A DNA stretch of 63,893 nt, counting the filler, from Octopus bimaculoides (Eukaryota): NCBI RefSeq assembly GCF_001194135.2. It is 4 parts of 4 records of this genome, joined end to end, with 100 filler letters (N's around TTAATTAATTAA, not from the genome) between each part and the next. Parts side by side here need not be neighbours in the genome. Positions count along the whole stretch, not along the records: positions 1 to 31,298 come from NC_069001.1; 3 more parts are not named here. One strand, written 5' to 3'. A program made the position numbers and the translations under genes. The notes under the pieces were generated by a model, which had not been told where the DNA came from, did not search any database, and saw only the letters and a list, made by a program, of their open reading frames with translations. Positions 1-63,893 of the stretch are shown here, in pieces; positions within the stretch are counted from its first letter, which is position 1; each line of letters opens with the position of its first letter.

Positions 1-371
1 ATATATATATGTATTACTTATATTTAGATATATTCATATATATGTGTGTGTGTGTTATTACATATATATATGCATGTAAGTATTATATATATATTTAATA
101 TAATTACTGGTTTTTAATGATCTTTTAAAATGTTATCTTATATTAAATTCATAATATATTATATATTATCATATAAATAAATTATTGGATTATCAGTTTT
201 ATCTCTCTACTTAATGTATTGTTTGTAATTTGCAATATACCCATATTTATGTGGTATTCAATCGACGTACTAGGGAAATGGATGTTTTACACACCCCTTT
301 GAAAGTTTTTCCTTTCGTTGGTTTGTTACTTTATATATATATACTTTATTCAAAAGCAGCAGAAATATAAC

Positions 372-472
372 AAAAGTTGTTACTCAGAGTTTCACGTTCC
401 CGTTCGTCGGACAGTTTTGGTTTAGAAAACTGTCCGACGAACGGGAACGTGAAATTCTGAATAACAGCTTTT
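372..472. repeat. Palindromic element: 47-bp inverted arms, 7-nt loop
   Basis: 372-418 is the reverse complement of 426-472 with 3 mismatches. Confidence 0.85.
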
Positions 473-474
473 CT

Positions 475-1700
475 CAGAGCAATTCGCGCAGCTTACTTAC
501 CAGTTGTCTACCAACAACTTGTACACCTCTTTGGAAGGACCATCCTGTCCAGGAGCTTTACCATTGGAAAGTTTTTGATAGCAGTACTTATCTCTTCAAA
601 AGAAGGATCTTCCATTAGTTCTTCAATGATAAGCCACTGAAGAATTTCGTTGATCACTTCAGGATCGGTAGTGGATTCTTGATTTTATACAGATTTAAAG
701 AGTTCAGCACATTTTTCAGAATTTCGTCTTTGCTACTTAAGAGTTTTGACTGTCAAAAGAAAGAACAGGTTCTTTAGTACCTTTTCATGGACCAAACACA
801 CCTTTCAGATTGTCATACAATGCTCTCAAGTTGCGAGGGTCAGCAGCCTGTTATAAATCTTGGTTTTTTTTTCCTCACCGAGAATCTTTCCCTGCACGCA
901 GATTTTTCTGTGCAATGTTTCTAGAGGAGGTGTATCAGGATCTGAGTGTGGGTGAAGTTTAGTCTGAGACCCATGCTTTGTGTCTCTTCTGTATAGTTCC
1001 TACGAGAGCTTTTATTTGAGAATCATTCTCATAGAGCCCATCTTGGTGCTTGCATCTCACGAATTCTAGCGGTTCTTCAACAAATGATTTGATGCTGTCA
1101 CGAATATTGTGCCACAAAACTGTAGGGTCGTTCTTTTCCTTTACATTTTTAAGCTTTGAGTTTAAATACATTTCAAAACTTTTTGTCGCTTCTGGATTTT
1201 TTAAAGAAGTGGCATTCATTCTCGGATGTATACTGGACCTCAATGGCCTCTTTGCATACGGTTCGATTAATAACTTACTGCGAACTATTCCGTGATCCGA
1301 GTAACAATCAGGAGATTTGTGAGTTCTGGTTAATCTGAAATCAGTGCAATCCCTGTTCTTAGTTATATCATAGTCAAGCATGTGCCAGTTACCAGATCGG
1401 GGATGCTTCCATATGTTTTTTGTATTTATCTGCTTACTGAAACACTGTGTGTGATTGTTAAACCAATCGCAAACCTCTTTCATTGATCGTTTCTCTTCCA
1501 TACTTACCTATTACTCCTGACCACAACAATTTTTTGTCATAATTTTTCTTCCTATTCATTGCCCTCTCTTTCTGTTTCTCGTTCCAGCATCTGAAGACAC
1601 CAAAGCTGAGGCGGACATTTTTACAAACAATCCACAATCCGTTATTAGAGGGGGTAAAACCATTTAGCAGTTTGTTCTTTTTGCCTTTCATTTCCTACAA
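475..1700 (-). mobile_element. RTE-clade LINE relic (endonuclease C-terminus, linker, start of RT region)
   Basis: ORF 959..1501 contains WKHPRSGNWHMLDY, DCYSDHGIVRSKL and RCKHQD; the neighbouring frames are broken by stops and frameshifts. Confidence 0.75.
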
Positions 1701-1763
1701 ATTTCCTCGTTGTCTTTCTTCGTTTCACTTTGAACCACATTCTGCATCTTTTCCACTCTCTCC

Positions 1764-1765
<2 letters not shown>

Positions 1766-1817
<52 letters not shown>
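1766..1817. repeat. (CT)n microsatellite
   Basis: Direct sequence. Confidence 0.9.
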
Positions 1818-1820
<3 letters not shown>

Positions 1821-2661
1821 ACTCTAACTCACACTGACTGGCAAAACAGTGCACGACTTTGCAAATGAGGCCCTGTTAGAATTTTCTTCAGGTCAAGTGG
1901 CCCATCCCACTCAAAATATCCTTGAATAAGGTTTGTTTAAGGACGACAAATGAAATTCATCCTTCAAGAATGGAATTTTTCAAAGCCCAAAGAATTCCTC
2001 TCAACACATGTCTATCACATGGCTCCCCACTACTCCTGCTCGTGATCAGAGATGTACATATCATCGACCACTAAGGAATAGACTCAAGTGATTAAGGTCA
2101 GGCAACTGAGAAGCAAATCTGTGCTATTGAGCAGAACGCTTGCTGTAGACTATCTTTTAAACCAAAACAAAACAATGTACATAACACTTCCAATCAGTTA
2201 AGATGAGAAGGCATGAGAGCCACTGCTTGATACTGCATCAGGGTATCTTTTATTAATATTATGGCGAAAGCGGTTTTTTATTGGACATGGCTGAAAGACT
2301 TGAGAACAGATATATTCTCTTTTGATAGAACTCTCACTAAAATTTTCAAGTTTCACTTGAAAAGAAAATTGAGAGAGAAGAAGGAAGCGCTACCCCCACC
2401 CACCCCAATTCTGTTCGAATAAACAAAATTTCGGCTTAATCAGACGACTGCTAGGTGACTCTCAAACGCCTTTAAGTTGGAAAATAGTATGCGCAACTAT
2501 TAATTCTTTTCAAAGACGTTATACTATTCTCTTTCTTCACCATTTTCTCTTTTCTTAGAGAAATTTATTTGGATACATCCAGGAAACCCCAACAGATGTT
2601 TAAAAACGTTCTGAATCAAATTTACTAATAACTAATTTGAAAAATTGCTGAAATAAAGATA

Positions 2662-3887
2662 GTGAAAAAAATTTCTAAGCCTCGTTTATACAGCAAAAAT
2701 TATTCAAAACTGAGCTTCACATTTTCTGGAAATGAAAACAACCCTAGTTCCCTGTGTTTAGTTTGTAGGGATACACTTGCAAACGAAATTATGGTACTAA
2801 ACAAATTAAAGCCTTATTTCAGCACTAGGCGTAGAAATTTGCCAACAAAACCAGTGGAATACTTCATTGAACTTTCAAAATCTCTAACAAAGCAGGCTTC
2901 ATCGTTCACAAAATGAATGAAGACATCACACAAAGCTCAAGAGGCAAGTTACTTGGTTGCTCAAATAATTGACAAAAACAAGAAACGACATGGTATTGCT
3001 GAAAGTACTACAAAGGAATCTTGCTGTGCTTATTGTTCGAACAATGTTTGGACCTTAAGTTTGAGATAGAAGTTAATTAAATTCCTCAGGCAGATAACAT
3101 AATTGGAAGACGAATTCAAGATATCTGATGATATATTAAGCTGAAAATGAAGGATATTTTTCAAGATGATAACATGATGTTTGCACTGAAGTTAGACGAA
3201 TCAACATATGTCAGTGGGTTAGCACAAGTGGTGGCTTTTATACGTTTCATTTATAATGACAGAATTATTGAGCAATTCTTGTGTTCTCTAGAACTTCCAT
3301 CGAGAAATAGAGGTGAAGACAATTTTCAAGCTTCAAATTCTTCCACGAAGGAGAATAATTAATTTTTATTTCTTTATTGCCCACAGGGGGCTAAATATAG
3401 AGGGGGAAAAACAAGGACAGACAAAGGCATTAAGTCGATTACATCAACCCCCACTGCATAACTGGTACTTATTTAATCGACCCCGAAAGGATGAAAGGCA
3501 AAGTCAACCTTGGCAGAATTTGAATTCAGTACGTAATGGCAGACGAAATACCGCTAAATATTTCGACTGCCGTGCTAACGATTCTGCCAGCTCGGTCCCC
3601 TATGAAGAATAATTAATTATGGCTAAACTGTGTAGGAATATGCACAGATGGCGCACCCTCAATGATAGGTTCAGTAAAAGGTTTTACAACTTCAGCAAAA
3701 AAAAAAAAAGAGAATACAAATATTATAATTACTCATTGTTTTTTTGCATCGTGAATCCCATCTTATGGCCATAGTAGATCATATTCAAATAATTAACGTT
3801 AGGCTTGCATAGAACTTAATTGGTGTGTTGCTAAATTACGTATGTTTAAAAAGTGTGTCACCAACCGGAAGAGTTTGGAAAACACTG
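2662..3887 (+). mobile_element. hAT/Charlie-type (ZBED8/SCAND3-like) transposase relic interrupted by a SINE
   Basis: Motifs LCLVCRDTLANE, ASYLVAQII, FALKLDESTYVSGLAQVVAFIRF, WLNCVGICTDGAPSMIG and THCFLHRE in broken frames. Right TIR gtttggaaaacactg ends at 3887, followed by ttctagat (Charlie NTCTAGAN target consensus). Left TIR not found. Confidence 0.85.
3365..3605 (-). mobile_element. tRNA-derived SINE (family A) with 13-bp TSD
   Basis: Near-identical to 12445-12672; flanked by agaataattaatt at 3352-3364 and 3606-3618. Confidence 0.85.
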
Positions 3888-4067
3888 TTCTAGATACACA
3901 ATGTTCCAAAAGAAGGATGAAATAGCCATGGGTAGAGTATCTTTGATCATAGATCTGTACCGTTAAGGTTTACCTGGGGGTCAAAAAGCAGCAAAAAAGG
4001 AGGAGGAGGCGGAGGAGGACTACTACTACTACAGCAACAAGTACAACGAAGTGAATAATTATAAATA

Positions 4068-4073
4068 TTTTAT
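4068..4073 (-). terminator. Putative polyadenylation signal of the TEX47-like gene
   Basis: AATAAA on the minus strand about 75 nt downstream of the stop codon. Confidence 0.5.
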
Positions 4074-4148
4074 TGGTTGATTTCGCTCGTCTGTATAACA
4101 GTAGTTTTATTTTTCCTTGACCACTGGGCTTGCAATGCCACTGTTGTC

Positions 4149-4201
4149 CTATTCCATGTAGTCATTCGGATAGAGGTATTTTTGTAGTGGCCAAACCAGA
4201 T
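4149..4201 (-). CDS. TEX47: TEX47-like exon 8 (DLVWPLQKYLYPNDYME*)
   Basis: Acceptor ttttacttttcttttccag|AT; TAG stop at 4151-4149; family C-terminal (S)xxVWP motif. Confidence 0.87.
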
Positions 4202-7200
4202 CTGGAAAAGAAAAGTAAAAACAAAAACTGAAACAAACACATTAGCAATAACACGTACTATCATTAAAATTGAGGCTGTAATTGTTTTAGTTTCAACACA
4301 CAGTTTCATGTCAAGTCACTCACCGGGCAGGCACATCTTTTAAATCTCTATTTTGTCTTTTTATTAACAGAGAAATGGTATCCTAGTACCTTTCTGTTTA
4401 AGAACCACTGGGCCAAAACAAATAGCAGCAACAACTTACCAGAATGTAGAACAATATCAAAAGGTTTCGTAAACATGTCTATGAGTTGTTCAATTGTGAG
4501 CCCTTCTTCCTCGTTCTTCAATAAATAATGGATCAGGGCTACAATAGAGAAATGTCTAATTTGTAGTTGTAGTTGTAATGATCATGATGGTATGGATGGT
4601 GGTATGGATGGTGGTAGTGGTGGCAATGGCTAAGAAGGCGGAGGTGATGGTGATACCGTAAGTGACAGTGTTGGAGATGGTAGTGGTGAAGGTGGTAGTG
4701 GTGGCGATAGCAGTGGTGATGGTGGTGATAGAGGCGGTAGTTATGGTGGCGGTGGTGGTGGGGTGATGGCGTGGTGAAAACAGTGATGATGGTCGTGGCA
4801 GTAGTAGTGATAGTGGGCGATGTTGTTGGTGGCAGTGGCTGTGGTGACGGAAATGGTGGTGGTAGTAGCAATGACAATAGAGGTGGTGGTGGTTGTGGTG
4901 GTGGTGGTAGCGCTGATGCTGTTGGTGGTAGTGAGGGTGTTGGTGGTGGTAGCAGTGGAGGTGGTAATGATGGTGGTGGTGGTAGTAGGAGTGATGGCAG
5001 TAAAGGTGGTTGTGGTAGTGGTGGTAATGTTAGTAGTGCTGGAGGGACGAGGTAGTGATGGTGGTGTCAGCATTGTTAGTGCTCTTCCTATTGTTTTATA
5101 ATATGACCGCTTTGATGAAGCAGATCTATGACTAAAAGACATTCCAGCCATCATCCTCCCTCCAGCGTTTTATATGACTCATTATACAGAGTGTATTCCA
5201 CCCCAAAATGTACTCACATTTTGATTTCCCATAACTCATTAAATTTTTCATCTCCTTTCAGATCGAATTGATCCTAATAATGGGAGAAGTATGACTAAAT
5301 TTTAAAGACCGAAAATTTATCATAAAACGCTACTGCAAGCATGAAAACATCATGGAAGTGCAAAGACAATTTAGAAAATATTTCTACAAGGATCCAACAA
5401 TGTGTTGCATCATTGCTTGCATCTGAGACAAGTCTGAATCAGATGGAATTGTGCATGACATCTGTAAATAGCATTCAGAAGGATCACGGTCATCAACTGG
5501 CCCTGCAAAAGAAAAACAATTGCTGGAAACCCTCCACTGATTCCCACAAAAAGCTGTATGACAAATGGGCTGTGGGACAGGAATCCCCAAATCATTCCTA
5601 CTGAAAGCATGAAAACATCATGGAGGTGTAGAGACAATTCAGAAGATATTTTCTTAAAGATCCACTGTTTGCATCCGAAGTAAGTTTGAATTAGATGGAT
5701 ATGTGTATGACATCCACAAGTAGCATTCAGAAGGACCATGGCCATCAATCAACTGCACAGAGGAAAGCAATTGTTGGGAAACCCTCCATCGATCTCCACA
5801 GAAATCTGTATGACAAGTGGGTAATGAGACAGGAATCCCCAAAGCGTTCCTACTGGAAACATGAAACCATCATGGAGGTGTAAAGACACCTCCATGTCCC
5901 TCCATAGTCATCATGTCTTGTAAGCTTCTCTTGCTTGCTCTTCTCACCACTTCTTTCTTTCTCACTCTGTCCCAGTAAGAGATGTCCAGGACTGAATGCA
6001 GGCAGCATTAATGGAACACGACCAGTAACTGAGAGATCTTCGCTGTCTTCTTCCAGATTTCACAGACGTAGACGGCTGTTGGTATAACAATAGATGAGTA
6101 CAGCCACAGCTTCATCTTCTTATTGATGGTCTTGTTAATGTGGCTTGGTGTTTGTGTTTGTTCCCAGCCACCATTTGACGACTGGTGTTGGTTTGTTTAT
6201 GCCCCTGTAACTTAATATTTTGTCAAACGCAAATGATAGAATAAGTACTAGATGTATTAGAACTGAAGTCAATTCTCTCAAAGAAAACTTTTCAATGCAT
6301 TGCCCCAACATGGCCACAGTCAAATGACTGATGCAAATAAAATATACATAAATTCATAGCTGTGTCAATAGTTAGATATCGCTTTAGTATTTCAAATGCT
6401 GTGGAAACAAACGGTCCACCTTTGACCAGGGAAAAGGTTTTGAAGTGTGGGTTTGTTAAGCGGTTTGAGCAGGAATGGGGTGATGCTTGGATCCAATCAA
6501 TGAAGCTTACCTTGTTGGGGAAGTAGTGCTGGGTTTCTTGTGCTCATTGTTTCAAGAACTCTCTGAAAGTCACCCTGCAATGAGAATGGTACTCAGCTTA
6601 TATACGAATGTGTAGTATTCATACTTACATACATACATCCTATTTACATACATACATACATGCATAGATACATACATGCATAGATACATACATACATGCA
6701 CACATGCATACATGCATACATACATACATACATACATACATACATACATACATACATACATACATACGTACGTACGTACATACATACATACATACATCCT
6801 GTATACATAGATACATACATACATACGTACATACATACATACATACATACATACATACATTCATACATACACACACCTCACACACACTGAATACATGTAC
6901 TGAATACATGTGCAGTACTGATTATATGATGTGGTTGTAGAGTCAAGTTTTGACTTCTATTCCTAGCATGGTGGTATCTCGTTGTTATTGGCACTCCGTC
7001 GCTTACGACGTCGAGGGTTCCAGTTGATCCGATCAACGGAACAGCCTGCTCGTGAAATTAACAAAGGAATGACTCACTGACTACGGATCCAGGAAGGGTA
7101 AGTGAGATACTCAGTGAACAATTTAAAAGTGTATTCACTTCCCCACTTGGACACGTGCAGATAAAAATCCGGTTGAATTCTTTGGTATTGCAGGTGTAAA

Positions 7201-7350
7201 AGGGGAAGCGCCACCCATCAATTACATCAACATTGAGGAAACATATTATCAAGATGAGTAAACGAAGAGAACAATATGTGTGTGTGTGTGTGTGAATATG
7301 TATAATATATATATAGACATATATATACATACATATATATAATATGTATG

Positions 7351-7399
<49 letters not shown>

Positions 7400-8006
7400 G
7401 CACTCCGTCGCAGGTTCCAGTTGATCCGATCAACGGAACAGCCTGCTCGTGAAATTAACGTACAAGTGGCTGAACACTCCACAGACACGTGTACCCTTAA
7501 CGTAGTTCTCGGGGAGATTCCGCGTGACACAGTGTGACAAGGCTGACCCTTTGAGTTAAAGGCACAACAGAAAGTTGTGGTGGAAGAGTACAGCAGGGTT
7601 CGCTACCATCCCCCTGCCGGAGCCTCGTAGAGCTTTAAGTGTTTTCGCTCAATAAACACTCACANNNNNNNNNNNNNNNNNNNNNNNNNNNNNNNNNNNN
7701 NNNNNNNNNNNNNNNNNNNNNNNNNNNNNNNNNNNNNNNNNNNNNNNNNNNNNNNNNNNNNNNNNNNNNNNNNNNNNNNNNNNNNNNNNNNNNNNNNNNN
7801 NNNNNNNNNNNNNNNNNNNNNNNNNNNNNNNNNNNNNNNNNNNNNNNNNNNNNNNNNNNNNNNNNNNNNNNNNNNNNNNNNNNNNNNNNNNNNNNNNNNN
7901 NNNNNNNNNNNNNNNNNNNNNNNNNNNNNNNNNNNNNNNNNNNNNNNNNNNNNNNNNNNNNNNNNNNNNNNNNNNNNNNNNNNNNNNNNNNNNNNNNNNN
8001 NNNNNN

Positions 8007-8044
<38 letters not shown>

Positions 8045-11000
8045 GTGCGCGTGTGTGTGTGTATACTAGATAACCTGTAACCTGTTGGGTTACCAATATT
8101 TCAAGGTACTGCGAATCCGTGGAATCTATGGTCCGATTTATGTGAAATCTTTTGTTATTCTGTGAGCATTCACATTTCAGTGTTACCTTACTTGCAAAGC
8201 ATTTTCCCCACTATACACTGGTTTTAGCTATTTATGAAGGTACCCACAAAAAACCATGTGTCTCAGTAATCCGTGGTCTGATTTATGCAAATCTTGTTTT
8301 ATAATGGTCTGTATTCATATGAGCATCCGATTCATGATGTCTCCTGCTTGTGTCTCTTTCTCTTGTTCACCAGATGCTCAGCACTTCAAGTGTCTGATTC
8401 CTGATCCCTTCTGCTTCTCTCTCTCTTTCTCTCTGTTCTACCAGACACTCAGTGGAGGCACAATGGCCCAGTGGTTAGGGCAGCGGACTCGCGGTCATAG
8501 AATCGCGGGTTTCTATTCCCAGACCGGGCGTTGTGAGTGTTTATTGAGCGAAAACACCTAAGAGCTCCACAAGGCTCCGGCAAGGGATGGTGGTGAACCC
8601 TGCTGTACTCTTTCACCACAATTTTCTCTCACTCTTACTTCCTGTTTCTGTTGTGCCTGTAATTCAAAGGGTCAGCGTTGTCACACTGTGTCACATTGAA
8701 TATCACCGAGAACTACGTTAAGGGTACACGTGTCTGTGGAGTGCTCAGCCACTTGCACGTTAATTTCACGAGCAGGCTGTTCTGTTGGTCGAATCAACTG
8801 GAACCCTCGACTTTGTAAGCGACAGAGTGCCAACAACAACCAGACACTCAGCCCTTGTTTTATCAGTCTCATTGACCTTTATATTCACATGCCTGTCCCT
8901 ATCAGAAATTTCTCAGAGTATCATCATCATCATCGTTTAACGTCTGCTTTCCATGCTAGCATGGGTTGGACGATTTGACTGAGGACTGGTGAAACCAGAT
9001 GGCTACACCAGGCTCCAATCTGATTTGGCAGAGTTTCTACAGCTGGATGCCCTTCCTAACGCCAACCACTCCGAGAGTGTAGTGGTTGCTTTTATGTGTC
9101 ACCCGCACGAAGGCCAGTCAGGTGGTACTGGCAACGGCCACGCTCAAAATGGTGTATTTTACGTGCCACCCACACAAGAGCCAGTCCTGGAGCACTGGCA
9201 ATGATCTCGCTCGAAAATCCTACGAAGGCCAGTCAGGCGGTACTGGCAACAGCCAGGCTCAAAACGGTGTATTTTATGTGCCACCTGCACAAGAGCCAGT
9301 CCAGGGGCACTGGCAATGATCTCGCTCGAAAATCCTTACACATGTCACGAGCACAAGTGCCAGAAAGGCGACACTGGGCACAGGTGCCATCCCGATACAA
9401 AACTTACATTTTGATTAAATATTTCTCTATAGTTAGTTAGTAATCAAAAGGTGTATAGATCGCAGCACGGCTTGGATAGTGGCACAACTTGTAATTTTAA
9501 CCCTTCCTAGCGACACACAAATATATATAATTATACATTTGTCTCTCTGTCTATCTGTATGTATGTACAATAACAATGATGACTAAAGTGTATATATTGC
9601 TAGAAAGCAGTTGAGTGCATCGAAAGAAGTTCAACTTACTTTATGTTGTTGGTTCAGGTGGGCTCCCAGAAGAAGGATCTGCTGAATGAGGTCGACTTGC
9701 AGTTTCTCAATAGTATCTAAAGTTTCGAAAACCTCCATGTTCTGAGAATGGATGTCCAGGAGACAGAAATGCATTTGTCTGAATAAGCGGAACACCTTTT
9801 TTTGGCGGTTAAGGGTTAATACCATTGGTTTGTAATTAGCAAAATATATAAAATAATTTTAAAAATATATAAAATGTAAAAAAAAAAACAAAAAAAAAAC
9901 AATTAGCAAAATATATAAAATAATAAAAAAAATATATAAAATGTAAAAAAACAAACAAAAAGAAATTAGCAAAATATATAAAATGATTTTTAAAATGGCA
10001 CCTGTGCTGGTGGCATGTAAAGAAAATAATTCAACCTCTGAACGTCGGACCTCACAGAGGCAAAGTGGCTGAGTACCTTTTGAGCTTTGGGCATGATGGG
10101 AGCAAAGTGACTGAGTCCCTTTCGAGCATTGGGCCTCATGGAAGCAAAGTGACTGAGCTCCTTTCGAGCATTGGGCCCCATGGAGGCAAAGTAGCTGAGT
10201 TCCTTTCGAGCATTGGGCCCATGGAGGCAAAGTGACTGAGTTCCTTTCAAGCGGGCCTCATGCAGGCAAAGTAGTTGAGTTCTGTTCCCTTGATAAAGTT
10301 CTGTATGCATTTTTATTTGTATTTTCTCAATGTGTATGTATGTGTGTGTGTGTGTGTGCGAGCTCGTGTATGCATGTGTGTGTGTGTGGAGAGAGAGGAA
10401 ATTGAGTCAACCTAGAAACTGAACCTGCAATAGCCAGTTATGAAGCTGCTGTACAATGAATTACATATGAAGCATCAATACAAAGGATACATCGTGAGAT
10501 ATAACGAGCAGCTTCACTCGATTAATTAGTTTTCCACCAATGGCAGACTTGAGATGCTGTATTAAGGCTGATATGTATTTCTCCGATGACTGTGAAATGA
10601 TACAAATTACAAAACCTCATTAAAAGGAAGACATAACACGTTTGTAAAGATTGCACTCACTCACGTACACACATACACACACACACACACACACAGAGTA
10701 CTGAAAGGGCAGGAAAGGGCCGATGAAATGACAGGGTGCAGTGGTTTCTATGCTTTCCTTAAGGACACTCACTGAATGAAGCGTTTGCATCTATGTCTTG
10801 ACAATGGAAAACTTCTCAGGGACGCCTTCAGTATCAAGAACGTATTCTTTTATTCTTTTACTTGTTTCAGTCATTTGACTGTGGCCATGCTGGAGTGCTA
10901 AATGTAGCCAAACAAATCGACCCCAGGACTTATTCTTTGTAAGCCTAATACTTATTCTCTTGGTCTCCCTTTGCCAAAGTGCTAAGTTACGGGGATGTAG

Positions 11001-13149
11001 ACACACCAACATCGGTTGTCAAGTAATGGTGGAGGGGATAAACACAGACACACATACATATATATACGATGGGATTCTTTCAGTTTCCATCTACTAAATC
11101 CACTCACAAGGCTTTGGTTGGCCCGAAGCTATAGCAGAAGACACTTGCCCAAGGTGCCATGCAATGGGACTGAACCTGAACCATGTAGTTGGGTAGCAAG
11201 CTTCTTACCACACAGCCACGCCTGTGGAAATGAAATATAAAAACAGATGACCAAGGTGACAGCTCAGTAGAATTATTCTTTTCTACTCTAGGCAGAAGGC
11301 CCAAAGTTTCAGGGGAGGGGGCCAGTCGATTAGATCGACCCCAGTACACAACTAGTACTTAATTTATCGACCCCAAAAGGGTGAAAGGTAAAGTCGACCT
11401 TGACACTTAGTAGAATTATTCAAGCATCAAACAGGGTGCCTTGTAGTATTTCTTTTGGATCTGTTTGTTCTGAGTTTAAATCCTGCCCCATCGCCTAGAA
11501 AACAGTGACATCCCTGTGGGGAGTTTTGAGTAACATAGGCACTGACATGGCTGATTGTGAGTGAAGGCACATGGCTGAGTGGTGAGGGTGTCGGATTCAT
11601 AACCATAAGATTGTGGTTTCAATCCCTGGACCAGGCAACGCATTGTGTTTTTGAGCAAAACACTTCATTTCATGTTGCTCCAGTCCACTCAGTTGGCAAA
11701 AAGGAGTAACCCTATGATGGAATGGCACCATCACCACCATCGCCACCACCACCCTACCACTACTACTACTACCACCATCACCACTACCACTACTGCCACC
11801 AGCACCACCACCACTACCACTACCATCACCACCAGCACTCCCTCTGCAGTCCTCTCCCCCCACCAAAAGAGTCAAGTAGATCAACCTACCTCCAGTACGA
11901 CAAAGAACTGCACCTGGTACATCACGAGGAGACCAGAAATTATCTCCCCTTCTTTTTCTCTTAAATATAGAATATCTTCTTGCAGATGACCTGTTAAGAA
12001 ATATTGACTCATATCAATATATATATGTGTGTGTGTATATATGTGCAGCCACAACAGTATACACACACACACACACACACATATACATATATAATAGGCA
12101 CAGGAGTGGCTGTGTGGTAAGTAGTTTGCTTACCTTGGTAGTAAGATCAGGCTGAAGAAGAGGTATCTGTCAGGAGACAGATTCATGAGAAGATGGAAGC
12201 CTGCGGCCAAGAAGCTGGGAGTGTTTGGCACCAGGTAAGTGGAGGCCAAAAACAAGGGAAAGAAAAAGCAAGGGGTCTACCCTGGTGGTCAGATGCCTAT
12301 CTGTCAGGAAAGTCATTACAAATTGCATCTGTAATGAGCAATGCTTTAATCGAACATTGTAAATATAATCAAATTATTATTGTATATTTAAAATTGTAAA
12401 TATTTAACCGATACAGCTACTTCACCCCTTTTATGTTTGTTATTTCTTTATTGCCCACAAGGGGCTAAACATAGAGGGGACAAACAAGGACAGACAAATG
12501 GATTAAGTCGATTATATCGACCCCCAGTGCATAACTGGTACTTAATTTATCGACCCCGAAAGGATGAAAGGCAAAGTCGACCTCGGCGGAATTTGAACTC
12601 AGAACGTAACGGCAGACGAAATACCGCTGAGCAATTCGCCCGGTGTGCTAACGGTTCTGCCAGCTTGCCTCCTTGAATGTCTGTCTTTTATGTCTGTCTT
12701 TCCTTGTTCGTCCCCTCTTTGTAATGCCTTCATGGCAAATCGTTAATGAAATAAAGTAGCTTGCTTACCAACCACGTGGTAACAAAAGTTCTGTCCATTT
12801 TTTAAGGGTTTAGGAGTCAGCAAACTAATAAAACAATATCTGATTTATTTAATCATTAATATAGTCACCAGCCTTCTCTAAGTGCCCTTTCCATCTGTCG
12901 ATGAGATCTTTAATGCCACAGTCATTACCAATGGTTGAATGCCAACAACGGCATGCATTTGGCAATATTCACAGCTCCTCAACAAGCTCTTGAGATTGGC
13001 TGCGTGCTTCTGGTCAGCATGTCTAAGGAGTTTTCAATTAAAGCCAAGTGTAATAGTTGGCATACAACTGTCAATTACATTCTGATCAATTCTATGCCCT
13101 AACCAGGAATATACTAATATACTGCTCAAGAATATAAATAAATGTGTGT

Positions 13150-13198
<49 letters not shown>

Positions 13199-13999
13199 CA
13201 TTACACGTACACATACTTGTCTTTGATATCACTTCTGACCTTTTGAAATCTCATGATCTAATTCAACATATTGGTAAAAATATCTGTGTAATCAATAAAT
13301 CAATAAAGACAAAATTCTATGACTGTGCAAAGTACAAGATATCGAACACACTTAGCAACTTTCCAATCTCAATAATCACTGGATTAATCGATGAGATTAA
13401 ATAATTCAAACTGTGCTTTCCTGTATTTTCTGCACCCACCCACTTCTTATTCTTTTACTCTTTTATTTGTTTCAGTCGTTTGACTGTGGCCACGCTGGAG
13501 CACCGCCTTTGGTCGAACGAATCGATCGTGGGACTTATTCTTTGTGCAAGCCTAGTACTTATTTTTTATTGGTCTCTTATGCCGAACCACTAAGTAACCA
13601 AGATGTAAACACACCGACATCGGTTGTCAAGTGATGGTGGAGGGACAAACACAGACACACACACAAATATACATACATAAATCCACATATACATACATAC
13701 ATATTTCAAAGATAGAAATTGAAAGAAACCCATTGTATATATATATATATATATATAATATATGACAAGATTCTTTCAGTTTCTGTCTTTGAAATCCACT
13801 CATGAGGCTTTGGTCGGCCCGAGGCTATAGTAGAAGACACTTGCCCAAAGTGCCACACATTGGGACTGAACCCGGAACCATGTGGTTGGGAAGCAAGCTA
13901 CTTACCATACATGCCTGTGCCTTAGATTGTTATTTTTTACTCTTTCTCCTTCTCTTACATACATTCATGCATACATGAATACCCACACATGTGTGTGTG

Positions 14000-14039
<40 letters not shown>

Positions 14040-14049
14040 NNNNNNNNNN

Positions 14050-14097
<48 letters not shown>

Positions 14098-14984
14098 CCA
14101 CCGATTGCATTCTGAAAGGGACACACCCTCTTCATCCAGATGGTGACCCCCTTTGTTCTATGTCAGCATGATATATTATGTGTATGTATGCATGTTGTCT
14201 TTTTAGGAGCAGAAATTTCTAGGAGTGGATTCCCAGTCCCCTCGCTGAGGAAATGGGATACAGAGTGAGGTGGGGGAGTTGTGAAAGGGATGCTGAAAGA
14301 TAAAAGGTTGAGTATGAAAGTGAAAAGAGGTGTGTATGAGGGCATGATTGTGCCGACAATGTTATATGGTGCAGGGATGTGGGGTCTGAGAGAGGCGGAA
14401 AGGAGGCAGCTAGATATATTTGAGATGAGATGTTTGATGGCTACGGTTGGTGTGACAAGGATGGACAGGATAAGGAACGAGGAGGTGCAAAGGAGAGGAG
14501 GAATGAGTGAAATCTAACAACCAGAATGGTTAGATGAATGTTGAGATGGTTTGGCCCACATGGAGAGGATGGATGAGGAGGAGATGGTAAGGAGGGTGAT
14601 GAAGGCAGAAGTGGTAGGCAGCAGAACCAGAGGCAGACCTCAGTTTGTGGGGATGGATGGAGTGAGGAAAGCCTTGGTGGTTAGAGGTGTTGGAGTGAGA
14701 GAGGCAAGAGAGTTTATAAATGATAAGAAAGATTGGAGAGTGCTTGTGGATGGATGAGTGAATTTGATGTTACTCAAAGGGGTACAGAACCAGCATGATA
14801 TGGTGGGGCTAAACCAGCATATGCTGTCAGGCCCCACTGCTGATATCGGGGTTTGTGTTCTGTCCTTTGACCCGAGCCTATGACAGGGCTCGCCTCTTTG
14901 GGCTGGGAAATAAATGGAGCGCCTGGTGTGTGTCTTGTTGTGGCTAACCCCTCCCTGGAGAATAGGCCTGGGTGTATGTGTATA

Positions 14985-15018
<34 letters not shown>

Positions 15019-16186
15019 CATGCATGTATGTGTGTATCTAAACACACACAGATATCTCATAGACTAATAAACTGTCCTCCATTTAGCATTTTTATCTATA
15101 AAGACATTACTAGACACTACTCAATAGTATGGATTAAATCTTGAGAATCTTTAGAATGGTTTCAATCCTTAAAAACTTTGCAAGTCATGTCTACGAAATA
15201 CTTGGTCAAGTATTTTAATGCATCAAATTACATTATTTTGTTTCTAGAGACAAATCTTTAAAGACTTGATTGTGTCTATTTTCTTTTGAGATTTACATAT
15301 ATCATACCTTAGCAATTTGGACCAGCTCCACTAGACGAGGGGAGATAATCACAAGATTCATGTCAATAAAAAGTTTTGAATGGTACAACAATGCACTTAT
15401 AATACAAGAAATGGACTATATACCTGTTGTAATTTAGGTCCAAGGCATGCATTACATTGAATTATATGTTGTTGGTATACTCTGGAGTGCCCGACTAGTT
15501 GTAAATCCCCTTGGTGTATCATGACCAAATGAATACTAACAGATGATGGATAATTGTCAGCTCATTACACATGTTTCTTACACATTTTTTAATGGAGGAA
15601 TGAGAACATTACTCCATTGCAAAAAAAAACAAAACGTGATCATCAGATGAAATGTAATTTTACAAGCAAAAAAATATCTCCAGAATACAGCAGTGACATG
15701 GCTGAGGTCTATTCAGGCTAAATATGAAATGGGAGAATGACCAACAAAGTTGGCCATTGTGGGCATTAGGGGGTGGGCATTAGGGGGTGGGGTTAGGATA
15801 AGAGTATAGTTAGTGAAAGGGTGCATTTGTGATATTTCAGGTCAGCGATCCCGGATGAGATAGGAATTTGCTTGACTGGTTCTCTGGTAGGCCAGGGGTG
15901 GAGTGTAGGTGATGTTTTATTATACTAAGCTTAGAGAAGTTGGTAACTGGGAGAGGACCGAAGAAAATTTAAGGATAAAGAATAAAGAAAAAATAAAGAA
16001 AGCAAGAAGTAAAAAGTAAAAGTCTGTAAAATTACATTTAACTGATAGTTACAAGGTTTTTGTAATGGAATAATCTTATTCTTCTTTTAAAAAATGCCTA
16101 AGAAACAGTTGTAATGAGGTGACAATTATCCATCGTCTGTCATTATTCATTTGATTATATATATATATTCATTTGATTTTACATAT

Positions 16187-16218
<32 letters not shown>

Positions 16219-16732
16219 GGATGGATGGATGGATAGATAGATAGAGAGAAGTAGATAGATAGACAGATAGATAGATAGATAGATGGATAGATAGACAGAT
16301 ATACTTATGCATACACACATGGACATGGACACACACACACACACACACACATATATGTATATACATATACACACATGCAAATCTATGTATGTACATATGT
16401 GTGTGTGTATGTGTGTATACACACACATTTCTATGTATATCTCACTGCCTTCACACACACACATACATCTATTCACAACCAGAAACAAACCTCAAAGACT
16501 TACTGAGAACTACTGATGGTTCGTCTGTTTTGTTCTTTATGTTCCCAATGTAGATCAAACGGTGAACAAGGCTGGCCTGCAACAGAGACAGAGGACGCAT
16601 GAAATCATCACCAGCATCTAAAAATAGGTACAAGGAGGAAATTAGGGGGTGAAATAGAGGGGCTGAACTGCAACAGGGTAAGGGTGACAAGAAGTCACTA
16701 TATTTTTGCTCCATACATACATACATACATAC

Positions 16733-16784
<52 letters not shown>

Positions 16785-17681
16785 GTGTATGTGTTCTTCC
16801 CTGCACCATTGCTTGACAACCAGTGTTGGTGTGTTTATGGGCCTGTAACTTAGCAGTTCAGCAAAAGAGACCGATAGAATAGGTACTAGGCTTACAAAGA
16901 ATAAGTCCTAAGATTGATTTCTTTGACTAAAAAAAAAAACCCTCCAAGGCTAGCCACAATCAACTCCAGCATGGCCACAATCAACTGACAGAAACAAGTG
17001 AAAAAATAAGGTTTGTTTCTGACCCCATAAGTCAGCAGTTCAACAAAAGACTGAGTACCAGACTTATAGAAATATGTCAGTCCTGGGGACGATTTGTTCG
17101 ACTAAAACCCTTCAAGGTGCTGCCCCAGCATGGCCACAGTCCAATGACTGGAACAAGTAAATGATAAGGAAGATTGAGAGAAAAATTCAGTCGTTTGACC
17201 AATCATAAATGTAAATTATTCTTCACACTCAAATTTTNNNNNNNNNNNNNNNNNNNNNNNNNNNNNNNNNNNNNNNNNNNNNNNNNNNNNNNNNNNNNNN
17301 NNNNNNNNNNNNNNNNNNNNNNNNNNNNNNNNNNNNNNNNNNNNNNNNNNNNNNNNNNNNNNNNNNNNNNNNNNNNNNNNNNNNNNNNNNNNNNNNNNNN
17401 NNNNNNNNNNNNNNNNNNNNNNNNNNNNNNNNNNNNNNNNNNNNNNNNNNNNNNNNNNNNNNNNNNNNNNNNNNNNNNNNNNNNNATCGACCCCGAAAGG
17501 ATAAAAAAAAAAAAATCAAAATTCAACCACGGTAGCATTCGAACTCAGAACGTAGGTATCACAAATATATTAATACCCAGCATATGTTTATACTTACACC
17601 TTCTCCAAATCTACTTCTTTCAATATCGTATAAAGAACGCCTGCTTTCTAGATCTGAGATTTCCAATGATGACATCGCCAT
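4149..17681 (-). CDS. TEX47: TEX47/C7orf62-like BLUF-fold protein (DYBLUP/MOT7-related), whole gene span, 8 coding exons, 242 aa
   Basis: Eight exons with GT-AG boundaries and matching phases join into one 729-nt ORF: MAMSSLEISDLESRRSLYDIERSRFGEG|ASLVHRLIYIGNIKNKTDEPSVVLS HLQEDILYLREKEGEIISGLLVMYQVQFFVVLE|SSEKYISALIQHLKSAIGGKLINRVKLLVISHD|VFRLFRQMHFCLLDIHSQNMEVFETLDTIEKLQVDLIQQILLLGAHLNQQHK|GDFQRVLETMSTRNPALLPQQA LIHYLLKNEEEGLTIEQLIDMFTKPFDIVLHSD LVWPLQKYLYPNDYME*. It is colinear with human TEX47 as I recall it (LLDRMFLVAKI; GEAVTGLLLIYP..LHILESS; IVVISHNIPMRLFMQW; NRPIHITLDSEVVWP). No database search was run. Confidence 0.88.
4440..4538 (-). CDS. TEX47: TEX47-like exon 7 (LIHYLLKNEEEGLTIEQLIDMFTKPFDIVLHS)
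   Basis: Acceptor tttctctattgtag|CC; donor TCTG|GTAAGT; 99 nt, phase 1 to 1. Confidence 0.87.
4560..5065. repeat. Degenerate (GGT/GAT)n trinucleotide tract
   Basis: Direct sequence; source of the spurious Thr/Gly/Val/His-rich ORFs. Confidence 0.9.
5187..5885 (+). mobile_element. Tc1/mariner relic (TIR plus N-terminal HTH region) with an internal tandem duplication
   Basis: Starts TA|CAGAGTG. YxKHENIMEVQRQFRxYF is typical of Tc1-like DUF4817 N-termini. The segment repeats at 5340, 5608 and 5860. Confidence 0.65.
5900..6125 (-). mobile_element. LINE (RTE-like) RT C-terminal fragment
   Basis: KLWLYSSIVIPTAVYVCEIWKKT...VFH*CCLHSVLDISYWDRV. Confidence 0.65.
6511..6574 (-). CDS. TEX47: TEX47-like exon 6 (GDFQRVLETMSTRNPALLPQQ)
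   Basis: Acceptor ccattctcattgcag|GGT; donor CAAG|GTAAGC; 64 nt, phase 0 to 1. Confidence 0.85.
6615..6875. repeat. (CATA)n microsatellite
   Basis: Direct sequence. Confidence 0.92.
7390..7663 (-). mobile_element. tRNA-derived SINE (family B), 5' part lost in the gap; further 3' fragment at about 6985-7062
   Basis: Reverse complement of 8540-8838. Confidence 0.8.
8453..8838 (+). mobile_element. Full-length tRNA-derived SINE (family B) with 13-bp TSD
   Basis: A-box-like TGGCCCAGTGG, B-box-like GGTTTCTATTCC, (CAA)n tail; accagacactcag duplicated at 8440-8452 and 8839-8851. Confidence 0.85.
8922..9395 (-). mobile_element. Dispersed retroposon 3' end with (ATG)n tail (family C); other copies at about 24540-24775(+), 25268-25320(+), 25468-25700(-), 38020-38560(-), 42350-42560(+), 50100-50262(+), 50580-50750(-), 53200-53320(+)
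   Basis: Shared core ctacagctggatgcccttcctaacgccaacc / ccaacccatgccagcatggaaa..gacgttaaatgatgatg in all copies; internal duplication of about 115 bp in this copy. Confidence 0.75.
9640..9795 (-). CDS. TEX47: TEX47-like exon 5 (VFRLFRQMHF...LGAHLNQQHK)
   Basis: Follows a U12 branch site and AG; 156 nt open; donor AAA|GTAAGT; overlaps the supplied ORF 9631..9825. Confidence 0.88.
9796..10490 (-). other. U12-type (minor spliceosome) GT-AG intron, intron 4 of the TEX47-like gene, 695 nt
   Basis: 5' splice site GTATCCTTT (10490-10482); branch site CCTTAAC (9814-9808); no polypyrimidine tract; first AG downstream of the branch (9797-9796) keeps the reading frame. Confidence 0.88.
10055..10285. 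repeat. 42-bp minisatellite, about 5.5 copies, inside the U12 intron
   Basis: caaagt starts at 10061, 10103, 10145, 10187, 10229 and 10268; unit ggcaaagtgactgagttcctttcgagcattgggccccatgga. Confidence 0.9.
10491..10589 (-). CDS. TEX47: TEX47-like exon 4 (SSEKYISALIQHLKSAIGGKLINRVKLLVISHD)
   Basis: Acceptor catttcacag|TCA; donor GAT|GTATCCTTT (U12 type); 99 nt, phase 0 to 0. Confidence 0.88.
10848..11224 (-). mobile_element. tRNA/CORE-like SINE (family D) with internal microsatellite
   Basis: Reverse complement of the 58633-59046 copy (GGAGTGGCTGTGTGGTAAG...CCTTGGGCAAGTGTCTT...GCATGGCCACAGTCAAATGACTGAAACAAGTAAAAG). Confidence 0.85.
11890..11990 (-). CDS. TEX47: TEX47-like exon 3 (HLQEDILYLREKEGEIISGLLVMYQVQFFVVLE)
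   Basis: Acceptor tatttcttaacag|GT; donor GAG|GTAGGT; 101 nt, phase 1 to 0; SGLLVMYQVQFFVVLE aligns without gaps to the BLUF TGALFYSQGVFFQWLE segment. Confidence 0.88.
12445..12672 (-). mobile_element. tRNA-derived SINE (family A); partial copies at about 11270-11400, 20750-20900, 32480-32690, 32720-32886
   Basis: Core atcgaccccgaaaggatgaaaggcaaagtcgacctcggcggaatttgaactcagaacg shared between copies. Confidence 0.85.
12860..12950 (-). mobile_element. mariner transposase C-terminal relic
   Basis: GIKDLIDRWKGHLEKAGDYIND* resembles the mariner GIxxLxxRWxKCxxxxGDY terminus. Confidence 0.5.
13452..13922 (-). mobile_element. SINE family D
   Basis: Same consensus as 58633-59046, reverse strand. 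Confidence 0.85.
14230..14970 (+). mobile_element. 5'-truncated RTE-clade LINE (RT C-terminus, 3' UTR, microsatellite tail)
   Basis: IVPTMLYGAGMWGLREAERRQLDIFEMRCL...RIRNEEV...W(F/L)AHMERMDEE...RGRP in ORFs 14281..14517 and 14551..14757. Confidence 0.85.
16504..16576 (-). CDS. TEX47: TEX47-like exon 2 (ASLVHRLIYIGNIKNKTDEPSVVL)
   Basis: Acceptor cctctgtctctgttgcag|GCC; donor CTCA|GTAAGT; 73 nt, phase 0 to 1; carries the BLUF beta1-like RLIY motif. Confidence 0.85.
17598..17681 (-). CDS. TEX47: TEX47-like exon 1 (MAMSSLEISDLESRRSLYDIERSRFGEG)
   Basis: ATG at 17681-17679, 84 nt open, ends GGT|GTAAGT (phase 0). Confidence 0.8.
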
Positions 17682-17751
17682 TTCGATAGTTTGTGTTGTT
17701 TACGTGGATTTTACCAAGGAAAAAGTACGAGAAAAAAAAGCTAAGTGCTAG

Positions 17752-17765
17752 GTAGTCATAGCAAC
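17752..17765. promoter_or_regulatory. RFX X-box-like motif GTAGTCATAGCAAC
   Basis: Matches the GTNRYC-AT-RGYAAC X-box pattern; 71-84 bp upstream of the TEX47-like ATG. Confidence 0.6.
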
Positions 17766-18320
17766 GATACATAACAGTCCCGCATTACAAAATATATTTC
17801 TAGATATATCGCAGTTCTATAAATCTACAGACAAGATCAGTCGATTGATGCGCGACTTTTGACTAATTTTGCAATTAATTCTTAGTGTAGAATAAATAAA
17901 ATGAAAAACTAATGATTTATTTCGTTGTTTCAGAAATAACGATGTTAGGAGTGGAGCATGAATTACAATGCAGTGTTTGTATGAATTACCTCTCTTTAAT
18001 TTAGCAATTTCTGACTGCGTTACGAAAACAATTGGTTGTTATTAACAATAGCAGTGGTTCCCAACCATTCTTAGCTTACGGACCTCTTTGATTCCTATTT
18101 AACTCGAATGGATCCTCGTAGCCTTAATCCTGTTGTATAGAGATTGTTTAAATAATAAAAAAAAGGTGTTAAAATATTATTTTGTTTATTGTAGAAGTAC
18201 AATCAAATTTTGGGTCGATTTGTTCGACTAAAGGTGGTGCTCCAGCATGGCCGCAGTCAAATGACTGAAACAAGTAAAAGAATAAAAAGAGTAATACAGT
18301 TGTCACATAGAATAGAAACC

Positions 18321-18450
18321 GTGACCGGAAGATTGATTCCACTTTACGTCGCTTTGCTTTAGTAATCAGGAGGTTCTATGCAGGGGAGATAATTCAATAT
18401 ATCATAATTTTTCGGACATCGAATTAAGACGACGAAGTTCTGTGGTAAGT
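18321..18450 (+). promoter_or_regulatory. Putative promoter / non-coding first exon of PDRG1
   Basis: ETS-type CCGGAAG at 18325-18331, CpGs retained, strong donor GTG|GTAAGT at 18444/18445; no PDRG1-like coding sequence here. Assignment to PDRG1 is inference. Confidence 0.4.
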
Positions 18451-20030
18451 GCTTGCTCTGGATATTTTAATTGAAATCTTTTATATTATTTGCGTTGAAT
18501 AATTTGTTTATGATATATTATATTTTTACAGATATCGGGTCCTTTTTTTTTAAGTTTAAAAGTATAGTTTTTATGCTACGGAAGTTATTCTGTGTAATTT
18601 CTTAAACGACGTAAATATTTCAGCTGCGATGTAACATGATTTCAGAATGGAATTAAGTAACCTTGTAATTAATTATTGTATTTGAATCATTCATTTGTTT
18701 TTGTGCCATTGATTTATTTATGTATGATATATTATATTTTTTATGGACATTGGGTCTTTCTTTTACGTTGGAATATATATTTTATGCTACGTAAATTCTT
18801 CAACGTCACTCCTACACGTTTCGCTCGTCCATATTAAGGTCTCGAAATAACTTAAATTACCGGCATTCTTTCGAAGAATGCCTAATTACCAAATAATCGA
18901 AATTAAAGAGAAAAGAAAAATACTCGGGAACTTTTGAAGTTTTTGTGGAGCTCGTGTTTCGGCGGAGGTAAAGAATACGTACACCACCCGTTTGCGGCGT
19001 AGCCAAAACCCTAACCCGTAGCCACCTGGGGTACGTATTCTTTACTTTCGCCGGGGTTTCCTTTTCTCGAAGGCCAGAAGCCCAGCCGGTGGAGATGGAG
19101 TATATGTAATCTGGGTATACCCCCCCCCTNNNNNNNNNNNNNNNNNNNNNNNNNNNNNNNNNNNNNNNNNNNNNNNNNNNNNNNNNNNNNNNNNNNNNNN
19201 NNNNNNNNNNNNNNNNNNNNNNNNNNNNNNNNNNNNNNNNNNNNNNNNNNNNNNNNNNNNNNNNNNNNNNNNNNNNNNNNNNNNNNNNNNNNNNNNNNNN
19301 NNNNNNNNNNNNNNNNNNNNNNNNNNNNNNNNNNNNNNNNNNNNNNNNNNNNNNNNNNNNNNNNNNNNNNNNNNNNNNNNNNNNNNNNNNNNNNNNNNNN
19401 NNNNNNNNNNNNNNNNNNNNNNNNNNNNNNNNNNNNNNNNNNNNNNNNNNNNNNNNNNNNNNNNNNNNNNNNNNNNNNNNNNNNNNNNNNNNNNNNNNNN
19501 NNNNNNNNNNNNNNNNNNNNNNNNNNNNNNNNNNNNNNNNNNNNNNNNNNNNNNNNNNNNNNNNNNNNNNNNNNNNNNNNNNNNNNNNNNNNNNNNNNNN
19601 NNNNNNNNNNNNNNNNNNNNNNNNNNNNNNNNNNNNNNNNNNNNNNNNNNNNNNNNNNNNNNNNNNNNNNNNNNNNNNNNNNNNNNNNNNNNNNNNNNNN
19701 NNNNNNNNNNNNNNNNNNNNNNNNNNNNNNNNNNNNNNNNNNNNNNNNNNNNNNNNNNNNNNNNNNNNNNNNNNNNNNNNNNNNNNNNNNNNNNNNNNNN
19801 NNNNNNNNNNNNNNNNNNNNNNNNNNNNNNNNNNNNNNNNNNNNNNNNNNNNNNNNNNNNNNNNNNNNNNNNNNNNNNNNNNNNNNNNNNNNNNNNNNNN
19901 NNNNNNNNNNNNNNNNNNNNNNNNNNNNNNNNNNNNNNNNNNNNNNNNNNNNNNNNNNNNNNNNNNNNNNNNNNNNNNNNNNNNNNNNNNNNNNNNNNNN
20001 NNNNNNNNNNNNNNNNNNNNNNNNNNNNNN

Positions 20031-20065
<35 letters not shown>

Positions 20066-20100
20066 TATATATATAAGGATTTACTTTTCGTAATGAGATA

Positions 20101-20206
20101 AAAAAAACCAAGGCTGTGTATAATATAGAACATTTATAAATAGAATGAGCTGTAAGACATTCTATTTATAAATGTTCTATAATGCACACAGCCTTGGGTT
20201 TTTTTT
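20101..20206. mobile_element. Palindromic MITE-like element
   Basis: Arms 20101-20147 and 20158-20206 are reverse complements (inner 24 bp perfect); 10-nt loop. Confidence 0.75.
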
Positions 20207-20214
20207 AATCACAA

Positions 20215-20238
20215 ACGATGGTGGGGGAACAAACACAG

Positions 20239-20272
<34 letters not shown>

Positions 20273-20427
20273 ATATGCATGTATATGCGGCGGGCTTCTT
20301 TCAGTTTCCTTCTACCAAATCCACTCACAAGGCTTTGGTCAGCCTGAGGCTATAGTAGAAGACACTTGCTCAAGATGTCACACAATGGGACTGAACCCGG
20401 AACCATGTGGTTGGGAAGCAAGCTACT
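20215..20427 (-). mobile_element. SINE family D, 5' half
   Basis: Consensus match. Confidence 0.8.
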
Positions 20428-21193
20428 TGTATAAAAATTGTTTAAATATTCCGTGTTTTGTGGCCGTATAACCAGTTTCTTGTACATAAACTTTACTTGT
20501 CTGAAATACAGTTCTTTCTTGGTCCCTGAAAAATTACCGTGGACCCCACCAAAACCTTATATGGATCCTAGTTGAAGGCCTCTGGTTTAAACCCACATAT
20601 CAAAATGGATGTATATTCGATGAAAGTTATTAAAATATTCTTCTGTAAAAGGTCCTTCATGAAGATGCGAAAAGCACGAGAAATCATCTAAGGGAGATAA
20701 TCTTTACTGCTATTATATAAAATGTATTTTTCAAATCTTCTCTACCCATAAATAAATCGCTTCAAATTTTGACACAAAAGTCAGGAATTTTGGGGGAGGT
20801 GGTGTGTCGGTTACAACGACCCCAGTACACAGTTGGTACCTCTTTTATCGACCCCAAAAGGATGAAAAGCTAAGACAACCTCGGCCGGATTTGAACTTGC
20901 TGTAATTTATCTCCAGGAGACATCATCTCCAACTGGCTATAACGACACGATCTGTGTCCTTATATTTTTGAACAAGGGCATTTAGCACCCCCACTCAGCT
21001 CAAAATAATATCTGTGTGTATTGCGATTTCCAGTTTATTTTCCTTCATCAGCGTGGAATAATTTTTCGGCTCGAGGCGGCACTGCCAAATTCCTGTTCAA
21101 AACATAGTTTTCAAAGTGACAACTAGTCACTGATCTATACAATAAAAAATCACTATTTGTAAATCTCTCAACGAGAGAAATTCAGCAACACTA

Positions 21194-21357
21194 CCCTAGA
21201 GCAAAGATTATTTGCCAACATAACATGGCAGTCCTGGTTTAGGACTATATCGTGTCATATAGCTAGCTGGAGACGGTCTCCAGGGGCTAAATTACAGCAA
21301 CATTCATCCTAAACCAGGACTGCCATGTTAAGTTGGCAAATAATCTTTACTCTGGGG
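21194..21357. mobile_element. MITE-like element with about 50-bp terminal inverted repeats
   Basis: agagcaaagattatttgccaacataacatggcagtcctggtttagga (21198-21244) vs reverse complement of 21307-21353, 2 mismatches. Confidence 0.8.
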
Positions 21358-21465
21358 CTTAGATTTATTCAAGGTGATGCTCCAGCATAGCCACAGTCTA
21401 ATGAATGTAACATGTAAAATATAAAACATTTGTAATATTGTTTTTACCCTTTTTTTTTGTTGAAG

Positions 21466-21566
21466 GGTTTTATCAAAGACGCATGGTGAAAAGAAATCTT
21501 GGGTCTGCATGAGTAACATGTTTATCAAAATGCCAGAAAAATCTACAAAGTCAATTTTAGAAAAAG
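21466..21566 (+). CDS. PDRG1: PDRG1 (p53 and DNA damage-regulated 1, prefoldin-like) internal exon: VLSKTHGEKKSWVCMSNMFIKMPEKSTKSILEK
   Basis: Acceptor ttttttttgttgaag|G; donor AAAG|GTAGGT; 101 nt, phase 2 to 1; VCMSNMFIKMP resembles PDRG1 VCFGNMFIKMP. Confidence 0.88.
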
Positions 21567-22336
21567 GTAGGTCCACACCATTTTTTTTGTTCTTTTCTTT
21601 TATTTTCTTTTCCTTTTATCTGTAGTCATTAACCCCTGGAGTTCTTGACAGAATATATGCAGTTAGGTTTGAACTTACAAACTGTATAATCCTGCCATCC
21701 TAGAATGATTTTGCTATTGGAAACCAATTGTAAAATCTCTACCAAAGAAAACAAATTTCTGCTTGTCTCAGTCTGCCTGGCTGACAAGCAAGTCCACACC
21801 ACAGTCAGAAGTTTCACAGTGACCAAAAGGATGAATATCCAAATTTTAAAACTATTGCTCTGACAAAATTATCCCACAATGGGTTCTTTTATATAGGTGG
21901 TTGACTTGCTAGAGATGACAGCTAAATCTCTCTCAACCTACCATCCACTTACTATTACTACAACAACAAAAGTGTGGATTGTACCATTTGACTGCCTACA
22001 CACATTTCATAGGTTCGTTTAGGGCTATGTGAAGACTACACTATCAAAGACTGCTCTATGTACCATAGTTCTGCTGGTTTAGAGCTGACGTAGTGTTAAA
22101 TAGCAACAGCATGTAACCCATTTATGATGTGTTCACATGGGAAAGCTAATGTCGAACTATAAACTATACATGCTAATAAACACTAGAAGTTTGGTGTGTG
22201 TGTATGTGTGTGATGCAAGTGCTGGAAATAGTGACATCAGTGTTTGTAAGTTCAAACAGTATTACTAACATTTGCTTGGTAATACAACCATAGGGCAAAA
22301 ATGTATCAGTCTATTTGGCAGTTATTCACCTGCTTT

Positions 22337-22610
22337 GTTAATGTGACGGACATTGACAAAGGGCATTGGTTAGTCACTAGCTATGTCAATATGACAGACA
22401 TTGACAAATAGCACCACCGACTCACCAGTTATGTCAATATGACTGACATTGATAAACAGCATCAGTTATTTACCAGTTCTGTCAAATATGTTTGACATTT
22501 ATAAAGAGCATTAGTTACTCATTAGCTATGTCAATATGACAGACATTGACTAAGGACATCAGTTACCAACTACGGTCAATATGACAGACATTGATAAAGA
22601 GCATCAATCC
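22337..22610. repeat. 48-bp minisatellite (about 6 copies) with a palindromic core, in a PDRG1 intron
   Basis: gtcaat starts at 22385, 22433, 22481, 22530 and 22575; core GTCAAT-atgacagac-ATTGAC. Confidence 0.85.
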
Positions 22611-23454
22611 TCTCTGTTCTTCTGTCACCATGACAGCCAATCCATATTAAGGAGGGTAGAAGTTATTTCCCTTACTAACATTTACTTTCACTAATCATTT
22701 CCTATTTTGTTATGAGTTAACTATTAATTATCCTTAATCCAAAAAACATGATTAAAAAAAAAAAAAAACTATTCCAGTCATAACAAACTTTTCTTTTTAT
22801 TTATTTATTTATTTTTTTTCCAAACAGTGTTTCTAGAACTGAAATATTTTCGTGTGCAGTTTTGGTATTTTGTTTTTATTATGACGTCAGTTATCATCTG
22901 AGGGAGATTTGGTTAACATTTCTAGCATGGGGAACAACTAAGTAGAGGCTATCTTATCAAAAACGGCTGTTGGGCCTTTACAATCAGGAATTTCTTCCTT
23001 CTTCCTACTACAAACCATCTATTAAAGAGTGGGAGCTGTCGTTTGTCAAAATGATAGGGACAATATTTGGCCCTCTGGGACCTGTCATTTTCCCTGAACT
23101 GCAAGGACAATAACTGGTCTTGTGGGAGATGTTATGTCAGAATTATAGGGGACATTTAACAGAACTTGTGGGGGTCTTATTGCCTTTCAAAATTATAGGG
23201 GCAGTATCTCGCCTTACATATAGGAATAACAACACCGTATTTGTAAATGTCTCTGTTCGTTTCTGTGATAAATATTCCAGTTATTCTATCAACCGAACTC
23301 TCTTCTCACTGGATTCTAGTGCATGTGGTTGGGTATTCCACAGACGTGTGTATCGTTCATGTAATCAGCAGGCAAAAATCATTGTGACTCAGTGTGTAAC
23401 AGTTCAGTATGAAAATATACTTCATAACATTATTTCATTGTAAATTTGTTTACG

Positions 23455-23672
23455 TGTGTGATCGTGGTGCTGTGGTAAGAAGCTCGTTTCCTAACCATAC
23501 GGTTTCAGGTTCAATTTCATTGCATAGCATCTTGGGCTAATTTCTTTTACTATAGCCCTGGGTCGACTAATGCCTTCTGGGTGGATTGGATGTGGTAGAC
23601 AGGAACTGAAAGAAGCCTTACACATGCACAAATATATATCATATATACTCACACATACATATATATCTATTT

Positions 23673-23707
<35 letters not shown>

Positions 23708-24067
23708 AGTGGCTGTGTAGTACGTAGCTTGCTTACCAACCACATGGTTCCGGGTTCAGTCCCACTGTGTGGCACTTTGGACAAGTGTCTTCTGCTATAG
23801 CCTCGGGCCAACCAAAGTCTTGTGAGTGGATTTGATAGACGGAAACTGAAAGAAGCCCATCATATATATAGATATATATGTGTGTGTTTGTGTGTCTGTT
23901 GCCCCCCCCCCCTCATTGCTTGACAACCGATGTTGGTGTGTTTGCCTCTTCGTAACTTAGCAGTTCAGCAAAAAACCTGGTACTTATTCTATCGTTTTTT
24001 TTTTGCCAAACCACTAAGTTACAGGGACATAAACACACTAACATTGGTTGTCAAGCAGTGATGAAGG

Positions 24068-24101
<34 letters not shown>

Positions 24102-24140
24102 ATGATGGGCTTTTTTCAGTTTCCGTCTACCAAATCCACT
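23455..24140. mobile_element. Cluster of SINE family D copies (two plus-strand heads, then a minus-strand fragment)
   Basis: Consensus matches starting at about 23455, 23708 and 23980. Confidence 0.75.
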
Positions 24141-25328
24141 CATAATGAAAACAAAGGCCGAATATTCCTAAACAAATATGAAAACAAAAGAGTTGAAGAC
24201 GACTTTCCAGTTGTGACCATTTCATCTGTTTCTGGGTATCGTGTTTGTAAACTGTTATGTTCTCTATTTTTGTAACACTTGTATGTAATATAAAAGAGAT
24301 TTGGCTGCTACTTCTAGCATGACTGACCAACTCTATAGAGGCTCCAGTATTGGCTCATTACACCTTTCAGATTAATTATACTTTGTGATTGCTATTCTCG
24401 TCCTAGGCACCTTAACACACACAAGGTACATAACTCTGTGAGACTTGTTTAGCTGAAAGGTACCCTATGTGTATCCGTGTGAGTATATGCATATGTATAG
24501 ACATATATGTATTTATGTCTTCTACACACACAAGTTTGTCCTTTCAAGCGATGGTGCCACTTAAAATGCACCTGTGCCAGTGCCGCATAGATGCGCCTGT
24601 GCCAGTGGCATGTAGAAAGCACCCAGCGCCCTCTGCTAAGTGGTCGGCATTAGGGAAGGCACCCAGCTGTAGAAACCATACCAAAAACAGACAGCTGGGA
24701 TCTGGACAGCTCCTTGTCAAACCGTCCAACCCATGCCAGCATGGAGAGCTGACGTTAAATGATGATGATGATGAGAGTGTCTCAAAAATCACTTTCTATT
24801 TTGAGAAATAATCGGAATTATGAAAAACTGGTTTAAATTTGGATAATGTATTTAATTCAAAATCTTTGCTGCAAAGAACTGGTGGTCCACATGGTGACCT
24901 TCAGTGTCTCTACCGAACTCAAAAAGCGATAAATTGCTTCCTGGAATACACTGTCCAGCATTTGAGGTGTTTTGAACTGCAACAGTAATAAGATTTGAAA
25001 GCTCTGCTACATCTCTAAATTGGTGTACACCAGGGGTCGCCAAACTTTTTCGACCATCGACCTCCTTTAACCACTTCTCCTTCCATATCGACCCCTTTAG
25101 CCACTTCTCCTTCTGCATTGACCCCCCCCCCTCTCTTAGCCACTTCACCTTCAGCATTGACCACCCTCTTCATTTAAAATACCTTAATACCTTACCATAC
25201 CATATTCTGAATGTGTACTGGCTACTGTTGCTGGCAATTAAAATGTTTTCTGCTGAGTCAGTTCCTGTCAAACCGTCCAACCCATGCCAGCATGGAAAAT
25301 GGACGTTAAATGATGATGACGTGTTCTC

Positions 25329-25381
<53 letters not shown>

Positions 25382-25419
25382 ATACATATGTATGTATGTG
25401 TATACATATGTGTATATAA

Positions 25420-25453
<34 letters not shown>

Positions 25454-26348
25454 CATATAATGTATGTATCATCATCATCATCGTTTAACGCCCGCTTTCC
25501 ATGCTAGCATGGGTTGGACGATTTTATTGAGGACTGGTGAAACCGGATGGCTACACCAGACTCCAATCTGATTTGGCAGAGTTTCTACAGCTGGATGCCC
25601 TTCCTAACGCCAACCACTCAGAGAGTGTAGTGGGTGCTTTTACGTGTCACCCGCACGAAAACGGCCACGCTCGAAATGGTGTCTTTTATGTGCCACCTGC
25701 ACATATATATATATATGTATGTATATATATATATAATTTTACTCCACTGGAGTTCGCAATATATAGAGAAAGCCAGCAATACTATTAAAAACAGAAATAT
25801 AACTTAAAAAATAAATTGTTCTCCTTCAAAAATGTCTTTAACCCTCAAAATATTCTTATCTCTCATCACATTTAAAAATCCGTTACTAATTTTATCATGT
25901 ATAATATAATCATCACAGCAGGTAAAATTTACGATGTTAATTATGATACCTGACCACTAACTAAAGCCTAATGCTGCCTTCAATATGCCCAGTGCCCTCT
26001 TAGGAGCTGTACCGCCCACATTGTAAAGCTTTGGTTTAAACGAAGAAAGGCATCTGTTCACTTAAGTAAACTGATCCATTGATATGCAAATTTTTCAATG
26101 CTTGAAGGCCTGTTCTTCTTCTAAGGCTATCCTAAGATAACAGATGTGAACTATCTAGCAATGATTGAGAATGGAATGAAACAGGAAAGGTATAATGGCA
26201 AATATCTATTAATCTGTACGGAATGACACAAGGAAGGTATTAAACTAATCTGACCAAATTCCAGAGCTTTTGTTAAAGAGAACGATGTGGAAAGTATCCT
26301 TCTGTGCATGGATAATGTGGTGAATGATATTTACCACATCTGCCTGTT

Positions 26349-26407
<59 letters not shown>

Positions 26408-26467
26408 TGTATGTGTTTATCTAACTGTTTATGTATATATATGGGTGTGTGTGTATATATATATATC

Positions 26468-26517
<50 letters not shown>

Positions 26518-27029
26518 CATACACACTCACACAGATAGATATATCGATATTTGTGTGTAGGTAGATATGTATATATAAATGGATATATGTATATGAATGG
26601 ATACATCTATACATGTGCATGTGCACGTTGTGTGTGTATATGTCTGTGTGTGCATGTTTATATGTGTGTGTGTGTGTGTGTGTGGATGGTTGGATGAACA
26701 GATTTGAATTTCAGAGATTTGTCAGAAGATTAGCTGCTGGAGATACTCTTAATACATTTCTGTTAATACGAGGGAATCCTCTGTTGTCAATAAATATTGG
26801 TTATTCCACTTATATTCTTCAGATAAAATTTCCTCTCTTACACTATCACAAGTTTGTCTTTGTTGTTTTATGTTTTTTTCTGGTTTTGGACTCTTTTATC
26901 TCTGGGTTCGTTGGTTGGTTGGTTGGTTGGTTCGTTGTGTGTTGTTGTGGTTTTTTTTACTTCCATTCACTTTAAAAAAAAAATTATTACATTTGATGTT
27001 ATTTCAAAAACTTAAATGTAGCTATATAT

Positions 27030-27592
27030 ATGCAGATATGTTTACATATATATGTATATATATATATATATATATGCATATATATTTATATATACATATA
27101 TATATATATATGTATATATATTTATACATGCATATATATATATATATATGTATATATATATGCATGTATATATATATGTATACATATATACTCGTTTACT
27201 TGTTTCAGTCATTTGACTGCGGCCATGCTGGAGCACCGCCTTTAGTCGAGCAGTATATATGTATATATATTTATTTATATATATATGTATATACATATAT
27301 ATATGTATATATATTTATTTATATATATATGTATATGCATATATATATGTATATATATTTATTTATATATATATGTATATACATATATATATGTATATAT
27401 ATTTATATATATATGTATATACATATATGTATATATATTTATTTATATATATATGTTTATACATATATATATGTATATATATACATATATATGCATATGT
27501 ATATGCATATATATGTATATATATATGTATATACATATATATATATGCATATATATACATATATATATGCATATATATACATATGTACATGC

Positions 27593-27623
<31 letters not shown>

Positions 27624-27660
27624 ATTATGTGTATCTATCTGTCTATATAAATTTACATGC
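27030..27660. repeat. Long degenerate (TA/TATG)n tract with an embedded SINE D 3' fragment (27191-27252)
   Basis: Direct sequence; explains the YI-rich ORFs. Confidence 0.9.
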
Positions 27661-28370
27661 ATATGTATGTATTGTATTTATGAAATTCTTATGCTTAGAT
27701 CAGTGAAACAATTGTAATACTCATGCATATGCGCACTCACAGAAATGCATACAAATATGCACACACACACACACACGTACTCAAATACTCACACAATACA
27801 TGCATGAACTCTCCAACATATGCACTCACGGATACCCTCCCACACACACTGATGCACTCTGATATACTCACATACGCACACATGTACACACACACGCTCT
27901 GACACTCCCACAAAAAAGAAAATAAAAAAAACCCCATGAATTTTCAGTTTTTTTTTTTTTAAACCTGAAAATAATTTTTCTTAAAGTCAAAACAGTAGTT
28001 TTGGAATTTCTTTTTCTTGTACAAGAAAAAGAAAATTAATATTTCTTCATAACCAAAATTTAATGCTTCTAGCATAAGCATCTTGCGATTTATTTTTAGA
28101 CTCTAAATTCATAAAAGTCACAAGTTTTTTCAAGTTTTCCTTTTTTTTTTCTCTATCTTCTCAATAATGTGAGATCTAATTTGTAGAATTCTTACTCAAC
28201 TATTGCAAATAACAATTTCTTGTGTCTTAAAGTTCTTGAATTCAGTGTTGACTTAATGAACTGATATAAATTTCCAATAAACTTCATGTCTCAAAAATTT
28301 TCCACATGCCATGTTTATTCATTTCTTCCTTCTATAAGTATGTCTTCATGTTTATATTGTGTGTATGTGT

Positions 28371-28504
28371 GTGGCTGTGAGGTAAGGAAGTTGCTTTCCA
28401 ACCACACGGTTCCAGGTTCAATTCCACTGTGTGTTACCTTGGGCCCCTGCACTGACCAAAGTGTTGTGAGTGGATTTGGTGGATGGAAATTGAATGAAGC
28501 CTAT

Positions 28505-28537
<33 letters not shown>

Positions 28538-28730
28538 TTGTGTGTGTGTGTGTATGTTTGTGTGTCTGTCCACCCACCATCGCTTGACAATATTCCCATA
28601 ACATAGCAGTTCGGCAAAACACACTGATAGAATAAGCTATAGGCTTACAAAGAATAAGTCCTGGAGTTGATTTGTTTGCCGAAAGGCGGTGCTCCAGCAT
28701 GTCAAATGACTAAAACAAATAAAAGAATAG
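28371..28730 (+). mobile_element. SINE family D
   Basis: Consensus match, internal (TA)(TG) tract. Confidence 0.8.
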
Positions 28731-29461
28731 AATATATATCCATATATATACACATACGTATATACATGTATATACATATATATATACATACATATTTATG
28801 TATATATATACAAATATATATATATACACACATACATATATACAAATATATATGTAAATGGTAAATCTCCCAAAAAATGAAGAACAAACACAACAAGAAA
28901 GAAACAACAAGATGATGTGGTACATGCAAAGTATTAGCAGATGCTCAGGGAAGGTAAGAAAGGTAGTTTTATGTTTCAAGCAAAGCTCTTTGTCAGGAAC
29001 AGGAGCTGGAGGAGAGTCCAAGAGAAAAGGAAGACGGAGGAAAAAAAATCGCCAACAATCCACATGTGGTTGGGGTGGGAGAACAGCTTCATGCTAGGGA
29101 ACGAGATGATTACTATGAGAGGTGGGGGCAGAGAGGGTTCCCTTGAGGGGTCCATCTTATCTTTTCCTGTGGCATTCTAAACAAGTCTGTAGTTTCAAAG
29201 TTATCCCTATTGAATGTGGTGAAGTTATGGCTTGTCCTGAAAATGTCCCCTGATTCTCGAGCCATGCACCCAGTCAAATAACATTCCTCTAAAAATCCTT
29301 TGGTGGAGCCCCATTTTGGCCATCTGTATTCACAGTTGTACTCCTTTCTTCTGGTTGCCACGGGGTTGCGAGATAAATTTGTTAATCACCACAGCTCCAT
29401 TTCTGCCAATTGCAAAATATCTTGTGGAATTTATTTACCCTGTCTTTCTCTTTCCTTTCAG

Positions 29462-29619
29462 ATTATGACAAATTGGACATAGAAATAAATTCCCTTCGTA
29501 AAACTTTGAAAACTGAGATGAATCAGTTACGGGACTTGGAAAATCAGGATGCCCTTACGGGTTTCGATTTGAAGCCCCTTTCAAACCAAGAGATCAAAGC
29601 TATTGAAAATCTTCTCTGA
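29462..29619 (+). CDS. PDRG1: PDRG1 last coding exon: DYDKLDIEINSLRKTLKTEMNQLRDLENQDALTGFDLKPLSNQEIKAIENLL*
   Basis: Acceptor ttctctttcctttcag|AT; phase matches the previous exon; GFDLKPLSNQEIKAI resembles the PDRG1 C-terminus GFNLNPLNQDELKAL; TGA stop. Confidence 0.88.
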
Positions 29620-29807
29620 CTTTCAGTAGTTTTGAACCCAGGACACTTCTGTTAAAGGTGCATCATTTCTGACTATCTTGTTGCTTATGCACACAAACTG
29701 TTGATAGAATCATCTACTGGAAATTCAAAAATTTCTTTGTAAATACCATATTGAAGACCCTGTACGATCCCATGCTGATGTCTTTACTCAAAAAAATCAC
29801 AATGTTG

Positions 29808-29813
29808 AATAAA
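29808..29813 (+). terminator. Putative PDRG1 polyadenylation signal
   Basis: AATAAA about 190 nt after the stop codon. Confidence 0.5.
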
Positions 29814-30717
29814 AAGTTGTGATAACTCAACATTTATCTGAATTCATATTAAATTAAGGTGCATTGTATCAGGATTGTTCTGTCTGTTTGTATCTGCATG
29901 TGTCATTTCTGTCTTATTTCTTATATATGTGATATGTTCGAAATACGGTTTAGAAAAACAACCGACAACTGATGAAGGGTCGTTCGTTATGTTGCTTGCC
30001 TTGTTTTCCATTTGCTTCTTTCGTTGTTCGCAAAAAAAGTTCATATTCCATTTTATTTGTATTTTACGTTGTTTATGTTCTGTAAGTTAACAGTTCAGCA
30101 AGAGAAATTGATAGAATAAGTACCAGGCTAAAAGAAAAAGGTGGGGGGTACTGGGGGTTGATTCATATGACAGTGTTCCAGCATGGCCACAGTCTAATTA
30201 CTGAAACAAAAGATAAATAAAAAATATTTCCCTGAGAACTACGTTAAGGGTGCGCATGTCTATGGAATACTCAACCACTCGTGAGTAGGTTGTTCTGTTA
30301 ATTGGATCAACTGAAACCCTCGTCGTAACCGACAAAATTCCAGGTAGTGGCAGTAGTAGGGGTGTTAGAAATGAAAGCGGTGGTGGTGGTAGTGCTTGTG
30401 GTAGCATTTGCAATGGTGGTGGTCGCGGCAGTGGTGGTCAGTCGTACTAATTGATTACTCAGTACAACTGTTTCCAAACTGTAATGCATGTGTGTGTGTG
30501 TGTGGGTGGGTGTTTTTATGTGGGTGTTATCATTCTGAAGATTGCAGCTGCTCTCAAACTGAATTAAAAGATGCAGGAATTAAAATCTGTAATGGTCTCC
30601 AGTGTGAATTATAGAACGGTGGGAGAAAACCAAAAACAAATAGAGGAATGTAGTGGGGGGTGTTTAGAGACTTTTACCAATTCTGTGATTTTCATGTGAT
30701 CATCATCATCATCATCA

Positions 30718-30750
<33 letters not shown>

Positions 30751-30854
30751 GTGCAAACTAACATTTGGATATTACCAGCTAATCTAGTGTTGAAGGGGTC
30801 AAAGTGACATTGTTTTAATTAGAACTTTGCAATGGGTTACAAGAGAGCAATACA

Positions 30855-30886
<32 letters not shown>

Positions 30887-32687
30887 TAATAATTGTAATG
30901 ATAGTGATGATGATGATGATGATGTCAATAAGAGTGAAGGGAGAAAAAAAATATTATTTGTTCATTCATTAGTTTAAATTTAGTTGTGTTTATTAATTAG
31001 ATGTGTTTATAATTAATGATTTTTCAGATTAAAGAAATAACCCAAATTAGCATTCTATGTACGCTCGCCTGTCTTTTCTATTTGCACAATAACACCACCT
31101 CTAAAACTCTTTATTGTGTGTGTGTGTGTGTGGAGTGAGAGTGAGAGAGAGAGTTATGTTTTTATTAATAGAAAGCCATATATAAATACAGAACTAGTTA
31201 TATATAAATAAATGTGTATATGCGTGTGTGTATAATACAGACTTAGTTATATATATTTATATTTATTAATAGAGAACTATATATATATATATATATATNN
31301 NNNNNNNNNNNNNNNNNNNNNNNNNNNNNNNNNNNNNNNNNNTTAATTAATTAANNNNNNNNNNNNNNNNNNNNNNNNNNNNNNNNNNNNNNNNNNNNAG
31401 ATGCAAAAATATCTTTAATGAATTTTATAATGAATTTATGAACGCAATTAAAAAAAAAAAAAAACTCGTTACTTTTTGGTTGGCTCAGGAGTATTTTAAT
31501 GCAAGCATCTTGTATTGTAAGTGGAGGAGTGACTGCATATTAAGTTACTCTGACATTGTTACCACTAACTTGGCTAATCTAAAATAGAAAGAAAAAAGAA
31601 AGGACATAAACAGCACTAGATGTCATGAAATTGCTGGAAAAAGAAGTACAAGAGAGAGAGAGGGGGGACGGAGAGGAAGAGGGAGAGAGGGGGCGGAGAG
31701 AAAGAGGGAGAGAGAGAGAGAGAGAGGGGGGAGTAGAGTACATTTGCTATAAACACAATGGGACATATAATTATAAAGAATGTTGAATAGTAATTTAATT
31801 ATTGTGTAAAGAAGAGAAAGTTGTGAAACATTTGAGTTTGTTGTTGCTGTTGTTGATGCCTTCTTAAATGTCAGTCGTAGAAAAAGAGGAGGAGTAAGTT
31901 GATAGATACAGAGATATAAACAAAATAGTTTCATGCAGTTTGAACTGAAACAAATATCAAGGCTAGATGGCAGACCCTTAAATGATGAAGTCAAACAATC
32001 GTTTGATAAATGTTTGTGATTATGTGAAGTATTTTATGCTATTTGTATAAATACAAAACTCATGTTTGATATAATTAAAATGGTTTGCAATGAAGTAGTA
32101 AAGGTCAAACTGTGATGTAGTGGAGCTGAAAGACTGTTCGAAAATAAAACGTGGGAGAATAGAAGATATCAGTAAGTTTAGGGGAAACAATATGTTTCAT
32201 GGATGAAAACGGTATTAGGTATTGTTTCAATCTATGTACTTACAAGTGATTAAATAGACAAAAGAAACGGTGCAAACATACACGGGTGTCATCTGCTCTA
32301 CATATACACATCTTCAAATTGCAAAATATGTAAATATACTTTGAATGATGTCTTTTGTGCCTGCCCTCATTTCATCTAACACTGTACATCTCTATCCCTA
32401 CACATTTTTCTAGCAGTTTTGGTTACATTATTGTATCTATAAATAGATCCTAGTGACAAAATAAAATAAAATAATAAAAGAACGGTTTCAAATTTTGGCA
32501 CAAGGCCAGCAATTTTAGAGAGGGACAAGTTGATTACATGGATCCCCAGACTGGTACTTATTTTATTGACCCTGAAAGGATGAGAAGGCAAAATCGACTT
32601 CAGTGGAATTTGAACTCAGAATGTAGATGGATAAAATACCACTAAGCTTTTTGCCCTGCATGCTAATGATTCGGCCAGCTCACCATT

Positions 32688-32720
<33 letters not shown>

Positions 32721-33559
32721 GTTTCAAATTTTGGTACAAGGCCAGCAGTGCTCAACTGGTACTTATTTTATCAACCCGGAAAGGATGAGAAGGCAAAGTC
32801 GATTTTGGCAGAATTTGAACTCAGAACGTAAAGATGGAAGAAATGCTGCTAGGCATTTTGCTCGGTGTGCTAACAATTCTGCCAGTAGCAGTAGCAGTAG
32901 CAGTAGTAGTAGTAGTAGTAGTAGCCGTAATTATGTTTCTTTAATGTACAAAGAACATTGATATAAAAAAGACAAATACAGAGGAATTGGAAATGTGTAA
33001 ATTTCCATTCAAGTAACAAAAATTCCTCAGCAGAAGGGAGACCTGAGGGCTAAAAGCATGGTCACCTGGACCACTCAGGCAATTGCCCCCCTCCCCCAAT
33101 AAAACCTCCTCCAGCCTAAAAGAGCATGCTCAGTCAGATTAGGCCCACAGGCTCAGGCCATTACTTTCATCTAGCTTTCAACAAACGTGATGAAAGCCAA
33201 CACTTCTCTCTCTCCACCTCTAGATTCCTTTTCTATTGAAAGCTGAAAAAGTTAGAGCTTTATCAAAAATGGCAGTGGCTGTCTTTAGCCCTTTTAGTCT
33301 CATTCACTACACAATCTCTTTCATCATGACAACCAGATAGATAAAGACTGCCTGACTTTCCTGGTCAAAGGATGGTGCAATCTTCACAATGGAGTCAGCT
33401 GATAGCTGCTGGCTTTGTCCTACATGAGATAGCACTGTTCAGCATAATAAGGTCAGCAATGCTTGAGCACTGACCAAGTGTGTGCAGAATGGTCTTTCTG
33501 TTCTACAGATAGGCCCAACCTCTAGAGTTTATCTGGAACTGGTAATGCCCCCCCCCCCC

Positions 33560-34000
33560 AGTAACACAGTAAGGCTAGGGATTTATGGAAGTTATCCATG
33601 GATCCTGGACTGAAAGTCCTCCAGACCAGGCCAGCCAGTTGATTTTCATTGATGGCCAGAGTTTTTTTTCCAAGAGCATCATCACACTTGCCTGCCACTA
33701 AACCGCTAAAGAGGAATTTCCACCAACTGCATTGCTTGGCTGGTAGAGGACTGTGAGTGCTTGATAACATTCCAGATACCAAGTGCCCTTCCTTAGTCTT
33801 CCCTTGACCCAGAACTGAGGTTCCATCAAAGAGAAAAGCCAGGGAGAAATGCTTTGACAAATGCTGACCACACTTGTTTACTGTAAATAAAATGCTGGAG
33901 ATGATGATGCATGTCTGTGCATCATTAGCTACAGTATGGCCAGTCCTCCATTCAACATGTGTTGACAGCAGATGAAACACCTCACCTGTAGAACATATAT
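33560..34000 (+). mobile_element. Possible highly decayed DIRS-type tyrosine-recombinase relic
   Basis: Only fragmentary motifs in broken frames (VPSKR..., ISYSMA, IQHVLTA) that loosely recall DIRS YR domains. Confidence 0.2.
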
Positions 34001-35959
34001 CCCCTTTCAACAGAAAGTAAAAGAGCAGGTGTTCAGACATGAAGTAGGACAAGCACAATGGATGCAATGTCGACATTCAACATCTCTGCTCAACCTTTCA
34101 AGGATAGTTTACTCTCAAACTACTACTACTACTACCACTGATTATAATAATAATAATGCTTTCAAATTTAAAGAAAGCTAAAATATAAATACTTAGTGAA
34201 CAAAAAATTTACATTTTTGAAATCACATTCAGTTAAAAATATTTCTAAACGATTAAAAGATTGTGTACGTCGAAAAGTCAACAGTTTTTGTTTTTTCTTA
34301 GAGAGCGTGAAGACTATGTGTGTGTATATGTCATAGATAGCGGATGTGTGTTTGTGTTGATTGACATGCCATGACATTCATTATAAATGTTTATATTCTG
34401 TATGTGTGTTGATGTCATGAGTAAACACAAAAATTGTGTTTATTTGTTTTCATTAATAAATAGAGGTCCAAATGTCACAAAAATTTGTGTTGCACTGCTA
34501 AAGGTAAATATGAAAATAAATATGCGAACAAAAATTAAGATACAATATACTGTTTCTGAGATATTTCAGGTACACACAAACATCTGTAGAGTTTTCGTAT
34601 TATTAAGATGTGGAAAATACAGAGAGAGGATGAAAGAAAGGTGTGTTTATCTCAAAGATGACCCAAAAGTCCAGAAAGTTCTGTGTTTCTTTTAATAATC
34701 TTAATTAATAAATGTGTAATCAATATTCTGTAAAATTTGCATTATTTACATTCACATATTAAACCTAAAACAAATATATTTTTTGAATATTTTTTGGGAC
34801 TTTATACCTAAAGTGTGACAAGATATTTATATTCGCTGTAATGTGCAATGAGAGTAAAATTTTTTGGGAGGAGAAAATTTACTGGTGTACAATGACACGA
34901 CCTCCTCCTCCCCACCCCTCAGACACACACACACCAAAACCTGTGAAATGTATTTACAACAGCGATTACAGGTAGTATCGACTCTCACGTTTCAATTGTA
35001 AGTTTTGTATTTTTTGAAACAGGTCAGCAGTAAAGGTAATCCATTTACAGTGATTTCATTTAAATGGTTTGATGTTGTTGTATTGAGGCAGGCATTCATT
35101 TTGTAGAGACAACATTGCAAAACATAACAGTATTGTGTGACAGTGTTACTGACTCTTGGTGATTAGTCGTTAGCAACTAATGACATACGTGGCTGTGCAG
35201 CCTGCTAGGCATAATAACACCCTCATAAACCACACTAAGAAAAGGAAGGGCACATTGTCCTAACTATACAAAATTATGGGATGGTCATGGCTGGAATACA
35301 TTTTTCCAAAGTTCTGTTGGATCAGGTCTCATCTAGAGCCACCAACAACAACACAGTTAAAAAATAACATGCTTGGTATGTTATGAGGGAGATTTGGCTT
35401 CTACTTCTAGTAGCTCAATTGACCATAAAAAGGTTCCATCATTAATTGGAGGCCAACCACACTATAGTTGTGTTCCACATTGATGCAATGTCAATCTGTG
35501 TTGGATGCCTTTTGATGCTGGTTGCAGTTTTGCTAAATACACAGGTTATAGTATTGACATGGACTGTGAACAGGGATCCCTCGTTCATTGGAGACAGATG
35601 AACAAGTTTCAGCAGAAATTGTTAGGGCAATCATTGTTCTCAGAAATCTTTACAGTTTCAGACATTTCTGCAGGATATGAAAGTCAGAAATTGATTCCAA
35701 GTTGAGGAAACATCTCTTTTAGACAACAACTATTTCATGTTAAGAAGGTCGAAACCCCTTTATTTTGGGCCAAAGATTGGTAGGGTGACAAAAAAAAAAC
35801 CCCCACCTTGTATTGAGTTATAAAGCCTTAAGTTCTGAGTTCAAAACCCATTAGGGTCTTTAAGACTGGAATTTTAAGGTTGGGATTCCAAAATATATCT
35901 ATCCCTGCAATCATATAACTATTATGAGGGTAAATTACTGAGGCGTTACCATTTTCATG

Positions 35960-36260
35960 AAGAGACATGGCTTAAAGACAGGATTACGCAAATGTCTAAA
36001 GAATATGAAGAACAAAACCTTTGGAGTTTAACAGATATGTGATCGATGACAGGAAGAAGGACAAAGATTTAGATCTAGATGAAACTAACCAATAAAAATA
36101 GAGTAGCATTAATATTCAATAGGCCATCAAACTGTTGAAGATAAAGTTGTAAAGATGGTGACTATATAACCATATTGCTATTTTAGCCTGTTCTGTTGAT
36201 GGCACAAAACTCCCATCTCTTCATGAAAATGGTAGCACCAAGATGCTGATCTAGCAAACA
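35960..36260 (+). mobile_element. pogo/Tigger-like DDE relic
   Basis: ILACSVDGTKLPS resembles the DDE_1 motif TVxLACxADGTKLPP. Confidence 0.4.
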
Positions 36261-36429
36261 CATCTGCTGGTCTATTTCCCTTTTCTACCACTCACTTTTT
36301 ACCTTGCACATTATTGTTTAAGCCTCTCTACCCAACACATCATTGACTGGGTAGCCATAATTTTATATCTTTCTACAGTTGAGAAAATTTTGTTTCTTAA
36401 TGATAAAGTCTATACTTTTTGTTTTTTGT

Positions 36430-36570
36430 TTATTCTTGTGTTCATTAATGCCTCATCCAGTTTTCTTCATTCATGAATCATTCTTTCCAGCTGGCGATGC
36501 TTCATACTGTCTCTAAACTGTCGAGTTGCCATGTTGTTTGGTATATTTTAACAACTTGTAGCTTGTAACT
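36430..36570 (-). mobile_element. pogo (POGK-like) N-terminal DNA-binding relic
   Basis: KLQVVK / YTKQHGNSTV*RQY, with a frameshift, resembles the Brinker-type KLxVIKYAEEHGNRAAxRxF. Confidence 0.35.
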
Positions 36571-37203
36571 AATTATGTATGTCTGTTTTCACTGCTACCT
36601 GCATAATTGTCATTGTATAGTGTTGTAGAAGGTTACTGTTGGCTGAATAACTAAACTGACAGGTAACAGATGGTGTTTACTTTGCTGTTACTTCTGCCTG
36701 CCTAAAAAAGCCAAGACGTTGTCAATTCCTAATACACCACACAAACGATTCTTCACTCACCACTGATGCCACCAAATCACCGTAAATTTCTGCCTACCAT
36801 CAAAACGTTACAAAACTAATAAACATGGTGACTGTGGTAGTGAGAAGTCTTTAGTACTTTTAGTAAATTGTAACCATGGGTTAGGGCCCTCGTGAAAACT
36901 GGACCCAACTGTTGAGCTCCATTTTACAACTTGGCTTTTTAGTATCATTAAGATACAGAATGATTTAGGGAGACTTTTTTATGGAGAAAAAGAAAAAAAA
37001 ATGGTTATTTTTATGAACTGTAGAATGGGGAATACAGCAATTAATGTTTATTGGCTCAGTTCATTGGGTTAGCAGCAGACCTTAGATGCTATGTGAATGA
37101 TGGTTTAGAGAATAACTCCAAAGAAAAAATAGCCATAATAAAGGATGTATGTTTCATGAAATATGTTAATTTATGAGAAAGTCTGAACCTAAATGAACTG
37201 AAA

Positions 37204-37702
37204 GTGGAGAGGAAAGGGGAGAGGAAAGTGGAGAGGAAAGGGGAGAGGAAGGGGGAGAGGAAGGGGGAGAGGAAAGGGGAGAGGAAAGGGGAGAGGAAAG
37301 GGGAGAGGAAAGGGGATNNNNNNNNNNNNNNNNNNNNNNNNNNNNNNNNNNNNNNNNNNNNNNNNNNNNNNNNNNNNNNNNNNNNNNNNNNNNNNNNNNN
37401 NNNNNNNNNNNNNNNNNNNNNNNNNNNNNNNNNNNNNNNNNNNNNNNNNNNNNNNNNNNNNNNNNNNNNNNNNNNNNNNNNNNNNNNNNNNNNNNNNNNN
37501 NNNNNNNNNNNNNNNNNNNNNNNNNNNNNNNNNNNNNNNNNNNNNNNNNNAGGAAAGGGGAGAGGAAAGGGGAGAGGAAAGGGGAGAGGAAGGGGGAGAG
37601 GAAAGGGGAGAGGAAAGGGGAGAGGAAAGGGGAGAGGAAAGGGGATAGGAAAGGGGAGAGGAAAGGGGAGAGGAAGGGGATAGGAAAGGGGAGAGGAAGG
37701 GG
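37204..37702. repeat. 12-bp purine minisatellite (GGAAAGGGGAGA)n spanning a gap
   Basis: Direct sequence on both sides of the N run at 37318-37550. Confidence 0.92.
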
Positions 37703-39929
37703 ACATGAAATAGTTTTGTAACATAATATGAATAGATGAAGAATATTAGGTGATTATGTGGGGAGGGTCATCATATGAAGGTAGGAGTGTGACAGAGACA
37801 AAAGAAGAGAAGTTTGAACATGAAGTCAACAAGATGAAAGGTCAGTTAAGATGCCACAAGATCAAGTTGAATCAGGAGATGAAAGAGAAAGACAGGAGAT
37901 TGTAAAATACATAGTTTATAGTTGTTCATTTTTTTCTTCTATAGACTAAGTATCAAATCTTGGACTGGAGACAATGAAATTAAATACAAAGGACAAAACT
38001 ATGTCAGGAATCCAGCCTTTATCATCATCATCATCATCATCACCGCCACCGTCGCCGTCATTGTTGTCATCATCGTCATCGTCATCATCATCATCATCAC
38101 CATCATCATCTAGCGCCTGTTGTCCATGCTGGCACTGGTTGGATGGTTTGACTAGGGCTGATAAGCTGGAAGGCTGCACCAGACTCCAATCTGATTTGGC
38201 AGAGTTTTCTATGGCTGGACGCCCTTCCTAACACCAACCACTCTGAAAGTGTAATGGATGCTTTTACGTGCCAGTTGCATGAAACCGGTATCTGCCACGA
38301 CTATGATTTCACTTGGCTTGATGGTTCTTTTTCTCAAGCACAGCAAAAGATCAAAGGTCATTTGTCATTGCCTGCATGAGGCCCAGTGCTTGAAAGGTGC
38401 CTTTTTTATGTGCCACCGGCATGGGTGCCAGTTACATGACACCAACAATAGCCACAACTATGATTTCACTTGGTTTGACCGGTCTTCTTAAGCATGGCAT
38501 ATTGCCAAAAGCTTCAGTCACTAGTCATTGCCTCCATGAGGCTCAACATTCGAAGACCATACTTCACCACCTTGTCCCACATCTTCCACAGTTTCCTTCC
38601 ACTGGTAGAGATCGGCACTTCTTCACACAGCTGTCCCCATCCATACACATCACATGATCAGGAGGTATCTTTAAAATACTCTTTCTCAATATTAAAAACA
38701 CTAAATCCCATTCACAAATGCTATCCATACGTAAACCAACAGTTATCTTAATGCTAACATATTCAATGTAGTGAGCATTAGATATTTAATCAGAAATAGC
38801 TATGTGGTGAGGAAAAGACAATATTAGCTAAATGACTAATATCATTTAAGGAAACTGCAATAAATTAACAGTTTTAATTTTCAATGCTATTGGGTATATC
38901 TATTGATTTTTAGCCAACACTCAATGTAGAATAGTCCGGTTGAGTTCTCCTTTGCTGTCTCCAAAGACAGAGTGTAGACAGACAATACGCTTACATCTGT
39001 TTAAACATGCACTTTATATATATACTTTATTCTACACATATATTCTGCAGTAATAATCTAGAAATATATTCTATAGATGTCAATACAAGATATTATATAT
39101 TAATTTAATCATTGCAGTAAACATGGGAGACAACTCTAGGCAAGTTTCAGACTTGTTAACTTTTGATATAATGTCTTTTCCTCGCCACAAAATTATTTCT
39201 AATCATATTGTTAATGTCCCTTACAGTAAATATGTTAACACTAATTTGATTATTGTTTTTCTGAATAATTAACTTCAGTGATTTAATTACGGAAAATATG
39301 ACAACTTTCTTCACCTATAACCACACAATATTGTATAGGGTTGTAATATCAAGAATTGGACAGGTTTAAAATACAACGAATAAGAAAAGCAGCAGAACTA
39401 CTGAAATGGCAATTCATGTTATTGAACCCACAAAAGGTGGATGAAGAAGAAGAAGAAGAAGAAGAAGAAGATGATGATGACGATGATGATGATGATGATG
39501 ATGATGAAAACTGCTGAGATAATAAGTTTGTTGAATCAATGTGAAGTCTTTTCTAAAACTTATTACATCTATGGTGAACCTATTTTATTTTTTTCCTCAG
39601 AACAGAACGTATATATTCTACTTTCCCACTGTTCCACTATTCTACTACTCCACTATTCTACTCTTCCACTATTCAACTATTCTTACTCTTGGTACTTTAG
39701 TTACTGATGCAGAAAATCACCAGATTCCACCCAATTCTATGTTTCACTATTGATTTTACATTGTTTACAGCCTAGAGTTTAGTCTATTCTTGTAACATGT
39801 GTCCATTGCTTCACACAACAAACTGTTTCAATTCTACCAAATCAAATGGACAATTCTGGATTTTTCTTATTTTATTTGATCAGCAAAAAGACAAAATATC
39901 ACAAAAATTGAATAAAATTTGATCAGTCA

Positions 39930-40290
39930 GCAACCTCACCACACTCCATGTACTCAGTGTGATTTATGTACTCAATTCACCATGGTCTATGTACTCTCCA
40001 CAGTCTACAAATCTATCACAGTGTATTAAATTATCAATTGTTACAAATGTTCTGATCTTTATCTTTATAACGACACTGTGCCTCACTTCATCAGCGCTGG
40101 CTTTCTTTTCCTTGAAAGCATCATCTGCAGAGCAAGACTTTTTACAAAATACCTTAACCAAGTGTATGCCTTGGTTACAAACCATCCAGGTGCATAGATT
40201 CATCAGTCGCAGGTGATAAATGCCATTGATTTTTCTGTATTTGTTGTTCCTTGACGGAAGGACAATATTCACGGCTTGTCTGTATATGCG
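39930..40290 (-). mobile_element. Possible mariner relic
   Basis: TIDNLIHCDRFVDCGEYID loosely resembles the mariner C-terminus. Confidence 0.3.
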
Positions 40291-41153
40291 CACAAAAGTG
40301 TGAAATGCAGCATGAATGTGGTTATAGCTTTGTATTTTATAGTGGGAAAGTTATAGATTTTAAAACAATAAAAGGTAGAAAGTGTTTCCTATGTGACATA
40401 CTTCTACTCTTTAAAATTTAGGTTGAAAGATAAAAATAAAGGTGGAAAGAGAGACTGGATAAATGTGTTGTGGTGGAGAAATCTGTTGAGAAGCAAATGG
40501 AAACACAGCATGCAAGTTGAACTGTTGTTCAAAGATAGAAGCAATATTCCAAAGTGGATTATGTTTGCATCCTGTAGAAGAACAAAGAATTCTATATTAT
40601 AAATCAAACCCCCAAATTTTTTAACGCAAAGTGCTTTCAGAAGACATAACAAAAGACCATCACAGTAATTGTAATATATAGAACGGAAGGCTATTGCCAT
40701 TAATTAAACATGTGACACATTAAATACAATATTGGATGAAGAACTCACAGAAACTAACTTCAAATTTAGTGGGGAGTCTTCAATGTGATTTGGACAATTT
40801 TTCTCTCAATACATCATAGCTTCTGGGAACATTAAGTTACTGTAGTGGTAGACTCTAACAGATTTCTCTTTCCTCAATATTGTCAAACTTGTGTCTGCTG
40901 CAGCAAGTTCCGAAAACATTTGTCTATTTACACCTTGTAACACTCAAAATATTTCTTCACAAGAAGAAGATTCTTTTTAATTCAAACCATTTTAATTTAA
41001 TCCATTGTTTCTAATTTTGCTTTTGCAAATTAATTGAAGAAAGAGACTCTGTGCTGCTTGTCACTCCTTCGTCTCTCATGTTAGTGGGAGGGAAGCTGTT
41101 ATCTGCGTTAAATGTTTGTAGTAGAAAGATCTTCACTAAAGGTACATTACAAT

Positions 41154-41190
<37 letters not shown>

Positions 41191-42567
41191 AGCAGTAGTG
41201 AGCAGAGGACACTGACATTTCTAATTCCCTGCAGTGCAACAAGTTGTCAAAAAGAGACAGACTCTGGTGGTAATATAGTTATAATAGTATCAGAGTAGAA
41301 AGGAAAATGACTAGATTTTCTGTTATGTGAACATGGGTTAAAAATGATAGAAGATCCATTAATCTTTTATGAGAAAATAAATTAGTTAAATTTTATGTTG
41401 CATAAATGACAGCAAAACTACTGTCAGTTCTTTTAATGACACAACAATAGAAAACTGGAATGTTTGATAAGCAAAATAGTAGATGTCATAGAATTTAAGT
41501 AACCTTTTGTTCTTCAATAATTTGTATAAATTTATAGAGTCAGTTTTACCCTTTAATAACAAAAAAAATGTAATATGTAAAAGGTAAAATGCTAATATTT
41601 ATGTAATTTTTTTATGAAACAAGCACACAAAAATACTAGATTAAACCCCCACACACACACACATAATAATTAATAATGATCTCTGTTATCTTAACCACCT
41701 TCATTGAATAAAAATTGTCTAACCAGGTTAGAAACTGCACCACTTTTGGAGGTCCAGCTAAAAGGAATTTGCTATAGCAACCAGCTTTGTCATGAGTCAT
41801 GACTCCATGACTTGTGAGTTCAAAGGTTAAGTCTAAATAGCTAATAATTAATAAGTTAAAAGCAATGTTAATTGTATAAGTTCAGAGGTGAAAGGAAAAC
41901 CAAGAATCAAGATAAACTTGTCTAAGACTATGGTGTTAGTAAGCAGAAAACAGGACCTGGTACCATCAAGAAAGTGCACTCAATATGCAGGAAAGTAGTA
42001 AAGTATAAACTGTATATGCTATACCTAGCATAAACTATGGATGTCCAATAAGTGTAGAGAAAGCAGACTGTATGTGTGACTGATGCATTGGAGCAGTATT
42101 ATAGCCACACCACAAATGGTTGCCTTTAAATGCCAGACAAGCCCAGTAAAAGTAGCTGCTCCTGGCAGTAATGTGTCAGAACCCTTGACCATCTCTCTGC
42201 CACACACCTCACAGCCCTTACCATTTCATCCCTTCTTTTCTCACTAACCACTGACGTTAATCCCACCCCCAACCCTTCCCTTTTTCCTTGTTCCTCCACA
42301 ATGAGATTACTCTTCAGTTATAGAGGCCTCTTTCAGGACCTTTAGTTTTGCAAGTTGCAAAGTGACCTGACAAGTGCTGATGCCATGAAAAAAAAAAAAA
42401 AGGCACCCAGCACACTGTGTAAAGTGGCTGGTTGCAGCCATGGCAACCATGCCAAAACATTGGAGCACAACACAATCCCCTGATTCATCAGTCTGTCAAA
42501 CAGTCTGACCCATGCCAGTATGGAGAGCAAATGTTACACAAAGAAGAAGAAAATGATGATGATGATA

Positions 42568-42608
<41 letters not shown>

Positions 42609-42789
42609 AATGATGATGATGATGATATATATATATATATATATACATAAGTAATATTTGCTGTTTTGTCACTGTTATGACAATTATCTCAGCCACCCTC
42701 AAATAAATTTGGTAATTTTGTTGTGTCTACAGATTTCTACATTATGACAAGGTCAAACGGTCACATAGATTACTGAATTCTATAAGAAT

Positions 42790-43000
42790 TGAGTGAAAGA
42801 GTGCGGGAGATGAATAAGAATCTACCAAATTGCTGGAATTGCTGAGCTGAGGAGGACAGAGACAGAGAGAAGCAGATCTTAAAAACTGGTTAATGGCAGC
42901 AGTGCAAGAGGAACAGAAAGGACTGAGATTGTAAAAAAAAAAAAAAAAAACGGATTTGATACAAGTCCTACCAAGTGGAACTACTCCGGTTCATTTAAAT
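42790..43000 (+). mobile_element. LINE AP-endonuclease relic
   Basis: YQIAGIAELRR and LIQV-like motifs in broken frames. Confidence 0.4.
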
Positions 43001-43791
43001 AATGGTTTATCCAAGCTGAGGAATAATTAAATGTTTAATAAGTATTAATGATCAGTTTATTGTTCTGTAAGTTTTATATAAAAACATCATAATCAGTGTC
43101 AATATATGAAGTAGAACCAGTTCATCTTCGTTAAACTAAAAATCATTAAACTATTGTTGCAGTTATGTCAACTTAATATATTACTTGTTTTAATTAACCT
43201 ATAACAATTATTTCAGAGGGTTCACTGTACAAATGAAGTGACTGCCAGTGAGGGCATTTAATTAAACAAGGATGGCCAAGTTATTAACATAGCATGGACA
43301 TGTGAGTGAGTGAGTTAATGAGGTATTTAGAAGAGTTGAAAATATAAAGCAATGATGTATAAATGTTGTATGAAAATGAATTTAAATTAATTGAAATTTA
43401 ATTTGTAATTGGAGAAAGAAAGCAAAAAAAAATGGTAGCATTTGTTAACAACTAAGAAAGAAATGGGAGAGATAATTAAGAATTAGTATCTCAAGGTTAA
43501 TTTACATGTTTAGGGACAGGAAAGCCTGATTTTGGTTTGTATGCAAGGGAGACAACTATGTACATGTTTTGGTTTATTAGATCTCATCAGTATAGACTAC
43601 TCCAGCCTACCTGATCAGTTGACAAAAATTTTCATGGAAAGAAAAGGAGTTACAAATAATTTTTAACCCCGAGTCAGCCTTGACCAAGCAGACTTATGAT
43701 CAAAGGCAATCCAGCTATGATCATTTCACTGACTATGTGAATCAGGAACATGATTATCAATGCATCCTTCACTTCATAAGATACTTTTTTT

Positions 43792-44075
43792 TTCTTTTAC
43801 TTGTTTCAGTCATTTGACTGCGGCCATGCTGGAGCACCACCTTTAGTTGAACAAATCGATCCCAGGACTTATTCTTTGGAAGCCTAGCACTTATTCTATC
43901 AGTCTCTTTTGCCAAACAGCTAAGTTACGGGGACATAAGCACACCAGCATCGGTTGTTAAGCAATGGTGGGGGACAAACACAGACACACACAAACATATA
44001 TATATATATAACAGGCTTCTTTCAGTTTCCATCTACCAAATCCATTCACAAGGCTTTGGTCGGCCTAAGGCTGTA
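43792..44075 (-). mobile_element. SINE family D, 3' two-thirds
   Basis: Consensus match. Confidence 0.82.
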
Positions 44076-45334
44076 GCCTTATTTAGTACATTGAACTCAT
44101 AAGTCTGAAAGTCACCAGTACAAAGGTCACACTCTTAGTCCGCTATTTTGTTAAAGGAACCAGAACCCAGTGACATGATCTGTGAGGGCAGAGTTATTTG
44201 TACAACAACCAGTAAAACTGTCACTTGTATACAAGACATCAAATAGGCAATAACCATTACAACCTGTTGCATATTGTTTAATTGTTAGTAACTAAGCCAG
44301 GAACTTCACTGACCCTACTTGGTGAGGAGGGGGATTTGGGGGGATTACCTTGCAGGATGAAGGAAAGAAATCTTCCAAAAGCTGGATAAACTCAAGACAG
44401 TCAACAACCATTCAGTATTGTAGATTTATGCAAGTTCAAGATGGCACAAGAAGCTAGATTTTTTTGGCAGGTTGCTGTATTCATTTTCTTAGTTCTTTTA
44501 CTAGAACAGAGAAAGAGGTTATCCCTGCTCCTATGGCATCCGTCTGGAAGTGTTTTCTCCCAGATATCTGACATTTCCAGATACTATATCTCAGGGGTCA
44601 GGGCTGGATGATCCGAACACAGCAATGCAGGGTGGTGGAAGGATGATGACGAGAGCATCTTTCCTATCTCTTAAACTGTGTTTTCTTGAATTTTACATAT
44701 TCTGTAAGGAGTGTACTCCACAGTAATCTCTTGCTGATACAAGCAGCCAAAATCAGTCATGTTTGGGTTGAAAATGGATTAATTGGAAGCATCTTCTCCA
44801 TAACTTCTGTGTCACTTCCTCTGTGAAACTGTTTTCATAATTCGGATAAGATCCAGAATCTGAGGAACCCAGTGATGCTCTGTGACAGCAACGATTAGGC
44901 AACAGAATGGCAGTTTGATAAATTTGGCACTTTATTCTTGTTCTAGGGAGTGGAATTCTATGATCCACTGACGAATCTCTACAATCCAAATGATAACTTC
45001 ATTTTCTTTCTCTTCTCCTCACACTTGGACTCAACTTACAGAGCTGTCCTAAAGAATTCTCAGACTCAGTCCAGACATCTGTTTCCAGTTCCTCCTCAGG
45101 GAATCTCTACCTAAGCTTCCTTTCCATCATCAATAAGACTCATCTACACTTTAGTTCATTGTTTACTCCGAGGAAGACAGAGACAAAATTTGTATCCCTT
45201 ACAAACTCCACCCAGCCTGCAAGCGAGAGAGATAGGACCTATAGTGTGTGAGAGAGAACGAGAGAGGTGGATAAGGAGAGATTATTGGTGAGCTAAAGGT
45301 GGTTATAGTTGTGAACATTTACTTATCAGCTGGA

Positions 45335-45365
<31 letters not shown>

Positions 45366-45506
45366 TATTTCAATTATGTCATTGGTACTCTAGTAGAGAG
45401 TATACATGTCCTTGTAGCTGGGTCAACCAGTAATTATTCAGAACTGAAGTATTTTTTGGTGGTGAAGGAATAAGATCGGTTAGGTTCAAGATTATGAATA
45501 TTTTAA

Positions 45507-45553
<47 letters not shown>

Positions 45554-45620
45554 TATACACACACACATACGTATATATGTATGTAGGTATACATGCATGT
45601 ATATTTATGTATGCGTGTGT

Positions 45621-45668
<48 letters not shown>

Positions 45669-45830
45669 TTATATATGTAAGCATGTATGTATTTACTATT
45701 GTCATTGAATTGATAAGTATTAATTGCAATTAACTGCCAATTGAGCCATTAACTTGCGTAATAAGACAATGTATTTTATGCTAATTCACATGTGCTTAAT
45801 TCTCTACAGAACATATACACCAATTGTGAA

Positions 45831-46000
45831 CATAGGCGCAGGAGTGGCTGTGTGGTAAGTAGCTTGCTTATCAACCATATGCTTCCAGGTTCAGTTCCAC
45901 TGCATGGCACCTTGGGCAAGTGTCTTCTACTATAGCCTCGCGCCGACCAAAGCCTTGTGAGTGGATTTGGTAGATGAAAACTGAAAGAATTCCGACATGC

Positions 46001-46074
<74 letters not shown>

Positions 46075-46283
46075 ATGTGTTTGTGTGTCTGTGTTTGTCC
46101 CCCCATCATCGCTTGACAACCGATGCTGGTGTGTTTACGTCCCTGTAACTTAGCGGTTCGGCAAAGAGACCGATAGATAGAATAAGTACTAGGCTTCCAA
46201 GGAATAAGTCGTGGGGTCGATTTGCTTGACTAAAGGCCATGCTCCAGCAGGGCCGCAGTCAAATTACTGAAACAAATAAAAGA
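45831..46283 (+). mobile_element. SINE family D, full length
   Basis: Head GGCGCAGGAGTGGCTGTGTGGTAAG through tail GACTGAAACAAATAAAAG. Confidence 0.85.
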
Positions 46284-46329
46284 AATGAACTTTACATTTC
46301 TGACAATGGAACACACATTTCTGTAAGAA

Positions 46330-46865
46330 CCACATCTATTAGAGACTTGGAGAAAAGTAAATAAAGATATTTTATAAGACTAACCAGAGCTATCTGGTTG
46401 TCTTGCAACAAGTTTCCAAACTGATCAGGAAATGTAAATGTATGTGAATGTTCAGTTTATCCCTGCTGAACAAAGACTTGCGATTCGTGAGTTTAGAGCA
46501 GGAGCTAAATGAAGTCAAGGACACAAGACAATCTAGAGAAGGAAGACATTAAGCTGAAAGAGCTAAGGACCAGCTGCAGGTACAGAGAAATTCTAGTAGA
46601 TGCTTAGGACAGAAACAGGAAGAGAAAGAGGCTTATAACATAACAGCGGGCAACAATTTTCTACAGGACAGTCTTCTGAGAGCTACAGACCATATTTATG
46701 ACTGAGGTAAGGTTCCAGCAAGACAGAATTATGGCTGTAGATAGAACCACAAAAAACTAAGTCAGAGGCTCAGAAAGAACAGAAGAAAAAAAGGTGGCAG
46801 AGGAGAACAATATCAAACAAATAAGATCAGATGTACTTAGCAAAAGTAGAAGCAGAAAGTTAGAG

Positions 46866-46900
<35 letters not shown>

Positions 46901-47490
46901 CGACAATGTGAAGATCAGAGGTATGAAATGTTTCAGATAGCAAATCTGGTGTATCAGATAAAACAAACAAGCTGGTGTGGTGGAGGGCAGGAGCGGGGTT
47001 ACAGAATAACAGTGCAATTGCCCTTTGTGACACTGAAAAGAAAGAGGCAGCATGGATGTACTATTTTGGGAAGTTACTGAAAGAAAAGAATTCATGAGAG
47101 AAATTAAGTGAAGTAGACTCAAAAGAGGGACCAGCTATTTATGATGAAAGCAGTATGGTTACCATTAAGAATATGAAGACAAAGAAGGGAGCTGGACTAC
47201 CTTAGTCACTGAAATGATTAGAATATCTGTCACATTTGGATATGTGTTAGTCATTCACACGAGGAATCATGCAGTACACAGAAGAATCAAACCCAATGAA
47301 CGGTGTGACAGTATTATTAGTTAAAGAGCAAAGAAGATCTACAAGAAAAGGTAAGTTCAGAGGTATTAATTAAGGACCAGGTTATGGAAATCACAGGATG
47401 AGCACAATTGATTAGGAACAGAATTAGACTTAAGTCTGTGCCAGGAAAAGGGACCACCAATGCTTATTGAGAGACAATTTCAAAAGGATG
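46330..47490 (+). mobile_element. RTE-clade LINE relic (linker and RT N-terminal part)
   Basis: AWMYYFGKLLKE, EGPAI, IKNMKTKKGAG and PGKGTTNA motifs in broken frames. Confidence 0.6.
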
Positions 47491-49107
47491 TTGTGTGCAG
47501 TAGGTCTTTACCTAAGACAGCCAACAATGAAAGGACATACATGTTTAGCCCCAGGTCAGCCATCATCAAGCAAATCAAAGATGTTCCAGTCATGGTAATC
47601 ATGCCTTTTTAGAGGTATTTACGATTACATTAATCAATATGCACTTTATTTAGGACAGCTGGGTGCGACTTAAGGGAGATTAGGCTGTTATTTTTAGCAG
47701 ATCAAGAGACCACATAGGGGACAAGTCAATGAGGGAAATATTATAAGGTCTCTTGATCTGCAAGAAATAGCAGTCAAATCTACATTAACTCACACCTTAC
47801 CAGCTTAGAAAAGGAAACATTGTATATTGCCATATAAACTGTTCAATGCTGACTCAGTTAAACTGTAATAGCTATTTACTTTGGTGCTTTACTTTTAGGT
47901 ATCAGCAGGGATTACAGTTAGTAATTACTAATTATATTCCTTCAAAACTGCAACAAAAATCAATAAAGAAATCCTATCACATTTGTCTGTTTTTGAAGAA
48001 AGAATTAAGCTTGTTTTCATCCAATTAGTTGGGTGTCAGTCAACTTGTGAAAACATTACTGCACCCTGTCCCCTGCTACCCCCCTACATGCTCTCCATGT
48101 CAATAAGGGGATTCCTGTTTGTAAACAAAGACCAAAACACGTTTCCCTCAGGTAATCACTTGGTCAGACTCAAGTGCAAAGCAATCCAGTCTAACAACTG
48201 GTTATAATCCGAACAAGAGATAAACGGGTGACAAGGTTGTTCTGAACTAGTGGATGGATGAGTGTGTGTGTGAATGCATGTGTGCATGCATGTATGTGTG
48301 TCCATGCATGAATGTGTGTGTGTGTACGTGAATGCATGAGTGTACATATGTGTGCATGTATGCCTATATATATATGTGTGTGTACATGTATGTGTATCCC
48401 TGTATCACTTGAGTTCTCTTCTAATAACCTTTCTTCCATCACCCTCTCATTCTGGCTCTCCTCCTCTATTCCAGTAAGATAAAGACAGAAAAGAACAAAC
48501 AAACAGCTGTCAGAGTAACATAAAACAGAGTGGATTCTTTTGTCTTGCTGGGAACCAGACAACCTCTCTAGTGGCGGGGGTCATAATACAACCCACCCAG
48601 AATGGTGCTAGGGCAATAAAAACTGTATTGGACAGGCATGAAGTGGAGTCTTAGTAGACACATGACATGTGATCTTCTTCTAGCACATTAGGAGTCCACC
48701 TAGTGGCCTCCTTTAGATATACTCGTATATATTTTTATATAAATATATATATATATATATTATATATTGCTTGAAGCTGACTAACTTCCTACATCTTGAT
48801 CCTTGGATCTTACCTTTACATATTACTATATATATATATATATCTGGCAGAGTACAAATTTATTATTTACAAGAATAATCGGACAGTTCAATGATGTTAA
48901 GGTTATCTCTACAGATATTCTAGTCCAATGACGGTTTAGCTAGCTAAAACTTCGAAGTCACAGTCAATACTATTCTTGCTAAAGAATAATGTACGTATAA
49001 ATATATATACGTACACATACAGATATAAACTACAAATTATCTTACGAATATTAAATTCATAGAAAGAGTGTGTCAGTGAGAGAGAGAGAGAGAGAGGTAA
49101 AGAGAGA

Positions 49108-49149
<42 letters not shown>

Positions 49150-49606
49150 NNNNNNNNNNNNNNNNNNNNNNNNNNNNNNNNNNNNNNNNNNNNNNNNNNN
49201 NNNNNNNNNNNNNNNNNNNNNNNNNNNNNNNNNNNNNNNNNNNNNNNNNNNNNNNNNNNNNNNNNNNNNNNNNNNNNNNNNNNNNNNNNNNNNNNNNNNN
49301 NNNNNNNNNNNNNNNNNNNNNNNNNNNNNNNNNNNNNNNNNNNNNNNNNNNNNNNNNNNNNNNNNNNNNNNNNNNNNNNNNNNNNNNNNNNNNNNNNNNN
49401 NNNNNNNNNNNNNNNNNNNNNNNNNNNNNNNNNNNNNNNNNNNNNNNNNNNNNNNNNNNNNNNNNNNNNNNNNNNNNNNNNNNNNNNNNNNNNNNNNNNN
49501 NNNNNNNNNNNNNNNNNNNNNNNNNNNNNNNNNNNNNNNNNNNNNNNNNNNNNNNNNNNNNNNNNNNNNNNNNNNNNNNNNNNNNNNNNNNNNNNNNNNN
49601 NNNNNN

Positions 49607-49669
<63 letters not shown>

Positions 49670-49743
49670 TATATATTATATATACAATATAGAGAAATAC
49701 AATATATGCATGTGTGTGTGTTTCAGTTGTAGTGTTTTGTATG

Positions 49744-49782
<39 letters not shown>

Positions 49783-51019
49783 GCACACATACAAAGATAT
49801 ATAGATACATAGATAGGTGATATTGAATATGTTGCTAGTTAATAGAAAGCAATATATGGTAAGTGTAAAAACCAATAGTCTTCCATTAACTTTTCAAAAT
49901 GTAAACATACAAGTAATAAGAAAAATAACCACACATTATTATGGAGATGCGGTTATACACACACACACACACAAGATTGATTTAAATTGCAATTTCTATG
50001 AAGTTCCATTTGTAGGAAGAAGAGTAAAAGGTATATGCAGAGTTGGGCTCGTTAATTAATAAAGTTGACATTTCATTAATGATTTAATGACACATAAAAT
50101 CACCCACTACACTCTTGGAGTGGTTGGTGTTAGGAAGGGCATCCAGCTGTAGAAACCTTGCCAAATCAGATTGGAACCTGGTGCAGCTCCCTGGCTTACT
50201 AGCTTTCAGTCAAACTGTCCAACCCATGCCAGCATGGAAAACGGACGTTAAATGATGATGATGCTTATACACATGTGCTCATCTTTTGAATATTTACAGT
50301 TTTTGTTTTTCTCTATATATATATCCCTATATATATTTACATATGTATATGTATGTATATCAAGCCCAAGTGTGTTTATTTGCATCACTATCTCCAGCTC
50401 ACCTGCATTTCTCAGGTAGCCACTCGTTACCCTGCGTACTTAATCCTTGATAAAGATTTTCAAACATAAGTTCAAATCATTTCAGTACCTATTACCTGTT
50501 TTCTATATGGAGCATCTCTGGATCTCACCACCTCTCTCTCTTTCTCTCCCTCTCTCTCTAATATATGTATATTTCTGTGTCGTCGTCATCATCATCATCA
50601 TCATCATTTAACGTCCACCTTCCACGCTGGCATGGGTCGGATGGTTTGACAGGAGCTGGCCAGGCAGAAGACTGCACCAAGCTCTTGTATCTTGCTTTGG
50701 CATGGTTTCTACAGCTGGACGCCCTTCCTAACATGCCAACCAGTTTACAGAGTGTTCCAATGTATCCCTGCAGGGAACATTTGACATATTTTCCGTTATG
50801 TAAATCAGAGGCACGAGGTGTTCTACCTTGCAAGGCAATGTACCTGAGAAAATTGTGACATCGGGGGTGAGAAGTGTGTGTGGATGGCAAATACTGCATC
50901 TGCACTAAGTGAGTCTAAACTGAAGGAGGCACGGAAGGGCTGCAGTGAGAGTTTTAATGACTGAAGAGAATGAGGGGGGAGAAAGAGGGGGGCTTTGCCA
51001 TTGTGAACTCAACGGAGAA

Positions 51020-51500
51020 ACAAACTCTTTTAACAGACAACTCAATACAAGTTATCAATAGCTTCTGTTACCTAGAAGACATGATTAGCAGTGGTGGTGG
51101 TCCAGAATGGGTTGGAAAAAGTTCACTGAGCTACTACCACTGCAAGCAAGAAAGGTGTTGCTCCTCAGAGTGAAAGACAGATTGCATGAGACTTGTGTTA
51201 AAATTGCAATACTGCATGAAAGCAAGACATGAACCTTGAATGCAGAAGACTTGTGAGAACTTGACAGGAATGAAGACAGCATGCTCCAGTTGATGCGTAA
51301 TGTTAGTGGGCAAGAATACCACAGAACAAATAAGGTAAGAGAAAAACTGAGTACAAGGGGAATCAGGTGTGCAAAAGGGGGGGGGGACTGTGCTGGGTCT
51401 GTGATATGTGTAGAGGATGAGTGCTGTGTAAGGAAGTACGAAGTACTTCAAGTCAGTGGAATCTACAGAAGAAGGAGACTAAGAAAGATTTAGTCTCCTT
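51020..51500 (+). mobile_element. RTE-clade LINE RT C-terminal relic
   Basis: IQVINSFCYLEDMISSGGG, LRVKDRL, REKLSTRGIRC and RRRLRK motifs. Confidence 0.7.
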
Positions 51501-51779
51501 CTTCTGGGACAAAGTGATGAAGACTGATCTGAAGTGGCTAGGAAATGACAAACGACCAAACAGATTAAGTTACATACAGTGTTACACAGAAAAACAATGC
51601 ACTCTTGGCAAAAGGCACTTTGACACAAGGGTAGTGTTTAGAAGTTATGATGTGTGTGTGTGTGATGTTATAAACTAAGATATTAGGTGATGTGGGGGGA
51701 ATGAAGGCAAAGTCAGCCATGTGTAGGGGTCCTTCCTCTTTTTTAACAGAACCAGGTGTCAGTAGTAGGTAGAGACGGG

Positions 51780-53190
51780 GAGAACAAGGAGTGTGAAGAA
51801 ACAATCCCCACATGGAACAAACTTCCTCTTGTGATGTCACTTGATGCCTTGAGTTGTTTTTCGCTGTTCACCTAATCCTCCTTACAAGCTTATTCAGCTC
51901 ATAACTACATGAGCATGTGCAAGGTGATAAGAACATTTAGAGGAGAAAGAGAGAGAGATGAAGTGACATGGGGGGGGGGAGAAGGTTAGGTCGATTGTGC
52001 AACTACAGGGATTTAGTGATTTAGAGAAACCAGTATTGTGATTGCATGCAGAAATGAGTGAAGAAACTCAGGTAGATGCGGGGAAAAATAGATGCCAATT
52101 TAAAAGAAGTTTTTATTGAGGGAACATTTGTGGCCAATGACAAGCTGAGAAGAGCAAGATGGACTGGGGGACAGGGAGGTGTGTTCAATAAGGTCAGAAG
52201 GTTAGTGGAACTGGCTGGATACTCTGGAAAAGGGCTGGAGGGGACAGTTAGGCTGGCATTTACAACAGGTTTCCTTGATCATATTTTGATAGAACTACAG
52301 TAGTTGCCGGACTTTGAGACCATGGCTACAGGGGATTTAGAGACCTGAGCTAGAATGCTAATGATGTGGCAGTCGCTAGAGTGGGTCAAAGCGCAATGAG
52401 ATGGCAAGCTGAAAGCAGTAAGGGGTTGGAAGAGGAAAGAAAGGGAGTGAGTGTGACAATTCAAAGGTAATGGTTCAGATGTTGTTGGCTGCACGTAGTC
52501 AGAAGTTGCAAGGAGCTCAAATGTAACTAGACTGGTCATATAGTGATAACCTTCAATCAGGAAAATGAAGGAAGTGAGGCCACTATGCTGGTAGCTACCC
52601 TGTCAAGTGTGTGTGTGGGGGGGGGGGGGTGCACCTTCATCTGTTGCCTTTGGTGGAAGATCTGGTAAAAGCAACAGGACAAGAGTCCTGGATGATACAG
52701 GCTGCACAACCACTTTCAAGTGACTTCAAGTCTGATAGACAGCTGGGATGGGGTGAGCATTTGATGGGAAGAAAGGTCCTTTTAAGGGTTCCAGTACTGA
52801 TGAGTCGATGGTATATGGAAAGCAGTTGATAGTCACAGGGTTCTGATGCACCAACATATTGGATTGGTGTAATGATGGAGATGATCAGGTTAGCAAAGAT
52901 TCTGGCCAGCGAGGGAAGGGTGGAGTTTGAAGGGGCAAGATGTGCTGTGACTATACTGCAGAAGAGTCAGAGCTCTTGTCAAAATAATCCAAGGAGCAGT
53001 GGATGTTCCTTGTAAGATTAAGGACAAGGGTTTCCAAACAGTGTTTGGTGGTAAGCAATAAGCAGTCAACTGGATGCCATGATGAAATGAATAGATATAG
53101 TTGAGATGTCCTAATCTGAACTGATTCAGTTACTGTGCTTGGGTGGATGGGATCAATAATTACTTGTAGAAAGAGAATTTGAACAAAGGA
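51780..53190 (-). mobile_element. Decayed CR1/Jockey-type LINE (endonuclease region), with a nested Gypsy gag relic
   Basis: Degenerate endonuclease-like motifs (ANLIIS, HCLET) in broken frames. Confidence 0.4.
52050..52365 (+). mobile_element. Ty3/Gypsy gag-like relic
   Basis: EMSEETQVDA/GKIDANLKEVFIEGTFVANDKL...VRRLVELAGYSGKGLEGTVRLAFTTGFLDHILIELQ*LPDFETM...ARML resembles invertebrate Gypsy gag as I recall it; one frameshift and internal stops. Confidence 0.6.
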
Positions 53191-53726
53191 GGTGGCAGGA
53201 ATGATAGTAAAGTGACATCTGGGCAACAGAAAAGGCATCCGGTCGTTAAAAAAATTGCGCCAATGAATTTCGTCTGCTCCATGCAAACATGGAAGAGTGG
53301 ACGTCAAAACAGTGACGTTAATAATCATATATAAATATTTGTTCTTCATACACACACACACACGCATACACGAAAAAATACGTGTGTGTGTGTGTGCACG
53401 CGTGCGCGCACCCGTGCCTCGTACCTTATTTTTGTCCCTGCTTCTGTCACCCTTTCCTTAATGGGAAAATAAAAGGTTACAGAAACAAAGATTAAACAGT
53501 AAGAGAAAAATATCGTACATGTATACATACATATATACACACACACACACACACATATATATATACATTCACACACATATGCGAAGATAATAATTAAGTT
53601 GCCTGTCTATTCAAATGTGTGTGTATTCATACATACATATATGAGGCGTGGGTTCAATTCCTACGCATACTTATCAATTTTTCTGTCGAAGGCTTATATG
53701 CCTCTGTATTAGGATATACATATATA

Positions 53727-53762
<36 letters not shown>

Positions 53763-54618
53763 NNNNNNNNNNNNNNNNNNNNNNNNNNNNNNNNNNNNNN
53801 NNNNNNNNNNNNNNNNNNNNNNNNNNNNNNNNNNNNNNNNNNNNNNNNNNNNNNNNNNNNNNNNNNNNNNNNNNNNNNNNNNNNNNNNNNNNNNNNNNNN
53901 NNNNNNNNNNNNNNNNNNNNNNNNNNNNNNNNNNNNNNNNNNNNNNNNNNNNNNNNNNNNNNNNNNNNNNNNNNNNNNNNNNNNNNNNNNNNNNNNNNNN
54001 NNNNNNNNNNNNNNNNNNNNNNNNNNNNNNNNNNNNNNNNNNNNNNNNNNNNNNNNNNNNNNNNNNNNNNNNNNNNNNNNNNNNNNNNNNNNNNNNNNNN
54101 NNNNNNNNNNNNNNNNNNNNNNNNNNNNNNNNNNNNNNNNNNNNNNNNNNNNNNNNNNNNNNNNNNNNNNNNNNNNNNNNNNNNNNNNNNNNNNNNNNNN
54201 NNNNNNNNNNNNNNNNNNNNNNNNNNNNNNNNNNNNNNNNNNNNNNNNNNNNNNNNNNNNNNNNNNNNNNNNNNNNNNNNNNNNNNNNNNNNNNNNNNNN
54301 NNNNNNNNNNNNNNNNNNNNNNNNNNNNNNNNNNNNNNNNNNNNNNNNNNNNNNNNNNNNNNNNNNNNNNNNNNNNNNNNNNNNNNNNNNNNNNNNNNNN
54401 NNNNNNNNNNNNNNNNNNNNNNNNNNNNNNNNNNNNNNNNNNNNNNNNNNNNNNNNNNNNNNNNNNNNNNNNNNNNNNNNNNNNNNNNNNNNNNNNNNNN
54501 NNNNNNNNNNNNNNNNNNNNNNNNNNNNNNNNNNNNNNNNNNNNNNNNNNNNNNNNNNNNNNNNNNNNNNNNNNNNNNNNNNNNNNNNNNNNNNNNNNNN
54601 NNNNNNNNNNNNNNNNNN

Positions 54619-54687
<69 letters not shown>

Positions 54688-55146
54688 CATACATACATGT
54701 ATGTATGTATATATATGTAATATAATATATATATATATGTATATAAGAAGTAAGCTAAATGTAGTAGTAGAAGTAGTAGTAATAATAGTAGTAGTAGTAA
54801 TAGTAGCAGCAGCAGCTAAAGTTGGTCAATAATGTTCCTCTTTCAGGTTACGGACCCTGTCCGAAATTATCATTCTCCCCCCACCCCCGGAATTCTATTC
54901 ATTTCTCCACACTCCGGTCTCTTCCTGGTGACTCCCAAACCACAAAAACGTCCTCGATTACTCATTAATTTTTTACAGATTATCCTCGATTAACATATTC
55001 TATATACATACATACGCACACACAAATGTACATGTATGTGTGTGTGTGTGTGTGTATATACTACTACTATTACTACTACATTTCCACGTTATAATATACT
55101 TAGTTTCTTATATACATATATATATTATATATATATATGTATATAC

Positions 55147-55246
<100 letters not shown>

Positions 55247-55329
55247 AATATATATATAGAGAGAGAGATTTCTATATATATAGAGAGAAGAGGGGGAGAG
55301 AGAGATTTGTGTGTATCTATATAAATATG

Positions 55330-55361
<32 letters not shown>

Positions 55362-56137
55362 CATTAACACATGTATATGTGTGTGTAGGAAAGAGGAGAA
55401 TTATTGATTGGCTTTTTGCATTAGTGGAAAAGAAAGTGTGTATGTCTGTGTGTGCGTCTGCATTATCAAAATATTTGATAAAACTGGCATTACCTGCTAT
55501 AATGGTGGTTGAAGATGTAGGAGATCCATTATTGAAGAAATGGTTACCATCGCGGTCTTGCCAGAGATTTGTTTATAAATTAATGCGCTTAGGTGAATGT
55601 ATGAAGGAGGGAAGGAGAGAGAGAGGGGGAGGGTACGAACGGAGAGAGAGAGAGAAAGAGTGATAGGTAGAGGTAAAGACAGTATGTGTGTGTGTATATA
55701 TATATATATATGTATAGATAGATAGATAGATAGATAGATATACATATGTATATGTGGAGAGAGAGAGAGAGGCGGGGGACAAGTGTACGCGTACTGAAAA
55801 TACTTCGGTGTATGTGCGCATATGTACTTGTGTGCGTGTGTGTGTGCTTTTAAGCATTCATTCGTTGTTTCTGTGTAACCCCGTATGATAACCTATGGTA
55901 ATATCTAAAATGTCAGTGTGTGCATATATATATATNNNNNNNNNNNNNNNNNNNNNNNNNNNNNNNNNNNNNNNNNNNNNNNNNNNNNNNNNNNNNNNNN
56001 NNNNNNNNNNNNNNNNNNNNNNNNNNNNNNNNNNNNNNNNNNNNNNNNNNNNNNNNNNNNNNNNNNNNNNNNNNNNNNNNNNNNNNNNNNNNNNNNNNNN
56101 NNNNNNNNNNNNNNNNNNNNNNNNNNNNNNNNNTATA

Positions 56138-56176
<39 letters not shown>

Positions 56177-57919
56177 TTAAGTAGATACATAGGTAGATAG
56201 ATAATAGTGACTGCACACATACGCTTATAATATTAGACGTGTTTTTTTATGTCATCCGTGTTTATAACGCTTAATAGAGACATCCACATCACACAAACTT
56301 TATTTCTAGTGAAATTTTAAACAATATATTTTACATGTATCGAGCACATAGATACATCCGTGTGTGTGTATCTTATATTGTAACCCCGAGTTGAACTGTT
56401 CAACTCTTCCAGTCGGTTATTGTATCTATTTACAGGTGGCTCATGACAATACTTCCTTTTTCACGCGGAAATTCCCATGATTTCTTATTGAACTCGCATA
56501 TTTTACTTTCAATGTCTTCCCAAGACCACAAAACTGGGATTTTATAGAAACAAAAATACTTTTGTCAGGCAAAAACAGGAAATTTTTGTAAAGGTGGTGG
56601 GATCTGGCTGGAACCATTATTGCTTATTACCTGGGGCAACCCCGATTGAGCGGAATTTTCGTTAAAGGAGATTCAAGTTGTGATTTTTTTTACTGGCATA
56701 ATGTATCAAGGGCTACAATATCCAATGTATCATCCTTCATTTATTATTATTATTATTATTATTATTGTCAAGATAACGATGATGTGATATGAGAGAGACT
56801 TGGCTGCTATTTCTTGGAGAGGCTCACTCGTTTGTAGAATTGAGAAGTCATCCACGATTTAGTAAAGATGTAATCAAAGGCATTCCAGCGATGACCATCT
56901 CTTTTATTTGTCAACATTATGCCACGGATTATATTATCCAACATCTCGTTCACGAATGTGATGTGGTTCAACTGTTAAATAGAGCGCGGTTGTGTGGTCC
57001 TGCCCCCATGATAATCCCGCTGATTTTATTTCCCGTTGCCTTTGAAGAACCGTTTGAAATCTATTTCGAAGACATATTTGGGGAGAACTAGGTGAATTCT
57101 GTTAATAGACAATACTTCGTGCCAACAACGATACCTTCCAGTAAATCGTGCGCGATAGTGTAGTTTGGATTCTAAGAAGGATTGTTGTCAAATCTCATGG
57201 CGAGTTTGCGTTGTTTAGTCACGGATGAAATGACCAGTGATCAATGGCGTTCCAGTAGTGGCTACCCTGTTTTATTTGCAGACACACAAATATACTATAT
57301 TGATACACACAAAGATATTCATAAGCACACACACACACACTAGCAGTCCAATGAAGATCAACTTTTTTCCAATATAGTTTAAAACAAAGATTTGGAAGAA
57401 TTAGAAGTTAGTTTTCTGCTAATTTTCTTTCAAGTAAATAAATGTTTAGGTTAATTTAAAAATTTGCCACCAAAATCTTATAAATTGACAAAGTTCTAAA
57501 AGTTGTACATGTTTCTATGTTATATATGAAAGTAAAAATGTTTAAAATTGTGAAGAAAAAAAAGGACAAGAGTCAGGCGGGGGAACAACAAAGCGTATTA
57601 GTTTGACGATAAAGAAAAATTGAAGAGTCTACGTTTCGAGCCTACTCTCTTCTACAGAAACGATGTCCTGTGCCCATATATGCATATGAATATACATATA
57701 TATGTAAGTATGTACATATANNNNNNNNNNNNNNNNNNNNNNNNNNNNNNNNNNNNNNNNNNNNTTAATTAATTAANNNNNNNNNNNNNNNNNNNNNNNN
57801 NNNNNNNNNNNNNNNNNNNNATGTATGTATATATGTATATATATATGTATATATATGTATATATATATGTATATATATATATGTATATATATATATGTAT
57901 ATATATGTATATATATGTG

Positions 57920-57959
<40 letters not shown>

Positions 57960-58632
57960 TACATATATGTGTTGAGAGATAGACAGACAGACAGACACTT
58001 ATTGTGACTCTAGAAAATATACACAATCACTCACTTTGTTGACTTTGCCTATAACAAAATGGTCCACATTCTACTAATTCAACACTATAATATTTACATA
58101 TCTTCTTAACAAAAATTAGTCATGGCTCACTGCAGAGTTACTGGAGAAGTAATGTAAATCAGCAATGAAGATTTTCTTAGACATGAAGTCATACATTTTG
58201 GAAGAGAGTAGTACAGTCAATTAAAACTACCACAATGTATGACATTTTATTAAATCTGAAGGATCTGAACTTGAAACTAAAGATAAACAACTAAATACTG
58301 CAAGATGTTTAATCTGTTGCTTTACAATTTCAGTCACTCTTTTCCTTCATAAAAATCAATAAGAACGCTTGGATCTTGATGGAGCTTCTGAGCACTTCAA
58401 GTCTTCTTTTAATAAAGCCTGGGTTAATGGGTAAAATTAATTATAGCAAATATAATAATGAGAATCATTATTGTACTAGTGATTATTTTCACAAACTGAA
58501 TAAATGTAGTAATAAGAAAGATTATCCTACAAGCGGTTATCTTCACAAACTGGGTATAGATGCACTGAAACAATACCAGCTAAAGTTTTGCAGCAGTAAC
58601 AGCTTTTTGAAAAAAATCTCTTAAAGCTACTA

Positions 58633-59046
58633 ATAGGAGTGGCTGTGTGGTAAGCAGCTTGCTTACGAACCACATGGTTCCGGGTTCAGTCCCACTGCGT
58701 GGCATCTTGGGCAAGTGTCTTCTACTATAGCCTCGGGCTGACCAAGGCCTTGTGAGTGGATTTGGTAGACGGAAACTGAAAGAAGCCCATCGTATATATG
58801 TATATATATGTATGTGTGTATGCGTTTGTGTGTATGTGTTTGTGCGTCTGTGTTTGTCCCCCCAACATCGCTTGACAACTGATACCGGTGTGTTTACGTC
58901 CCCATAACTTAGCGGTTTGGCAAAAGAGACCGATAGAATAAGTACTAGGCTTCCAAAGAATAAGTCCTGGGGTCGATTTGCTTGACTAAAGGCGGTGCTC
59001 CAGCATGGCCACAGTCAAAAGACTGAAACAAGTAAAAGAGTAAAAG
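58633..59046 (+). mobile_element. SINE family D, full length
   Basis: tRNA-like head (GTGGTAAG...GGTTCAGTCCC), CORE-like CTTGGGCAAGTGTCTT, internal TA/TG tract, A-rich tail. Confidence 0.88.
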
Positions 59047-60174
59047 TGTAATTAATTACAAGGCAAGTTTGCAAATTTGGTTGTTTATATATGCTGTGAG
59101 GAGATAAAATAAACTACAGATGTTTTGAGCATACATATTCAGTGCTATAATAACCACTGAACACATTTTTCTTTCTGATGAAGTGTAATAGCTCAAAATG
59201 TCATTATTCTCATCTCTCTTTAGTTCACAAACTTATCAAAACCTGTAAAAACCTTCCATGATTTCTTCAAATGATCGAGAGCTTTGATTATGCAGCTCCT
59301 AATGGTAGAAACTGGTACATCAGATAGAAAGAAATTGTATCTGAGATTTTCTTTAACTTAAAGATTTAGACTAAAGATGTCTGTAGCTCACATCAAGGAT
59401 TTGAAGCTAACCCAGAAAATAACCATGAGACAAATGAGATATTGTAGTTAAAACTGTCCAATCAGTACAGATAAATTGATACAAAATGTGATTCATGCTT
59501 GTGGTGGTAGTGGTCATGATGGTGATGGTGGTGGTGGCAACAAGGTGGTAGTGACACTGCTGCTGATAATATCTATAGTTCTGATTAACTTGTTCTTAGT
59601 AGTTAGAGTTTTCTCTCTTGCATCTATTATCTACTGATTGCTTTTATAATTTTCTAACATTAAGCCATTCAGTTTTCTTGATGGTTTCTTTCTTTTTTTT
59701 TTTTTTTTTTTTCACAAAAATACATTATTTTCTCTCTTGTAAATTTATAGTTCCCTTATTTCTATTTTGCTCATGGTCTGTTTACATAAATACATATTCA
59801 ATTACACATAAATGTTTGGAAACAATTGTTTTGTTTTATCAAACAACATTTGGAACATCAGATCAGATTTGTGCATTTGGTAGTAAAGAGACATTTATCT
59901 GTTTATTTAAAGCATCCATTTAGGCATAGATATGCCATTTATCTCTGTATGTGAGGTCTTCATTTATCTATGTGTATGTGAGGGTTTCATTTATTTTAGG
60001 ACCATATTAGAACATAGGTATTTGATGGAAAAACATATCGAGCATTTAAAGTTTTATGTATCTGTATACATGTGCATATGAGGTGTGTGAGTTTTTGTTG
60101 AGTGTGTTACAGTGATAAATATATGTGTGCACATACACATATATATATGTATGTAGCTACATATGTATGTGTGC

Positions 60175-60213
<39 letters not shown>

Positions 60214-60719
60214 CACACATACATACACACACATATATATAATATATATATGTATCATATATTTTGTTTTTATTAAAACAAAAACTTTTCTTAATCTCTA
60301 AAAGTTTTACAGATGTCTATTTTAAAATGTATTCACTATTATTTTAGATAAATATTTAACCATTATATATAATTTTTCTTTCTTCTCATCATTTCTCTAT
60401 CAGTACACAAACAAACCTACATGCATATGCAAGCACACATGGATGCACATACATCCCCATACACATTCCTTGTTTATAGTTTTCCATCAGATTTGATGAT
60501 GACCATCTTCTTCAATTGTAGATATTTTAATGACAACTTCTTAAAGAGCAGCAGTGACAGAAAACCACAACCATGTAAGCAACTGGAAAACTGTAACTGC
60601 TATTGTCTATTCTCCATCTACTATGTACCTTCACAGGCAATGAAAATATGGAAGTGGTGTAATTTTATTGTGACAGATGTATGTGTTCCCCCATCCATTC
60701 ATCCATCCATCCATCTTTT

Positions 60720-61200
60720 CCACTGACTATTCCTGGGAGGGTTGCATGCGTAGAGTCCTCAGAGACTGCCTCCATTGGAAGCGACTGTCTTAAACTTTCC
60801 TGTTGACTTTCAAAGGCTGATCAACTGAGTCTATGGTTATTATCTAACTCATGGTCTACTTCTCAGTCTTCTGCCAGTTGGATTGGCTTGGAAAATGCAT
60901 CTAGCAATTCTTTCCTGTAACCATACCACAATCTGACAGCCAGGGGTTTGTGAAAATCTCACTCCACTCTGTATGAAAATAGTTGGCATCACACCTGAAT
61001 AGTGCAGAGTTGACCTTCCATCCAAATATATGGTACCAGAGCCACAGAACCTTGTAGAGGAGACACCCACTATATCTAGCTGGAAGTATTTGGTCTGCTC
61101 CACTAATTCCTGTTCCTTGCTTATAAGGTTTGTAACATTCCAATTCCCAAGCATTAAAAACTGTTTCCTCCTGGACCTGCTTCAGGTTCTTATGACATGC
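60720..61200 (-). mobile_element. RTE-clade LINE AP-endonuclease 5' relic
   Basis: GNWNVTNLISKEQELVEQTKYFQLDIVGVSSTRFCGSGTIYLDG...YSGV (ORF 60849..61154). Confidence 0.8.
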
Positions 61201-62004
61201 ATCTTTTGTGGTGCTCCTGCCTCCCAGAACAAGTTGCAGGTTTACTGCTGATTGTACTGGCATTGAGAGGATACTGCAATACAATTTTTGAACAGACTCC
61301 TCCACCTAAGATCAGAAGTGTCTCTTGCCAACTGGCATGATGGTTGATGTGACATGGTTGTCTTTTCAAGCCCCTTTCATATTATAGTTTTTGGTGGTCT
61401 TATTCATGCCAAGTACCATGCTGGTATTTGTATACGACCTGCTAACAGATCTGAGACCCATAACCTATAATACAATTACCTGGACAATGAAGCTGTGTAG
61501 TGATGTTAGTGGTACATAATATGTATTTCTCAGTATTACTATCTTGTTTGTGATCTATAAAGATAGATCCTGTGTCACAAAAGAGACACAGGATGATTGG
61601 TACTATTCATAATAATACACACCATAATAGCCTGTAGAATTCATGCCAACATGGAGAGTGGAATTAAAATGATGATAATACATACAAACATGGTAAGGGG
61701 AACGTTAAGTGATGATAGATGATATATATGTACACACACACACACACACACACATATATACTATTTATTAAAACCAAGGAAATTCTTCCCCAGCTGTGAT
61801 TCATAATTTATATATATATATATATAATAAACTTATTGTATACAGTGCTCAGGTGACCATTCACTGGACAGTTGCAATGATACTCTCACTCTCTCTGTAT
61901 ATATANNNNNNNNNNNNNNNNNNNNNNNNNNNNNNNNNNNNNNNNNNNNTTAATTAATTAANNNNNNNNNNNNNNNNNNNNNNNNNNNNNNNNNNNNNNN
62001 NNNN

Positions 62005-63088
62005 NGGGAAACAACTTCTCCCATTCTTCTTTAATGGTATCTTTAAGAGAGTCGACATTGCTGTGTGATGTTCTATTGGTAGCATGTTCTAAAACGCCCC
62101 AAATAGCATAATCCAGAGGGTTTAGATCTGGGCTAGAAGGCGGCCATAAACATGATTCCCCAAAATTGCTAAAGTTGGATTTGCAGAAATCTTGTATTTT
62201 TCTAGCTGTGTGGGCTGGAGCACCATCCTGTGTCCATACACAATTACCATCTGGGTAGTTTGCTTTAAGCCATGGCAATACCTGGTATCTCAGAGTCTTG
62301 TAGGAAGTATTAACATTGATCTTTTTATCAGCTTTGTAGAATGTTATAGGCATTTTATTTCCATCGGAAGCCACAATACCAAAAGCCATAACTTGAGCAG
62401 GATGTTTTGTTTTGAATGTCCCCTTAACCTCAGCTGTCGATTTTGCGATAAATCCGTCATTTCTGTGGTTCAGAACAGCATCGACAGTGAAGATCTTTTC
62501 ATCTGAAACGATCGTTACAATGGAGGACTTTTTCTTGAACAATGTAATAATTGTCTTGCACTTTTCCAATCTCTTTTCCTTCATAGCTGTTGTCAACAAG
62601 TGTTTTGGTGTTCTTGTGTAAGATTTTTACCTCAAATCATATTTTATTGCATTTCTAACGATCTTGTTGTCTAACTCAAGTTCAATTGCCATTTTTCTCA
62701 TGGATTTGGTTGGATCCTTTAGGAGTTTGGATTTGAGAGCTTTAATAAAAGCTTTGGTACGTTTTTTGTTTATTCCTCCACTTCCAGACTTCCTCGTAAT
62801 AGTTTTGCTCATAGCCATTCTATTCTTTACATTATAAACAGTCTTTATGGACACTCTAATTATTCTTGAAATCTCCTTTGGTGTGACGAGTGCATTCAGC
62901 AAATCACACCCTCTTTGACATTTGCTTTCCTGATTACTCACATTGGGCAAAAGTTTCTGAAAAGGTAAGGTTAATAGTGTCAGGTATGAGTCTGACATTA
63001 ATATATGCTAGGTTTCAAAACAATTGACTTAGTGCCTCCTGAGAAAAAACAACTTAACGTTCATTGTAGATTTTGCTTCCCCACCCTG
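62005..63088 (-). mobile_element. Tc1/mariner-superfamily maT (DD37D) transposon, nearly intact, 3' end lost in the gap
   Basis: TA|CAGGGTGGGGAAGCAAAA terminus at 63088. ORFs 62627..62998 and 61958..62599 are in the same frame, separated by one TAA (62629-62627). Motifs SDEKIFTVD, QDGAPAH and WPPSSPDLNPLD, with 37 residues between the 2nd and 3rd Asp. Confidence 0.88.
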
Positions 63089-63759
63089 TATATATATTTT
63101 TATTTATTTATGTGTTTCAGCCAAGTGGCTGCGGTCATGCGGTCATTCAAAAGCACGTGTAATAAATAAACATACGAATATATACTAAATAAACAGACGA
63201 ACACACACATACACACACATATATATAATCATTTATTGTATATATAAAGTAAGAATTGAACGTGTTTGTGTATAGTTGAGCAGTTAAAAGCACTGAATTT
63301 ATAAGTGAGTTAAAAACGTAATTTTTATTCTTTCTATAAAGGTTATATATAAAGCAACTTAATTGATTCTTGGAAGCAACTCAAGTTTCATGTCACACTT
63401 GTTAAAATGAACAAATAACATTCAGTAAAACTCTTCAGTGCTCGGGCAATTTAAATTCTGTCGATGATTGACAAAGACCTAGGAATTACAGCTTTTTAGA
63501 AAGTCATCTTCTAAGAATATCATTGTATGAAGGCCAAGTGTCGTATCATTGCATTGAAAAGCATTAAGGTTGTAGTGAGATGTGTAAAAGGTTGTAAAAA
63601 GGGATTAGAGTTTAAACAAGAGCATGAAGCAGACGAGTATTCGGAGGTTATTACGAAATGTAAGATTTGGGATGTGGCTGTATTGTCCTTCATTGTGAGG
63701 AGAAAATCTTTTAAATTTAGGCGCAAGCATAGCCATGCGGTTAAGAAGTTCGATTTGTA

Positions 63760-63893
63760 ATTATGTGTGTTTCGGGTTCATTACGTAGCCCCTAGAACAA
63801 ATTTCTACCACAGCCTCGGCCCAACCAATACTTTGTGAGTTAATTTCGTAGACGGAAACTGTGAGGAAGCCCGTTGTATATATATATATATAT
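63760..63893 (+). mobile_element. Diverged SINE family D 5' part, running off the window end
   Basis: gcctcggcccaaccaatactttgtgag...gacggaaactg..gaagcccg matches the consensus. Confidence 0.65.

What the first reader, a model, noticed from the sequence alone, without database searches (positions are those of the whole stretch)
4149..17681. Hidden 8-exon BLUF-fold (TEX47/DYBLUP-like) gene, almost invisible in the ORF track
Seen: eight short exons spread over 13.5 kb of repeats splice in phase into a 242-aa ORF. Known: BLUF is a flavin blue-light sensor fold. As I recall, a dynein-associated BLUF protein (DYBLUP in Ciona sperm, MOT7 in Chlamydomonas) binds the tether of inner-arm dynein f/I1, and TEX47 is its likely vertebrate relative. 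Inference: this is the cephalopod orthologue, a candidate axonemal or sperm flagellar regulator.
Basis: partly seen in the sequence, partly recalled or inferred. Interest (0 to 1): 0.75.

Follow-up and report, generated by a model that had tools for sequence, protein, structure and literature searches.

The report
Octopus TEX47 (BLUF-fold) gene, already annotated
The eight short exons are real and encode the octopus copy of TEX47/DYBLUP, a small BLUF-fold protein of the sperm-tail dynein tether, but public databases already annotate this gene under that name, so it is a correct rediscovery rather than a new find.

Summary
On the minus strand, eight GT-AG exons (17681-17598, 16576-16504, 11990-11890, 10589-10491, 9795-9640, 6574-6511, 4538-4440, 4201-4149) join in phase into a 729-nt, 242-aa ORF. 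The three assembly gaps all lie in introns. The gap-free O. vulgaris and O. sinensis loci carry the same eight exons, so no exon is hidden in a gap.

- Pfam TEX47 scores 127 bits against a cut-off of 25.
- The protein matches bovine sperm TEX47 (9fqr) and Chlamydomonas MOT7 (8glv) over its full length.
- The predicted fold is the β-α-β-β-α-β-β of BLUF. Foldseek and a family profile both reach genuine BLUF photoreceptors.
- dN/dS of 0.12 against O. vulgaris points to a gene under purifying selection.

The gene is not new. The protein is letter-for-letter XP_014779514.1, [quoted passage not shown] (UniProt A0A0L8GP58, "BLUF domain-containing protein").

One small twist: octopods keep the BLUF tyrosine but have Val, Met and Phe where BLUF photoreceptors have Gln, Trp and Met. 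Most TEX47 relatives have His and Trp at the first two of those positions. A structural or regulatory tether role is therefore more likely than canonical blue-light sensing. Expression and function were not tested.

The parts
17598..17681 (-). Exon 1 (84 nt): ATG and codons 1-28 (MAMSSLEISDLESRRSLYDIERSRFGEG). Donor GTAAGT.
   Evidence: 95% nucleotide identity to O. vulgaris/O. sinensis exon 1.
16504..16576 (-). Exon 2 (73 nt): β1 strand 'LVHRLIYIGNI', carrying the BLUF-type Tyr37. Acceptor ...ctgttgcag, donor GTAAGT.
16577..16600 (-). Alternative start. The ATG at 16600-16598 reads through the exon-2 acceptor (MRPLSLLQ|ASLVHRL...) and gives the 222-aa RefSeq isoform X2.
   Evidence: The sequence compared with P0198 = XP_014779515.1.
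11890..11990 (-). Exon 3 (101 nt): helix α1, β2 and β3 (...LQEDILYLREKEGEIISGLLVMYQVQFFVVLE). Holds the family-invariant G72 and E86, and V83 at the BLUF Gln position.
   Evidence: I missed it at first and found it through the orthologue alignment.
10491..10589 (-). Exon 4 (99 nt): α2 and β4 (SSEKYISALIQHLKSAIGGKLINRVKLLVISHD).
9640..9795 (-). Exon 5 (156 nt, the longest): β5 (FRLFRQMHF, with M127 and F129 at the BLUF Trp and Met positions) and the first C-terminal helix. The acceptor is weak-looking (aaaaaaag); the donor is GTAAGT.
   Evidence: 97% identity to O. vulgaris.
6511..6574 (-). Exon 6 (64 nt): GDFQRVLETMSTRNPALLPQQ.
   Evidence: 98% identity.
4440..4538 (-). Exon 7 (99 nt): LIHYLLKNEEEGLTIEQLIDMFTKPFDIVLHS.
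   Evidence: 99% identity.
4149..4201 (-). Exon 8 (53 nt): DLVWPLQKYLYPNDYME plus TAG. Contains the near-invariant family motif W229-P230.
4106..4111 (-). AATAAA hexamer 38 nt after the stop codon; a candidate poly(A) signal, not verified.
17238..17485 (.). Assembly gap inside intron 1.
14040..14049 (.). Assembly gap inside intron 2, within a (CA)n microsatellite.
7665..8006 (.). Assembly gap inside intron 5.

Best explanation
This is the Octopus bimaculoides orthologue of TEX47 / DYBLUP / MOT7 (RefSeq LOC106875768). It is an intact 8-exon gene under purifying selection and encodes a 242-aa protein.

Shown here: the N-terminal part (about residues 31-131) adopts the BLUF (βαββαββ) fold. A helical C-terminal part follows and ends in the conserved 'LVWP' motif.

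Inferred from orthology with the solved bovine-sperm and Chlamydomonas axonemes: the protein sits in the tether/tetherhead complex (CFAP43/CFAP44) that anchors the two-headed inner dynein arm f/I1 to the doublet microtubule. There it contacts the fβ heavy chain. It would so help set dynein-f activity and flagellar waveform, most likely in sperm.

Inferred from the residues: of the four BLUF photocycle residues only the Tyr is kept (Gln→Val83, Trp→Met127, Met→Phe129). I therefore expect it to act as a structural or allosteric adaptor rather than as a canonical flavin blue-light switch.
For: - Gene structure and exact identity to XP_014779514.1 'testis-expressed protein 47 isoform X1 [Octopus bimaculoides]' and A0A0L8GP58 'BLUF domain-containing protein'. 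The window equals GCA_001194135.2 CM046621.1.
- The same 8 exons occur in O. vulgaris and O. sinensis. There are 21 synonymous and 10 non-synonymous differences, giving dN/dS 0.12.
- Pfam TEX47 at 127 bits.
- Full-length sequence matches to 9fqr_H0 and 8glv_D9. With a family profile these reach E 9e-74 and 2e-58.
- Predicted structure with pLDDT 72 and pTM 0.73 and BLUF topology.
- Foldseek gives 8glv_D9 at E 6e-12, 9fqr_H0 at E 2e-11 (target-normalised TM-score 0.84, rmsd 2.6 Å), 9y6s_7M, and then more than 40 BLUF photoreceptor chains.
- Family-invariant G72 and E86 and near-invariant R34, R122, W229 and P230 are all present.
- Role of the family: PMC7909887, PMC10266980, PMC11779644.
- Pocket residues: alignment to bPAC and counts over 116 family members.
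Against: - No expression, localisation or biochemical data for the octopus protein were available. The junctions are supported by cross-species conservation and by the RefSeq model, not by reads that I could inspect.
- The structure was predicted for the O. vulgaris orthologue (9 substitutions), because the tool refuses spliced sequences. The last 25 residues are modelled with low confidence.
- TEX47 is absent from human respiratory cilia but present in bovine sperm, so its tissue in octopus is a guess.
- MOT7 itself has His at the Gln position, binds flavins only weakly, and still gives a blue-light phenotype. Loss of the canonical residues therefore does not strictly exclude some light or redox response.
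Confidence: 0.85

Rival explanations
1. It is a working blue-light (flavin) photoreceptor that makes octopus sperm or ciliary dynein-f light-responsive, as proposed for DYBLUP in Ciona and MOT7 in Chlamydomonas.
For: BLUF fold and homology. The photoactive Tyr is kept (Y37). The mot7 mutant has a blue-light acclimation phenotype (PMC7909887).
Against: The Gln that is central to the BLUF photocycle in established knowledge of AppA and PixD is Val here. The Trp and Met of β5 are Met and Phe. Pfam BLUF is far below threshold (13.8 against 25 bits). Even MOT7 binds flavin only weakly, and its authors doubt that flavin is the intrinsic ligand. Octopus sperm are transferred in spermatophores and stored internally, which is general knowledge and makes light an unlikely cue.
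Confidence: 0.1
2. It is a decaying or unexpressed gene copy (pseudogene) that merely retains an open frame.
For: Some splice sites look weak: the exon 5 acceptor is aaaaaaag and the exon 4 donor is gtatcc. No transcript contigs for this species were in the collection.
Against: The 242-codon frame is intact and all introns are GT-AG. dN/dS is 0.12 against O. vulgaris at dS of about 0.15. Every family-invariant residue is kept. The same weak-looking sites are conserved as ag/gt in two other species. Argonauta keeps a 244-aa orthologue.
Confidence: 0.03
3. The exon chain is a chance concatenation of short open segments in repeat-rich DNA.
For: Chance look-alikes do exist in this window. I first built a 9-exon model using two spurious 'exons' (16097-16043 and 15560-15526) that spliced in phase and still scored 91.6 bits to Pfam TEX47.
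Against: The final model is identical to a RefSeq protein. It raises the Pfam score to 127 bits over the full profile. Every exon is conserved at 94-99% in two other octopus genomes.
Confidence: 0.01

Closest known systems
Octopus bimaculoides LOC106875768, XP_014779514.1 'testis-expressed protein 47 isoform X1' / UniProt A0A0L8GP58 'BLUF domain-containing protein'
   Same: Identical 242-aa sequence. Same assembly and coordinates: CM046621.1, gene span 13,533 bp.
   Different: Nothing. This is the same gene.
Mammalian TEX47 (C7orf62), e.g. bovine sperm axoneme chain 9fqr_H0
   Same: Same Pfam family. Colinear over residues 19-231 (E 6e-14). Predicted fold superposes at target-normalised TM-score 0.84 and rmsd 2.6 Å. 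Shared motifs: HR-hydrophobic β1, TGLL, LE, RLF, VWP.
   Different: About 25% identity. Mammals have Leu at the BLUF Tyr position, and His and Trp where octopus has Val83 and Met127. The octopus protein has a 10-residue C-terminal extension (KYLYPNDYME).
Chlamydomonas MOT7 (8glv_D9) / Ciona DYBLUP
   Same: Full-length homology (E 3e-6 with the single sequence, 2e-58 with the family profile). Best Foldseek hit. BLUF Tyr conserved.
   Different: About 22% identity. MOT7 reaches the Pfam BLUF threshold in precomputed annotation (PF04940 listed for P0054); the octopus protein does not. MOT7 has His and Trp at the pocket positions.
Bacterial and euglenid BLUF photoreceptors (AppA, PixD/Slr1694, TePixD, BlrB, BlrP1, bPAC, OaPAC)
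   Same: Same βαββαββ fold and detectable profile homology: bPAC E 2e-10, Slr1694 6e-5, AppA about 3e-3. Tyr on β1 is conserved.
   Different: The photocycle Gln, the β5 Trp and Met, and the α1 Asn residues are not conserved. There is an extra roughly 110-residue helical C-terminal domain with the VWP motif. There is no effector domain. In its relatives the protein works as a subunit of an axonemal complex.
Leishmania LAX28 (the T/TH-associated homologue); chain 9y6s_7M, deposited as 'Tudor domain-containing protein'
   Same: Third-best structural hit (E 1e-10) and family-profile hit (E 2e-16) over the full length.
   Different: Much more divergent, and reported to lack a recognisable BLUF domain. 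Equating 9y6s_7M with LAX28 is my inference and was not checked.

Membership tests
TEX47 / DYBLUP / MOT7 family (Pfam PF24787) | Scores above the Pfam gathering threshold over the whole profile | tested here: met
   127.1 bits against a cut-off of 25, E 8.6e-37, profile positions 1-192 of 192.
TEX47 / DYBLUP / MOT7 family (Pfam PF24787) | Full-length colinear similarity to experimentally placed members (bovine TEX47, Chlamydomonas MOT7) | tested here: met
   9fqr_H0 at E 6e-14 (residues 19-231 against 33-248). 8glv_D9 at E 3.4e-6 (13-232 against 13-233). Foldseek ranks them 1 and 2.
TEX47 / DYBLUP / MOT7 family (Pfam PF24787) | Family-conserved residues: R on β1, TG-LL, LE, R-x-F on β5, C-terminal VWP | tested here: met
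   R34, G72, E86, R122, W229 and P230 are all present.
TEX47 / DYBLUP / MOT7 family (Pfam PF24787) | Physical subunit of the inner-arm dynein f/I1 tether/tetherhead complex in the axoneme | not testable with these tools
   Known for MOT7 and bovine TEX47. No octopus axoneme data.
TEX47 / DYBLUP / MOT7 family (Pfam PF24787) | Expression in testis, sperm or other flagellated cells | not testable with these tools
   No RNA-seq mapping tool was available, and no transcript contig of this species is in the collection.
BLUF domain (Pfam PF04940), fold level | β1α1β2β3α2β4β5 ferredoxin-like fold superposable on solved BLUF domains | tested here: met
   AF2 model of the 96%-identical orthologue: strands 33-41, 71-76, 80-87, 108-118 and 127-131; helices 48-66 and 89-102. 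Foldseek probability 1.00 to BlrP1, bPAC, AppA, TePixD, Slr1694 and BlrB, with E from 2e-7 to 1e-4.
BLUF domain (Pfam PF04940), fold level | Sequence-level homology to BLUF domains | tested here: inconclusive
   The single sequence is below the Pfam threshold (13.8 bits, cut-off 25, E 0.067). A 43-member family profile does hit bPAC at E 2e-10 and Slr1694 at 6e-5.
BLUF photoreceptor (functional class) | Photocycle residues: Tyr (AppA Y21), Gln (Q63), and Trp/Met on β5 (W104/M106) | tested here: not met
   Tyr is present (Y37). Gln→Val83, Trp→Met127, Met→Phe129, from the alignment to bPAC. Among 116 relatives these positions are mostly His (80) and Trp (84). Only the four octopod sequences have Met at the Trp position.
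BLUF photoreceptor (functional class) | Binds FAD or FMN and shows a light-induced red shift | not testable with these tools
   Needs purified protein. Even MOT7 binds only weakly.

The most novel reading that the evidence does not exclude
Octopods have remodelled the ligand pocket of the dynein-tether BLUF protein. Both Val83 (for the His/Gln found elsewhere) and Met127 (for the near-universal Trp) are shared by Octopus and Argonauta, and Met127 is unique to them among 116 relatives. This lineage's TEX47 would then have lost, or changed, whatever small-molecule (flavin-derivative, redox) sensing the family performs, while keeping its structural place in the axoneme. That would make it a natural 'ligand-dead' comparator for testing whether DYBLUP/TEX47 needs a cofactor at all.
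Probability: 0.35. Interest if true: 0.35.

Novelty: already known. Interest (0 to 1): 0.15.

Why it matters
For the scan, it shows that the first-stage reader can recover a fully correct 8-exon gene model and its family from raw repeat-rich sequence. The biology is already in RefSeq, UniProt and Pfam, so there is no discovery to claim.

For the field, TEX47/DYBLUP is a little-studied subunit at the centre of the dynein-f tether complex, and its cofactor and signal are unresolved. The octopod sequences add a data point: Tyr is kept, but the pocket His/Gln and Trp are replaced. This could help decide whether ligand binding matters for the protein's axonemal role.

Tried and rejected
1. The first hand-built model was wrong. 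Guided partly by my recollection of the human TEX47 sequence, I took 16097-16043 ('AFFKRRIRLFHYKNLVTI') and 15560-15526 or 15560-15424 ('DNYPSSVSIHL...') as exons 3 and 4, and used a shorter exon 2 (16576-16514). This gave 9-exon models of 235 or 269 aa. They spliced in phase, and the short one scored 91.6 bits to Pfam TEX47. Alignment to the O. vulgaris and Argonauta proteins then showed that the true exon 3 is at 11990-11890 and that exon 2 ends at 16504. The 'YPSS' resemblance was chance.
2. The search for homologous proteins with a 101-aa partial concatenation found nothing.
4. The search of protein representatives and structure prediction do not accept a spliced protein. I used the O. vulgaris orthologue P0001 (96% identical) instead.
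5. A literature search for TEX47 together with octopus or cephalopod was badly posed and returned only octopus papers without TEX47. No conclusion can be drawn from it.
6. Pfam scans of five other ORFs in the window (959-1501 minus strand; 14281-14517, 2662-2916, 3147-3362 and 29410-29619 plus strand) gave nothing significant.
Full report
**What is there.** The finding's end coordinates point to a minus-strand gene. The reverse complement of 17681-17679 is ATG, followed by an open frame that ends at a GTAAGT donor. The reverse complement of 4151-4149 is TAG, preceded by an acceptor ...ttttccag.

My first attempt was partly wrong. Leaning on a recollected human TEX47 sequence, I accepted two in-phase look-alike segments (16097-16043 and 15560-15526) and a shortened exon 2, which gave a 9-exon, 235-aa model. 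That model already scored 91.6 bits against Pfam TEX47 and matched PDB chain 9fqr_H0, 'Testis expressed 47'. Searching the protein collection with it returned two octopod proteins of 242 and 244 aa. Their alignment showed that the segment between exon 2 and the 'SSEKY' exon was different. The real exon lies at 11990-11890, inside an ORF that I had overlooked in the stop-to-stop list.

**The corrected model.** The exons are:
- 17681-17598
- 16576-16504
- 11990-11890
- 10589-10491
- 9795-9640
- 6574-6511
- 4538-4440
- 4201-4149

Their lengths are 84, 73, 101, 99, 156, 64, 99 and 53 nt. They sum to 729 nt, or 242 codons plus a stop. Phases are consistent and every intron is GT...AG. This is exactly the '8 exons, 242 aa, 4149-17681' of the finding.

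**Gaps.** The N runs at 17238-17485, 14040-14049 and 7665-8006 lie in introns 1, 2 and 5, and no exon border touches them. The orthologous loci of O. sinensis (L001) and O. vulgaris (L002) have no N within the gene. They contain the same eight exons, in the same order and with the same lengths, with ag/gt borders. So the frame is continuous across the gaps and no exon is hidden in them.

**More than chance, and a live gene.**
- Exon nucleotide identity to O. vulgaris is 94-99%. Flanking intron blocks align at about 80-90% where they align at all.
- The CDS differs at 31 of 729 positions, 21 synonymous and 10 non-synonymous. This gives dS of about 0.15, dN of about 0.018 and dN/dS of 0.12.
- Together with the intact frame and retention of all family-invariant residues, this argues against a pseudogene.

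**Identity.**
- The translation is present letter for letter in the public collection. It is XP_014779514.1 'testis-expressed protein 47 isoform X1 [Octopus bimaculoides]', also UniProt A0A0L8GP58 'BLUF domain-containing protein'.
- The gene's record is GCA_001194135.2 CM046621.1. Its span of 13,533 bp equals 4149-17681, and the 27,681 overlapping bases are identical to the window.
- A second RefSeq isoform (X2, 222 aa) starts at an ATG at 16600 and reads through the exon-2 acceptor.
- The gene, its name and its BLUF assignment are therefore already public.

**Family.**
- Pfam PF24787 (TEX47) matches at 127.1 bits (cut-off 25) over the entire profile.
- phmmer against PDB sequences gives bovine sperm TEX47 (9fqr_H0) at E 6e-14 and the Chlamydomonas 'Inner-arm dynein f/I1 light chain' (8glv_D9) at E 3e-6, both nearly end to end.
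- An exhaustive HMMER scan with the O. vulgaris orthologue finds 112 representatives at E ≤ 1e-3, almost all 200-290 aa long and matched over their full length.
- A word-indexed profile search returns mammalian proteins named TEX47, and volvocine-alga proteins named BLUF domain-containing or, for Chlamydomonas, inner-arm dynein f/I1.

**Fold.** The tools refuse spliced sequences, so I predicted the structure of the O. vulgaris orthologue, which is 233/242 identical, from a 31-sequence alignment.
- Quality: mean pLDDT 72, pTM 0.73.
- Topology: β(33-41) α(48-66) β(71-76) β(80-87) α(89-102) β(108-118) β(127-131), followed by four helices. The last 25 residues have low confidence.
- Foldseek against the PDB ranks MOT7 (8glv_D9, E 6e-12) first and bovine TEX47 (9fqr_H0, E 2e-11, target-normalised TM-score 0.84, rmsd 2.6 Å) second. 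A Leishmania doublet chain (9y6s_7M) is third.
- A long run of genuine BLUF photoreceptors follows: BlrP1, bPAC, AppA, TePixD, Slr1694, BlrB and BlsA, with E from 2e-7 to 1e-4.
- Independently, a profile of 43 family members hits bPAC at E 2e-10, OaPAC at about 6e-7 and Slr1694 at 6e-5 by sequence.
- The single octopus sequence is sub-threshold for Pfam BLUF (13.8 bits).
- The 'BLUF fold' claim therefore holds.

**Photoreceptor or not.** The alignment to bPAC places octopus Y37 on the photoactive Tyr. It places V83 on the essential Gln, M127 on the β5 Trp and F129 on the β5 Met. Across 116 aligned relatives the residues at these positions are as follows:

| BLUF position | Octopus residue | Across 116 relatives |
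|---|---|---|
| Tyr | Y37 | Tyr in 41 |
| Gln | V83 | His in 80, Gln in 4, Val in 7 |
| Trp (β5) | M127 | Trp in 84; Met only in the four octopod sequences |

The family as a whole is not a canonical Tyr-Gln BLUF, and octopods have diverged further in the pocket. The published work is itself cautious:
- MOT7 binds FAD and FMN only weakly, and its authors doubt that flavin is the intrinsic ligand (PMC7909887).
- No cofactor could be seen in the axoneme map (PMC10266980).

**Likely mechanism (inferred from orthology).**
- In Chlamydomonas, MOT7 sits at the centre of the FAP43/FAP44 stellate tether/tetherhead complex.
- It links that complex to the I1 β motor, and its loss hyperphosphorylates IC138 and alters blue-light acclimation.
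- In bovine sperm, TEX47 is a sperm-specific T/TH subunit that contacts the fβ linker. It is absent from human airway cilia.

By orthology, the octopus protein is most likely the same small adaptor in sperm flagella, tuning dynein-f. I rate light sensing as unlikely. Nothing about expression or localisation in octopus could be tested here.

**Verdict.** Both the observation and the interpretation are correct, but the gene is already annotated under that very name. It is of low interest as a discovery. The only mildly new point is the octopod-specific replacement of two strongly conserved pocket residues.

Noticed in passing
window 4149-17681 compared with L002 10001-40704 and L001 10001-45833: The same gene spans 13.5 kb in O. 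bimaculoides but 30.7 kb in O. vulgaris and 35.8 kb in O. sinensis. Every intron is shorter in the window; intron 4, for example, is 695 bp against 10.7 kb. This could reflect real repeat gain or loss, or repeats collapsed or lost at the three gaps of the older assembly.
   Followed up: partly
window 10845-11224, 13454-13911, 16760-16931, 20212-20428, 23471-23973, 28371-28729: A dispersed repeat of about 200-450 bp (SINE-like) has many copies in the window, and each copy matches 10-20 places in the 50-kb O. vulgaris locus at 70-90% identity. Several copies give the recurring pseudo-ORF motif '[16 protein letters not shown]'.
   Followed up: partly
window 15526-15560 and 16043-16097, minus strand: Two intronic segments flanked by AG and GT splice in phase and mimic TEX47 sequence ('DNYPSSVSIHL' against mammalian 'YPTSILHIL'). 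They fooled my first model, which still passed the Pfam threshold. They are absent from the orthologues' CDS, so they are chance look-alikes.
   Followed up: yes
window 16577-16600, minus strand: An in-frame ATG 24 nt upstream of exon 2, inside intron 1, is used by RefSeq isoform X2 (222 aa). That isoform lacks the 28 N-terminal residues but keeps the whole BLUF fold.
   Followed up: partly
window 4540-5170: A simple-sequence block lies in intron 6 just upstream of exon 7. It translates as long Thr/Pro/His or Gly/Val runs in several frames and produces the largest ORFs of the region (up to 175 codons). The local GC skew is +0.41. These ORFs are artefacts, not genes.
   Followed up: no
window from about 20604 to beyond 27681, plus strand (L003 1-7077, minus strand): The divergently oriented neighbour gene is called with a 101-aa product and no Pfam hit in O. 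bimaculoides. At the same relative position O. vulgaris and O. sinensis have a 127-aa product with a weak Prefoldin_2 hit. Conserved blocks lie at window 21335-22606 (88-91% identity to O. vulgaris).
   Followed up: partly
window 959-1501 (minus strand), 14281-14757 (plus strand), 5850-6200 (minus strand): These ORF fragments look like remnants of retrotransposon (LINE-type) proteins, e.g. '...VYEGMIVPTMLYGAGMWGL...'. That reading rests on my own recollection. The two I scanned gave no Pfam hit at E ≤ 0.1.
   Followed up: partly
protein P0089 (Logan assemblies, 243 aa): This is the closest relative outside Octopus and Argonauta (37% identity, E 3e-45; 9 contigs, the longest 1,284 bp). It keeps both the BLUF Tyr and the BLUF Gln ('HFIQILE') but has Val at the Trp position. 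Its taxon is unknown.
   Followed up: no

What the first reader, a model, noticed from the sequence alone, without database searches (positions are those of the whole stretch)
9796..10490. U12-type minor-spliceosome intron in the TEX47-like gene
Seen: donor GAT|GTATCCTTTG, branch CCTTAAC with the branch A 13 nt from the 3' end, and an A-run instead of a polypyrimidine tract before the AG. This junction keeps the frame and restores the family motif SHD-VF-RLF. Known: these are diagnostic U12 signals; minor introns are well under 1% of introns and can be rate-limiting. Standard gene predictors would probably use the out-of-phase TTCAG at 9779 and mis-model the gene. Inference: an ancient intron position and possible control point.
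Basis: partly seen in the sequence, partly recalled or inferred. Interest (0 to 1): 0.7.

Follow-up and report, generated by a model that had tools for sequence, protein, structure and literature searches.

The report
Ancient U12 intron in octopus TEX47
The fourth intron of the Octopus bimaculoides TEX47/DYBLUP gene is a textbook minor-spliceosome (U12-type) intron that sits at the same codon boundary in sponge, sea anemone, abalone and octopods; it is real and old, but it is an ordinary member of a well-known intron class and is already correctly spliced in the public annotation.

Summary
On the minus strand, intron 10490..9796 (695 nt, phase 0) begins GAT|GTATCCTTTG. It carries CCCTTAAC with the branch A 13 nt from the 3' end, and it ends in A7-G with no pyrimidine tract. 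It is intron 4 of a complete 8-exon, 242-aa TEX47/DYBLUP gene. My spliced model is identical to RefSeq XP_014779514.1 (Octopus bimaculoides), so existing annotation already uses this junction.

Exact exon-intron maps of 10 loci gave 72 introns. An intron sits at this codon boundary in 7 loci: three Octopus species, Argonauta, Haliotis (AT-AC subtype), Nematostella and the sponge Corticium. All seven have U12 donor and branch signals, and none of the other 65 introns does. The intron is absent in Lottia, amphioxus and sturgeon.

The intron is thus a pre-bilaterian U12 intron with subtype switching and lineage-specific losses, which is a known pattern. Splicing by the minor spliceosome and any rate-limiting or regulatory role were not tested. 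It is a new member of a known kind, of low interest.

The parts
9796..10490 (-). Intron 4 of TEX47/DYBLUP: U12-type, GT-AG subtype, 695 nt, phase 0
   Evidence: It is the only one of the gene's 7 introns with U12 signals.
10482..10490 (-). U12 5' splice site GTATCCTTT (9/9 to /RTATCCTTT), preceded by exon base T at -1 (10491)
   Evidence: Consensus from PMC2846911; -1U excess from PMC7367187. Identical in O. sinensis, O. vulgaris and Argonauta.
9808..9815 (-). Branch-site motif CCCTTAAC (7/8 to TCCTTAAC). The presumed branch A is 9809, 13 nt from the 3' end (9810 if the first A is used)
   Evidence: Conserved as CCCTTAAC in two other Octopus species and as CCCTTGAC in Argonauta.
9796..9803 (-). 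3' splice site: A7 run ending in AG, with no polypyrimidine tract (pyrimidine fraction 0.33 over -15..-4)
   Evidence: The other six introns of the gene have 0.58-0.92.
10491..10589 (-). Exon 4 (99 nt, phase 0/0), encoding SSEKYISALIQHLKSAIGGKLINRVKLLVISHD
9640..9795 (-). Exon 5 (156 nt), encoding VFRLFRQMHF...NQQHK, followed by a classical GTAAGT donor
17598..17681 (-). Exon 1 (ATG at 17681-17679)
16504..16576 (-). Exon 2. Isoform X2 starts at an in-frame ATG at 16600-16598, just upstream
11890..11990 (-). Exon 3
6511..6574 (-). Exon 6
4440..4538 (-). Exon 7
4149..4201 (-). Exon 8, including the TAG stop at 4151-4149

Best explanation
Window 10490..9796 (minus strand) is intron 4 of the Octopus bimaculoides TEX47/DYBLUP gene. 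It is a U12-type intron of the GT-AG subtype, removed by the minor spliceosome.

Inferred mechanism, from the established model of minor splicing and not tested here:
- The U11/U12 di-snRNP recognises the 5' splice site GTATCCTTT and the branch site CCCTTAAC together.
- U6atac then replaces U11 at the 5' splice site.
- The branch A (9809 or 9810) attacks the donor.
- The AG 13 nt downstream is chosen by its short distance from the branch, not through a polypyrimidine tract and U2AF.

The intron was already present, as a U12-type intron at this phase-0 codon boundary, before sponges, cnidarians and bilaterians diverged. It has since switched terminal dinucleotides in at least one lineage (AT-AC in Haliotis, GT-AG elsewhere). 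It has been deleted precisely in Lottia, amphioxus and sturgeon.
For: Shown:
1. Donor 9/9, branch site 7/8 at 13 nt, pyrimidine fraction 0.33 and T at -1. These match the published definition of U12 introns: /RTATCCTTT, UCCUUAACU, no pyrimidine-rich region (PMC2846911), and an excess of U at -1 (PMC7367187).
2. This junction gives the best fit to the Pfam TEX47 profile at 50.8 bits. The only alternative with good U2 signals (10464/9779) scores 38.4 bits, and 10490/9742 scores 21.8 bits.
3. The resulting 242-aa protein is identical to RefSeq XP_014779514.1.
4. Internal control: the gene's six other introns start GTAAGT, GTAGGT or GTAAGC and have pyrimidine-rich 3' ends.
5. Comparative evidence: across 72 exactly mapped introns in 10 loci, all 7 introns at this position have U12 signals. 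The donor is 9/9 in six loci. The sponge has GTATCTTT, the permitted +6 C-to-T variant. The branch site is at least 7/8 at 10-17 nt in all seven. None of the other 65 introns reaches 8/9 on the donor. Fisher p = 7e-10, or 1e-6 if only four independent lineages are counted.
6. Both splice ends are kept although intron length ranges from 113 nt to 11.8 kb. The O. bimaculoides intron aligns to the first ~210 and last ~470 nt of the 10.7-11.8 kb O. vulgaris and O. sinensis introns.
7. Octopus sinensis and Nematostella are among the species in a published intronIC survey of minor introns, which reports that molluscs are relatively rich in them (PMC10639083).
Against: - No transcript reads were available, so the junction rests on homology and on annotated models whose evidence I could not inspect.
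- Dependence on the minor spliceosome is inferred from sequence only.
- No formal intronIC score was computed.
- Phase 0 is the least common phase for U12 introns, about 22% (PMC10639083). That is atypical but not contrary.
- The branch motif starts with C rather than the consensus T.
- In Argonauta the branch-to-3'ss distance is 17 nt and the 3' end is more pyrimidine-rich, which is less typical.
- The octopod protein is one residue shorter than its homologues at the junction, so a 3-nt boundary shift occurred at some time.
- The profile separates the 10490 donor from the 10481 donor by only 1.1 bits. The choice of donor therefore rests on the splice signals.
Confidence: 0.93

Rival explanations
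1. The same GT-AG boundaries are used, but the intron is removed by the major (U2-type) spliceosome, either as a converted or 'hybrid' intron or through dual use.
For: The termini are GT-AG, which both spliceosomes can use. Phase-0 U12 introns are thought to be the ones most prone to minor-to-major conversion (PMC7367187). Some sites with U12 consensus are reported to be spliced by both machineries (PMC10853781 abstract). The Argonauta 3' end is fairly pyrimidine-rich.
Against: The donor has T, C, C at +4 to +6. Among the 65 U2-type introns of these genes, 53 have G at +5 and 44 have A at +4. The -1 base is T, not G. The 3' end is an A-run with pyrimidine fraction 0.33. The full U12 donor and branch site have been kept in lineages separated since before the bilaterians arose, which conversion would have eroded.
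Confidence: 0.04
2. The main mRNA uses a different junction. One candidate is the U2-like pair, donor TAT|GTAATT at 10464 with acceptor TTATTCAG| at 9779, which is in frame and gives ...SHDVSFVLMLHIQMHF.... The other is donor TTT|GTATTG at 10481 with the 9796 acceptor, which adds VSF.
For: Both are in frame and free of stops. The 9779 acceptor has a good pyrimidine tract. The 10481 variant loses only 1.1 bits against the TEX47 profile.
Against: The 10464/9779 variant loses 12.4 bits and destroys the conserved R-L-[FY]. That pair is out of frame or absent in O. sinensis, O. vulgaris and Argonauta. The 10481 donor lacks G at +5 and would have to pair with an acceptor that has no pyrimidine tract. 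It would put 5 residues between HD and RLF, where homologues have 3. RefSeq and three other annotations use 10490/9796.
Confidence: 0.02
3. The motifs are a chance resemblance in a repeat-rich, AT-rich intron and have no bearing on how it is spliced.
For: GTATCCTT occurs at about the frequency expected from base composition in the window: 2 found against about 1.2 expected.
Against: The joint placement has a probability of about 1e-7. The same signals recur at the same codon boundary in six other loci from four or more independent lineages, and in none of 65 control introns.
Confidence: 0.01

Closest known systems
U12-type (minor-spliceosome) introns, GT-AG subtype, as defined by Burge/Sheth-type rules and by intronIC (for example human UFD1 and RNF121, listed in PMC7367187)
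   Same: It has the 5' splice site /GTATCCTTT, a TCCTTAAC-like branch site 10-17 nt from the 3' end, no polypyrimidine tract and U at -1. It is a single minor intron among major introns, and its position is deeply conserved.
   Different: It is in phase 0, the under-represented phase. The first base of the branch motif is C rather than T. An A7 run lies directly before the AG. The host gene, TEX47/DYBLUP, is not a minor-intron gene in the chordates sampled (amphioxus, sturgeon), because the intron was lost there.
AT-AC to GT-AG subtype switching and precise loss of orthologous U12 introns (PMC2846911, PMC2831892, PMC7367187, PMC10639083)
   Same: The Haliotis orthologue is AT-AC (GAT|ATATCCTTTT...TTCCTTAAC...CAC|ATT), while octopods, Nematostella and Corticium are GT-AG. 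Lottia, Branchiostoma and Acipenser have lost the intron cleanly. Loss by deletion is reported as the dominant mode.
   Different: No minor-to-major conversion was seen at this position in the 10 loci sampled. The octopods show a one-codon length change at the junction. PMC10639083 says that the shifting of an intron's boundaries (intron sliding) is at most very rare.
TEX47 / C7orf62 / DYBLUP / MOT7, a BLUF-domain protein associated with inner-arm dynein f/I1 (PMC7909887; Pfam PF24787)
   Same: The host gene is a full-length orthologue of 242 aa, named TEX47 in RefSeq, and it matches PF24787. The U12 intron splits the conserved SHD|[IV]xxRL[FY] segment.
   Different: Nothing in the DYBLUP literature that I could search mentions its intron types.

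Membership tests
U12-type (minor) intron | 5' splice site matching /RTATCCTTT (one C at +5 or +6 may be T) | tested here: met
   GTATCCTTT at 10490-10482, 9/9. Rule from PMC2846911.
U12-type (minor) intron | Branch-site motif TCCTTAAC / TCCTTRAY | tested here: met
   CCCTTAAC at 9815-9808, 7/8. Only the first, least constrained base differs.
U12-type (minor) intron | Short, constrained distance from the branch A to the 3' splice site (roughly 10-20 nt; the range is from my own knowledge of the literature) | tested here: met
   13 nt in the window. The six orthologous introns have 10-17 nt.
U12-type (minor) intron | No polypyrimidine tract upstream of the 3' splice site | tested here: met
   Pyrimidine fraction 0.33 over -15..-4, with an A7 run. 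The gene's other introns have 0.58-0.92.
U12-type (minor) intron | Terminal dinucleotides GT-AG or AT-AC | tested here: met
   GT-AG in the window. The Haliotis orthologue is AT-AC.
U12-type (minor) intron | Orthologous introns in other lineages are also U12-type | tested here: met
   Six further loci have U12 signals at the same phase-0 codon boundary, against 0 of 65 other introns.
U12-type (minor) intron | Classifier score: intronIC U12 probability above 90% | not tested
Only consensus-match counts were computed.
U12-type (minor) intron | The junction is observed in transcripts | tested here: inconclusive
   The spliced protein is identical to RefSeq XP_014779514.1, and the same junction is used in the O. 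vulgaris, O. sinensis and Argonauta models. The evidence behind those models could not be inspected, and no RNA-seq was available.
U12-type (minor) intron | Excision depends on U11, U12, U4atac and U6atac snRNPs | not testable with these tools
   This needs an experiment. That the host has minor splicing is suggested only by the literature: Octopus sinensis is among the species compared for minor-intron conservation, and molluscs are reported as relatively rich in minor introns (PMC10639083).
U2-type (major) intron | GTRAGT-like donor (G at +5, often G at -1) and a polypyrimidine tract before YAG | tested here: not met
   +4 to +6 is TCC and -1 is T. The 3' end is an A-run. Of the 65 control introns, 53 have G at +5.
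TEX47 / DYBLUP protein family (Pfam PF24787) | Significant match to the PF24787 profile above its gathering score, and orthology to named TEX47 proteins | tested here: met
   The two exons flanking the intron alone give 50.8 bits against a cut-off of 25. The full protein is identical to 'testis-expressed protein 47 isoform X1 [Octopus bimaculoides]'. There are 47 family members with E <= 1e-5.

The most novel reading that the evidence does not exclude
The TEX47/DYBLUP minor intron has been kept by selection, not by inertia, since before sponges and eumetazoans split. It is in phase 0, the phase thought most prone to conversion, and it sits inside the conserved SHD|IxxRL[FY] core of the BLUF-like domain. 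On this reading, slow or regulated minor splicing (intron retention) gates production of this dynein-f/I1-associated protein during spermiogenesis or ciliogenesis. The lineages that lost the intron (chordates, Lottia) would then have rewired that control.
Probability: 0.08. Interest if true: 0.5.

Novelty: new member of a known kind. Interest (0 to 1): 0.2.

Why it matters
If accepted, this adds TEX47/DYBLUP to the genes that carried a minor intron in the last common ancestor of animals. It is a compact example of three known behaviours of U12 introns within one gene family:
- conservation of position and type from sponge to octopus;
- AT-AC/GT-AG subtype switching;
- clean loss in chordates and a limpet.

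In practice it shows that the public octopus gene models are right at this junction. It also offers an easy test locus for measuring minor-intron retention in cephalopod testis RNA-seq. It does not reveal a new mechanism. Genome-wide classifiers such as intronIC have already been run on Octopus sinensis and Nematostella, so this intron is very probably already in those unlabelled catalogues.

Tried and rejected
- Word-index protein search with the 85-aa junction peptide found nothing. The exhaustive HMMER search was needed instead.
- Passing unspliced frames to Pfam failed because of stop codons.
- My first two spliced-mapping scripts missed most junctions, because HSP ends ran into intron sequence or split codons translated by accident. 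A seed-and-back-off version gave complete, canonical structures for all 10 loci.
- Four genomic look-ups returned no record: Mya, Tubulanus, Lingula and Acipenser isoform X2.
- I listed all 38 in-frame GT-AG, GC-AG and AT-AC junctions between the two exons. All but the U12 pair were rejected on profile score and on lack of conservation.
- A chance origin of the motifs was considered and rejected.
- Rfam found no RNA family in the window.
- The three other RTATCCTT occurrences (26294 +, 1916 +, 3157 -) are not at the ends of recognisable coding exons.
- Literature searches for TEX47 together with U12 or 'minor intron' found nothing. The one supplement of PMC10639083 that is held as text has no gene-level list.

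Full report
**1. The observation.**
- Exon sequence ...CTCGTTATATCTCACGAT is followed at 10490 by GTATCCTTTG.
- Near the other end the intron reads ...GGTATTAACCCTTAACCGCCAAAAAAAG, and the exon resumes at 9795 with GTGTTCCGCTTATTCAG.
- CCCTTAAC occupies 9815-9808. Its second A (9809) is 13 nt from the last intron base (9796).
- The seven bases before the terminal G are all A.
- The intron is 695 nt and lies between codons (phase 0).

GTATCCTT on its own is not above chance: two copies occur in both strands of the 31 kb, where base composition predicts about 1.2. The placement is what is improbable. A full donor match sits exactly where protein homology stops, and CCTTAAC sits 8-20 nt before the AG where homology resumes. 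From base composition that combination has a probability of about 1e-7.

**2. The gene.**
The two flanking exons translate to SSEKYISALIQHLKSAIGGKLINRVKLLVISHD | VFRLFRQMHFCLLDIHSQNMEVFETLDTIEKLQVDLIQQILLLGAHLNQQHK. This peptide matches Pfam TEX47 (PF24787) as one uninterrupted stretch, at 50.8 bits and E = 2e-13.

An exhaustive HMMER search found a 242-aa protein that is 98% identical over the 85-aa query. It is annotated in Octopus vulgaris and O. sinensis and is 96% identical to the full window protein. Mapping it to the window gave a complete eight-exon gene on the minus strand, from ATG at 17681 to TAG at 4151-4149. The exons are 17681-17598, 16576-16504, 11990-11890, 10589-10491, 9795-9640, 6574-6511, 4538-4440 and 4201-4149.

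The spliced translation is identical, residue for residue, to RefSeq XP_014779514.1, 'testis-expressed protein 47 isoform X1 [Octopus bimaculoides]'. The window is therefore O. bimaculoides, and the public model already uses the 10491^9795 junction. Isoform X2 differs only by an alternative start just upstream of exon 2.

TEX47/C7orf62 is the animal orthologue of DYBLUP/MOT7, a BLUF-domain protein that links inner-arm dynein f/I1 to its tether complex (PMC7909887).

**3. Is this the junction?**
I listed all 38 in-frame, stop-free GT-AG, GC-AG and AT-AC junctions between the two exons and scored the plausible ones against the TEX47 profile:

| Junction (donor/acceptor) | Bits |
|---|---|
| 10490/9796 (U12 pair) | 50.8 |
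| 10481/9796 (adds VSF) | 49.7 |
| 10473/9779 | 38.5 |
| 10464/9779 (the only alternative with decent U2 signals) | 38.4 |
| 10505/9796 | 33.3 |
| 10490/9742 | 21.8 |

Homology thus fixes the acceptor at 9796. It cannot by itself choose between the donors at 10490 and 10481. That choice rests on the signals. The 9796 acceptor has no pyrimidine tract and lies 13 nt from a U12 branch motif, so it needs a U12 donor. The 10481 site (TTT|GTATTG) is a poor U2 donor.

The 10464/9779 pair is not conserved. In O. sinensis and O. vulgaris it is out of frame, and in Argonauta the acceptor is absent.

**4. Internal control.**
The six other introns of the gene begin GTAAGT (four), GTAGGT or GTAAGC. Their pyrimidine fractions over -15..-4 are 0.58-0.92, against 0.33 for intron 4.

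**5. Comparative test.**
I fetched genomic loci for nine homologues and derived exact exon-intron structures, all with canonical termini. With the window this gives 72 introns. An intron lies at the same phase-0 boundary, after the D of SHD, in seven loci:

| Species | Donor | Branch motif | Distance (nt) | Length | Subtype |
|---|---|---|---|---|---|
| O. bimaculoides | GAT\|GTATCCTTT | CCCTTAAC | 13 | 695 nt | GT-AG |
| O. sinensis | GAT\|GTATCCTTT | CCCTTAAC | 12 | 11.8 kb | GT-AG |
| O. vulgaris | GAT\|GTATCCTTT | CCCTTAAC | 12 | 10.8 kb | GT-AG |
| Argonauta hians | GAT\|GTATCCTTT | CCCTTGAC | 17 | 549 nt | GT-AG |
| Haliotis rufescens | GAT\|ATATCCTTT | TCCTTAAC | 11 | 1936 nt | AT-AC (ends AC\|ATT) |
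| Nematostella vectensis | GAT\|GTATCCTTT | TTCTTGAC | 10 | 999 nt | GT-AG |
| Corticium candelabrum (sponge) | GAT\|GTATCTTTA | ACCTTGAC | 11 | 113 nt | GT-AG |

The sponge donor is the permitted variant in which one C at +5 or +6 is T (PMC2846911). Human UFD1 has the same variant (PMC7367187).

Scored in the same way, all seven introns have a branch match of at least 7/8 at 10-17 nt. Six have a 9/9 donor. None of the other 65 introns reaches 8/9 on the donor, and only one reaches 7/8 on the branch motif, at 35 nt. Fisher's exact test gives 7e-10, or 1e-6 if the cephalopods are counted as one lineage. All seven have T at -1, the base reported to be in excess at U12 donors (PMC7367187).

Lottia gigantea, Branchiostoma floridae and Acipenser ruthenus read straight through the site in a single exon, so the intron was deleted there.

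Between Octopus species the intron ends are homologous while the interior differs by about 10 kb.

**6. Mechanism.**
Shown here: the sequence anatomy, the reading frame, the conservation of position and the conservation of type.

Inferred from the established model of minor splicing:
- The U11/U12 di-snRNP recognises GTATCCTTT and CCCTTAAC together.
- U6atac replaces U11 at the donor.
- The bulged branch A attacks the donor.
- The 3' AG is selected by its short distance from the branch, not through a pyrimidine tract.

Not shown: actual dependence on the minor spliceosome, and any kinetic or regulatory effect. The general claim that minor introns can be rate-limiting is in the literature (for example the abstracts listed). 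The largest survey, however, argues that neutral processes explain much of minor-intron evolution (PMC10639083).

**7. Comparison with what is known, and novelty.**
Every defining sequence feature of U12-type introns that could be tested was met (see the membership table). Phase 0 is the rarer phase for this class, about 22% (PMC10639083), but it is not excluded.

Subtype switching, clean loss and deep conservation are all documented behaviours (PMC2846911, PMC7367187, PMC10639083). intronIC has been run on more than 3000 genomes, including Octopus sinensis and Nematostella, so this intron is very probably in those catalogues already.

I found no paper that links TEX47/DYBLUP with a minor intron. 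It is not a minor-intron gene in the chordates sampled. I therefore rate it a new member of a known kind, of low interest.

**8.
- 'Gene predictors would mis-model': contradicted by four independent annotations.
- 'Control point': untested.
- 'Restores the family motif': essentially right. However, the family has three residues between HD and RL[FY], and the octopods have two. A one-codon change therefore happened at the junction in the octopod lineage.

**9. Limits.**
- No RNA-seq and no intronIC were available.
- No squid, Nautilus, bivalve, annelid, brachiopod, echinoderm or tetrapod locus was examined.
- Consensus-match counts stand in for a trained classifier.

Noticed in passing
window 9795/10491 junction; alignment A1, columns ~165-175: Octopod TEX47 proteins (O. 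bimaculoides, O. vulgaris/sinensis, Argonauta) read SHD-VF-RLF. Every other homologue has three residues there (SHD-IPQ-RLY and similar). A one-codon deletion or a 3-nt shift of the splice boundary therefore happened exactly at the U12 junction in the octopod lineage. [quoted passage not shown]
   Followed up: partly
window 9796-10490 compared with L001 15213-26987 and L002 11714-22466: The orthologous intron is 695 nt in O. bimaculoides but 11.8 kb in O. sinensis and 10.8 kb in O. vulgaris. The window's intron aligns to the first ~210 and last ~470 nt of the long ones. About 10 kb was therefore inserted or deleted in the middle without touching the splice signals.
   Followed up: partly
window 10057-10272, 9834-9996 and 10667-10695: Intron 4 contains a 42-nt tandem repeat (5.2 copies, 84% matches) and a 67-nt AT-rich repeat (2.5 copies). 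An (AC)n microsatellite lies in intron 3, just upstream of exon 4. CA/TG microsatellites are very common across the window and account for many spurious ORFs.
   Followed up: no
L004 1-5135 (-) and L005 1426-2547 (-): A gene encoding ankyrin repeats plus a G-patch domain lies next to, or overlaps, the 5' part of TEX47 in both Haliotis and Branchiostoma. This suggests old microsynteny. I did not check whether it is present beside the octopus gene.
   Followed up: no
L006, L007, L005, L009 compared with the mollusc loci: Most TEX47 intron positions and phases are shared from sponge to vertebrates. A phase-2 intron about 15 codons upstream of the U12 site is present in sponge, Nematostella, amphioxus and sturgeon, but absent in all molluscs sampled. 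A phase-0 intron about 33 codons downstream is present in sponge, Nematostella and amphioxus only.
   Followed up: partly
window 16600-16577 (-): RefSeq isoform X2 (XP_014779515.1, 222 aa) starts at an in-frame ATG immediately upstream of exon 2 (MRPLSLLQ|ASLVH...). It replaces exon 1 and does not involve the U12 intron.
   Followed up: yes
window 14281-14757 (+), 962-1507 (-), and repeated copies near 18172-18375, 13413-13634, 6295-6543 and 27200: There are open frames that look like transposon remnants. One is a reverse-transcriptase-like C-terminal piece inside intron 2, and another is an endonuclease-like piece downstream of the gene. A short element encoding '...[17 protein letters not shown]...' recurs several times. 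This is judged by eye only and was not checked against any library.
   Followed up: no
window 26294 (+), 1916 (+), 3157 (-): Three further RTATCCTT matches. None lies at the end of a recognisable coding exon, and their number fits chance expectation.
   Followed up: partly
window 7665-8006, 14040-14049, 17238-17485, 19130-20030: Assembly gaps (runs of N) lie in introns 5, 2 and 1 and upstream of the gene. None touches an exon or intron 4.
   Followed up: yes
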